Origin: Bispira polyomma
Taxonomy: Eukaryota
Assembly (NCBI GenBank): GCA_965649765.1
Contig: OZ287748.1
Location: forward strand, 9,300,001 to 9,364,000
DNA length: 64,000 nucleotides
Direction: 5' to 3'
Positions 1 through 64,000 of the stretch are shown here, piece after piece. Below the pieces are notes generated by a model, which made no database searches, was not told the origin of the DNA, and saw only the letters and a list, made by a program, of their open reading frames with translations. A program made the position numbers and the translations under genes. Position 1 is the first letter of the stretch. Each line of letters begins with the position of its first letter.

Positions 1-284
1 ATCGCCTGGCATTGCCCGTCGCCTTGTAAACATTGCCGGTTTTTTAAATAACTCAAAAATTACTGAAGGTATAAATGTTATGAAAATGTGCTGAGAAAGT
101 TTATTTTATCGGGTATATTGTGCTTTTTGTTGCATCAAAATCGGTTGAGAAATCGCTAAGATATTCAGGTTTGAATACAGGTGTCTATTTTTCTCAAATA
201 CTTGTATGGAAAAAAAATAATTGAAAATTTCCTGTTATACGTCGGCTGGTCGCCTCAGAAAGTTGCCTGCATGGAAACGCTCAC
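1..284. mobile_element. Right part of a PIF/Harbinger-like MITE, truncated by the window edge; same family as 61903-62348
   Basis: Ends in AAAGTTGCCTGCATGGAAACGCTCAC followed by TAA; the body is the reverse complement of 61903-62190. Confidence 0.8.
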
Positions 285-960
285 TAACTATCATTCCCTG
301 TTACCTCTATTTTTTAAAGATTGTACACTTCTTTATGTCATTTAACAAGAACCACCATACAATGAACAGGATATAATAGGTACATACAGTGGAACCCTGT
401 TAAGTCGAATTTGGAGGGACCATAAAAATTTGTTCTACTTAATAGAAATTCTACCTAACTAATTTTAATTAGAAATACAGCAATGGGACCTTACAATAAC
501 TTCCACCTAACAGATAATTCCACTTGTCAGAGTTCTACTTAAAGGGGTTGGATTGAACATAAGTAGAACTGTTGGGAGTGTAATTTAAATAAATTAGGGT
601 CCTTGTTTTGTGTTCTTTCTTTGAATATAGAGTCACATATACTCAGTCCCTGTCAGACCTAAATAACCATTTTTAAAGAGTAAACACTCACAATGGACCC
701 TAACCTATACTTTCTATACTCTACGGTAGGTTTTAATAAAACATTTTCACAAAGAATTGTTTGTTGAGTAGAGGTATGTGCGTGTAAATTCCATGCTGCT
801 ACATCTATGTTAAAAGTGTGCAGACAACACATACACGTACATAGTGAACATTTTCAGTGCAGTGTAAGATCTTTGTGTTATGCGTTGTCATGGAGCGTAA
901 CGTGTCAAGGTCATCGCTATGTCTGACAGCCAATAAGAAATAGCGAGGATCACAACTCAC

Positions 961-979
961 CGATGATGTACTCCATTTC
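961..979 (-). CDS. ARHGAP6: ARHGAP6-like RhoGAP, coding exon 5 (19-nt microexon, (R)KWSTSS); gene continues beyond the window start
   Basis: Minus strand ttttcttttgtatttacAG|GAAATGGAGTACATCATCG|GTgagt; the phase-2 start matches the phase-2 end of exon 2078-2213. Confidence 0.65.
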
Positions 980-1416
980 CTGTAAATACAAAAGAAAAGG
1001 ATAAAAGAATATTTGAGGATTGTTTTTTTTTTTTTTGTTTTTTTTTTAGGGGGGATGAGGTAATTGAACTGAAACATTATGACTTTGCTTGAAATGTTTT
1101 GACAGAGAATTAGTGCAAACAAAAAACCTTGATGCTCAAAAAGAAATCACACAGAGTAATAAGCTATTCCTGACACATCAGTGATTGTATAACTAAATCT
1201 ATCCCTTTTCATTTAGCCTACTGCTGTGAGAATATCCATAGTCAAATCTTTATTATCTGAACTTCTCTTCGAATATTCGCTTAACACAGTTTTAATCTCT
1301 CAAACTTTTCTTTTTCCTGTTGATTTATACTAAAATGCCTCTTCTATTTAACTCTCCCAACATGTTCGGATAATAGAGCTTCCACTATTTGTATTTTTTC
1401 AAAAAAGACTTTGGAC

Positions 1417-1687
1417 TACAGTGCACCCTAAAGGAAAATCAGCCTAACAGAGTTCTACTGAAAGGGGTTTCACTGGAAAATCAGCCTAACAGAGCTCTAC
1501 TTAAAAGGGTTTCACTGGAAAATCAGCCTAACAGAGCTCTACTTAAAAGGGTTTCACTGGAAAATCAGCCTAACAGAGTTCTACTTAAAAGGGTTTCACT
1601 GGAAAATCTGCCTAACAGAGTTCTACTTAAAAGGGTTTCACTAGAAAATCAGCCTAACAGAGCTCTACTTAAAAGGGTTTCACTATA
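1417..1687. repeat. Six tandem 42-bp units (1433-1684) inside a collapsed Tc1/mariner-like MITE
   Basis: Unit GGAAAATCAGCCTAACAGAG(C/T)TCTACTTAAAAGGGTTTCACT x6; left end TACAGTGCACCC; the unit resembles the right ends of MITEs near 385-560 and 18470-18665. Confidence 0.9.
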
Positions 1688-2077
1688 GTTATATACCATG
1701 ACAGTACAAGGGGATCAATAAAACATCACACATACTGTAAAACAAGAAAGTCACACTAGGAATTGATTTAACCATTTTATAGACATAGTAACGTAGAATG
1801 GCGAATATTAATTTCCACTGAAAAATCTGAACTTGGATCGATAATTTAACTGAAAAATAGTCAATATAAAAAAAAATTATTCTAGGAATGGGTATGTAAA
1901 GTTCTGGAATGGTCAAAATTTATTTCACACAGAAAATTTGAACTTACAATTGATATTTGAACTTTAAATAGTCAATAGTAAAGAATAGTTTCAGTGAACT
2001 GCTCCAAAATTATAAATTAGTGAAAGTTTAATATATACATTATTAAAACAAGTCTATTCTAAATCAGGTGATCTTAC

Positions 2078-2213
2078 CTCTCAGATCGGGTAAAGTCCGG
2101 AGCATCCTTGTGCTCTCTGAGTGGACACGGACAACGATGTCCATTCTCTCGGTCACTCACAAGCACTTTGGTAAGGGTCATCCCAAATATACAGCTACCA
2201 GAGGAGGAAGAGT
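2078..2213 (-). CDS. ARHGAP6: ARHGAP6-like RhoGAP, coding exon 4 ((D)SSSSGSCIFGMTLTKVLVSDRENGHRCPCPLREHKDAPDFTRSE(R))
   Basis: AG at 2214-2215, GTaaga donor at 2077; phases 1/2; IFGMTLTKVLVSDR resembles ARHGAP6 AFGMPLSQVIANDR (recalled). Confidence 0.9.
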
Positions 2214-5200
2214 CTACAATAATAAATAAACAAGACAACATTTAATTTTTGACAGAGTTATAAAGGCTTAGTCAAAAGGTTTCCATGTAACAGATGGCTG
2301 AAAACAGATAAACTCATACCATGTTTCCACATATGCATGATTTTCTATGCAACTGATAAAAATATGTTTCTGTGTGTCATATTTTATTCGAATCACATTT
2401 TGAAGATAGTATATTCCACAAGAAACACCCGAAAAATCATCCAATGTTGCCGATTTAAAAACAAACAAACAAAATATCTGAAGCTTCAGTCAACACCTGA
2501 TTTCGCCTTGCACATGGAAGTACCTACCCTGTAAGTATTGGGATAAAAAAACAGGCTGACGTCAGCCAATATATATCTGACACATGGAAGTGTTAGCTAA
2601 GTCTATGACACATTCTGTAAGTAAAAATCCTGTTTCCGGTTCTCCCACATCTTTCGTAATAATCTAAGTATGTATACACTTTTTGCAAGTGCTAAGTGGA
2701 AAAAGAAGTAGAACAAAATATCTCTTGACACACTCTTCATGAACCTAATTTGAACTCTTCATTAACTTTCAACACAGTTAAAAGAATGTTTACACTCGAT
2801 GTATAAGAAAGATTTGTCATTGCCACAAATGAATTATCGTTTACTCTACTTGTAAAATATTATCATGCAAAGGAATACATTTTGAGGGCAATATACAAAG
2901 ACTTATTACTAATGAGTTTAAAAAGGTACATTTATTATATAAACGCACTGTTGCATGGTGACATAACTACTAGGCTATAGACACTCAATTAAGAATCTGT
3001 TATTTAAGACACACAACACAGTTACACTTTTGTTCATGAACTTCCTCTCCCTGTTTTAAAGACGGTTTTGAGGTTTGTGTGAACAATTCAGGAAAAGAAA
3101 TATGTATCTCCTTAAAATATTCTTCAGTTAAATCCACTGTGGTGGTTTACTGGACATATATGGTATTCATCAGATAGAGATTATAACACAATTTTTACGG
3201 GAAACGTCTAATTTGTCACCGACAAATTTGTCACAGGGAATAAAATACTTTAAATGGTGACTAAAGTGACCATATTCAAAAACTGCGGTAACGAAAGTGA
3301 CCCCTTTAAAAATTTTCATGATGAAAATGTCCAATTTAAATAAGTGACAACTGTACAAGTGGCGAAAGAGAATATCAAGATGATTACAGGGTTAAAACAG
3401 TAAAAAAATATAAACCTTGAAGTTACTTTAACTACCTGTACTCGCTACGCATTTGTAAAACTTGCTTAAATTCCCCTGTACAAACTTTTTGAAAAGTGTT
3501 CCATTTTTTTAAGTACATATGTCCCTCTTAATTTTTAGACTCAATATAAACTTTAACAACAATGACAAAAAACCTGAAAACATTAACTTGTGAAATATTT
3601 TTAAAGATAAACAACTATACATATTCATCCAACGAATTTTCTTGTTCATTTATTAATATATGAATATAGATTTTAAACGTATATGATAAGTTAACAGGCA
3701 GATTAACCAGAAGAGCCTATATTTAATGTTTGTCCCTATTATCATCTGAAAGGATAATAGACCCCCATATCTTGTCATTTAAGTCACATCAAAGCTCACA
3801 ATAGGCCACCGGTCAGTGAGGATGGGACCGAGGAGGAGGAGGGTCAATACTAAATGCTCTCAGTGATTCATTGTTCCCCTCAGGACTGACCCTTGATGAC
3901 CACTCACTCCCCCCCACACACACCAGACAAACCAAAAACCTGGCCAAAGATCAGAACAAATTAATCATCTTTCAACAAGGAATAGGGGTGATTTTAAAAG
4001 CCAATACAAAATATAACATTTTGAACTGTTGGCACACATAAACCATAAATATAGGTTTGTATAGTCTTAAATTTTAATAAACATCCTTTTTTTGTTAAAA
4101 GACTATTAAAGTTCCATCACTCGAAGCGTACCATAGTTTATATAAAACCTGGTTTCAATGTCAGATAGCTATAGATATCCCACCAAGTTCTGACCCATAT
4201 ATGTAAAGTGGGTGAACAGGAAGTGAATTGTTTACCTTTCACCCAGTTTTGTTTTCATTCTTTGAGCCTTTCACACAAATCTGCTTGTCTTTGGGATTTA
4301 CCTTTGCCCATAAAAAACGAGGGAATGGTACTTATGTCTGTGGATATAGAGCTCACAATGAACCGCTGTCTTCTCTTTTTAAAGGGATGACAATACAGGG
4401 TTAAGAGTGGCTTTATCACTCAAGTTAAATATCCCCTCCCCCCCCGCCACCCCACCCCCACCTCACTTACTCCACATGTACAATTTTTGCTGTACCATGT
4501 ACCATTTGTTTCCTCTTTATAAACTATAAACAATGTCTCTATACACACAAATCCACTGTACTAGTTGCGATTGCAATAAAAAGTTTTCGCTCCTGGATAA
4601 ATTTTTTTCACATGACACAAAAAAAACACACGGAAGTGATGTGCTGACAATATTTTTAAATTTATATTAAAGTTTGGCGCCAATAATGTTATCCCTGTTT
4701 GAAATGACACTCATTGAGACACAAACCACAACTTTTTATCGCAAATCGTATGAGCATACTTGTGGAGATGTACACAAATGCTGGCGAAGGTGTATGTATA
4801 CTTCATGTCCCCTATATTTTGTCCTATTTTTTCCAAATTAGGTTTTCATTAGATGTACAGGTGATGGCCGCTTTTTCAATGGCTTTAAAAAATTCTGGAA
4901 TCATAGTATAAATGATACTAACGCCCATTTGACTGTAAATATTCAATTCTTAAAACCATTAAAATACCCATTTTAATTCCTTAGATGGGCAGAACACAAA
5001 AACATGATACATGTATCGGTGTATCAAAGCTACTGGTTTTCTAAGAAATACATTTGTTTTGACAGCTGGTATTATGGGGTTTTGATTATTTTTATTTTTT
5101 AGGTGGGGTTGGGGGTGAAAGATTTGTCTCAGCAGCGTTTATGTACACGCCCACATATGTGCTTAAAATATAACAGATAGTTCACGAATTATGCATAAAT

Positions 5201-5257
5201 TAAAGATCAAGGGTTAAATCGCAGATATATTTAAATTTTAATTTTACACCGCTCTTA

Positions 5258-5853
5258 AAGCCAGGTCACACCTACACGTGCTAAAGCTACCTGTGTTTGA
5301 TGTTTTCAATTATTTTAAAACCAAGTACAAACGTAGTAGAAGGCAATGCAAAAGTGAGGATCCCTAGTGCGTTCGTTCCATGACGTTGGTTAACGGAGGA
5401 TATCATTCCTGAAACGTCTCCATTTAGTTCACTGCCACAATTACTTCAAACTGTTTGAAATAATCGTGGCAGAGCTCCCTTTCTCAAGGATGTCTCCACT
5501 CGTCTGTACAAGTAGCTTAACATAGCAGTAAGCAGGGATTCGTCTCCACTCGTCCATGTTCGTTGTGGAAGATTTCACTAGGCAGCAGAACGCAGTCATA
5601 AGTAGCATACAGTAGATCTTTATAGTATTAGGTAGGGATATCCTACCAGTAAAGTGATTGATTTTTGCTTCCGCTTCGTGTGTATAAGTACCAACATTGT
5701 CACAAAAACGTCACAAAACGTCACAATCAACTTCCCCTTGAAAAAAATAAATAAAAATCACGTCACTTTGACACAAAACTAAACTACCACGTTTTCAGGT
5801 TATATGGCTTGCTACGTTGGGGCACGCTAGCATGTGTAGGTGTGACCTGGTCA
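5258..5853. mobile_element. ~600-bp MITE, PIF/Harbinger-like (family copy 1)
   Basis: TIRs AAGCCAGGTCACACCTACACGTG / CATGTGTAGGTGTGACCTGGTCA with TTA on both flanks; homologous to 34741-35342 and 59216-59707. Confidence 0.85.
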
Positions 5854-6743
5854 TTAGCCATTGTTACACAACCACTTGGCTTTTGCGCATGACCCTCAAA
5901 GTTAGAAATTGACCCACAAATTTTATGTTAAAAGGTGATATTGTTATTAGCTGTATAAAAGCATAAATCAGCTGACGTCTGACAAAATAAGTTGTCTGAT
6001 TGACACATATAAAATCTGCTGACGTTGGGATCAGTAACACGCAAGACTAGACTAAGTCTGTATAGGAGAACATTGATAATGTACACCCATGGTTTCTTGT
6101 CCTAGATAGCAGAACACAGATAATCTATATATTCTCTTCTATACAAGTGCTTCCTATGTTTTACATCTTGTATCCTTACAAACTAATTGAAAATCTATAA
6201 AAAACAACCATATAAGTTTCAGCCAAATACAAACTGGACATGAATTTTAAATACATTGTACACACATTTTTCCAAAGTTATTTTTGCAACTACATGCACA
6301 ATTTTGAATGCCTAATACCATCATTGATCAATGCTTTTTACTGCCATTTCTAACTAAGGGGAAGGGAATGATCTGAAAGAACTTTCAAGTGAAACTATAG
6401 GTCCCTGGGAAATTCAGTGGTTGGTTGTTTTTTTACTGTTTTTTGTGTTTTTTGTTAGTTCTCTATCATCAAAAGGCAGAGTATCATAACCTACAGTAAC
6501 CTTTATACATGTGTACTGAGATAACTGGGAACAAAACCAGGGACCTGGTACTGTGTTATAGGGATCTGTGTCTGTGGATCTGCTTTTGTACATCTGAGTT
6601 TCCAAAAAGTCTTTTAGTAAGACAATTGTACCCTGCATTAAATGATCGAGTTCACAAGCAAAAAAAAAAAAAAAAAAAAAAATATTTCCTGCACTGTTTT
6701 TACAAAGTGGAAATTAAGGTTAAAAAAAATGGTGCTTGTGTAT

Positions 6744-6993
6744 TTATGATCTCCACCGAGGAGGTTACGTTTTTGCCTGCGTTCATTCATTTGTTTGCTT
6801 GTCACTAGGATTACACAAACACTAACTAGTGAAACTGATATAGAGGAAACTTTGTGGAAGAATGGGAGGGAATCCATTAACTTTTGGAGCAAATCCTGGT
6901 AAATAGGTGTATCTAGAAATTTGTAATTCAAATTTTGACAAGCAATGTGGCACCATGGCGAAGGTGTGCACTCTACCGAGCGCTGTCTTAGTT
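6744..6993 (+). mobile_element. Non-autonomous Helentron/HINE-like element
   Basis: Starts ATCTCCACCGAGGAGGTTACG, then microsatellite-like TTCATTCATTTGTTTG, subterminal inverted repeat CATGGCGAAGG, and a short hairpin before CTAGTT. Relatives at ~7530-7975 (+) and ~25835-26390 (-). Confidence 0.6.
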
Positions 6994-9900
6994 ATTTTAT
7001 AACACCATACACACACATATTTTCGATCAAAATAATGTACTGGATGCGCCTTAAGTTATACAAGGTACCTGTCATTACATACATTTGTGTAACCATATAC
7101 AAGTATATAACTATATAGACCAGTCAAGGCGAGATCTGGGAAACAAAGTTTTTTGTGACCTTGAATAAAAACATCTCCCTATCTAATTACATGTGTTTTG
7201 TTGGGCCAAGCACCTGAAATCAGACCTGTGTAATTGAATTCAAAACACTGTTTTTCCTGAATTCCTCTATCTCTATGGCCAAAAAAGCAGAACTTCATGT
7301 TGTTATAAAGAAATCTACTCCAATTTTACATATTGAGAGGTTTTATTTCAAAACTGAGAAATTCAATTATAGATTTTGACTGGTGTTAAATTTGCCTCAA
7401 AATCATAAGGACTTGAATTGAAACCTAAGTTTTTACAAGTTTTAACCGTACAGAGATTTTGTCAATAACACGAATCATTTCGTGTCATAACAACATCTCT
7501 TAACCTATGAAAAAAACAATTTTCTCTTGATTAATTTCGCTCAGGAGGTTATGTTTTCACCTGTGTCCGGGTAGTAGCTGGTTTGTTTAAATGGGGTTTA
7601 ACATCGCTTTGACACATCCTGTGTCCTATCACGAAAGGGCAGTTCACTGGTGGAGGAAATCAGAGCAGGGAAGGTGGTCAAAGTTCACTGCCAACTTTTT
7701 CCCACATAAACACCAGGGCAGAGATTCAAACCCATCACCACAAAGGTGGGAGGAGAAGGGAGGCGAGTGTTTTACCACTAAATACCACTGAGGCCCTGTT
7801 AGCTGGTGGCCATGTTTGCTTTAATATTGGTCAGAGTCATGAACCAAGGAAGAACATGTTCATTTTTTGGAGTGGATACGGTTTAAAGAGTGGATCTCTT
7901 GAATTTTTGGAAAAAATTCTGACACTGTTGTGCCTTAGCAGAGGTATGTGGTCTACTGAGTACCCTTTCTTAGTGTATATAATTTTTCTGTCCCTTTACA
8001 ATATCGAAGTATAGAAACAAAAACTTTAGGCTAGGAAAATGGTGACATCATATAAATCTCCAGCATATTCCAGATATTACAACAAATTAACAATGGCCAT
8101 ACTCTCTCTTCATTCTTATTTATAGTATGCCATTTACGTCAGTTAAAGCTGAGATAAGGGGCTTAATTGGTAGTGGTCTGTACATCAATACATTAATACA
8201 ATACTCCTCTACTCTAAAGAGACTTTGTGTCTAAAAACAATTAACACTGACAACAATTTACTGGGTTTTTCTACGTCAGAAAAGGTCAAGATGTTCTCCA
8301 AATCCTACCAGGTTCTGACATAATACACACAAACTGCAGAGAACTGGGACCTGTGTATAAGAAGAAGATGGCAATAATAACCTTGAACGTTTCTGTCTGG
8401 GATTTTGGTATGTTGTACAACAGATTATGTGAATGAATTATATCACAGGGAAAAATGTTACGGCCACCCAATCAGTCGGAGTAAATCACAAAAACAAATG
8501 GGGGGGGGGGGGGGGGGTCAGATGGATGATTGACAGGGAATGTACCTCCCCCTTTCAACAATCCCTGCACATTCTCTCCGTGGATACATACTTCAGGTAT
8601 TACATCAGAGCTTGAGATGATTTCCCATACATGCAGCATCGGACATGCAGTAAAAGCTGCTACAGTAACTTTCATTGGAATATAGCATAAAATTGAAGGC
8701 CCCTCTCTCTAATTTCAGACCCACCCTTGTTAAAAGAAACTTTTATATCACCAAATGCCAATATTTCAGGTACTGCACTAAATGATAATGGTAAATTGTC
8801 ACATCTCTCCTTCAGGTAGTGCGATAAATATTAAAATACATGTAGTAACTTGTAGCATAGTGGCATCCAAATTGCATTGACCTATGGTTAAGTATCAAGA
8901 AATTTTGTGGGCAGTTAAACTCGTTTATACATATCACTGTAATCTTTAACAATATGTTACCACATAGCAACATTGATTTCTTTAAATATAGTTCTCCTGT
9001 TGGAAAAAATGCAAAGTCCTGAGGGTGGTACAGGAAATATTGTAGTTCTATTATGTGGAAGCCCTTAAACTCTGATGAGTTTTGAAAAGCTATATTATAC
9101 CACATATATGCGGATGCCGCATACCGCATAGATGGAAACTTTCCCTTTAGTATATCCTAATACTTAAGCTCAACTCAGACCCAAGCTGAACTCTAAACTC
9201 ATTCTATTGATGGCAAGAGGGAAGATATACAGAAACACAGACTGTATAATTGAATTCAGTTTTGAAATCTCTTATTTAAAAGAATAGTCGTAAGTACTGG
9301 CTGCGTGTATATCATAGAGATATAAAGAAGTTACACCTAACTTTCAGATTGAGTTGAAACTTGAGATCTTTTGCAAAATACAGGTCCTAAAGCCAGGTAA
9401 ATATTTTTAGCTATTCAAAAAAAGTTTAACTTGCCAAAGAAGTAAGTACCAAATATTTACTTAAATATTGTCATGAATTTCATTTCTCACTTATAAAATA
9501 TCATGTGAAGATATTATAGATAGTTGCTATACTCTGAACTACCAGGCTAAAAAGGGGTTATTTTTAACCCAAGATGCACATACTTTCTACCACGATTTCC
9601 CCACTACATAATGTCAACACCCGTTACACATCAATGAACATACATGAAGAAATTTATCATTTTTAAAATTCCTTGTTAGGGCAAATTTGTTTTTATTTTA
9701 AAATAGGAAAGTCCTTATATATGTGTCAAAAATGAGACCAACAAAAAAACATAAAAGGAAAATAGTGTCGAGTGTTTTTGGCGGAATGCCAAATCATGTT
9801 CTACACATAAATATTAATTTTTTTCTATTCAAACTTTCCACAAGGAAGACAGGTAATAATGGGTTTCACCCACAACATGTTGTCACCCACCCTCCCATTA

Positions 9901-12900
9901 TTACAAAGAGATTGTCTTTGTTAATGAAAATGTAGAAATTCTCCCATACACACCCAACTTGGTGATGTGCCACCCACTATAAACTCTCAAGGTTGCATAA
10001 AAAAAGAAATCTATAACTCGCCACTGTATCTGAAATTTGCCACCTACAAAAGGTTGTTTTTGGGTAGAATTGTGGGTAATATTTGCTGAGATTTTTGTGA
10101 CTATTTTGGCTTATTTAACCTAAATTATAGGGTTTATGTCAGTGTTTTATTAATTTGGCTTAAATTTCAGCGGTGGCGAATTTCAGATACAGTGGCGAAT
10201 TTTTGATTTCTTACTCTAAATACCTACGAGATGCTTACTATAATTTATAAATTGAAACAATCTTCTTCCTGGGCTTGTTACAAGGCGGATTACTTTAAAC
10301 AAATTGGCATGAAACTTTTGAAAACAGGTAACAGTTCACAGTTGCAATTCTAGACTTTTGTCCTATTATTTAAAAAAACGTCACTTCAGTTCAAACTGTC
10401 CATTGATATATATTCAAATTCACAACTGTCTTGAGTATAATAAATCTCAAAAAATATGGGCTTTGGACAAGGCTAGATTTCCAGAAGAAATAACTAAAAT
10501 CTGCAATAAGGTTTCAATTTAGAACCAGAATAAATGGTCTTAATTTAATTACTCTAAACGTTTTGCATTAAGATCCAATATAAACAATACAGGTATTCTT
10601 CACCAAAATAGTTTTGGACACAAATTCCCTTGATGTATTGTACTACGATCAACTGGTAAGTATTTATATCAAAAGAATGCATATAAGAGCTGATGGTGGG
10701 ATGAGGGGGGGGGGGGGGGTATAGGGGTGCCTAACAATTATACCCCTATTTTAATTCTCAGTGAGGGAACATTGTGCAGTAAATAGCTTATAAATCACAG
10801 GTATTCACGTCACCATTAATATGTCACAGGGGTGTATTATTTGTGTGAGTCTTTTTTTTGCCTGCATTAGTAGGATTTTTAATGAAAACAAAAGGTCCCA
10901 TATGGAGAGGAAACATATAATACATGGTAAAACCCCTTGGTATTAAAAGTAAGTAATTCCATTGAAGCCATCCTAATCTATTCAAAGTCTTACAACACTA
11001 ACCCCTCTCCCCCCCCCAATTAATACCTAAATAATAGCTATTCTGTTCTGGTTTTTTAAGATGCCAATGGGTTCCTCCTTGTTTATTGTACACAAAAAGC
11101 CTTTTCTTATTACAGAGGACAAAATGCAGGAATTCCTTTGTATATTCTCAAAATCCTGAATTACCAATCAAAGTGAAAACTATGCAGAGAAGAAAGAAAT
11201 GTACATTTACGCATTTACAATAATATCGGGAACTTTACCTGCCAAAAGAAACTTGTTTTTGTTTTGCATTTCTAACGTTTTGGTGTTTTTGTTTTTACTT
11301 TAAAAATAAGACTAAATATTATACTTATAGGAGGTAGACAAAGGGTATTGCATATATCAGATTAGGTTTGTTAATAAAACAAATATATTATCATTGTTTA
11401 TGTTCATAGATGACATCCATAAGAGCAGTAATTAACCTTAATAATTATTTCTGCTACAAATGAAGAATGAACCGAAGACTGTCACATGTGGGAAAACCAA
11501 AGTAAAATAGAGAAGCAAACCATCATTATGTTTTGTCTTTTAATAAAGGTTTACTTTTTATCCAGATCCTTGAAGAAAATCAAAACTGAAGCTAGAGTTT
11601 TATTGGAATAGTAAAGTGAAACTTCTAATATTTCCAATGAAAAGAACCTTGAACAGAACATTTACAGCACAAACACACAAGACCATATCAAAAGAATGAA
11701 TTTTTAAATTTCCATTAGTAAAAATGTCAAACTCATGTCCAGTGTGAAAGAAAGCTTGTGTCTATTTTTTAGTTTCAATGTCTGACAATCTATACCTATT
11801 CATTTATGAATAGGTTATGACCATTAAATCATAATTTATCTCTTAGTCTTGTTCTTCTGATGTGCTATATAAATCAGCTGTGACATTTTCGCTGGCATTT
11901 AATCCTGCATCATGTCATGCAGCTTCGAAAAAAGTTCAACAAAGATTACACTAAAAATCTCCGAAGGACAACAATAGTATAGTGGGGAGGGAAAAAATCT
12001 ATCGCAAGGATAATACCATAAATGAGTGACGTCAATACATGACATCGAGAGGGTTTTAGTGGGAGAAACGCGACAGATAATTAAACAGAAATCAAGGCAT
12101 GGATAATTTTTCGTTGCTTTATCCTAGTCCTGAAATTACTAATATTTATAGTTATAAATAAGCCTTTATGAGCACAGCTTAAGATTTATTATGTACCCAT
12201 AATATTGTAATTCAGTAGAACTTCTAGTATTTCAAACTACTCTTTTCTCTGAATACTCGATTGATTTTACGAACTCCTTTTCTCCTCTTGTAAATTTATC
12301 AATAGTTTTCCCTGTATCGTTTTTAAACTATCATGCTTGAGAGATTTGTCCTTAAATTGATCTACCTGTAGGTTGTATCTGGTATACAAATCTCAAATAA
12401 AATGTTTTTCTTTGACGGCTCAAATACAACCAGTACCAACCAGCACCATTAACTGTCATTCCCAGCCATGAAGATAAGAGGCTTAATGACCATTTATAAA
12501 CATTCTCAAAGGTTCTTTAACCTGCTGCCGATAGGGGGATAGGACCCAATGAGGACAGAGGACCCCAGCTGGGATAGAACCCAGGTCTGCTGCATTCTAA
12601 AGTGAGTGTGTTTAAACCCCAACTAGGCCACTCTGGTCTGGTAAAATAAAGCTCATTCTGTGTACAGCAAGCTTAGTATATCTGAACACATTCTGACACA
12701 TAAAACAATAGACCTGATTTATGTACACCATACATGATGTCTAGATGGCTGTAGGTGGACATGCACACACACTTGCACACTAAAGTGACATTTCTGCAAG
12801 CTGTGACAATGGCCATTACTTGGCTCAAATATCAACTTCCTATATAACTGCGGCATCAGTTTGGACTCAGAGTGCAGTGTTTTCTTTAATCGATACACAT

Positions 12901-13945
12901 TCTATGAAGATCATCCATATTATATTGAACACTCTGACTTTCAAAATGTGAAACTAAATACACCAAACCCTCTTAGTATAAAGAATTATGTTATAGTCCT
13001 ATTCCCTAAAAAGATGCAACACTGGTCAAAACCAGTCCAGAATTTACAATACTTAAGCATTATGGTCATCAGTTTGAGTTTTTGAGGTTTTTGGTTAAGC
13101 AGTGGTAACATTTGCCTGATGTGTACCATAGTTGGTGTTGGAGACACTGTCAAACTACAACAGCTGTGCAGAACAGTGGAATGCAATCTATGTGTACAAT
13201 TGTCTTTTTCTTTTTTTTTTGTATTTGGTCCAGTACAGTCTGGTCTATATCATATGTTACAGGCTGAGATGTTATTAACAAGTCTGGGTAAATGAAAGAT
13301 TCTATCAGCACCAGATTTGAATAAAACTGCAGTTTACAAACAATTTTCTAAAACATATTGACATTGTTGTACACTCTTTTACATTAACTAATTGATTCTG
13401 GCCATACTAAAATGACAAGAATCTAACACTAGTTTTCAGTTTAATAAATAACACCTCCATAACCCATTTTACTGCATGAAGAGTGCATTTTGCTAAAATG
13501 AACCAAGGGACATCACTATGCTACTGGGTACAATTGAAGACGATCTTCTAGTCTTTTAAGAAGGTTGCTTTGACCTACCCTAAATATTAGGTCTTTTAAT
13601 GTTTTTGGAAAAAAAAATCATTACTGAGCCTAAAATAGGTGGTGATTTTTCTGGTTATTAATGCTTCAGAACATTTCAAATTCAAGAAGCTATACCTTTC
13701 AGGGTTTTCTTGATAATGCTTCAACGTTACCTACAGTGAAACACCTCTATTTTCCGAACATGTTGAGAGAGCAATATTTGTTCCGACTAATAGAAGGTTT
13801 ATATAAAAATGAACAAGTCATTTACTATACAAAACAGTTTAGGACAATGTAAAGTTTGAAGAGTAAAAGTGTGTGTTCATAAATAACATCAAATATTTAT
13901 ATAATAGAGGTTCTATTGCATTTAATACTTAAGAGATGGACCAAC

Positions 13946-14053
13946 CTTTTGAGTCTTTGTTCTTCTCTTTGAGGTTGTCCAGCAGTCCACTGGAGGATGT
14001 GGAACGCTTTTTGATAGAAAACATCCGGCTTTTTGACCGCTTACTTTGGCTGT
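13946..14053 (-). CDS. ARHGAP6: ARHGAP6-like RhoGAP, coding exon 3 ((D)SQSKRSKSRMFSIKKRSTSSSGLLDNLKEKNKDSK)
   Basis: tttgtttccAG acceptor, GTtggt donor, 108 nt, phases 1/1; LDNLKEKNKD resembles ARHGAP6 LDSLGKEKNKD (recalled). Confidence 0.9.
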
Positions 14054-15232
14054 CTGGAAACAAAAAGAAATATATACAGAAAGTTCAGTGAAGGTTCTGC
14101 ATTTACTTCGGGTTGAACATCCCTGTAAATATATCATGACTGGTGGAGGAAATCAGACCAGGGGTAGTTGGTCATGGTTTTCTGTTCTGCAAACCAACAG
14201 CCTTCAGCAATTCTACTGTCAAGTTTTCCAATATACATACCAGGGCTAATATTTAAACCCACAGCAGTATTGAATGGTAGAAGGCAAGCGTATTGCCTTC
14301 AGGAAAGAAAATAATTAAAATGGATTTCATAAGGATATAGTATAAAGGCACAATATATAAACTAGAAATTATTAAAATAGTTTGATATTTCACTATGTAC
14401 ACATTCAAGGAGAACTCTGTTAAGTCTTAAAAGTTAAGTCAAAATTTAGTCACACAATAGACTTCTCTGTTAAAATCTACCCTGTTTAATTAGAAATCAT
14501 GTTGATATAAAGATATTTCTCATGGTGCCTTCAGGTACAAATGTATTTGCTTTGAAAAGTTTAAATTCTCTTTCTCTCTAAAAGCAGGACATATAAATTT
14601 GTTGGTGTTAAGCCATTTTTGTCTATTAAGTTGAACTCTCTTTGTCAAAAATGATTGCTGGGTCCAATCTCTCTGTAAAGCTGGTACACTCTGCACTAAA
14701 GTATTGTCCTTAACTATCTCATCATTAATATGTCCCATTACGATCCATTAACAATGTATTGACAGACTATTGCCTCAGCGCATTACAACACTCCTTCAGA
14801 GCAATAAGTGCGAGAGAGAGAGACAACTTTTAACTTAATAACTCCGCGCACATTCCTTACTTAAATGACTTCATGACTTGAAAAATTTCTTTGCTTCTAC
14901 GATTTAATATCAACAAGTGTTAATTTGGCCCATGGTATGCGCAGTTACAGTAAGTTGAGGCCAAATATATACATATTAATTTCTCGATAACATAATAAAA
15001 AAGAATGAGGTGATACACACACTATTGTAATACACTTGGTTAAAATAAAATGGTTGATTAACAACTTTTTCTCATTGCCCACACAGAAAAGAAAAATAAA
15101 AAGCGAGCAGGACAAAAATTCACCCAGATGAAATGAGGTATTCAAGTTGTTTAATTATGTTATTTTAACAGCCAACTACAATAGCATTACTATCTACTTG
15201 GGGAAAGCCACTCATGCAAAAATAATATAAAT

Positions 15233-15237
15233 CTATA

Positions 15238-15287
<50 letters not shown>

Positions 15288-15293
15288 TATATA
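15233..15293. repeat. (AT)n microsatellite
   Basis: Directly visible perfect AT run of more than 40 bp. Confidence 0.95.
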
Positions 15294-17138
15294 TCTCTTT
15301 AAGTAAGAGGAAAGGGTCACCAAGTTCACATTATCTATACCACAGGCATGCCCCCTTCTCCACTCCCCTCCCCTCCCCCCCCTTCTCCTTCGGTTCCCCC
15401 TCATTGTGTCTTTATTCCTTTTGCAATCAATTTATATATTTATTTATTTTTTATCTGTATAGTATCTACACACATATTCACACACACAAACAAATAGGTG
15501 TGTACAAGTACATAGAATATACTATGTTGGAAGTGTTGATAATGTATTTATGTAAGGTAAACTCAATATTAACATAAGAGAAAACTGTACTTACTAACTA
15601 TGTGGGGAATTAGCAAAACATAAGGGTTTTATGTGTAAAATAATAATAATTAACACAAAGATCTCATGTACACTCCTGCCTAAACTGACGGCAGTTTTCA
15701 AGCTGTAAACTTACCTTCAAATCTACACAATATTTTCTAAATAAAAGTCTATAATTAAAGTAATCTTTATTTTAACTCTGGAATCCCAGAAATAATGTCT
15801 AAATAACCGAATAAACTTCACCAAATCTGTAAGGTATAAAAGATATTGGACATCGGCTAGTTACAAGAAGATCTTAAAACTGAAAAACTTAAAACCATTT
15901 CTTTTCAGCAATTCCAACAGTGCAATTACGTTTTGGGTCCTGTGTAAATCTAACTTAAGACAGCTTTGTGAATTGACACTTTCATCTCTATATTACACTT
16001 CATTAGAGCCTGTCATTATGAAGTAACTTGATAAACTGCTATAAAGGAATGCCTAAACACTACATATATAAATAATCTGTTAATAATTAGTTGTTTTTAG
16101 AGGACACATGTAGTGTCAGTTCAACGGAGAATTTTGTTGAATTGAAGGACGACAGAAAACTTTGGATGTACTAGATATTATTATTACTCCATTAAAAGGC
16201 CACAGATTTTATCAATATTTTAAGTATTCTAAAAAATTTTTTAAATATATTTCCCCAATATTTTAACACTTCAATAACTTATATATAAATCTTAATTTCT
16301 ACTGACAACCATTAGTCCATTATACAAGTTAATTCAATGAAAGAAATGGAGCCTTTCTCACGATCTAATTCACATACTTTACCAGTTCCTGTAAAAAAGC
16401 CTTATCTAAACATGACTCCCAGATTACAAATGAAATGTGGTAAATAAGTACTACTACCTTTTACAAAATCCACAACTATTTGAGAGGGTGTTTGTTTGCA
16501 TGACTTTATTTGTGGTCACATTTGCTGCTTGTTTTGCTTCAGCTACTGTGTTATTTTATGGTCTGAGTCAAACCGCTGTCAAAAGCCAGACCACACGGAG
16601 AAAATAAGTCTTCATTTTTTACAATTTCATATCTTGATTCACAAAAAGCATATGAACAGATATCTTATAGAAAATCAGTAAAACAACAGTAATACAGTGC
16701 CGGATATAACTGTATGACTGTATTTTATTTTCCATGATTTCCTTAACTTTTAAAGTGAATAGGATTTCTGGTGAATTCCAACTTGACTATGACATATCCA
16801 TGTACAAGTACTACAGTTAGGAAATTAAGGCCACCTTAAACTTCCACTAAATAATAAGGAATTTGTCTATTTTAATAAGGACACATTTCCTTATCATTTT
16901 CCTTAACTTTTTCTCAGCTTGCACCTGGACCTTCCCTTTTTGGATATCAGCGCCTTATTGGAGAATGTTCTCATCAATTTGGCGCGCTATAAAACTTGAC
17001 AATATCCTTTAGTTTCCTTTCTCAACTCAACACTCCCTTCCTACTAGACATACCTTTGAGGATCATAATCGGGCTACCTAATATATCAAACTTTATCATT
17101 GCCTCCATTGCAAAAAAAGTCACTTCCTGACGACCTAC

Positions 17139-17295
17139 CTTTGGGGATCACAATCGGGCAGCCCATTCCCATGGTTTGCAGCTTGGAGTAGGCCAACTTC
17201 TGCAGGACAATGCGCTCAAACTCTGTCAGCTGTAGTAGATGTGCTGGTGTGAGGACCAACCGCTTTCCACTCAGACATGACCAAGTACAGTGGCC
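17139..17295 (-). CDS. ARHGAP6: ARHGAP6-like RhoGAP, coding exon 2 (GHCTWSCLSGKRLVLTPAHLLQLTEFERIVLQKLAYSKLQTMGMGCPIVIPK)
   Basis: ttcttctctAG acceptor, GTaggt donor, 157 nt, phases 0/1; aligns by eye to ARHGAP6 GDFTWNSMSGRSVRL...SLSELERARLQEVAF...CQITIPKD. Confidence 0.93.
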
Positions 17296-17343
17296 CTAGA
17301 GAAGAAATACATTGACAAGAGACTGAACTAGAATTGTGTAAAT

Positions 17344-17733
17344 TGTATAAGGAGGCTTGTCCTCTGCTAGGATTCGAACCGTGGCTGTCTAGGGGCTCTT
17401 GAGATTGGATAGTCTAGTACACGAACAGCCAAAGAGTAAATACCTGAAGCCCCCCGAGTGTTTAATGTGCTGATACACACAAATATTACATGCCCCTCCT
17501 TCACGAAGACCAGTCCTTAGGTCTTACACTACTACACCATGATTCTATTATGCAATTCGCTTTGCTGAGAGGGGGGGCGATCTTGGGGTATCTGCATCTT
17601 GCTTCTGCTGGGATAAGAACTGGGGCTTTTGCAGATCTTTAGCTTATTAGTCGAGTACACACTAACAGTTGAGCTAAAGGGGAAAACCCCTGAAGCCTGA
17701 GTGTTTAATGCACTGATATACACAGAGATTACA
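17344..17733 (-). mobile_element. Degenerate TRIM (non-autonomous LTR retrotransposon) with tRNA-like LTRs, Ajax-like
   Basis: Two diverged direct repeats starting TGTAAT (17733, 17490); PBS-like TGGTGTAGTAGTG at 17539-17527; hairpin AAGACC-N8-GGTCTT; PPT GTGAAGGAGGGGCA abutting the 3' LTR; A-box and B-box motifs inside the LTRs. Confidence 0.7.
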
Positions 17734-19757
17734 ACTGTGCCAACTGGACGTATGGATATCCCCAGACATTTGTAAATGCCACACAGATCGAGCTGTGACC
17801 ACATACAAAATTTAACTACCCACCTCAGTAAACAGTGAAGACCCCTTAAAGCTTGGAACCTCTAGCAGTTTCCATGAGAGTGCAGATATCTCTCTTCAGT
17901 CTGCATAAGCAAAAGATTTCTGATTCTTTTGCTGCCGCATTATTTGTGCAAAAGGATTTTGTACAAGGGGTAAAAATATGTTTGTAAATACAAATTGAAA
18001 GAAATTTTAGAAAGGGACTTAACTAGGCACACTCACTAAAGGCCAGATGATATGAACCATTGTTCATTAACAAAATTACAGAAACTATAGGCCTATTCTT
18101 TGCAATTAAGGTTTCTTATAATATTTTCTAAATTAGCCAAATCAAATACACACTATTGTCAAGAGACACACTATTGTCATGTATAGAAAATTAATTGTGT
18201 CTTTTTCTACTTTGTTTTGCTTTTTACAAATGACTGAATTGTGGGGCGTGGTGGTAGCACACACCAGGCCCTCACCTCTGCAGTCAGGGTTCTAAAGTCA
18301 AACCAGAAATTGTATAGGTGGGAAGTTTGGCAGTAGTAGACTAGCTACAGGTAAGAAATTATGACTGACTAACCTGTTCTGATTTCTTTTACTAATACCT
18401 GCCAGTCTTGACACAATAAGAACATGTTAAAATTGATCAGTTAAGGCTGAAAGGAGGTATAAGTGTACACAGTAGAACCCTTTTTTCAGTCGAAGCTGAA
18501 GGGACCATAAAAATGTATTCTTATTAACTGAATTTCTACTTAACAGCCTATATGTAATACCAGGTTAATCTGTAATTAAAAATATAGCAATGGGACCTTT
18601 AAATAACTTTTACTTAACATGTAATTTGACTGGACAGAGTTCTACTTAAAGGGGATTTAACTGTTTCGACAGTGAAATTGACAAACAATCCAAAGTCTTG
18701 ACAAGTTCTAACAGTAAAGGTTGGACCATGTAACACATATACATTTGCTATACATTTCAGTAATTCCTTTATACCACAGTATTTATTATACACTAGCTTC
18801 ATGACCCCAGTTTAAAATAATTAGAAGTGCCATTTGACACACACATTTTCAACAGCTGTGTATTTTCCCACGATATTCGCTCAGATTTCACACTTGACTG
18901 ATCCCAGAGAATAAAAAACCCCAGGATAACGCACAAAAAAACTTCTACACATACACACACTTCATATACATGACTCAGTCCCTTTCCCCTACTAAACAAT
19001 AACATTATAAACCTAGTGCTATATAATTTATGTACATAAAATATAGTCTTTACACACTAGGTTTTGGAGGTGACACAGAATCTTCACACACTCTCTTATA
19101 AGGTCACTGAATTGTTTGATTTACTGGCGTCATTGGTAAAAATCAGGTTAATGGTGTTGGAATTAAATTCCAATCAAAGAAAAGGATCGTTAAATGATTA
19201 TGTCATCATTCTGCACGAAATTTGTGTCCTCTACTCTTCTGAAGAGATTTAGAGCTGCTATACTTTTTTGCATGGAAAACAAGAACTAATGCAATTAGAT
19301 ACTAGATATCTGAACGGTTTTGGATTTAATTAAACATGTATAAAGACCACAGATGGTTGAGTGTAGGTTGTATAATATAGGATACGTTCTGGTATCACGT
19401 TAATAAACTCTATCCACACCACAAAATAACAACATAACTTCTACACATAATGGAATGTGGATAGCAAATTGGACAATGGCATACCACCATTACTATGTGA
19501 ACTGTCACTAGATTTTACACAACACCAATGTTTGTAAAGCTTAGACCATATGACACCGGACAGAGGCTCCATGAACTTAGGCTTCTGAAGCTATTAACTG
19601 TAAAGTTTTAACTATTCAGTAACTATTCAGTAACCTTGTTGGTTCAGTGAGTGAGAAAACTTCAAGTAAGATTGCACTAATTTAAGACAAAACTACTTCT
19701 TTAGAAATCTCATGTATAAACAAACATAAGACCATTAATCAGAGGACATAGCATCAT

Positions 19758-20065
19758 GGCCGTATTCACTAAAGTTCTTATAATTAGAATAAGAATTTTT
19801 GGTATTCACTATCTTCTTATACATGTACTTACAATTTTTTCTTATTCTTAAAAAATTTTTCCAAGAATGATCTTTGATTCTAAGAATGGTCAAGAAAAAG
19901 ATATGGCATTCATTCTTTTTGTACAACTCTTAGCTATGAAAATTTTTCTTCTAAGAATAAGAATAAAAAATTCTTAGAATAGAAACATTTTTAAGTATAA
20001 GAATAATTCTTATTCTAAGTGTAAGAATTATTCTAAATACATGTATAAGACATGAATACGGCCCC
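19758..20065. mobile_element. MITE with GGCCGTATTCA termini and an AT-rich semi-palindromic body
   Basis: GGCCGTATTCA at 19758 and TGAATACGGCC near 20054-20064; internal TAAGAAT/ATTCTTA repeats. Confidence 0.7.
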
Positions 20066-20889
20066 TGACCAGCATTCTACTCTTACCACCTTTCATTCCA
20101 ATATTCATTCCTCTGGTCCATTTTGCAAATACAGTATATAACCTCCAACCTTCAATTATATACAGAAATAGCCTCAATTCTATTTCATGAACTTTCTGTT
20201 ATCCAACATGTAGTTCCTTGCAAGAAGGCTTGATATATCCACCATGTATATACAGTAGAACCTCTATTATCCAAACATTTAATTTTATAGCCACACTTCT
20301 ACTCTCCCAAATTTATATTTTCCTAATGCCTCTTATATTTTATGAACCTTCTAATTTCTGCACAAAGTATTGCTGTCCCTAAATAATAATAATGGGATAT
20401 TTATTTACATGTTCGAATAATGAAGGTTCTACTGTAATTGTATTTGTTTCAAGCTATATAGTTGCCTCATTGCTAATAAAGCCAATTCAGCATTTCGAAT
20501 GTGCATGTCTAGATAGCTGTATGTGTGCTTCAGTTTGGGAGAAAACAAACCACTGAAAGATGAACAAATCAATTATTCACATTTTAACAAATTAGTTGTA
20601 AGAACGTTCAATTATTGTCAAATTATCAATTAATCAAGAAGCTCTGATCAAAACCTTTCAGTGAATACAAAGATTTTCTATGTTAGTGCTTTATATTTAT
20701 TGTTTTAATTTATATTAAACTTTTGAAAGCGGGAGGAAATTGCCGATATTTTGCGAGATTTGGAAATACTCAGTTGTTATGGCTCACACATACCATTAGT
20801 TATCCCGAGTTGGACATGCACACTGAAAATGCAGAATAGGCTAATACAATATGGTTTAAATAAGAGACTGTGTGTGCAGGTTTACTTAC

Positions 20890-22548
20890 TTGTGGCTTCC
20901 ATGTGGAGGTTGGCGCTGACTTGGTCTGGGTAAGCTTGGACTTTTTCCACTTTCTGGAGAAGGTTCTGGTCTGAACTTGCTCATCTGTGGACTGAGACTT
21001 GTTGTGCATAGCTGAAGAAGGGGGAGAAGAATTAGATTCGTACTGGTCCTTAAACGGATGGTTTTTTGTTCGAAACGACCGGTAGCTAAGAAAACCGTAA
21101 TCGTCCTTATCGATATCGTCATCATTCTCGAGCTCCTCCAAGATGTTCGGTGTCGAATTGCTCCGGCCCAGTTTGGGATGATTTATCACCCGAGATTTGA
21201 TGCTCTCCGAGATTGTATGTAATGGAGATTTACTATTGATGGACTGTCTCCTGGTGGGGACAATATCACCACCATTCGAACTAGTCGGGGTGGAGGATCC
21301 AGAATTGTTCGAGACCTGTCGTGTAAAACCAGGAAATGACTCGCTGAGTGGTGTCACTGGTGCTGAGTGGGTGGTAAAGGTTTGGGGGATGGGCTGAGTC
21401 TGTGACAAGGGTGTTGATTGCTTGAGGTAGGCAGCTCTCGCCTGATTCACCTGAATATCACGCTGGGGTAACGTATTCACAGTCTTACTTAACGTATTAT
21501 GTTTCTCCTGCAGCCCTACCAAGTTACTACTACTGCTACTGCTTCTCAACTCTGATTTCCCGCTGTTACTTCCAGTCCTTCCAGCACCAGAACTACTTCC
21601 TGATGGCCCCAGTACACTTCCCGTACTACTTAGCGCCAAAGAATGAGCTAAAAATTCGGGCTCGTTTATCAAATGCAATCCATTGCCTTGGGAACGGAAC
21701 AAGTGGAGAAGGCCAGAGTCGGAACTCTTTCTCAATGGAACAAAGTCTGTTGTTGTCTCCTTGGCTCCTCCCTTTCTAGTCCTGCCCAATGTAGCATACC
21801 CTTCAGGTAGACTACTATTAGCCACTACACTGTAGTCACCACCACTACTATTGGTGCCAGCACTGCTGGGACTCACAGGCATAAGACCCTCGTCTAGACT
21901 CCTCTGGTAGTTACTAGGATTCCAGTAGTTTGAAGAAACTTCACTTTGGCCATCTCTGCTGTTGCCTCTGCCATAATGAGGATCCACCACCATATCCGGT
22001 GAGCTATATTGCCTGAAAGGCTGCAGCGGATGTGACGGCTTAGGGTGGGACATGGAGGCTAGTAAAGAATCCGAGTCCCCACCATATCTCCTCACAGGTT
22101 TACTCTCTACGTCCACATGTCCGTTGGGAATCCTGTGTGACTGATGTATGCCTCCTGTTGTCGTTACTGGTACCCGGGTTCCCGTAGAGTATCTTCTCAT
22201 AGGTGGCGCCACCATGCTACTGTTAAACTTTACATTGTTGTTGTTGTTATAACTGTCATTCTCGTAATGGTACTCAGAAGATGACTGCTGCAGCTGCTGT
22301 AGCCCACCACCATTACCTGAACTACTACTACTGCTATCCGGTAGTTGATGTTGATGCTGATGTTGATGATGCTGGTACAGGTAGGTGTTATAATCCCCAA
22401 CTTGGTGCTGGTGATGATGATGGTCTATATTCATTAGATGCTCATCTATTTCCCACAATGCATCTTGTTTCAGAAGCTTGTTGTTTTTGTAATCTTGTTC
22501 CACTGGCATGTTTTCTTCTTGGCCACTCCAGCTATGTAGCACTGTCAT
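20890..22548 (-). CDS. ARHGAP6: ARHGAP6-like RhoGAP, large first coding exon (553 codons; His/Gln/Ser/Asn-rich, probably disordered N-terminus ending TWKPQ)
   Basis: Long ORF; first ATG at 22548 after an in-frame upstream TGA (22663-22665), alternative ATG at 22509; donor CAA|GTaagt at 20890/20889 is phase 0 and joins GHCTW to give WKPQGHCTW, like ARHGAP6 WKSEGDFTW. Confidence 0.88.
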
Positions 22549-25260
22549 TTCAATCCAAACAGGAAAGGTACTCAAACCTTTTATATATACAAAGTATATT
22601 AAGGCTACTATACACCAAACCTTTTGAAGAGACTTGTCATATATTATCCTATATCTTTTCCTTCACCCATATATATTACTTTACACAATAATAATCCAAT
22701 AGATACATGGTATATGTAATGGCACTGTGACTTGTGCATGCTTCTAAACTTTGTATACCAGTCCAAATATATATGTGGAGGTTTTAAAATAAACAAACTA
22801 TCCAGTGTTCAGTTTAGTAGTTGTAGGTCAACTTCTTTTTCACAATGGTGTTTGAAAGCCGTTGATCTGGTTTATATTGTGTAACTCTATACTTCAGTAT
22901 AGTACATTAGCATTGGACAGGCTAAATTATTCACATATCATAGATGTAAACATTGCAATTGATATACATCCAACTGGGGTAGCTGTTGTTTGCCACACCC
23001 TTTCAACATGCAGAGCAAATATGTAGGCATACTTTTTTCTCCCCAGCCTTTCACTTGTAGAATATAATTTCCTTGAGGAAAAAATCGAAGATTATTATTA
23101 TATACTGGGGGGGGGTAAAAAAGGATGAACCGTCTCCCCATTATAAAAACAAATATAGATTTGTCAAGCAAACACTGTTACTATATTTATAAACACACGG
23201 CCAAGATTGGATATTTTGAATATAAACCTTGTACACACGAATTTACACACACATGTACTATGTAAAATATCCTCAATATTATGCTTTTATACACACACAC
23301 AAGAAAAAAAATAAAATAAAAAATATGTAGTATATGCGAGTGTGTACACATATATAAAACTATCTCAAAAGTAAATTCCACAAACACACACGAAATCCCT
23401 CTCCGTATACTGTCTAAAGTAACACACACAACTATCTATAGCTCTAAACACATACACACATCTAAATAAAGTATGTCGCCTGTACATATCATATATCTAT
23501 CTATCTACATATATATGGATGTGTGCCTATTGACAGTGTATATTTTCTCAGCATTTGACAAGTTGCCAAAATTGTAAAAGCTCTCGGGTTGGTATTTTTT
23601 TTCTATTTGGTTAGTGGTGTGAAAAAAGGTGCCAAATGGAAGAAGGCATTTGATTGGCGGAGAGCGTGCCCCCCCCCCCCCCCCCCCGTCACACAATACT
23701 AAATGGGCCATTACCTTTGTGGTCAGCCAAGCAAGAGGGCAATATACCAACTCTACAAGCCAGTGAATTACATGGCCAGTGTATTAATCCAGTTGGAGAA
23801 AGCTCAAAACCTAGATTTAATACAAACAATAAATCAAGTGGACACTTTTCAGTACGAGAAGGTAGAACATATATATATATATATAAGAGATATATATTAT
23901 GGAATATATATAATATATGAATTCGCACAGAAGTTTATGGTCTTACAAAATAGGTTATAAGAAGAAAATTGAGTAATTCAGTTGTAAATAGATATATTAC
24001 CCTCAGCTTTCAATGTTGAGAAAATTTCTATAGTGTACTAGAAAATATAGACGTAGAATATGATTTTTGTCCAAGAAATGAGTCCCCATTTTACACCTAT
24101 AAATATTTAAATAATTTAAATATATCACACAAAAATTATATACATTACAAACAAAACGAAATTTGTCCAATTATTGTCAGCCTCGGTTTTCATTTAATAG
24201 TAGAATCACTCTATGAGAAATGTATTGTTTACATTTTCAAAATAAAAAGGAATTGTCAAAGTTTTCCACAATTAATTATTGTCAACCTCAGCTTTTTTTT
24301 CATTTCTGCTTTGATCGGTGTATGTCGTTATAAGCAAGAACAACTTCCTCAAATTGTATATTATTATATATTCAATCACATATGTTTGTTACAAGGAAAA
24401 ATTGAAACCAGACAAGATTTTGCCACAGACTAACCAATTACACCCGGCTAATGGCTTTATAATGAAGGACAGGAACAAGTTCAGCAAATGTAAGCCCCCA
24501 GTTCAAAAATGGCACGGCCATTCAGCCAACACTTAATCCCCGCTGTGTGACTTTTTGGCGGTCAGTCAGGGATTAATCATTTCCTTTGATAAGTGTTCTT
24601 TAAACCACTGGCAGATTTGTGAAATGGTCAGATTATAAGGCTTACAACTGGTCATCGTTTTGAACATTAAAAGGGTTACTATACTTGTAAGATGCTACAA
24701 AATCGCATCAATTAAATGTTCCTTATACGAGGACATTTGAGTGAAATTAAAATTGGCGACACGTTTAGTGACAATGCGCTCATACAGTGTTTCATATAAA
24801 AAAATGTAACCGGAAAAAAAGTCTTCATTAGGTGGTTGTAAACGAAAGTTGTTGTCAAAGAAGGTGTAGTGACTTTATAAAAAAACCAAGCCGTATGCAT
24901 TGCTATTAAAGTGTCACCACATTATTTTCTAATGCTACATTATTAGTGGTAGTGGTAGCATTTTTTTTTCTACTTGTATAAAGCCTTTCTCATTTAATGC
25001 AGTTGAATATTGCAAGGTGAAAAAGTTAATATCTATGCTGAGTCTACTATCCCTCGGATTTCTTCTCAGATCTCGGACTTTTGCGGTGATGGATCGCCGC
25101 ATTTCTGATCGGCCCACTAGCCCCCCCCCATCAGACTTCTAATCTAATAAAATTTAATAGCACTTAATCTCCATTAAGGTGAATTCTAAGGCGCATATAG
25201 CCATAATCATATTCAAGTGTCGTAACATCCTTTTCCAGAAGGTGGTCGAATAAAAACTTA

Positions 25261-25570
25261 GTGTATCTACACATGTATGCAGCTTCTGATATACAACTCC
25301 CGATTTGCAAAGTGTGATTTTTCCTTCCCCTATCCCCCCCCTTTTATATAAAAATGATTGGAATATCATCTTAAACAGTGCGATTTTACATTTTCACTCG
25401 ATTTGTTCGCTCCTGGACTAAAAATTTCAGATTCGGAAGGTTCCATTGATGTGTCGCACTTCACAGTCTGACACATGTGAACAACTAAACAAAAATGACA
25501 AGGAGCCAAAAAATTTGCTGACGCAATTCGGGAGTCATATATCGGAAGCCGCATACATGTATACATAGAC
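25261..25570. mobile_element. ~310-bp PIF/Harbinger-like MITE (copy 1)
   Basis: TIRs GTGTATCTACACATGTATGC / GCATACATGTATACATAGAC with TTA/TAA flanks; homologous to 25928-26249. Confidence 0.75.
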
Positions 25571-25927
25571 TAAGAAGAGAAAGCTTTGGCAAACAAGTAT
25601 GACTTGATATTTTTATGTACATTTACAACCAGAACTAGATTTCTTCATATTGCAATGCTTTTCTCGCCAAAAACCTAAGACACATTAATGTTATTGTAAT
25701 ATATGTATGTACACTGTCATCTATTTTTTGATTTATTAATGTGTTTTATATTATGTTAATATCAATTAAAAACAGAAGTTGAGGCCTAATTACAAAGCCT
25801 CCTGGGATATCATAGATATATATCATTTATGTGGTAGAAGAGCACTCAATAGACCACATACCTCCCCCTAGATGCAGCAGTGCCAAAAAAGTGAAATGCG
25901 ATCAACCTGGATACTCTCGAAAATTAA

Positions 25928-26249
25928 GTGTATGATGTACACATGTAAGCGTTCTCCGATATCAGACGTCAGATTTGCGAAATGAGATTTCTTGTCCCCC
26001 CCCTCCCCACCCCACCTCCCCACACACACCTCCCCTTATATGAAAGCTAACGGGCTATCTGCAATTTTACATTCTCATCCTTTATTTCCATCCTAGACCA
26101 AAAATTTCAAAGTCGGAAGCCGAAATCGTGCGTCGCAATTCGCAATCTGACACATGTGAACAAATTAACAAAAAATATGAGGAAAGAAAAAGATCGCAGT
26201 CGCAAATCGGACATCTGATGTCAGGAGCCGCATACATGTGTACATACAC
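25928..26249. mobile_element. ~320-bp PIF/Harbinger-like MITE (copy 2), nested in a Helentron-like element
   Basis: TIRs GTGTATGATGTACACATGTA / TACATGTGTACATACAC with TAA on both sides. Confidence 0.8.
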
Positions 26250-26659
26250 TAATTGATTCTTCTTTTAGTCCAAGACACATGTACCCCTCCAGCAAATTTC
26301 AATTAATTTGGTTCAGTGGTGTTTTTTTAAATCACTGTGACAAACAAACAGGCAAAAACAAAAACATAACTACCTTCTTGTCGGAGGTAATACATGTACT
26401 TAAGTGGCGCCAAAAGTCATGTTTCAGTAAGTACTCATTTATACAGTAACTGAAAAGCATGTTAAGACAGAGTTTACTCCAACCTATCGATGTCCCCAAG
26501 ATTTAAATTTTTTTTTAAGGTGTGTTGTGGAAATGTTGTAGGACCTTGTGACAGGGAACTGCTATTTTAAGTAGTCATCTGAGCTATTATATGCGAGTGT
26601 CTATACCCAGGTGCCCCACACGAGGCTCAGACCCAAGTCCTCTGGGTTCCTAGACGAGT

Positions 26660-26775
26660 GTGTCACCCACTAGTGGCAAGATACAAATGGAGATTTGTTA
26701 AATGTGAACTATGATAAGTGTCACCCACTAGTGGCAAGATACAAATGGAGATATGTTAAATGTGAACTATGATAA
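26660..26775. repeat. 58-bp direct tandem duplication
   Basis: GTGTCACCCACTAGTGGCAAG...GAACTATGATAA occurs twice with one mismatch. Confidence 0.9.
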
Positions 26776-28084
26776 GTATGTGTAAAATATATTAACATAA
26801 ATATATAGCAGTACTCTATAGGAGAAGGAGCTATTAAAGAGATTTTTACAGTAATTACTACTTACTTAATCAACATCACTAACATTCTATTTCAAAAACA
26901 GTACTATTACCAGTAGATGTGGTTAAATATCAATCAACTTGTTAGAGCCAATTAACCAACAACATCAACAGTCATTTATTGTCTTTCACTTATTTGAAAT
27001 GTCAAATCATAGTAAATAGTAGTGCTATACCTTAAAAATCGCACATATGCGTTGGCCAATGAGTTGGAAGGCTCCAACAAATAGCTATTGTTAGGAAATA
27101 CTAATGGTACTTCGCTATAAAATAAATAGTCAATGATGTGATAAATACTTACTTAATAAAACTCGGGTGCATCTGGTTACTCCCATTTACTCAATTTCTA
27201 GCAGCTTAAAAAGGCAGGAGACAAATGTACACGAACATCCTCGGGATCTCAGAATAAGACACAATATATTCCATTGTTTTTCCCCCCCAAATAAAGAATT
27301 AAGCGTCACATAGTGTATCCACAACGATTTGCAACCTTTTTTTTTCCCCCCGACAAGAAAATGTGTGTAAAATTCCAATTGAAACACAAGTCTTAGCTAT
27401 AACTAATTCAAATTATAACTAAGTCAAGTGAATTATACTGTTACTTGGGTGCTTCTAACTAATATGACACTCATCATATAAAAACTTGACCATTTGTTTT
27501 CTTTTGTTTTTTTTTAACCAAGATATATTTTCCTCCTTTTTGTTTGTTTTGCCATATGCAAGCAAGTCTGGCATGAATATTAAAACTTCCTGGAGTGTAT
27601 GCTATATATACATTGATATTATTACATATTCCCACAGAAACAAAAATAAAGTACACACAGTCTGTGTTGCATTGTTATTAGTATTATCATCAAAGATGGG
27701 GATAAATGCAACATGTTGACTCCATTTTGTAGCTACAACATAGAAGCAAAGGAGTAAGTCAAAAAAACACGGGCAAAAGCTTTCTAGTGTTGTTGTTATA
27801 ACACTGGCCAGTTATGCTCTAGAAGCTTGAACAGAAAAGTTTTGTCTACTTGTATATATAACACTCACACACTTACTCACCAACCAATGTCTTACCATGT
27901 GCTTTTGCTCTATAGCTGCTTTTAATCTTGGAGGAGGAGGAGAAGAAAGTTGTGTATTTTTGTGAGTATTTCTGTGTTTGTAGCCTCAACAAGGCCTAGA
28001 TTCCTGTTGCTATTTTTGTATATTTGTGTGAGGGAGGGTTTTATTACACATGTCATAAATGATGTACATTGTAGTTAATGTTAA

Positions 28085-29355
28085 TGTCACAGGCCAAATT
28101 AAAATCCAGGCGGATTTTAAATCCGCCTAGGCGAGATTAAAATTCTAATCTCGCCTAGGCGAAATCAAAATTTTAATCTCGCCTAGGCAGATTTACAATC
28201 TGTCGAGACCAAATTAAAATTTTGATTTCACCTAGGCGGAATTAAAATTTCCAAGTTTGTTTTGTAGAATTTTAATCTCGCCTAGGCGGATTTAAAATCT
28301 GCCTAGACCAAATTAAAATTTTGATTTCGCCTAGGCGGATTTAAAATCCAACTTGGCAAGACTAAAATAGGGGAAATTAAAATTTTAGATTGAGGCAAAT
28401 TTAATTATTTCATTTATGTATGCAGTAAAAGTATGGCTAAAAACCTTAAAATTGAACTTATTTTATTTCTTTTTATAGCACTTTCTATTCATGGTTCGAA
28501 GCATTAATTCATACATGGAATATTATAGTAACTGCATTAATTAAAATTCTATATGCCTGGGTAAAATTTAAACTTGACCACACCAATAGTTTTTTTGTTT
28601 TGTGTACGCTACACCCCTACACTACATCAAAATCCAATGTCTTTTACTAGCTTAATATGTATTATTAGTGTAATATTTCCTTCTTAGGGGTAGTACATGG
28701 GTGTCAAAAGGTTTGGAATTGTATTTTTTGGTAAAGTACTCAAGTATACAACAGTGAAAAAATCACATGCTTTACAAAGGGTTAAATATATAATCATTCA
28801 TGCCTTTTCAGAAACTTCATAGTGGTAATCCCCAAAGACTTTCTTGGTGCACTGCTCTTTCATATGTGCTCAGGAATAAATTGGTAGCACTTGGTAGTGT
28901 CTGAATTAATGTTTTAAACCATGAATGAAAAGTGCTTTATAAAGAAATTATGTTAATAATTAATGCAATTACTATATTCCATGTATGAATTAATGTTTTA
29001 AACCATGAATGCAAAGTGCTTTATAAAACTGCATACATATAAATGAAAATAATTAAAATTTCCCTCAATCTAAAATTTTAATTCCCCCTATTTTAATCTC
29101 GCCTAGGCGGATTTAAAATCTGCCTAGGCAAAATCAAAATTTTAATTTGGTCTAGGCAGATTTTAAATCCGCCTAGGCGAGATTAAAATTCTACAAGACA
29201 AACTTGGAGATTTTAATTCTGCCTAGGCGAAATCAAAATTTTAATTTGGTCTAGGCGGATTTTAAATCCGCCTAGGCGAGATTAAAATTTTGATTTCGCC
29301 TAGGCGAGATTAGAATTTTAATCTCGCCTAGGCGGATTTAATTTGGCCTGTGACA
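28085..29355. mobile_element. Foldback-type non-autonomous DNA transposon with ~450-bp inverted arms
   Basis: Termini TGTCACAGGCCAAATTAAA / TTTAATTTGGCCTGTGACA; TAA on both flanks (28082-28084, 29356-29358); arms carry arrays of CGCCTAGGCG. Confidence 0.88.
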
Positions 29356-29486
29356 TAAAGTTGTCCTTCCCCCCCCCCCCTCCCCCACTGTGGCCTAGTA
29401 GCTGTTAAGGAGTTGGTCTGGTGATCAACACAAGGTCTTTGGTTCGACTCCTGGTCACTGCCATAATGATGGTTACTGGTGGATGG

Positions 29487-29705
29487 TCTCTGTGGCCTAG
29501 TGGTTAGAGTGTCAGACTTTAAATCCGGGTGACCTGAGAGCCCTGGTTCAATCCTCGCAGCAGACCTGGAGATTGTACGCTTGGACATGGAACTTTACAC
29601 ACAAAGTTGTCCCTCTCTACCTAGGTGTATAAATGGGTATCTGGCCGCTAATGGGGGGGGTTAGTCTTTGTGCGCCTTATGTGGAAAAGCACAGCTAGTA
29701 TGCTT
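29487..29705 (+). mobile_element. tRNA-derived SINE with CORE-like central domain
   Basis: A-box TGGCCTAGTGG, B-box GGTTCAATCCT, then ...GGTGTATAAATGGGTA; antisense copy at ~61622-61790. Confidence 0.75.
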
Positions 29706-31544
29706 CCTGAGGGAGCATATATATATCGAAGACATAAGCAAGCGCATAGTACCTAACCAACATAATATGTAGCTTATAAAAATATATTGATTTTAATATG
29801 CCAATTAGTGTATATTGCTCTTGATTGATTATACTAACAATATTTCTATTTTCTACCAATAAATTTTTTTGTTGTTTTACATATTTAAAACAAATGCAAA
29901 ACGCCGATCCTCGAACTAGGATCCTCCTCGATATCCCATGCCCTGACTATATTATACACTGATGTCACGCAAGCAAGTATTGTTCAGGAAACAGTCTATG
30001 GCTTATTATAAAAGTCACACAACAGCAAAAGTAAGAGCAAATATATTTACAGTAGACTGTATAACTAGAACCAGTGTAAGTCCAATTTAGGTATAAGTGA
30101 AACTAGTTTTGAGGTCCCAGCATCAGAAAATGCTGAATTTTGTAGGTATAAGTGGAAGTTAGCTATAACTAGAACTAACTACTGTGGATATTGGAGGTTC
30201 TAATTATACAGAGTTTACTGTATATACATATGGGCTTCAAGGAAAATGTGGCAAATATTTAATTAATTTTATCGTTACATTAGATAGTTTTTGTGTTACA
30301 GAGTCGAAGCCCTTTAAATCAAAACTTCAAGGGACCAAAAACACTACTTCTAATTAAGCAGGATTTCCACTTAACACTTGAACAACAGTGTTGATTTTAA
30401 AAGAAAATGCCTTTGTGGGGCTAAAGATTTGTTTTTACACAACAGGGAAATTGAGTTAACAAGAGTTCTACATGAAGGGTTTTGACTGTATATGTCTGTA
30501 ATGAGCTAACTTATACTTGTAAATGTATTGAACTTGTCACAGGACTTTATTACTTGTGGGATAAAGGGAAGTGATAAACCACTTGTCTCTCCCCCTCTAC
30601 TGTTGTGAGTTTGAATTTCAACACATATATGGCATATATGTGGGAAAGTTGGCAGTAGACTCGCTGAAGGCCAGTGATAGTTGGAGAGCAGAAAGCCTTA
30701 AACCAACTACCCTGTTCTGATTGTCTCAATCAGTGATATGATACAAACATGTTGAAGGCGACATGCTAAACCCTATAACTAAAAGTTACTCAAGAGATTG
30801 ATGACAAGTTGAACACAACATTGGTTACTAATTTAGGCTGTAAGTGGTGTGTTCTGTTAGTTCTTTCTTTAGTTGCTTTTTAATTGATGTTGTTTTTCTG
30901 AGTTTTTCTCAGCTGTTTGAGATATTGCTTTGTTGTGGCGAAAATAAATCAAAAATTAATATAATGCTTATCATTTCGTGGTGGCTTATTATTGTAACAT
31001 GTATACATTTATATACAAACATGTATTTTGATAAAATGGATTTCGGATGAATTGTTTCACTTAACTAATTATTAATAAATATATCCACGCACATAAAATA
31101 TGTACCCAAAGTGTCGTTCAGTTTTAGTTACCGATATATCAAATAAATAGTGTTTTTGCATAATTCCAATAAAACCAAGTTCAAAATAATTTCAATTGTA
31201 TTTTAGTACATGTGTAATAATGTATTTTGATATACAGGGGTATAAATGTATTGAAATAGAGGATGGTGACCTGATCTCTACTGCTTCCAGAGAAATGGTT
31301 TGAAGATAAGTTTCAGCATTATTTCCTATAAAATGACATTTTCGCAGATTACAAGTACGGTACCCTTTCATTTTATTTCTAAGCAATATTTTAATATGTA
31401 TTGAACCATCCTGTAACAAACAACCCAATACCCCTTCTTTCAAATACCACCTCATGTTTTAATTCTGCTTTTTAGAAAGAGCCACATATAGATCTTCAAA
31501 TCAGTGGGTCTTTATGGAGACTTCTTTTATTATAGTTCATATGC

Positions 31545-31815
31545 CACTGTGGCCTAATGAGTGACACACTCATTTATTGTAATTGTAATTAGACTTTTAT
31601 TGCGCTTAATCTCCCCTTAACAAAGGGGACTCTAAGGCGCATTTAGGAGGTCAGAGGACATGGGTTTGATTTCAGCTTGGGGTGACCAGGTACAGACATG
31701 ATTCATAGTGGCTCAGATGACCACTTAAAATGATGGTCCCATGTCATGGGTCATATCCCCAGTGGCAGGCTAAAGAACCTTGGGAATTTGGATAAATGTT
31801 CATCCTCATGCCTTT
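31545..31815 (+). mobile_element. tRNA-derived SINE (Nin/Deu-like), interrupted by an antisense L2-type 3' tail (~31572-31645)
   Basis: TGGCCTAATG head; CACTTAAAATGATGGTCCCATGT...GGCAGGCTAAAGAACC core; relatives at ~26520-26672 (-) and ~44140-44310. Confidence 0.55.
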
Positions 31816-31825
31816 GTCTACTTAA

Positions 31826-32123
31826 CCCTTTCCACACCTACGTTGTCGACACCTGAATTGTTGGCAAGTAGCCGTCGGCAATAGTGACTCCTAGAACATA
31901 TGTCTGACGGCAAGCAGTCGACATCCCAAAAATATTATTTTATTTTCCTTCAGTTCCTTTAAATAGCAAGCTGTTAGTGAAGCAGACATAATAAGTTATA
32001 CGTAAGGTTGTTGTTAAATGCTGAAAGTAGTTTCTGGTGTGTGGTTTAGTGACTTCAGCTATCTGTAACCTATCACCAATTCCTTTAGTTACAGACGGTA
32101 GTTTTCTCCCAGTCGTGAAGGGG
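31826..32123. mobile_element. piggyBac-like MITE
   Basis: TTAA|CCCTTTCCAC ... GTGAAGGGG|TTAA. Confidence 0.7.
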
Positions 32124-33124
32124 TTAAGATTTACAATCAATCAAAGATACATTTGACACAGTTTCTCTTTGTCCAGAAGTAGGCATTATATATTAAAGTA
32201 GGACGCATTAATATTGGCTAGACTTGATATATAAGGCCATGTATCCGTAACAAAATTTCCTTCGTCAATATATAGATATAAAACTAGATAAAATATAGAT
32301 AAAAAAATCAAAGTATACCTATACAAGTAGTATTTGATAACCACATCCTATACCTGAATACATCATGATTGTAAACCAACTGAGCTACTTCTAATATTCT
32401 CATAATGGACTCGGGCATGTGTTCACACTTGGCATTTGAAACTGCATGGATAAATATACAGGCATTCGATAGAAATGTGCATGTTTTACAGATTCTGTAT
32501 AGTAATTAATAATAATTATTCATTTGATATAGTGCATTATGAACATCACTGTTATCTAATGCACTTTGACATTATTACCCCAGCCTGGGTTCTTCCACTT
32601 GTTGACCAAATTGTTCAATCTCAGCACCCTCAGGAAGCATACTAGCCGTGCTGCACATACAGAGCACCAGAGAGGTACAAGATCACTCGTATCCAAAGTC
32701 TGACGCTATAACCACTTCCACACAGACCATATATATAGCAATTAAGTAGCTATTTCAGTCATGTTTAATAAAAAGAGGTTATTGGTTATCATATAAACTA
32801 AATTCTAAAGGCCATTTTGTAAAACTTTCACTTGTATATTGTAGATATCATCATGCATCTCACAACTATAGAGTGAAGATACACTTGAAACCTCCTAGTC
32901 ACCCAATTGACATTTAAACCACTGCTCCTGGGGCCCTATGTATCAAAAATCTGAAACTAAATGCTTTGTGGGGTCACAAGTTTTTTTCCTTTATATGGGA
33001 AAAATTTGCACTCACACAAAAAGACTCAAAATCTACCCTGATAAGTGGAAATCCTGCTTAAGTAGAGCTATTTCTCAGTAGAGGTATTTCTCCTAGTTCC
33101 TCGAGGTTTGACTTCAAAATGGGG

Positions 33125-34239
33125 TTTAAATGTATTTAGATTTCCTTGTGAATGGAAATAACTGTAAGACGCCATTTTTTTTCAAAACAGAGTCGTTTCC
33201 GGAACAATATCATCCGTTAAGCAACGTCACGGAACGAATGCACCAGAGATCATCACTTTAGCATTACCTTCTACCACGTTTCCAAACAGTCCATGACGTC
33301 ACACACACTTAGCTCCAGCACGTGTAGGTGTGACTAGGCTTCAAGACCTGATCACAAGTCCGTACTGTTCAGGGGTAAACAAAGAATATCAAGGAGTAAA
33401 TAAATGGCGTCTTTCCAGATGATTTTAAAAAGGCTATTGTCACTCCTTTAATAAAAAAACCTTCTCTTCCAAAGGCTGGCTTGAAAAATTACTGTCCTGT
33501 CTCAGGCCTTTGCTATATCTCTAAGTTGGTAGAACGCGTGGTTGCCTTACAGATCAAACAACATGTTGACGTCAGCAATCTGTCCAATAAGTATCAGTCA
33601 GCGTACAAAAGTGGTCATTCTACTGAGACTGCACTTCTCTGCATCAAAAATGATGTTCATACATCTTTATCCAAAGGTATGCCTACTGCCTTAGTACTGC
33701 TGGATCTGTCAGCAGCCTTTGATACTATTGATCACAAAGTTCTTCTTGAGTGCCTATCGTCTTGGTTCGGTATCAGCGGTATGGCGCTAAAGTGGTTCAC
33801 GGCATATTTGTCTGATAGATTCCAATCAGTCAAACTTGGCAATATCTTATCCGACCCAACATGGTTAAAATTTGGTGTTCCCCAAGGTTCCGTCCTGGGT
33901 CCCATTTTGTTTTCCATGTACACCACTCCACTCAGCAAGATTATTGCTGCATACAAAAACATAAACTTTCACTTCTATGCTGATGATACCCAACTGTACA
34001 TCCACCTTACACCTGACTCTGCCCAGGCAGCTTTCACTTCCTTACAGAACTGCCTTGTTGATGTACAACACTGGATGGCAGCAAATAAACTCAAGCTGAA
34101 CCCTGAGAAGACTGAGTTTATTTTGTTTGGCTCCAAATCGCAACGGGAAAAATTGTCCAGCTGTCTTCCACTTGACATTCTTGGTAGCAGGTTTTTTTTA
34201 AATGTATTTAGATTTCCTTGTGAATGGAAATAACTGTAA
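33125..34239. other. Composite templated insertion (33168-34196) flanked by a 43-bp direct duplication
   Basis: 33125-33167 = 34197-34239; 33183-33397 is the reverse complement of 34685-34899; 33400-34197 is a direct copy of 36436-37233. Confidence 0.92.
33400..34197 (+). pseudogene. Internal reverse-transcriptase fragment duplicated from the LINE at 36436-37233
   Basis: ORF 33481-34233 has LDLSAAFD, GVPQGSVLGP and YADD; near-identical to the LINE 3036 bp downstream; no LINE 3' end. Confidence 0.9.
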
Positions 34240-34740
34240 TAACCTATTACTATCAATTGTAATAGGGCTTTCAGGGAGGGACTTAAATATAAAGTCAGAT
34301 TTGAGATATCTATCTTTTTTTTCGCACAATTAAATATAGGTCATATTTTAAGATTATTGAGTATTTTTAAGACTTTTGGCAAATACAGACCTGACACCCC
34401 GTAAAGAACTGTCTGTAGTATTAGTTATTATAGTGTGGTGAATTCTGGATTCTGTCTGCATTCTTGTTTTCTTGGCCTCTTCATGTGTTGTTTTAATTAT
34501 TGCACTCATTTAGAGTTTTTAACTAACATCCCTATATTGCTCCTTTCATGAGGACATTATGATACAGTAAAAGTTCCCCCTTCTCTAAAAAAAATAAAAA
34601 TAGAAGTTTACGGAGACTCTTATATAATGCATCTTTTATAAAACTTTAGCCGACACATAGGGAGAGAGGATATCCCCATAATAAACTCCTTGATATTCTC
34701 TGTTTACCCCTGAACAGTACGGACTTGTGATCAGGTCTTG

Positions 34741-35342
34741 AAGCCTAGTCACACCTACACGTGCTGGAGCTAAGTGTGTGTGACGTCATGGACTGTTTGG
34801 AAACGTGGTAGAAGGTAATGCTAAAGTGATGATCTCTGGTGCATTCGTTCCGTGACGTTGCTTAACGGATGATATTGTTCCGGAAACGACTCTGTTTTGT
34901 CTGCTGCGACAATTGTTTTAAACTGTTTGAAACAATAGTGGCACAGCTCCGGTTTCTCCATGTTTCTCTATTTGTCCCGGAACGTTTCCGAAAATAGCTC
35001 TACATAGTAGTAGGTAGTGAGGAAGTGCCAGTAGGTAGTGAGATCGTTTCCACTCGTCTCCGTTAGTTGAGAAATGTTTCACTAAGTAGCAGAAGGCAGC
35101 AAAACGCACCAGTAAGTAGCAGTATAGTTGATCTACGTAGTAGAAGGTGGTGATATCCTACCAGTAAAGTGTTCGATTTTTGCCCCCGCTTTGTATGTAT
35201 AAATAACAACATCGTCACAAAATGTCACAATTGACTACCCCTTTACGGAAATGACATCCCTTGACACAAAACTACCATGTTTTTAGTGTATATTGCTTCG
35301 GTACGTTGGGGGACGTTGACACGTGTAGGTGTGACCAGGCCA
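34741..35342. mobile_element. ~600-bp MITE, PIF/Harbinger-like (family copy 2)
   Basis: TIRs AAGCCTAGTCACACCTACACGTG / CACGTGTAGGTGTGACCAGGCCA; colinear with 5258-5853. Confidence 0.85.
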
Positions 35343-35344
35343 TT

Positions 35345-35590
35345 AGGTCCTTGGTGGAGTGTCGAGGTGCGACTCTCTGGCCTTCCAGCAGTTGGGGGGT
35401 CAAGTCTCACCCAACCATTGCCATATATGTGGGAAAGTTAACAGTATACCAGCTGAATGCTGGTGGTTTTTAGTTGCAAAAATCTTGACCGACTACCCCT
35501 GTAGTTTACTTTCCGCCACGAATAAACTGCCTCCCGAGATGAAAAACACTAGTATTGAAAGTGATGTTCAACTGAAAACAAAATAGAAAT
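35345..35590 (+). mobile_element. tRNA-derived SINE (Meta/MESC-like 3' region)
   Basis: Shares ATGTGGGAAAGTT and a TTGAAAGTGATGTTCAAC A-rich end with copies at ~18240-18430, ~30570-30780, ~7585-7795 (-) and 52120-52276. Confidence 0.55.
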
Positions 35591-35619
35591 TGTAAGGATG
35601 AATTTGCAGACCCAGGGTT

Positions 35620-35970
35620 GTGAGATTAGGGTAAATGAAATATGACATTTGTTATAGTTCACTTTTATACAACACACACAAGGTCAAATGTACTTCCTCA
35701 TGGGCAGCCACTATGGGCCCTGAGGCTTGCTTGAGGATGACACCATTTATCAACGTCCCCAAGAATCTTTAATCTACCACTGGAGATAGTACTCTATGAC
35801 AGAGGACCACCATTTTAAGTAGGTTATCTAAGCCACTAGGCAAACATTTGTTCACATCTTTCCCGAGGATATCATCCCCAACAATTAAAACTAGCGGTTG
35901 GTATTGGGAATAGAACTGAGGACCTTCTGATCATCAGACCAACACCCTAACCACTAGACCACAGGAGGTC
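35620..35970 (-). mobile_element. tRNA-derived SINE with L2-like tail
   Basis: Reverse complement of the family at ~54915-55175; partial copy at ~61380-61580. Confidence 0.65.
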
Positions 35971-36234
35971 GCCAATGCATAGACACACCCCAGCCTTTTA
36001 CTTTTAAGTGCTGTTTCCATACACGTGTGCATGTCATCCATATACGTCAAACTCGCATACACATCAGGCAAGATCTTCCATTTTATGGTTGATCCTCGTA
36101 TTTTCGGCCTACCTCATATTTTCGGCCAATCACGTTTTTGTTCTTAAATAGAAGTTAAATTATTGTCTATAAACGATCAAATGTCTTTCCCAATGTTAGA
36201 CTTATTCAAGTCAACCAGTTTACATTTTACATTA

Positions 36235-38036
36235 GCTGCCCCAAATGCTCCTTTACCAACAGCTCCACCAACCGTCTTCAACTGTTTCTCCACAGTAACT
36301 GTTGATGAAGTCAGGAAAATTATACTGGTATCACCCGTAAAATCTTGCTTGCTAGATCTGTGGCCCACATTCCTTGTCAAAGAATGTATTGACATTTTAT
36401 TGCCCTCAATCACAAAACTTATCAACCTCTCGTTGATAAATGGTGTCTTTCCAGATGATTTTAAAAAGGCTATTGTCACTCCTTTAATAAAAAAACCTTC
36501 TCTTCCAAAGGCTGGCTTGAAAAATTACTGTCCTGTCTCAGGCCTTTGCTATATCTCTAAGTTGGTAGAACGCGTGGTTGCCTTACAGATCAAACAACAT
36601 GTTGACGTCAGCAATCTGTCCAATAAGTATCAGTCAGCGTACAAAAGTGGTCATTCTACTGAGACTGCACTTCTCTGCATCAAAAATGATGTTCATACAT
36701 CTTTATCCAAAGGTATGCCTACTGCCTTAGTACTGCTGGATCTGTCAGCAGCCTTTGATACTATTGATCACAAAGTTCTTCTTGAGTGCCTATCGTCTTG
36801 GTTCGGTATCAGCGGTATGGCGCTAAAGTGGTTCACGGCATATTTGTCTGATAGATTCCAATCAGTCAAACTTGGCAATATCTTATCCGACCCAACATGG
36901 TTAAAATTTGGTGTTCCCCAAGGTTCCGTCCTGGGTCCCATTTTGTTTTCCATGTACACCACTCCACTCAGCAAGATTATTGCTGCATACAAAAACATAA
37001 ACTTTCACTTCTATGCTGATGATACCCAACTGTACATCCACCTTACACCTGACTCTGCCCAGGCAGCTTTCACTTCCTTACAGAACTGCCTTGTTGATGT
37101 ACAACACTGGATGGCAGCAAATAAACCCAAGCTGAACCCTGAGAAGACTGAGTTTATTTTGTTTGGCTCCAAATCGCAACGGGAAAAATTGTCCAGCTGT
37201 TTTCCACTTGACATTCTTGGTAGCAGGTTTTTTCCAGCTGACAAAGTACGAAACCTGGGTGTGGTGTTCGACTCTGAATTCTCCTTCTCTAACCATGTCG
37301 CATCGGTGTGTAGATCATGTTTTGTTGGCCTCCGTGATTTCAGGCGGATTCAACGCTATCTTTCCAAATCCACTGCAATCACTGTTGCCAATGCTTTGGT
37401 CAGCAGCAGGCTTGATTACTGCAACTCTCTGTTCCGTTCCTTATCTCGTAGTGATCTCAGACGCCTTCAGAATATCCAACACTCATTGGCACGTATTGTG
37501 ACCAAAACTTCTAAATTTTCCCACATTACTCCTGTACTCAAGTCACTGCACTGGCTCCCAATAAAATATCGTGTTGCTTTCAAAATAGCAACAATAATAT
37601 ATAAATTTCTAAATTCTTGATTACCCACTTATTTTAGCCCCCATCTATCCAAATATACATGCTCAGTCAGGACAAGGCGCAGTAACCCTGATAAATTATA
37701 CCTTAACATTCCCACTTTCGACCCTCGCATCCACAAATCCAAAGTTCAATTCAATCACTGCCTAGCTCATGATGGCCCCCTCATTTGGAACAGCCTACCT
37801 GATCATGTTCGCCTGGCTCAAACTTTCTCCTCTTTCAGGAGTAAGCTGAAGGCCTATCTTTTTGAACAGACTTTTCCACCTTAGCCGTCGCAACCATTTA
37901 CGGTAGTCTCCCTGGTTACGACTTCCATCCGCCCACTATTTTTGATTTTCGATTAACGTTTTGGGTTTGTTGCACCTTAGAATTTGTTGTACAAAGATTA
38001 AGCGCTATAAAAGTACGACTAGATTAGATTAGATTA
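36235..38036 (+). mobile_element. 5'-truncated L2/CR1-clade LINE: ORF2 reverse transcriptase and C-terminus, 3' UTR, (AGATT)n tail
   Basis: RT motifs QSAY..GHSTETAL, LDLSAAFD, GVPQGSVLGP, YADD, RNLG, SRLDYCN, LHWLP; premature TGA at 37618-37620, frame continues ...WNSLP...FRSKLKAYLF to TAG 37884; GATTAAGCGCTATAAAAGT then AGATTAGATTAGATT; no endonuclease or ORF1. Confidence 0.95.
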
Positions 38037-40254
38037 TCAGTTTAATTTAAAACTTAATTATAAAAAATAGCCTGAAAAGCAATTGAAACCATAGGTGTTA
38101 ATTATTGGCTTAATAGGCCGAAAATAGGGTGAACCTTCATATAACAGTTTTTAAAGGAATGACATTAGAAGCTCTATTAACCCCAAACTTCAATTATACA
38201 ATAATCCCTCTTCTACTTTATGAAGCTTCTATGAGCCAAACGAAATCATGTCTCCAACATGTTCAAATAATAAAGGTTATACTGTATTGTTTAGTATCTT
38301 AAAATCACAAATTCATTGCACAGAATATATATATATTTATATATTTTGTGTAACTTCCGCTGTCTATACCCATTTAAAAATTGCTTCAGGACAGTTTTTT
38401 GGTGACATGTAGGCGTGTATGAAAACAAGGACATAAGGTGTATTTTTACTTAACAATTTTGTCAAGCCGTCATTAAAACAAAGTTTGGTTGAACAAAAAA
38501 TATTTTTTATTTTAAAGAACTGATCATCAAAAAACTTTATATAAAAATATAGCATAAAATCATAGTGATTAAAATTGTTGGAAGTCAGCAATAAGAAGAT
38601 TATCCTCTTAAACTTTGACCATTTCATTTAAACTCATTAAGGAAATTCAATTAAAACTCACTTGTGGAAATAAAATCTACTTTAGAGAATTACTTTTTTA
38701 TATAGATTTTACAAGGAAGATATATACATATATGTACAAATACTGAAAAAAATGGAAACTGGATTCTGACAACAAACAACTTGAAATATCTTTGCACTGA
38801 CAAAAATTATAATACTAGAAAGAAAAGTTTCTATCAGTGTCAGAATACAAACTTATGCATTCCAGCTTCCATTTTTCCAATACACTTCAATCTGTAAGAG
38901 AGACCACCTCTATGAACCAATCACTTATCTATGAAGACCTCTCTTTCAAATACATTTTACTAAATTGTTTTCTCCATCTCCAACATATATAGTTAGAGCG
39001 GTTTATTGTATACAAAATCAACTCGACACAAAATAGCTTTGCATTGAGTTGCAAAATTTCAAAATTACTGGAACATTTTAAGGTTTGACTTGAAGTGGTT
39101 CGGCTGATATATATGAAACTGTAAATACAAAAACACATTCTGTTAGTCCTATATGCCCAATATCCATACATAATTTGGTTTACTTATATGACTAGCCTGT
39201 CTTAATAACTTTTTCATAAGTGTAGCAAATGTTGGAGGTATAATATTGTTTCCATTAACACAGAGTCTAATGTTATATAACTCGTCAACTTTTTGCATAA
39301 CATACCTTTTCGACTATTATCTAAAATGACTGGTTTTACCAGATATATAAATTATACATCATAAAAACTAAAACCAAAATGCTTAAAGCAAAACAACAAA
39401 AGGATAAAATGATACCACTTGCCCAACTGTGGCTTTCTATTGCAGACACGAGTCGTATACAAAAGCAAAAGAACCACAATTCTAACATACTGATGGACAG
39501 ATTAAACTTTAGCTCGACTAAAATACTGTGCAAATGAAAATTTTAGCTGGAAGAGAAGTTTCACTAATAACCCAAGATTAATGTCCAACCATCTTGGTTT
39601 ATCCCGGCTTACTAACCTTGGACGACCGTAAAATAACCTTGTCTGACCTTCGAGAACCATGGATAAAAAACCCTGGTGATCCAAGCCAATCTGGCTTTTA
39701 CGACGACAAATTTTGGGTAAGCTCAAAACTTCCATGGATCTACCATGGTTGAATTGTGTCTGTGATTAACTGTAATCCAAAATAGTACAACCGTCCCCCC
39801 CCCTGGTACCACAGTAAGTTCACCCTTGCAATCACTCGTTAACCCTCACTGGCCATGACTGACACACACTTGGGGATAAACCCTGCTAACCCGTCTGTTA
39901 CCGTGGCAACACTGGGAAAGCTTTTGCCTCCCCTTCGTGCAAACCCTACCTCTATGTCTCACAACCATGGGAAACCCTTGGTTTAGCCACGGCACAAAAC
40001 CGTAATGATACTTTGCAGTGTTCAAGACAAAGTTTAGCAGTCAATTAGTAATAGTACATGTACACTATTTGATAAAGATCAAATTTTCTCCAACTAAGTA
40101 GGAACCGGATTGTATTGTAGGCTATGTCTGAGTTCGTACAAAAATCACAGATTGTATCACAACATTTCAATCACTCTTTAGATAAATGGATGAAAGCATG
40201 TGCTAAAAGAATTAACAAGTTGTTAGTGCTGCTACTAGATCACACAAACTACAG

Positions 40255-40565
40255 TTACAGTGATATCAGTCAGTAAACACACATAAAACACTGCTACATG
40301 ATGATATTAGTCGCTAAACACATACAAAACACACTGCTACATGCTGATATCAGTCAGTAAACACATACAAAACACACTGTTACATGGCGATATTAGTCAG
40401 TAAACATACAAAAAACACACTGTTACATGGCGATGTCAGTCAGTAAACACACAAAAAACACACTGTTACATGGTGATATCAGCTGCTGAACACATACAAA
40501 ACACACTGGGACATGGTCAGTCAGTAAACACTTATAAAACAAACTGTTACATGGACAAGTAAATA
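40255..40565. repeat. Minisatellite, ~40-bp unit, about 8 diverged copies
   Basis: Unit approximately GATATCAGTCAGTAAACACATACAAAACACACTGTTACATGG. Confidence 0.85.
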
Positions 40566-42018
40566 CATATAAAGTGCATTTGGATACTTTTTGGTTGCGT
40601 AAACAAAGTTGCCAAAACATATTTAAAATATTGTTTTTAAAGAATATTATTAATATGCTGCATGTGAATCTAATCACAAACTAAAATGTAGTGTATGTGG
40701 AACAACAGAACATCAAGTGTCCTGAATATCCATTTTGCTCCTGCATTAAAATCTAACCAGGTCAGTCCAGAAATGAGAAAACCACACTAAACAATAATTT
40801 ATATGTTCATTTTGACTTGTTTTATACATAGATTGTTATACTTTATACATATATTTTGAAAATTTTGAGCTGACAGAAAATTTCACTAACTTACAATTTC
40901 AAAGAAATTGAATGTAATTAATCTTCACTATTGACAAATTTTTACTTGCAAGATTTATAGAAATTTAGATTTTCACTGCCAATTAATTTTTACTATCTGA
41001 GCTCACAAGCTAAAATAACTAAATGACTTCCTGATTAAAATTTCTCCTTAAACAGTAAAAGTTTTAACATATGGAATATCGCACTTATATTCAGAGCAAA
41101 GATTACTTTTTTTTTTACACAGAATAAAGGGTAAATCTGCTTTCTCCAGCAGCATATGGTTCAATATTATAGTATTGTTTATACAAATATACACATATAG
41201 AGTGTTCTTTATTAACAGTAAATAAAGTCTGAGATTGTGTCTAATTATAAAATATACACCAGAACATCTTGAGAAAATTATGTACAGTAGAACCCCTACT
41301 ATCCAAACTTCTATTATCCAAATATTTGATTTTATGAAATCAGTGTCGCCCTGTCAAATTTATGGTTCCTATGGTTTTTATTAATGAACCTCTCCTACTT
41401 GAGGAACCTTCTACTATCTGAACAACATTGAGCTCTCTCTCATTATGTTTGGATAATTGTGGGTTCTACTCAAATATATGAGATGTGATGTTTTCACATG
41501 GTTATAAATCAATAACGAATGACTACAACTTACGTACAAATACTGATCCCACTGTATTGATATATTAATTTAAAAACAATTAAAAACTCGATTTGTCCCC
41601 TAATCTTGTACATACTAACAGTTGAGCCATAATCACCAATCCAGACCAGACTATTGGCTTTAAAGTCACCCCAAAGTTGCCTACATATTCCAAAGTCATT
41701 GTGTAGTTTCGATGGTTTCACACAATAATATTTGCATTTTATTCGACAACAGATTTAACGAAAAATATTTTTTCTTCTATTCGACAATATGTCTATTGTA
41801 TAATCTATACATTTTTGTAGAGACACAAATTACAAACAGTTCAACCGCTTTAAGTCAAACCCCAAGGGACTAAGATAAATGTCTCCACTGAAGCAGGAAT
41901 TCCACTTAACAGGGAAATTTTAGGTGGAATGACTGATCTGTATATAAAGTGTAACTTTACTGGGTTCTTCTTAAATGGATTGAACTGTACTTATTATCAT
42001 CATTACACATTTTTCAAC

Positions 42019-42024
42019 TTTATT
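42019..42024 (-). promoter_or_regulatory. Candidate polyadenylation signal of the four-repeat protein gene
   Basis: AATAAA on the minus strand ~280 nt after the stop; weak evidence in AT-rich DNA. Confidence 0.35.
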
Positions 42025-42303
42025 TTTGGTGCTGTACAATCTATATATTATTTAAATGGAATGAAATGAATGTCTTGTAGTATTATAAAGTCTGTTGCCT
42101 TGTTTCAAAGTTCCTTTAGAATACGCTTTTGTCTGTATTTGATATGTTATAGCTATACCACCCTGCAGTGTTATATCCAGCTTTTATGCAATTTTAGGTA
42201 CTTTTCAGTCTGGTCTGGAACTGGTATGGCTTTCAGTAGGCATGTTGTCATCTTTGCTAAAAGTTAGATGTGTGATTTTCAGTTTTCCTTCAATCTTCTC
42301 TGG

Positions 42304-42391
42304 TTAAACAGATGATAGGCTTGATCTTGACCTTGACACAGGATGATTAGGTGTGGGAGGCAGGTCTTGATTCCTACCAGTCAGGTACAGC
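42304..42391 (-). CDS. Four-repeat uncharacterised protein, exon 9, last ((R)LYLTGRNQDLPPTPNHPVSRSRSSLSSV*)
   Basis: tgtgttgcAG acceptor, phase 2; completes the repeat-terminal motif VNIRLYL; TAA at 42306-42304. Confidence 0.8.
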
Positions 42392-42393
42392 CT

Positions 42394-42808
42394 GCAACAC
42401 AAGTACAGCATTATGTGACAAGAGTACAGCATCATGTGACCAGTACAACATCATGTAACAACACAAGTACAGCATCATGTGACAACACAAGTACAGCATC
42501 ATGTAACAACACAAGTACAGCATCATGTGACAAGTACAGAATCATGTGACAACACAAGTACAGTATCATGCAACAACACAAGTACAGCATCATGTGACAA
42601 GTACAACATCATGTGACAACACAAGTACAGAATCATGTGACAAGTACAGTATAATGCGACAACACAAGTAGAGCATCATGCGACAACACAAGTAGAGCAC
42701 CATGTGACAAGTACAGCATCATGTGACTAGTACAGAATCATGTGATAACAGAAGTACAGCATCATGTGACAACACAAGTGAATCATGTAACAAGTACAGT
42801 GTCATGTT
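42394..42808. repeat. Minisatellite of 24/19-bp units abutting the last-exon acceptor
   Basis: (AACAC)AAGTACAGCATCATGTGAC repeated about 18 times. Confidence 0.9.
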
Positions 42809-43315
42809 TAGCAGTTCATAGAATGTTATATTAAAGGTAAAATGAGCTTAATTTTACTCTTTAAATGTATATTCCCTGTCTCACAAAATGGTCTCAGATA
42901 ATTTGACTTTAATCACTGCCTAAAGTGTCAATTATTTTCCATCCCACAGCAGGTCAATCAGTGGAGTTAGACATAGATGTTATGTAACAAGTATTGAAAA
43001 ATTATACTTTAGTTTGATTGAGTATACAAAAACTACTAAACCAATTTATATGAAAGTTGGAATGGGCCAAGGAATAATCTGGAGCTGATCCAGGTATAAA
43101 GGTGGATCCAAAATTTGTTTTGCACTTTTTGTCACTGTGGCACTCTTTACTGTCAATTTTGCTTCCTCTTCCTGACAGAAAATGTGATAGTATTGCTTGG
43201 TCTTCTCTCATGATAAAAGTTAAACAGATCCATTAATTGGGTAATTTTCCTGTTCTATTTAAGATACCTAAAATAGCCTCTCTTTGAGATTTCCTTCCAG
43301 TACACTGTACACTAC

Positions 43316-43457
43316 CTGATGTTAACCCTCCATGGCTCTCTGTTTAAGTTCCGCTCTTTGGTGTTGTACAGAAATGTGCAGTCTGAGCCCAGTGTCTCTT
43401 GTCCGCCTGTCAATAAACGCACTGGCACTGTCTCCATACCGACCAGCTGCTGCAAAC
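43316..43457 (-). CDS. Four-repeat protein, exon 8 ((G)LQQLVGMETVPVRLLTGGQETLGSDCTFLYNTKERNLNREPWRVNI(R))
   Basis: ctcctttatAG acceptor, GTagtg donor; 142 nt, phases 1/2. Confidence 0.85.
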
Positions 43458-44434
43458 CTATAAAGGAGACAATAATACACAGAGCTACAGATCAAGATCT
43501 TTAACTCCTGCAATAAAGCAAATAAATCCCATTAAATGTACCCCAGCAGTGGCCATGTGTAGGTAACAGTTGTGGCAAATTTTTAGATCAATTGGTTTAA
43601 TACTCGTACACTGATAGACCCTCTTGTTATGTAAAGCAAATTGGGAGAGCAAGATTTTGTTCGGATAATAGAATAATATTGATAAACTAAAGGAGACATA
43701 TAAGTATAAAACAATAATTTAAGATATATTTGGCAGAGCAAAAAAATATGTGTCCATAAAATCAATTATTTGGACAATAAAAGAAATAGGGATAATGAAA
43801 GTTATGAAGAAAAAACAGGAGGCTTGACTTTTTTGTGGGTGTCATAAAAGTGACCATTACCATTGGCCCAAAAGCAATATCCTAGTAAATATGAAAACAT
43901 TACAAGTAATACTTTTTGAAATATGACAGAAAATATTGGAACTTTACCCTATTTAAACCTTGAACCCAAGGTCAAAGGTCAAATTTGAAAATGATATAGC
44001 CTAGTTTTACTGATTGTTACTCTTCCTTGTTTATTTACAACGATGTTGTTTTAAATAGGAAAAAAAGTTACATATGCTTTTCTGCAAAATGAAGAGAAGA
44101 AAAATCACTTATAGTCAAATAAATGTATTTTCTGGTCACTGCAGGTGTCATCATGGTTTTGACATACAGAAGACCTGAGTTTGATTCAAGGCATCAACAG
44201 ATAAAAAGTAACTGGAATGGCCACTTCAAATGGTGGTTGATGGTCATGACATAACTTTCCCTAGCTGCCTGCAATAGACCTAGCGTTGTTGAGATAAATG
44301 GTCACCCACAACCCCTACGGCTTCTGTTTGGGGCATGTCAGTTATTGATGTACAGTGGCTGTATTTAAAATGATTTATTCATGCTTAGATACCAATGAAA
44401 TGGAGAAACCAAACTGAGGATGTTCACTAATGAC

Positions 44435-44710
44435 ACTACAATATGCTGACATAACCAATATTCCGTATCCATCTATCCATGTGTTCTTGTAGTTGACCCA
44501 GGTCTATACGTATAAAACAATATTGTACAATAAACTACAAAATGCTGACATTACCAATCTTCTGTATCCAGCTGTTAACCCTCTCTTGTAGCTGACTCCG
44601 GTCTATACATATAAAAACAATACAATATTGTACAATAAACCACAAAATGCTGCCATTACCAATCTTCTGTATCCAGCTGTTAACCCTCTCTTGTAGCTGA
44701 CCCAGGTCCT
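44435..44710 (-). repeat. Three ~105-bp copies of the exon 7 3' end plus donor site
   Basis: CAGCTACAAGAGAGGGTTAACAGCTGGATACAGAAGATTG|GTAATG ends at 44660 and 44555; a degenerate copy lies near 44456. Confidence 0.9.
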
Positions 44711-44959
44711 CATAACTTCCCTCTTGTAACTCATCTTCCCCTGCAAAGTTCATCTCCCGAGGCAGTTTCATGGGCGAGAACATTTTGTAGGCCAGTTTGA
44801 TTCGTTCACTGTCAGATTTCTCCGCTCCAGTGGGGATCTGTTTCATGTAAACGACTCTCATGACCTGGATATACTCTGTTCGACTCTGGTGTAAAGAGCC
44901 ATAGGCAGAGCCGTGTTCTGTATAGTTACAGCGTAATGCTATGTCTGCATCACTGGTGT
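44660..44959 (-). CDS. Four-repeat protein, exon 7 ((D)TSDADIALRCNY...SYEDLGQLQERVNSWIQKI)
   Basis: gttcttcAG acceptor, GTaatg donor; 300 nt, phases 1/1; open frame in ORF 44535-44981. Confidence 0.9.
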
Positions 44960-45108
44960 CTGAAGAACAACATACACACATTGAGAAAAAGAAAATGTAG
45001 ACATTGAGAAATGTAATGCAGACATTGAAGAAGGAAACACCGGTTTTGCCTATGCTTGTCTAAATTTTTTCTTATTTTGTTTGTGTTATATATACACAGG
45101 TATCTAAA

Positions 45109-45233
45109 TACAGTAGAACCTCTATTATCTGACCCTCCATTATGCAAATATTCAATTTTACGAACCCAGCATCACTTTCCCCAAAGTAAGTTCTTACTTC
45201 CCCAAGATGTCCGTAAAATAGAGGTTCTACTGT
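45109..45233. mobile_element. Tc1/mariner-like MITE, representative of a high-copy family
   Basis: TA|CAGTAGAACCTCTATT ... AATAGAGGTTCTACTG|TA; relatives near 385-560, 13732-13920, 18470-18665, 20251-20435, 30048-30222, 30298-30490, 41282-41470, 41835-41989, 49515-49717, 50991-51130, 53790-54085 and 60277. Confidence 0.8.
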
Positions 45234-45287
45234 ACCATAAAACTGTCAAACCATCTGCCCCCTTGACAGATGACCTGCGTAACCTAC

Positions 45288-45446
45288 CTTTTTTGTACTT
45301 GACAAAGACGGACTGTATGTTTAACATCTTGAGGCCCACATTCTGGTAGATCCACCTAGCCGCTCTCTTCCAAACGTCACCGTACGTCTCATAGCCCTGG
45401 TTGTGTGGGGTGCGCTGGGTGAGCTCGGGAAAGAAATCCTGTATGC
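45288..45446 (-). CDS. Four-repeat protein, exon 6 ((G)IQDFFPELTQRTPHNQGYETYGDVWKRAARWIYQNVGLKMLNIQSVFVKYKK)
   Basis: ttttcccatcAG acceptor, GTaggt donor; 159 nt, phases 1/1. Confidence 0.9.
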
Positions 45447-45458
45447 CTGATGGGAAAA

Positions 45459-45900
45459 TACAGTAAAAAACCTCCATTATCCAACCATGGTGGGAAAGGA
45501 ACATGTTGTTTGGACATTTGGATAACAGAACTTGGACTTAAAATGTAAGATTTTGTTGGAATATACAGTATATCACCCATTATCCAACCATGTTGGGAGA
45601 ACAAGATTTTGTTTGGATAACAGAATTTGGACATAAAATGTAAGAATTTTATCAGAATATACGGTAGCATCTCCATTATCCAAATATTTTTAATAAGACA
45701 AGATTTTGTTAGGATGATAGAATTTGGACTTAAAATGTCAGATTTTGTTGGAATATACAGTACAACCTCCATCATCTGAACATTTTGGGAAAGCAAGATT
45801 TTGTTTGAATAATAGAACTTTGGGACTTTTGTTAGAATATACAGTAGAATCTTCATTATCCAAACATGTTGAGAGAGCAAGATTTTGTGTGGATAATAAT
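45459..45900. repeat. Five tandem ~85-105-bp units derived from a Tc1/mariner MITE left end
   Basis: TACAGTA(G)AACCTCCATTATCCAA-like starts at ~45459, 45564, 45660, 45755 and 45840. Confidence 0.8.
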
Positions 45901-46611
45901 ATCTGTTTTACAGTACCTAACACTACCTTATCTCAAACAAATCTCTCACCTTCCTGAGGCAAAAAGAGTTATTTTGGCAAATTTCACCATAGAGCTCTGG
46001 ATGACTCGGCTTGTGACAACTCGGCTTAAACAGCCAAGCACAGTTGAAGAGCCTGCCAGGAGTCACATATAGTGTTCAACTGGAGCTATCAAGAGTTGAC
46101 AGAGGCCGCGGTGCCCTAGTGGTTAGCAAGCATTGCGCTTCACAATCATTGGTCTCTCACATCTGGGAACGGCTGGCTTCGGACACATCAATTTAATTGG
46201 CGTATTGGTTACACGCAACCCGCCCAATAAATGTGCAGAGTAAATATTTGAATACAATATAAAGTACAAGACGATCAAAGATTGTAATAATTCCCCGCCG
46301 TCGACATGTGTTTAACCACTTACTCTGTGGTATGTTAAGGACGTCGAAGTATGTCAATGAAAGTATGTGATGTAAGAGTTTGTGTGGGAAAGAAGAAGGC
46401 CTTTTTACCCTATTAGGTTGAAACTCGGCCTGAAATCGCTCTGTCTCTTACCATATCCGAGATATTCGACATTTTACGGAAAAAAAAACATATTGGGTCT
46501 TGTGACGTCAACATTCAATTGCACTACCTGAAAGTGATAAAATGTTTCCTTTTTAATAAAGCAACCTCCATACCAAATGGGGTTAATTATGAATTAAGAA
46601 TGTAGACCGAC

Positions 46612-46773
46612 CCAGTTCAGGAGACCGCCCCGGTTTGAGATCAGTTCTGTGGACATGAAAGACACGCAGGAAGAAGTTGAAGCTCTTGTCTTTCTGAGGG
46701 TCTTCTTTCCAGAAACACTCGTCGGCCTCTATTTCACTGGGGATGGGAAGGGTCTCCAGACGCATCACACGAC
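46612..46773 (-). CDS. Four-repeat protein, exon 5 ((G)RVMRLETLPIPSEIEADECFWKEDPQKDKSFNFFLRVFHVHRTDLKPGRSPEL)
   Basis: cgtcatttAG acceptor, GTcggt donor; 162 nt, phases 1/1. Confidence 0.88.
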
Positions 46774-47199
46774 CTAAATGACGGAACAAGTATAGCGATA
46801 GAATACAAGTTCTAATGGAAAATAAAACATTAACTAACTCTTAGATAAGTCAGATTTGGTTCAAAATTCACGTTACCAAATTTAAGGCTGTAGTCACTCA
46901 ACAGCTCTCCTACCTTATTTCCCTTCTCGCTTACAGTAAACCTGGAGAGAGGCAACAGACTCTCTGTTTCCGACTTCCTGTTTGTCCCATGTATCAGAAA
47001 TGGCCATTAAAAATGAAAACAACTAAATGACAAAATGTACATAGCGGCTATTCAGTGGGTAATATAGAAGATAATATTTTAAAATATTTGACGACTATTC
47101 GGAGCCATTACGAATAATTAATGGCAACTAGGCGACTTTTTTGTCAGCCATGACGTCCCTATTATGTGAGAGATAAGAAGGTGTTGTAGTCAATAATAC

Positions 47200-47369
47200 C
47201 TGTGGAGGAGGAGTTCTTGACTAAGTCAGCATTGACTGTGGACAGTATGGACTTGATGGTGTCGCCTTTGGCCTTGACACAGTAGTTCTTGTAGGTCAAA
47301 GTGGCCACAGTAGCAGGACTAGAGGACTTACTTTCATAAAACGTGTCATCTGTGGTGTAGTACCAGATT
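47200..47369 (-). CDS. Four-repeat protein, exon 4 ((R)IWYYTTDD...TLTYKNYCVKAKGDTIKSILSTVNADLVKNSSST)
   Basis: ctttcAG acceptor, GTatta donor; 170 nt, phases 2/1. Confidence 0.9.
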
Positions 47370-48279
47370 CTGAAAGTGAGCAAAAGAAATCAAGAATATA
47401 TAAACTACTTTTAATTAAAGAGGATTGTTATGGGGGGGGGGGGGGCTAAGGGTATCACACAGCATTATAGGACTGAGAGGGCTTAAAAAAAGGGCCTTAC
47501 AGAGCGACGGCTACACAACACGACACTACAGTATAAACAAAATAAGAGTGGTCCATGGACCACATCGCCAGATAACTGACAATTTGCATCGATTATCGCC
47601 CACACGAACTCGATGCATCGAAATCCCAATTTTAAACAAAATAAAATGCTGATACATACCTAAACTCTACTATATTTTATGTTTTCTTAAAATATAAATT
47701 TAAATTTAGGTGTAAAGTGAACATTAAGTTACCTTTTTATCGATCTATTATTTTGTCCTATGCGACAATGTGAATTTGGGCACATACTAAAATTCGGCCA
47801 ACAGGGGTGCCTTCTAAAACTTGGAGCTCTTGGGAGGTAGCTCCGTACAGAGGTAAAATCGCCTAAATCTTGAGAGGTAGCTTGAAAATCGCCTTAATCT
47901 TGGGAGGTAATTTAAAATAAACTTTTATAAGAAATTAATTTTGTATAAATGTATTATGACATGCATCCCAATAAATAACCAATGTATTGTTATATTTATT
48001 CTTTATTCGATTTGGTGATTATAATATAATCTAGGAATTAATTTTGTGTTAATGTATTATTATATGTATTATTATATTTATTTTTTATTCAATTTGGGAA
48101 TTATATAATATACAGTCTAGGAATTATTTTTTTATATTTATTCTCCACAAATATTTGTTTTATGACCTACCAAAATCCACCCAGAAATATAGGTAGTTTT
48201 CAAGCTCCTAAGATATAGGCCATTTTATAGCTACCTCCCAAGATTCAGGCGATTTTCCTGTATGAATATTAATATACCA

Positions 48280-49230
48280 GGTATATGAATAACTACAAAA
48301 TACAGAAACATATGTCCAAGATATAGGAGACAAAAAAAGAATTAAAAATTTTGACTTACATGAATCACTACAAAACACAAAAACATATGAGCAGGGCGTT
48401 TTTTTTTTCAAGCTATAGATTGGAGACAAAAAAACAATAATTTTGACTTGCATGAAGCACTGCAATACAAAAAAACCTACGAGTAGGGCGATTTTGTCCC
48501 AGATATAGGTTGGAAACAGAAAACAATTAATTTTCATTTGTATGAAGAGCTACCTGTATACCGAGAAAACATATGACCAGGGCAATTTTGTGTAAGTTGA
48601 AGATTAAAGACATTAAATATAAATACAGCCATTTAATCATATTCAAAAAACTTCAATATTTCACAAAAAGATATGAGCAGGGCGAGACAAGAAACAATAA
48701 TTTTGACTTGCATGAATCACTGGAAAACAAAAACACATACGAGTCGGGCAATTTTGTCCAAGATATAGGTTGGAGACAGAAAACAATTAATTTTGATTTG
48801 TAAGAAGAGCTACCTGTTTACCATGAAAACATATGACCAAGGCAATTTTGTCTAAGTCGAAGGTTGAAGACAATAAATATTGATACAGCCATTTAATAAT
48901 ATTAAAAAACTTCTATACTTCACAAAAACATATGAGCAGGGCGATTTTGTCCAAGATATAGGTTGGGGACAAAGAACAATTGATAATTTTGAATGGCATG
49001 AATCACTACAAAACACAAAAACATGAGTTGGGTGATTTTGTCCAAGATATAGGTTGGAGACAAAAAACACATAACTACAAAACACAAAAACCTATGATTA
49101 GGGTGATTTTGTCTAAGTTACAGGTTGGAGACAGAAAACAATAAATTTTGATTTGTTTGAGCAGCTACCTGTTTACCATGAAAACATATGACCAGGGCAA
49201 TTTTGTCTAAGTTAAAAGTTGAAGACAAAA
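48280..49230. repeat. Complex higher-order tandem repeat, possibly internal to a larger non-autonomous element (~47540-49480)
   Basis: Recurring CATGAATCACTACAAAACACAAAAACATATGAGCAGGGCGATTTTGTCCAAGATATAGGTTGGAGACA subunits with a ~300-bp superperiod. Confidence 0.75.
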
Positions 49231-50740
49231 AAAGAATTTCTTTTTGTTAAAATTGCTAAAATAAAAAACAATTAGATTCACACCAAGTTTTATTCTACTA
49301 TCTCAAGCAATATTCATTGTAGCTTAAAACTATTGAAAAGCGCAAAATATTACCTTTCTAATGATACCAAAATGAAAATTATATGTGAAGTATAAATATA
49401 TATATGACCATTTAGGCAAATTTTCGGGAAATAAAGGAAGTGTTGCGGGAATGTTGAATGTTTGAGCTTCTTGTTGTAATAAAGGGTTTAAGGGTGCAAA
49501 CTTTCCGCAGTGTATACAGTAGAACCTCTATTATCTGAACATCTTAGAAAACTAGTTTTAATAAAGGGTTTAAGGGTAAACACTGCCTGCACTCTATACA
49601 GTAGAACCTCTATTATCTGAGCATCTTGGAAAAGTGAAAATATGTTTGAGAGAGTGAAATTAAGTTCATACAACTAATTTTGGATATTAGAAGCTTGGAT
49701 AATAGAGGTTCTACTGCATATGGTATATTACATGGAAATTATCACTAGAAGAACTTTTCACAAGTATAAAATTGACAAATTTATAGCAATTCAATCTTTA
49801 ATCAATTCACACTGTAGGATGTCATTTTTTTTCATTAAAAGAATGTTACAAATTAAATTTTTTTTACTGTGAATCATTACTTTATCCCAAACGTATGACC
49901 TGAACTATCATTGTATTTAGAAATGTGTGCCCCGTGACAACCTCTACTTACATATATGTAGTTAGTATTTAATCAGCTGTGCAAAGTTACGGAGCCCCTT
50001 TTAGGAGATACAGATTCTGGTTTATACCAGTTAAATCATTATAACAATATAATCTCATTCCCACAAATTAATCATCTTGTTTGCACACGATAATCTTGTT
50101 ATATACAAGATGTTCTTCTTATATAATGAGATTACCTTATAATACCAAGATAAATGATGTAAACAAATGGTTTTTTTCCTAAATGGGGCTCCATACATGA
50201 ACTGCGAGAAGTACTAGTCAGTAAATATTTGTAGTTTGGGTTCACAAGCCTGCAACTAGGACCATAAACCAATAAGAACAGGACTTTAACTGGTCATCAA
50301 ATCCACTGACTAAAGTGACATCTTGCTAAAAATGGTGACGAAACTCGCTGGTGATTAAAGTTATGTCAAAGTTACATCCCCAAAAAACTGTGACCTACTT
50401 TAAGCTTCTGTGACTGCAATTCTTTGACGTTAATATTTTTTGGACTTTTTAATTGATGAAAGTGACGGTGACAATAGTTAGGCTCAATAAAAACTTATGA
50501 CCTACCTTTTGTCTTAGTTATATACAAGATGTTCCTCTTATAATGAGATTACCTTATAATCCAAAGATAAATGGTGTAGAGAAATGTTCATTTCCTAAAA
50601 GGGGCTCAATATAAAGCTGTAAGAACTACTATTCAGTTAATATTTTTAGTAAATTAGTCTAACTTAGTTTGTCGTTGAGGTGACAAGTGATAAAAGTGAC
50701 AGTGACGAAAGAAACATTCTCCAACAAATTTGTGACCTAC

Positions 50741-50911
50741 CTTAATCCTCTGTAGTACTTTGTCTTTTTCTCAGCATTCATACTCTTCATGAGGATGCCG
50801 TTGTCTGTGAAGATAGGACGCTCCACTGTAGACCAGAGGACAGACTCACAAGTGAACAGACGGGCAAAGCTGTTCTCTTTAAGCCAATCATTGACTCGTT
50901 CTATGACAGTT
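50741..50911 (-). CDS. Four-repeat protein, exon 3 ((R)TVIERVNDWLKENSFARLFTCESVLW...KYYRGL(R))
   Basis: cccccttcAG acceptor, GTaggt donor; 171 nt, phases 2/2. Confidence 0.9.
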
Positions 50912-51546
50912 CTGAAGGGGGAAGTGAAATGAAGGGAAAAAAATGACATGAATTTTGCAACAAAATTGTAATAGTCAGTTACCATAAGCTGTACAGCAGA
51001 ACCTCTATTATCCAAACATGTTGGGTAAGATTTTGTTCAGATAATGGAATGTGTGGAAGTGGAAGTGAGTTCATAAAATGGAATAATCGTATAAAATAGA
51101 AGTTGGAATAATAGATATAGTTCTACTGTATCTATATATGTATAGGCATAATTGCGATCACCTGTAAAAAGACAAAACTGACCATAACAAACAAATATAT
51201 AGATGTAAAATAGCAACAAATATATATTTGTAAAATAGCTTATCCAAGAAATATTGGGGGCAAATCTCTGAGTACTTAAATTAAAATAAATCTTTGCAGT
51301 ACTTAAATTAAGTTTTGTAATGTGAAGTATGATGATCATAGATGTTACACCTCCATATAAATCAATCTAAAATAAGAACAAAAAAATTTGTGACTGATAA
51401 ATTTACACTGAAATTCTGAGATATTCACACTATCACTATCAACTGAAATTTTGTATTAATCTTTGAGTAGAATCAAGCATATCTCTATATTCTACTCTAT
51501 TCTAAACCTCTGCACCAACACTCGCCAACCTTGCACCATCCATTAC

Positions 51547-51777
51547 CTGAACTGTTCATATCCGTCTTCGTTCTTCTCCTTGATCTGTTTGGGTAGGAAG
51601 TCCTTGTGTCCCAGTATCCAGGGTAGTCTGGGTGGGCTGGGTGTGGAGCTGGTGCTGGGTGTCCTCCTGCGTGAGGGGGAGGGTGAGTCGTCTCCATCTG
51701 AGGAGGGGTCAATCATGAGGGGCACGGTGGGAAGGCCAGGGATTACTGGCACACCAAAGATACGCTTGGGGCCTTTT
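51547..51777 (-). CDS. Four-repeat protein, exon 2 ((R)KGPKRIFGVPVIPGLPTVPLMIDP...WILGHKDFLPKQIKEKNEDGYEQF(R))
   Basis: ctttattgcAG acceptor, GTaatg donor; 231 nt, phases 2/2; the internal ATG at 51716 is an alternative start. Confidence 0.88.
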
Positions 51778-51779
51778 CT

Positions 51780-52590
51780 GCAATAAAGAAAGGTTTGTAG
51801 TCAGCATGACTCTATCCAAAATGCAGACCAGAAATTATTGGTACACCAAAGATTCGCTTGGGGCCTTTTTCTGCAATAAAGAAAGGTTTGAACTTTAAAG
51901 AAATGCAGACAAGGGATTACTGGTACACCAAAGATTCTTTTGGGCCCTTTTCTGCAATAAAGAATTGTTTAAAATTTGAAGAAATGCAGACTACTGGTAT
52001 ACCCAAGATCCACTTGGGGCCTTTTCTGCAACAAAGAAAGGTTTGAACTTTGAAGAAGTTCTTTCTGTACAGAACACAAATAAAGTCTTCAAAATGCAGA
52101 CCAGGGATTACTGGTACACTAAAAGGTGGTAGTTCCTTACTGTGGGTCGCTGGTTTCATTGCAGAACCTTGATCAACTGTATGCAGTGTTTCCTCCAGCG
52201 TTTCCAACTACCCGTCCCAATATAACCTAAAAAGGTACTAGAGTAGACGTTAAATATCGAAATTAAAAAAAAAAAAATTACTGGTACACCAAAGATCCTC
52301 TTGGGCCCTTTTCTGCAAAAAGAAAGGTTTGGAGCCAGCATGCATGACCATATAAGGGTCTGTTAATAGCTATCGGGCAGACCAGGGGTTACTGGTACAC
52401 CAAGGACCTACCTTTTCTGCAACAAAGAAAGGTATGTAGCCAGCATGACCATATAGGGGGTTCTATACAGAACACTAAGAAAGTCTTCAAAATGCAAACC
52501 AGGTATTACTGGTACACTAAAGATCCACTTAAAGCATTTTCTGCAATAAAGAAAGGTTTGAACTTTGAAGAAGTTCTTTCTCAGTAGAAC
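51780..52590 (-). repeat. Array of degenerate copies of the exon 2 acceptor plus its first ~40 exonic nt
   Basis: Plus-strand CTGCAA..AAGAA (minus-strand TTGCAG acceptor) recurs at 51871, 51952, 52026, 52313, 52417 and 52541, each preceded by TACTGGTACACCAAAGAT-like sequence. Confidence 0.9.
52120..52276 (+). mobile_element. 5'-truncated SINE with poly(A) and a 13-bp TSD, inserted into the acceptor array
   Basis: ATTACTGGTACAC at 52107-52119 and 52277-52289; A-run 52265-52277; body resembles the 3' half of the SINE at 35345-35590. Confidence 0.7.
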
Positions 52591-54397
52591 AATAGGAAAG
52601 TTTTTTCTAATGGGGGCAAAATCCACTGATTTTTTAGTTAACCTGACTGTCCTGGGTACAACACTGATTTCTTGGAAACTCTTTGACTTTGTCTATGGAC
52701 TATGATTTTGAATTACTAAAATAATTAACAGCCCCTCATTGTGACAGAAATACAGCACCAGCAAAAAATAATAGAACAGAATAAGTCTTAGGGCAAACAA
52801 ACGATGCTTTTGATTTTAAACCGCCCAAATATTCTGTGTGTAATGTAAGCAAGTGTATTACCCACTAGGCCACAGAGGAATGTCTGTGTATAGAGTTAAC
52901 CTTTGCTTCCATCTATCTGATATATATCGGCCGTCACACAGAAACATAATTTTATCAGCTGCATGGAAGCAGCACAAAATAGGCTAACTTCGGAAAAAAA
53001 AAATTATCTGTTGGGATCGGTGACATGGAAGCCTAAGCTTACCCGATCTCCCCAAACTGGGATCAAACCCAGGTCCTCTGTTTTCCTTGGCCAGTGTTAC
53101 CTACTAGACCATAGTTGCATCTATGTTGTCTAAAGAATTGCACCAGTATGATTCTCTAGTAAAATTTGTATTGGTTTTGCTTTCCAGTAATTTTTTTCAG
53201 ATTGAGGAGCCAAAACAAATATTGCATCAATGTAAGCTTTACAGTGACAATGGTATTATCATAAATATAATATTGACAGGTTCTAGTTATCTACAAAGAA
53301 CAGCTCAAGATACTGTGTGTAGATATATATTGATACCTGGTTCTTCAATACACAATTACCGGTACACAGTATTCTAGACCAACAAAAACTATTTCTGTTG
53401 TTCACAACATAAACAGGATATTTTTTACCTGTAGGTAAACTACTAGATAAAGTGTTTCACTGATAGGGTTTGAATGATGAAGTGTGTCTGGGTCATAGCA
53501 AAGCAAAAGGAGAGTTCAAATTTGACTTTACTCTTGGCCATACTCAAAAGTAAGAGAGACGGAGCTACATCTTAAGCTACCATTTAACTCGCAGTCAAAA
53601 CCACTTGAAGTGGGAATCCATTGAGTCAATTTCCCCTTTATCTGGAGAAATGTCTGCAAGCCCTTTTGAAAAAAATATTTGCCCTGTTAAGTGGAAATCT
53701 TTCCAAACTAAAGCTATTTCTCCTGGCCTTGTTTATTCAGTTTTGATTTGAGAGGATTGACCACTAAAACTAATTTGCAGCACAGTAACTACAGTAGAAC
53801 CTCCATTATCTGAATATGTTGGGAAAGCAAGATTCTGTTCAGAAAATACGGGGGTAAGAAATTAGAACAGGTAGGTCTGTATAAACCAACAGGAACATGC
53901 CAATTTGGGAAACTGGAAATGAGTTTATAAAAACAAATCGTCAGATAATACATTAGAAATAGAAAATAGAAGATGCATTTTAGTATAAAAAGGTAGCAAA
54001 ATAAAAATTTAGGAGACTGAAACTGTTTTCATAAAATTGAATATTCGGATAATTTAGCAGTTCAGATAATAGAGGTTCTCTTGTAGCTAATATTGTAGAG
54101 CATATATTATTCTTGCTCATTCTGGAAAAAAAAAAAACTTTTGTAAAGAAAATAACAGAAAGTTTTTATTTCATATAAGACGAAGTGTTTGCTGTATAAA
54201 ACAGTGACAAAATATTAAATTTTTAAGAGATTAAAAATACAATGTATTAAATCTCAAAGGATCGTATATCACTGCAGTTCAGACAATAGAAGCTATACTG
54301 TAATATTTTGTATGTTATCACTTTTATATCAGACTGAAATGATAAAGCCAAAAGCTCTGGTATTTTAGGTTAACCTAAATATCAGGCGATGAGACAT

Positions 54398-54658
54398 CAG
54401 GGGCGTAGCTACCATTGACGTCAGTACGCCCAGGCATACCAATTTAATGACAAGAAAGAAAAAAAAATTATATAAAAAAAAAAAAAAAAAAAAAATTGAA
54501 AAAAAAAAAAAAATATATAAATTTAAACTTCCTTTTATTCTGTTTGTTTTAGTAGTAACATAGATTCTTGTCATTAAATCCCCCCCCCCTCCCCCCCGGA
54601 ACATAATATATTGGTTTAATTTGGGAGTACCAGATGAAAAATCCTGGCTACTCCCCTG
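54398..54658. mobile_element. hAT-like MITE with an apparent 5-bp TSD
   Basis: GACAT|CAGGGGCGTAGC ... GCTACTCCCCTG|GACAT. Confidence 0.7.
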
Positions 54659-54914
54659 GACATCTAAATAAATATAAATTTTTCACTGTGATTCAACTTG
54701 TCAACCCTCCATATGTTAAATTGAACATAATTTACCACCACAATCTGTTACCTACACTGACTAGTCCTATGTATGTAGTCTTGCTTAAGGCTTCAGTGAC
54801 TTTAATACTAAGATCTGTAGCTGAATATGTGCCTGAATAACCTAATGGACCCTAATATATTCCTACTGCTTATTCCACACCAGCTATACATACTGTCCCA
54901 AGGAGTAGATCTTA

Positions 54915-55175
54915 AAATACAAAGGGTTTGATCTGATGATCAGAAGATCCCCGGTTTCATTCCCAGTACCGATCGCTAGTCTCATGTGGTGGGATAACAT
55001 CCTTGGGTAAGATATGAACACAGGTTTGCCTAGTGTCAGATTTAAGATTTGTGGGGATGTTGATAAATAGTCATCCTCAAGCACCTCAGCGCCCATGAGG
55101 AAAATACATTTGAAAGGATGCTGTGTTCTGTAAATGCGCTATAACAAATGTCCTATTGCATTTTATTTTATATTT
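54915..55175 (+). mobile_element. tRNA-derived SINE with L2-like tail
   Basis: Degenerate B-box GGTTTCATTCCC; ends AAATGCGCTATAACAAAT plus an ATTTT repeat; homologous to 35620-35970 (-). Confidence 0.65.
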
Positions 55176-55184
55176 ATACAAGTA

Positions 55185-55556
55185 CGGTATATTATGATTA
55201 TTAAACTCAGGCCTTCCACAGTATTTCGGCCCATACCTCTCTCCTTACACAAATTGACACAATACTAGGCAAAGTTGGTTTGACATGGCATTTTTGAATG
55301 TTCCAATTTTTAAACCATCAGTTAATAAATCTAAAAATAAACATTTCAATCATAGTTTTGCTTATGATGCTCCTAAGGTGTGGAATAAGTTGTCTCACAA
55401 AATTCACTTTGCCACCTCTCTGGTCTGTTTTAAAGAAAAGCTCAAAACCTCTCCATGATGTTGACGTATGCCTGTCTAATGGATACATGAGCCACATGCC
55501 TTAGAATCTGTTTACTTTTCGAGATTAAGTGATATAAAAGTGTGATTAGGATTATT
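55185..55556 (+). mobile_element. Degenerate 3' fragment of an L2/CR1 LINE
   Basis: Encodes FAYDAPKVWNKL...FKEKLKT; 3' end TTAGAAT...GATTAAGTGATATAAAAGT resembles 37977-38014. Confidence 0.75.
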
Positions 55557-57615
55557 TAATGTGTACATATTTGAAGGTTTGTAAATTAAGTGACACTTTC
55601 CGACAAAGTTGCGCCTTCAGCAAGGCTAATATGTATGTGTAAAGTTTTCTCCATTTTTACTGTGTTTTATCATACATATGTGCTACTTTTTGTAATGGTG
55701 TAGAGATTTTTGCAAACCAGTGCAAGTTGTGTATGACGGAAGTGAATTAAGTGTCGATCTCCCTGTTAAGCGGAAAAATATTGGTAGCCCACACAAGCCT
55801 TTCCTTTCAGAATCTACCCAATCTATCACGTATTTGCTTTGGACTATGATTTTTACACCTTTGTCAATCACGTTGCGCTTGAGAAGATGCCTGGCATCTT
55901 TAAATATCCATCATATCATATCATATCATACCCTGTTTTGTTTGAATTCTACTTAAGTGGAGGTATTTCTCCTGGTACCTTTGAGGTTCAACTTAAAAGG
56001 TATTTAACTGTATTGGTATCACAAAACATGTGGTGACCCATTAATGTTCAGTTTGTATGTATATCTGTATGTATTTGAAAGTAAAGGTGTATGAATATAT
56101 CGTTGTTGTTACAAATGACTACCTCTGTATAGTGAACACCTCTGCACAGTGAACGTTTGGCCAGGGTCTCAAGAGTGTTCACTATATAGAGGTTTTTCTG
56201 TACATATACAAGTTGCAGGCTATGCAAAACTGTCTGTGTCGAGTTATCTTCTGTACTGACTTCTCTCCATACCTCAAAAAATTACATTGGCTTCCCATTC
56301 ACTATCAAATTCTCTTTAAAGTGCAAGTCACCACTTTTAAAGCCGTTATCTCTCAACAGCCCTCTTACTTTGCCAAGCCAAGGTCGTAAGTATAGCATCA
56401 ATAAGGTGCGTTAATAATCCAAAATACAATACTTACGATACTAAATTGTTTGGTTTGGCCATATCTGGCACATGCTCGTCTTACATGAAAAATGAATAAT
56501 TTTATTTATTACACATCTTTCAAAGTCTAGTACCACAATAAATAGTTGTTGTTTTTCTGGTGTTACATGAACCAGTTTTTTTCCCCGTTTATTCTTAACC
56601 AAATTACCACATTTACATTTTTTAATGTTCATAGATTTGAGTGCATGTGGTAGAATTATTACTCAGCATCAAAACTAGAGTTAAAGAATGCAAGATTTGC
56701 CCCTGGATCTGAAATTTGCTGACCCTAAAATTTAAGCCAAATCAATAAAAAGTGGCAAAAAAAACTGGAATTTAGGTAAGTATGGTAAAATAGTCACAAA
56801 AATCTCAATTTCAACAAATATTACCCACAACTCAACTAAACATTTAACATTTTCTAGGTGACAAATTTCAGATACAGTGGCAAATTTTAGATTTCTTACT
56901 CTACATGTACAACAAGAAAATTAAAGATTGTGATGATCATCTGCCCCAGACATCTGGTTAAACACTCTGTTTTCAATGTTTTTGTTACATATGAAAATCT
57001 TAAAAATTCAAGATGGCCGCCAAAATAGTGAAAATTTGGCAATTTCAATTTTGGCCTGTGTCAGACCTTTTGTACTGTACTGGATCGAAAATTGGGTCAA
57101 AATTGCTTGATCTATTACTGTTTCCGAGATATTTGAATCAAAATTCTACTTGAAAGTCACAAAGGTTTTTGTATTTCCTTCCTAAAGCAACCACAGCGTG
57201 ATTCTAGCTTTATTAATTTAGTTGTTAATGATCATGGATTATTTTTTGAAGTCACCATAGTGGCCATCTTGTTTTTTCAGATTTGGTGGAAAACTTGTTA
57301 TTATGCATTGTATCAATCCCCATAAAAATGGAATCATCATATGTCAAACAGTTTATTATATAAATAGACAAATGTCATGAAGGTAACGGACGAACAGCCT
57401 AACGGAGATGGTGCTATTCTATATCTCATGCTCCAGCCTCTTGGCCGGCAAGGGTATTTTTTATTAAGTCACCAAGGCGGCCATCTTGTTGGTGAAACAT
57501 GCATTGTATTAATCCACATAAAAATATGACCACAATCAGAATAACGGTCAGGGTGCAATTCTATATCCCAAGCTCCATCCATAATATAGAGGCTCCATTG
57601 TACAATGTCTATTAC

Positions 57616-57644
57616 CTGAATATATCCAATTTTGTGAACTCCAT
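57616..57644 (-). CDS. Four-repeat protein, candidate first coding exon (MEFTKLDIF(R))
   Basis: GAAATGG start context; CAG|GTaata donor in phase 2, which exon 2 requires; no homology support. Confidence 0.5.
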
Positions 57645-59215
57645 TTCAATCTTGAAAAATTACTATTGATCTCCTTCAATGTGGATGCTCTTCCGCTTTA
57701 TCTTTTAACCTATCCTGTCATTTATTGGTCAGATGTATAGAAAAGTGGCTCTACTAATGCATTTAGATGTTGATAATTTGCAATGTACTAAGAAGAACAA
57801 TGTATACAAAACAGTTGATCTGTATGCATACAGCCATGATGCATATTTAAGATCCATATATACCTAGATGTATATATGTATATCTTTAAATGAATCATCT
57901 CAATCATATGAGGAGAGTTAAAATTACATAATTTTCTTTCTTAAAATTCATTATTGCAAGGAGTTACTTCCAGACATTATTGAGTAAACATCTAGCAATG
58001 TAAGATGAAATAATACAAAGACGGCTCATTCATAATTATGAGCATATAACTAGATTTTGGTTAAAAGCACCTAATGGTTTGTCTTTGTCTTTTACAGACC
58101 CCACACTTGTAGAAGTTAATGGTATAACTTGACCAGCTTAGTTATCCAATGGGCAGACGTTTGTTTTAATATCTTTTCATTAATGTTCTAATTGTCATCA
58201 ATGTCTTCTATATGTTTTATGTGTATTGTTGGCCTAAGCGTCCAATTGTTGCCGATCCCGACGTCAGGTGATTTTATATGGGCCGATCAGTTTTTTGTCA
58301 GGTGTGGGCCAATTTATGCTTCCATGAACCCGATAACCATCTGTTTCTGTATGTCACATTTCATTGGAATCACGTTTTGGAAAGACATATTCCACAAAAA
58401 GATTTGCCAATTTTTTTCACTCCCTGAAAATTGGAAGCTTCTACCGACATCTGGTGGTAAACTGGACCAGAAAGAAAGTGTTCATTACCGGTATATTGTA
58501 TATTTTTAACGCACTTTATTGATGCGAGGCATTTTTTAAAAGGCAACAACCGAATCAATTAACCTATCATGTGTCCTGGGTCATCATCAGTAGGTGAGCT
58601 TCCGAACACCACACAAACTCCTCCACTGGGAGTTGAATCTGGGACCTTCTGATCACCATACTAACTCCCTAACCACAAAGCCACGAGAGACCACATTAAA
58701 AAGACGAGTTCACTATCAGAGGTTTTAAAAATGCAACAGCCTTCAAAGTTATTAAAAATGGAGACATCTGTGATGAAAACTATCATTTCCTGTTTCCAAT
58801 GTGTACACACAAGAATTCACAAATGTATATGCATCATAAATACTGTAAAACCTCTACAACAGTTAACAGTTAAGACCCACATTGAATACAATGCTTATAT
58901 CTTCTGAGAAGCATTAATATTTTAACACAAATACTGTGGTATTGAAAATAAAATGATGCACAAAATGGACCAGTGTATTTGTAACATACGGAAAAGCAAT
59001 CAATAAAGATATATATCCAGTGAAACAATAGGTGGGCCTTAAGCGTTACAAAACCAGTACACAGTGAACACATATAGAACCAAGCCAAAATGTTCACTAT
59101 GAGGTGTTCACTCTTCAGAGGTAGATACTACTGTACAAGTTCACTGGTGGCCAAACGGGACCAGGACAAATCTTTTATTTTAGAGAGGCATTCACTATTC
59201 CGATGTGCTCCCCAA

Positions 59216-59707
59216 TGGCCTGGTCATATATACACATGCTATCGTCCCACAACGTAGCAAAACCATATAAACTGAAAACGTGGAAGTTTCGTGTCAAGGT
59301 AACATCATTGTTATAAAGGTATAGTCGATTGTGAAGTTTCGTGACTGTACACACGGAGCGGGGCCAAAATCGAATACTTTACTGGAAGGATATCACTACC
59401 TACTACTATGTAGAGCTACTTACTGCTACTTACTGCTGCGTTCTGCTACCTTGTTATGCTACTTATACAGACGAGTGGAAACATCCTCGAGAAATGGAGA
59501 GCTCTGCCACGATTATTTTTAACAGTTTAAAGTAATTGTGGCAGCAGACCAAACGGAGACATTTCCGGAACAATATCATCCGTTAAGCAAGGTCACCGAA
59601 GAAACGCACCAGGGATCCTCACTTTGGCATTACCTTCTACTACGTTTCAGAACAGTTAAAAACGTCACACACACATAGCTCAAGCATGTGTAGGTCTGAC
59701 CAGGCTT
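59216..59707. mobile_element. ~490-bp MITE, PIF/Harbinger-like (family copy 3, inverted, internally deleted)
   Basis: TGGCCTGGTCATATATACACATG ... CATGTGTAGGTCTGACCAGGCTT|TAA. Confidence 0.8.
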
Positions 59708-60464
59708 TAACAGATGTTCTAATGCTATGTTCGAGACCCCCTCATAAGTTGGTAAACACCACTGGTCAGCTCGTAAACACCAACTGTGAGGGTTTTTGGG
59801 TTTGTAAACACACAAGTTGTGAATTTCTCTATATCGACATGGTGTTAATATTTATAAAGTAAAAATATAGTAAATATAAATAAAAGGTTCAACCTGTTAT
59901 ATTTAAATAAATTATTAGTGAGATTTATCTTCATAATATTTAATAAAAATCTGTGTCACAATAAAACACCAAGCAAATCTCTTTAACCATATTTACTGGC
60001 AGCCATTTTCTCAGTGTTCTCGGTCAAGCCCACAGATTGTTTACCAGCTGTATGGCCATTCTTAGCGTTATTTATACTTTGTGAGTCGGTAATTACGCCA
60101 TGTAAGATGCTAAAGAACTGGGCATAACTGTGTGCAGACAATAACTCTAGGCCTTAGTGTGAAAAGTAAATATTAATTTCCTTAAGAAAACGGTATGTGT
60201 AGAGTTATGTCACTTATTAGTTATTCAATTAAAGTGCTAGATGCATGCAAGACCCTGAAGTCTATTGTAATACATGTACAGTAGAACCTCTATTATCTGA
60301 ACATGCTGAGACAGTTCAACTGAATACTCAAATTATAAAAGCTTTTGTGTGAAAGGATAAACATTAATTTCCTCCGGGAGAAAGTATCTGTACACAGTAA
60401 TTTTTATAGTTACACATTCTTTACTTGATTCACCTAAAGTAAATATAAGTGTAGGTTTATTATA

Positions 60465-60955
60465 TAAACACAAAGTGGCACTACATTATATAAACTTAAT
60501 GGTGTACGAGAGACTTTGGTTTGAAAACCCAACTAAAATAACATTTTGAATAAGTGTAAAAAGCCAATTAAATTAAGAATGCTTCTTTAAATATTTAATT
60601 TAGTAAATGGCAGTAATAACGCTACCACTACATTATTTTCTGACACTATATTATTAGAAAATAATGTAGTGACACTTCAATGTCAATGCATACTGCTTGG
60701 GTTTTATTTTCAAATAATGTGGCATTACAAATTAATGTAGTGGTAGCGTTTTTCTACCATGTATTAAAGTAAATATTTAAAGAAGCATTCTTCATTTAAT
60801 TTCAATTTTCATTTGAAAATGTTGTTTTAGTTAGGTTGGGTTTATAATAGATAAACACCTCGTGGCACTTACATTATGTAAACTTAATGGGTACTCAGGC
60901 CCAAAGGCCCTGGTACAACATTAAGTTTATAAAATGTAGTGCCAACTGGTGTTTA
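60465..60955. mobile_element. AT-rich nested-palindrome element (MITE-like)
   Basis: GTGGCACTACATTATATAAACTTAATG at 60476 pairs with an inverted copy at ~60919-60945; inner inverted arms ~60530-60636 and ~60734-60832; fragment at ~24880-24965. Confidence 0.65.
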
Positions 60956-60974
60956 TCTATACATGTATCACCAT

Positions 60975-61205
60975 GTGAAGCGTGAAAGGGAGTTGCGCCC
61001 CTTGCCGCTGGATGCTACGGGGTGGGTTAATACTCAATCTAGTTGCTTGCTGATCAACCAGCTGTTAACCCCCCTACCCTTACGACCTTGCTATGCCCAT
61101 GGACTTTACGATTGGATCACTGATTCTGCTGTTGCGCTTTAGAAGATGCCTGGCATCAATAAAGCGCGTTAAAAATGCATTATTATTATATTATTATTAT
61201 TATAT
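60975..61205 (+). mobile_element. LINE/SINE 3' end fragment with (ATT)n tail
   Basis: GTTGCGCTTTAGAAGATGCCTGGCATC..AAAGCGCGTTAAAAAT(ATT)n; relatives at ~55790-55930 and ~58490-58565 (-). Confidence 0.6.
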
Positions 61206-61621
61206 TAGGTACCCATTGCTACACTTGGGTAGAGATCAACAACTTTGTGTAAATTACCTTGCCCAAGGGTACATTAATCTCTGGGCCAAACGAGCGTGGA
61301 TTATCCAAACATGTTGGAAGAGTTGAAGAGTAGAGCACAAAAGAGCACAAGATAAACTTCTCCAAATATTTTACAAAATATGAATGAATGAAATGAAACA
61401 GGATATTTGTTACAGCACACTTACAGAACACAGCATCCTTTCAAATTCGCTGCCATATGGGCTGCCACTATGGACGCCGAGGTGTTTGAGGATAACCATT
61501 TATCAACGTCCCCAAGGATCTTTAATCTGCCACTGGAGATAGAACTCAGTGACAGAGGATCACCATTTGAAGTGATCATCCGAGCCGTGCTGCCACATAC
61601 AGCATACAAAAGACTAAAATG

Positions 61622-61790
61622 CCATTAGCGTCCAGGTACACTTCTGTACACATGGGTAGAGAGGGACAACTTTTGTGTAAAGCACCTTGTCCAAGGGTAC
61701 AATCACCAGGCCTGCAGCGAGAATCGAACTGGGACCCTCAGATCTTAAAGATCCAAAGTCTGACACTCTAACCGCTAGACTATGGACACG
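61622..61790 (-). mobile_element. tRNA-derived CORE-like SINE, antisense copy
   Basis: Reverse complement of 29487-29653; A-box TAGTCTAGCGG, B-box AGTTCGATTCT. Confidence 0.75.
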
Positions 61791-61902
61791 ACTCTAAATA
61801 TTCCATTACCCTAGAGTCCCTAGTTAAAAATAAGGTCGTATCCCATGCAATATTTTATAATATAGCCCAGGGGCAATACAGCTTTGTATTTTGCACTCTT
61901 TA

Positions 61903-62348
61903 GTGAGCGTTTCCATGCAGGCAACTTTCTGAGGCGACCAGCCAACGTTTAACAGGCAATATTCAATTTTTATGTTTCTATACAATTATGTGAGAAAAAT
62001 AGATACCTATATTTAAACCTGAATATCTTAGCCATTTCTCAAACAAATTTGATGCAACAAAAAGCACAATATACCGGATAAAATAAGCTTCCTCACCATA
62101 TTTTCACGTAATTTATACCTTAAGTAATTTTTAAGTTATTACAAAAAAATCGGCAATGTTCACAAGGCGACGGCAATGCCAGGCGATTTTTTTCGCTCCT
62201 AGTAGCGAAAAAAAAACGCCTGGCATTGCCTGTTGCCTATCGGCGTTGCTCACATGGAAACACTTAGTTTTAAATCAATGAAACTGATAGAATCGCCGTC
62301 GGCCATCGCCTGATTGCCTTAAAAAGTTGCCTGCATGAACACGCTCAC
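61903..62348. mobile_element. Complete ~446-bp PIF/Harbinger-like MITE
   Basis: TTA|GTGAGCGTTTCCATGCAGGCAACTTT ... AAAGTTGCCTGCATGAACACGCTCAC|TTA. Confidence 0.88.
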
Positions 62349-63289
62349 TTAGTGTTCTAGTTTTTTACGTTATATTGACACAACTAAGTTTGAAAACAAA
62401 TGATATGTTTAAGTATACTTTCCAGATGCTGCAGTCTAGGTCTTTAAACAAAACTAGATAGCCAGGAAAGTAGTAGTGAAATAAGTACACCTTTTAGATA
62501 CCAAGTACCTAGGTACAACCTTTCACATTTCTATGTGAGGAGAGTACTTGTGAGGAGAGGCAAATAGTTAAAATTATTTTTAATTTCTTTCAACTTTATA
62601 TAAAAAAATTAAAAATTTATTTTTTTGCTTCTCTTGCAGCTAGTCATAAATACAATAACAACATTTAAGTCAAAATACAAGTAAGCATTATAAGTCTGAG
62701 TATTTGTATGTGATAGTACTGAAAGTACTTGCCTCAATAAAACTTAAGTCACACTTTAGCAATTTTAAATTGAGATCTCAGTATGATGCGGAAGCGATGC
62801 GGATCGCCGGTGATTGCCCCATGATTGAGCTTAGAATGAGTTGAAAATGCCTAGGTCGCATCCGTTGGCTGTCCAGCAACCCCCCTACTGTGCCCCCCCC
62901 TGCTGTCTGCAGCTGGGATTAAACTGGTGTGACAAAAAACTTTTAAACTAAATTTACACAATAGGTCGCTCACAGCATGGGAGGTTGTGTTAAAGTCACA
63001 AGGGTCAAGTTGACCCACACACATTGCATGCTACAGAAAATGTGATGCGTTCTCAACTAGAACCACAAGTGACTGTATCGACTATCGCATATTAAGAATT
63101 GTAAAAAGGAGGCACTAGTCAAACAAAGAATTTAAGAACTTTTAGTTGAGTTTAGGGGCGAGTTGGGAACGTAACTGGTGTACAGGGCAATCGCTACAGT
63201 TGCCCCTAAATCGAGTCTGACCACTGTATGACTAGTGACAATTGTAGGTTGTTTTAGATAGACTAGATCACCAGGAAGTTGCTAGCCAA

Positions 63290-63620
63290 CAAACTATCTT
63301 TGTAGCGCTATTCTCCGTGCTAGCGAATTCTAAGTCTCATGAGACAGCAAAATCATTGTCATTATTTCATATAGCCATTGAACGTACTGGGGTCACGCCG
63401 TAAATGATAAGGAGGCTAAAGGGGGGCAAAGCCTCGCTAAAAAGGTAGGTTTTGAGCTTCTTTCTAAAGCCGGAGGCAGTGTGAACATCATAAGGCATAT
63501 CATTCCACAGCTTAGGAGCATTGTATGAAAAATTATTGTTGAAATGCCCGTTTAAATCATGAACTGATCGTACAATGGTAGGGATACTTATGAAAGCCTT
63601 ATTTATATCAGGCCTACTAC
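63290..63620 (-). mobile_element. 3' fragment of an L2/CR1 LINE
   Basis: Minus strand encodes FSYNAPKLWNDMPYDVHTASGFRKKLKTYLF, followed by a 3' UTR with TTAGAATT...AATAGCGCTA. Confidence 0.8.
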
Positions 63621-64000
63621 GCCATGGTCATGAAAGTGGCACAAAGCCTTAATACACCAAACACCTCAACTCGCCTTGCACTAATGTGCAAAGTACTTAA
63701 ATTCTGTGATAAACCTCTGTACAGTCCTTTGGGAAATACAAGTTAACTTGTCAATATCATAGAGAGTATTTATTCTCTGATTTGTTTGTATGGACAAAAA
63801 ACCTAGTGTAAGCCAATTTGGCACCAAAAAGTGTTCCATAAATGACATGTAGATACTACTACAGGGGAACGTGGCACCACTTTAACGACAATGTTGATAC
63901 TCAAAATAATGAAAGCTGTTGCCATGTCATCCATTGCCAAACATTTTATATATAATAATGAAATAAAGGACCTGTATTTGTGTTTCTTCACGGTTTCGAC

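Follow-up and report, generated by a model that had tools for sequence, protein, structure and literature searches.

The window analysed here is one continuous stretch of 64,000 nt, and the event with which we are concerned lies between two minus-strand coding regions, at 20800-22662 and at ~43.3-51.8 kb. The first, a low-complexity frame of 620 codons in which Ser, His and Gln are abundant, is likely a large exon; Pfam gave no match to it, and a search among longer proteins gave no homologue. The second (43270-51800, minus strand) is a spliced gene, with matches to unnamed homologues in six exons or more; its family is uncharacterised, measures ~450-570 aa and has domains that are repeated internally. 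Upstream of its first matched exon is a tandem repeat array (51730-52600) in which a GVPVIPG-like motif, found N-terminally in a homologue too, occurs six times in a reading frame; the array is possibly an amplified piece of the exon start. Two-copy tandem duplications occur at 26660-26777 (58 bp, the pair 98% alike), 49473-49633 (82 bp), 33061-33092 (16 bp) and 56121-56154 (17 bp), small duplications of such size recurring in the window. Palindromic arrays with periods of 28, 49 and 99 bp occupy 28105-28426 and 29028-29341 in inverted orientation (93% alike over 314 nt), and 1433-1684 consists of six 42-bp units, 96% alike and open in one frame. The minus strands of 35633-35965 and 32624-32730 resemble what we take, from an A/B-box pattern, to be tRNA-derived SINE heads; neither of these SINE-like repeats gave a tRNA or Rfam match.

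Comparison of the window against itself resolved a patch of 1029 nt, with two neighbouring stretches as its source, between two plus-strand copies of a 43-bp target duplication (repeat A, 33125-33167 and 34197-34239; 43/43 identical). From left to right, the patch comprises a linker (33166-33177, minus strand) that is an inverted copy of LINE positions 36438-36449 and the exact reverse complement of 33402-33413; a run of eight T (33175-33182), the donor having no T run beyond 34899; an inverted 215-nt copy (33183-33397; 214/215) of 34685-34899, made up of 51 nt of flank and the left 164 nt of a MITE-like repeat; a 2-nt filler (33398-33399) apparent from the junction alignment; a direct 798-nt copy (33400-34197; 795/798) of LINE positions 36436-37233; and, at the right junction, a second T8 (34192-34199) where a LINE T6 meets a target T3. 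The duplication and both copies had been proposed by a sequence-only reading of this DNA and all three were recovered here, while its estimate of about four substitutions in ~1 kb came to exactly four in 1013 nt: one in the 215-nt piece (33382/34700) and three in the 798-nt piece (33408/36444, 34091/37127 and 34165/37201). An open frame of 277 aa runs through the 798-nt copy, with RVT_1 at residues 24-254 (Pfam PF00078, E 5e-33); the domain is almost whole, and the frame has neither the endonuclease nor the C-terminal part. No sign of function was seen for the patch.

Both donors lie on the plus strand and to the right of the patch, donor 1 (34685-34899) at 446-660 nt and donor 2 (36436-37233) at 2197-2994 nt from the target, with a gap of 1537 nt between them. 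Donor 1 begins in a flank (34685-34735) that has no second match within the window and continues into the MITE-like repeat (34736-35347), which carries 21-nt terminal inverted arms at 34743-34763 and 35320-35340 and has two further copies in the window, at 5253-5857 and 59211-59713. Contigs of single-copy depth span 34210-34770. Donor 2 is part of a plus-strand, 5'-truncated LINE (36225-38037) with a (TAGAT)n tail near 38020-38036 and a 7-nt flanking repeat, an element that we presume from its motifs to be of the L2/CR1 type. It keeps its 3' end and has a single in-frame stop at 37618-37620, and the T6 at the end of donor 2 (37228-37233) is the longest T run within it. This LINE interrupts another repeat (36018-36222 / 38038-38228), and paralogous contigs join 36218 to 38035, representing the LINE's own empty site. 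Likely older fragments are the short frames at 56153-56389 and 63367-63627, which are similar to the C-terminus of this LINE type.

To characterise the donor, contigs (Logan) of four public runs (X1, X6, X7 and X8; runs X2-X5, with shares of 0.05-0.09, were left out) were compared over 32400-38400, a comparison dominated by repeat paralogues and with 40 variant sites among the matches listed. The LINE family is young, two X1 family contigs together showing 16 differences in 1437 nt (7 and 9 each from the local LINE); at eight of these sites within the copied interval the patch keeps the local letter. In X6, X7 and X8, at least 99% of family depth differs from the locus at 36515, 36825, 36871, 37173 and 37221, and 94-98% at 36529, so that six locus-private letters were counted in all; 36575 was weaker (only 83-89% private), and 36846 was dropped as two thirds of family depth shares it. 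Because the copy shares at least six letters that are absent from nearly all family copies, the donor is, on the evidence of these letters, this locus's own LINE copy and flank. The sequence-only reading had reached the same view from the unique flank (34685-34735), to which the locus-private LINE letters are now added. The homologue, instead of the same chromosome, may have served as the template.

Three of the four substitutions have a direction, that at 34700 being not polarisable. At 36444 and 37127 it is the copy that agrees with the family, the donor having mutated, which upholds the earlier impression that the copy is ancestral at two sites; at 37201 it is the donor that has the family letter and the copy that has changed. 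Divergence between copy and donor is 4/1013, or 0.39% (Poisson range 0.11-1.0%), so that the event, provided the private letters arose at this site, would date from roughly the last 15-20% of the LINE copy's existence.

Bases shared at the junctions number 2, 0, 1 and 1-3 nt, with fillers of 2 nt and 5 nt. The linker differs from LINE 36438-36449 by one mismatch, at 36444, where it has the older C; its first two bases (AA) are common to repeat A, and its 10-nt core occurs once per strand in the 64 kb. It had previously been seen as a copy of the internal junction. The exact reverse complementarity stands, though we prefer to see in the linker a third templated piece, taken from the LINE in its older state. 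In the adjoining T8 (33175-33182), up to three T would be templated by the AAA at 36438-36440, and at least five would be extra, from slippage or untemplated addition. At the middle join stands TAAA TAAA, apparently LINE letters copied a second time after a slip. A GGTTT microhomology once proposed for the right junction proved to be out of register, 33123-33124 mismatching 34195-34196: of the T8 there, against T6 in the LINE and T3 in the target, only 1-3 T are shared, and the run can be assembled from the donor T6 and the target T3. A single 8-mer was the only inverted repeat found across the target that could explain nicks.

The inner breakpoint coincides with a predicted plus-strand hairpin (36419-36439; perfect 8-bp stem, 5-nt loop), the only perfect stem of at least 8 bp in 36225-37990 (1766 nt), although it was noticed after the fact among about five breakpoints. 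Both copied strands end (36436-36441) in or at its 3' arm, each with apparent slippage at that point, and 36432-36439 was predicted to be paired in every frame folded. Perfect stems of this 8-bp type occur about once per kilobase across the window. By folding energy the hairpin ranks in the lowest 3-6% of 30-nt windows, and the long tract traversed 17-44 windows of lower folding energy. A second feature of this region is a 17/17 inverted match between LINE positions 36431-36447 and 35739-35755 (minus strand, inside another repeat family), one of two such partner sites for the 1750 LINE 17-mers (4/3000 simulations). With the older C at 36444 this match is 16/17, so the change in the donor turned a chance 16/17 match into a perfect one; the change is explained most simply by CpG decay, and copying from the partner arm may also have produced it. 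As a cause of the event, the long-range 17-nt stem was set aside as an oddity (present in one folding frame, absent in two others). Folding that would bring 36438 near 34899 was not found, 46-54% of upstream positions being equally close.

Taken together, the 1-kb patch was probably left by the repair of a chromosome break whose two ends both copied one neighbouring strand. Templates of local DNA, whether copied from two ends or serially, are probable overall. Within this, we give about half of our confidence to a repair-mediated duplication for which a staggered break supplied two 3' ends, each priming on the plus strand of nearby DNA. Two nicks 43 nt apart would leave the 3' overhangs, and 43-nt overhangs from such paired nicks would explain the 43-bp duplication; breaks with 43-nt 3' overhangs are described as giving tandem duplications in mouse ES cells (PMC8355091). 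The bottom-strand end (AAA) would pair with the T6 at 37228-37233, as the right junction suggests, and copy 798 nt leftwards to 36436, where the predicted hairpin would pause it. The top-strand end (AA) would prime on the same strand at 36448-36449, run 8-11 nt into the same hairpin, stutter to give T8, and then jump 1.5 kb upstream to 34899 and copy 215 nt to 34685. After a slip of 2 nt the two new strands would pair over 1-2 nt and be joined, and the gaps would be filled. Read as two broken ends, all three tracts derive from the plus strand; use of one strand would arise by chance in 1 of 4 cases and on its own lends the reading weak support. The linker priming site and the end of the long tract lie within 14 nt of each other, a meeting that by our own arithmetic has a chance of about 1% (397 TT sites in 3797 nt) and that copying from two ends explains better than serial copying does. 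Pairing of 2, 0, 1 and 1-3 nt at the junctions would need a single-stranded plus template, while the strand laid bare by resection of the right arm would be the minus strand. The letters establish the pieces with their donors and orientation, the junction sequences and the direction of three substitutions; the steps and their order are our inference, as serial switching on one strand yields an identical product.

The sequence-only reading had indeed favoured that serial path, describing a recent repair scar made by serial template switching. The young, local and templated scar holds; a serial order on one strand is possible and comes second to the two-ended one. In that account (FoSTeS/MMBIR), a single nascent strand at a stalled fork makes four switches, leaving the target for 36449 and then 34899, both in inverted orientation, going on to 36436 in direct orientation and returning to the target 43 nt early, or follows the bottom-strand mirror of this path. 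We regard it as doubtful. Its product matches the observed one exactly, and with a fork halted at the hairpin both strands near 36440 would be accessible; set against this, it calls for two independent landings within 14 nt (~1%), unless a stalled bubble is assumed, and for zero microhomology at one junction, where 80% of junctions in one set of PMC8421209 have 2-12 bp. Several nearby templates, copying in both orientations and return to the original template are features in common with MMBIR/FoSTeS events as described in that paper, which reports germline accumulation of such templated insertions; here, however, the microhomology is shorter (0-3 nt), the tracts are longer and two pieces meet at one donor point.

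RNA-templated repair in cis appears improbable. On this reading the two overhangs of a break that already existed would have primed reverse transcription of a plus-strand read-through MITE-LINE transcript, the enzyme being either a repair polymerase or the reverse transcriptase of a LINE, in the manner of 'twin priming and 5' switching'. Much of the anatomy nonetheless fits it. The layout matches twin priming with 5' switching: the second primer sits near the end of the first copy and leaves a short internal duplication, and an upstream transfer on the same template strand follows (36449->36438 and 34899->34685, against 37233->36436). All pieces come from the LINE sense strand, on which the T8 becomes an A8 that closes the 215-nt piece on its 3' side, resembling a short tail. 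The ratio of forward to inverted sequence is ~3.5, against an average of 2.6 (10.1101/2024.08.27.596794), the LINE family is young and this LINE copy retains its 3' end. On the other side, the primed end has neither (TAGAT)n nor poly(A), the primer is A-rich and internal, the donor lies 0.45-3 kb from the target so that the insertion adjoins its own source, the LINE is 5'-truncated, and the neighbouring exons are on the minus strand; no plus-strand host gene was seen around the event. The eight public runs listed by a search of DNA kind included none recorded as RNA. Splicing was rejected as the cause of the 36438-34899 jump (no AG acceptor at 36420-36445), as was polyadenylation at 34899, the 45 nt upstream of which contain none of 12 signal hexamers.

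The earlier claim that the RT core was duplicated without retrotransposition therefore needs dividing. It stands for canonical TPRT: the patch is not an ordinary LINE insertion because it has no 3' tail and a 43-bp duplication, against 7 nt around this LINE. Set beside a canonical L2/CR1 insertion, the tail is absent at the primed end, the copy stops at 37233 and the duplication is 43 bp where ~3-5 bp is expected. Beyond the canonical form the claim may not hold, the layout being equal to that of twin priming with 5' switching. For L2/CR1 elements, target duplications are reported to peak at 3-5 bp, and PMC4245944 gives ZfL2-1 as lacking 5' inversions, an absence attributed there to a short overhang; if so, a 43-nt overhang would lift that bar. 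Twin priming with 5' switching accounted for 20 of 3,598 L1 insertions (10.1101/2024.08.27.596794), and inner breakpoints of twin priming are usually 1-10 bp apart (PMC11702581). Common to the L1 cases as set out in these two papers and to the present patch are a target duplication, a brief inverted segment where the inversion begins, accompanied by a little internally duplicated sequence, upstream same-strand transfer, a longer forward piece and end-joined new strands. The present patch differs in having no poly(A) and no T-rich primer, with an A-rich end on an internal T6; in its non-L1 element, a template that includes non-LINE flank and an insertion beside its own source; and in a duplication of 43 bp as against 12-18 bp (10-20 bp being expected of the L1 class). 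No twin-priming layout with the donor beside its own target was found in the literature searched. At donor distances of this kind, marks of retrotransposition were absent in 39/39 proximal cases of PMC2671141, which speaks against an RNA template.

An assembly or library chimera is very improbable. No contig bridging a junction was found among the matches listed (32 of 102,711 pieces, 15 of 366 joints), which leans towards an artefact although a missing contig is no proof. Contigs also run unbroken through 34701-34770 in X6, X7 and X8, and X6 has one that passes 34899 as well; junction branches, had the graph retained them, should have interrupted these contigs, which therefore count against the allele. 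One X7 contig departs from the reference at 34197 with 78 non-fitting letters and is empty-site-like. We did not accept it as the empty allele, the 43-nt repeat being longer than the word length of contig assembly (which we take to be 31), so that 31-mers cannot phase it. Graph cleaning near deep repeats, or collapse of repeats, may account for both the unbroken and the empty-type contigs. Pointing the other way, and as indirect support, one X6 contig begins at 34210 and one X8 contig at 34197, the exact 31-mer graph branch points out of and into the duplicated repeat A, which favours a real duplication. Since the unique contigs were identical to the window, the runs and the window may share a source. 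The low probability that we give to an artefact rests on the four substitutions, of which three are polarised and in both directions, and on the linker, which has the copy's older C where the present donor does not; in addition, four joins that return to the starting point would make no simple chimera.

Transposition of the patch as a unit, a mobile chimeric element built of a MITE end and an RT core, would suit the direct repeat on both sides and the RT domain inside, but is scarcely credible for a sequence that holds 51 nt of local flank of single-copy depth together with locus-private letters, is present as a single copy in the window, and has no endonuclease, tail or second terminal arm. 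A 16-base scan of metagenome contigs for the left junction gave 83 loci, none of which grows into true similarity (longest match 34 nt at 82%), and we regard all of them as chance matches.

Among described classes of mutation, this event appears to be of a known kind, and analogy places it closest to chimeric proximal repair-mediated duplications, which Pace, Sen, Batzer and Feschotte (2009; PMC2671141) explain by both 3' ends invading and re-annealing. In that study 824/1136 donors were within 5 kb, 5/20 chimeras had both donors within 3.5 kb, and 6/39 proximal cases carried a target duplication. The patch resembles the class in an insertion of at least 50 bp with donors within 5 kb (here 1013 nt, from 446-2994 nt away), in two donors within 3.5 kb of each other, in the target duplication, in microhomology or filler at the junctions and in one identifiable donor locus. 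It is longer, however (1013 nt against at most 619 bp), and has a longer duplication (43 bp against 4-21 nt), T8 runs at two junctions where the 39 proximal cases are without a poly(A/T) tract, a third short piece and a genome that is probably invertebrate; its donors are transposable elements, whereas the pipeline of PMC2671141 excluded repeat donors. The 43-nt 3' overhangs proposed here are like those of paired-nick duplications, which in PMC8355091 come without a kilobase patch. Insertions by polymerase theta, with templates that are typically <10 bp long and no more than 20 bp distant from the breakpoint, are matched by the 2-nt slip and the linker, both templated near the internal join, and not by the 215- and 798-nt tracts, which are far longer (PMC11541566).

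The reading from RNA, if true, would represent natural, germline RNA-templated break repair in cis, that is, twin priming with 5' switching at an RNA hairpin, outside mammals and without L1, a proposition that we consider unlikely. Twin priming would then be tied to long 3' overhangs and not to L1, and some proximal 'DNA repair' duplications would be RNA copies. More generally, the patch is a young structural mutation of unusually readable anatomy, and it raises the question of whether local, duplication-flanked patches use one donor strand, a hairpin as meeting point and the transcribed strand; such regularities would separate two-ended from serial synthesis, and DNA from RNA templates. In the present case, nearly the whole RT domain was duplicated without normal retrotransposition, and such copies can therefore inflate counts of recent LINE insertions.
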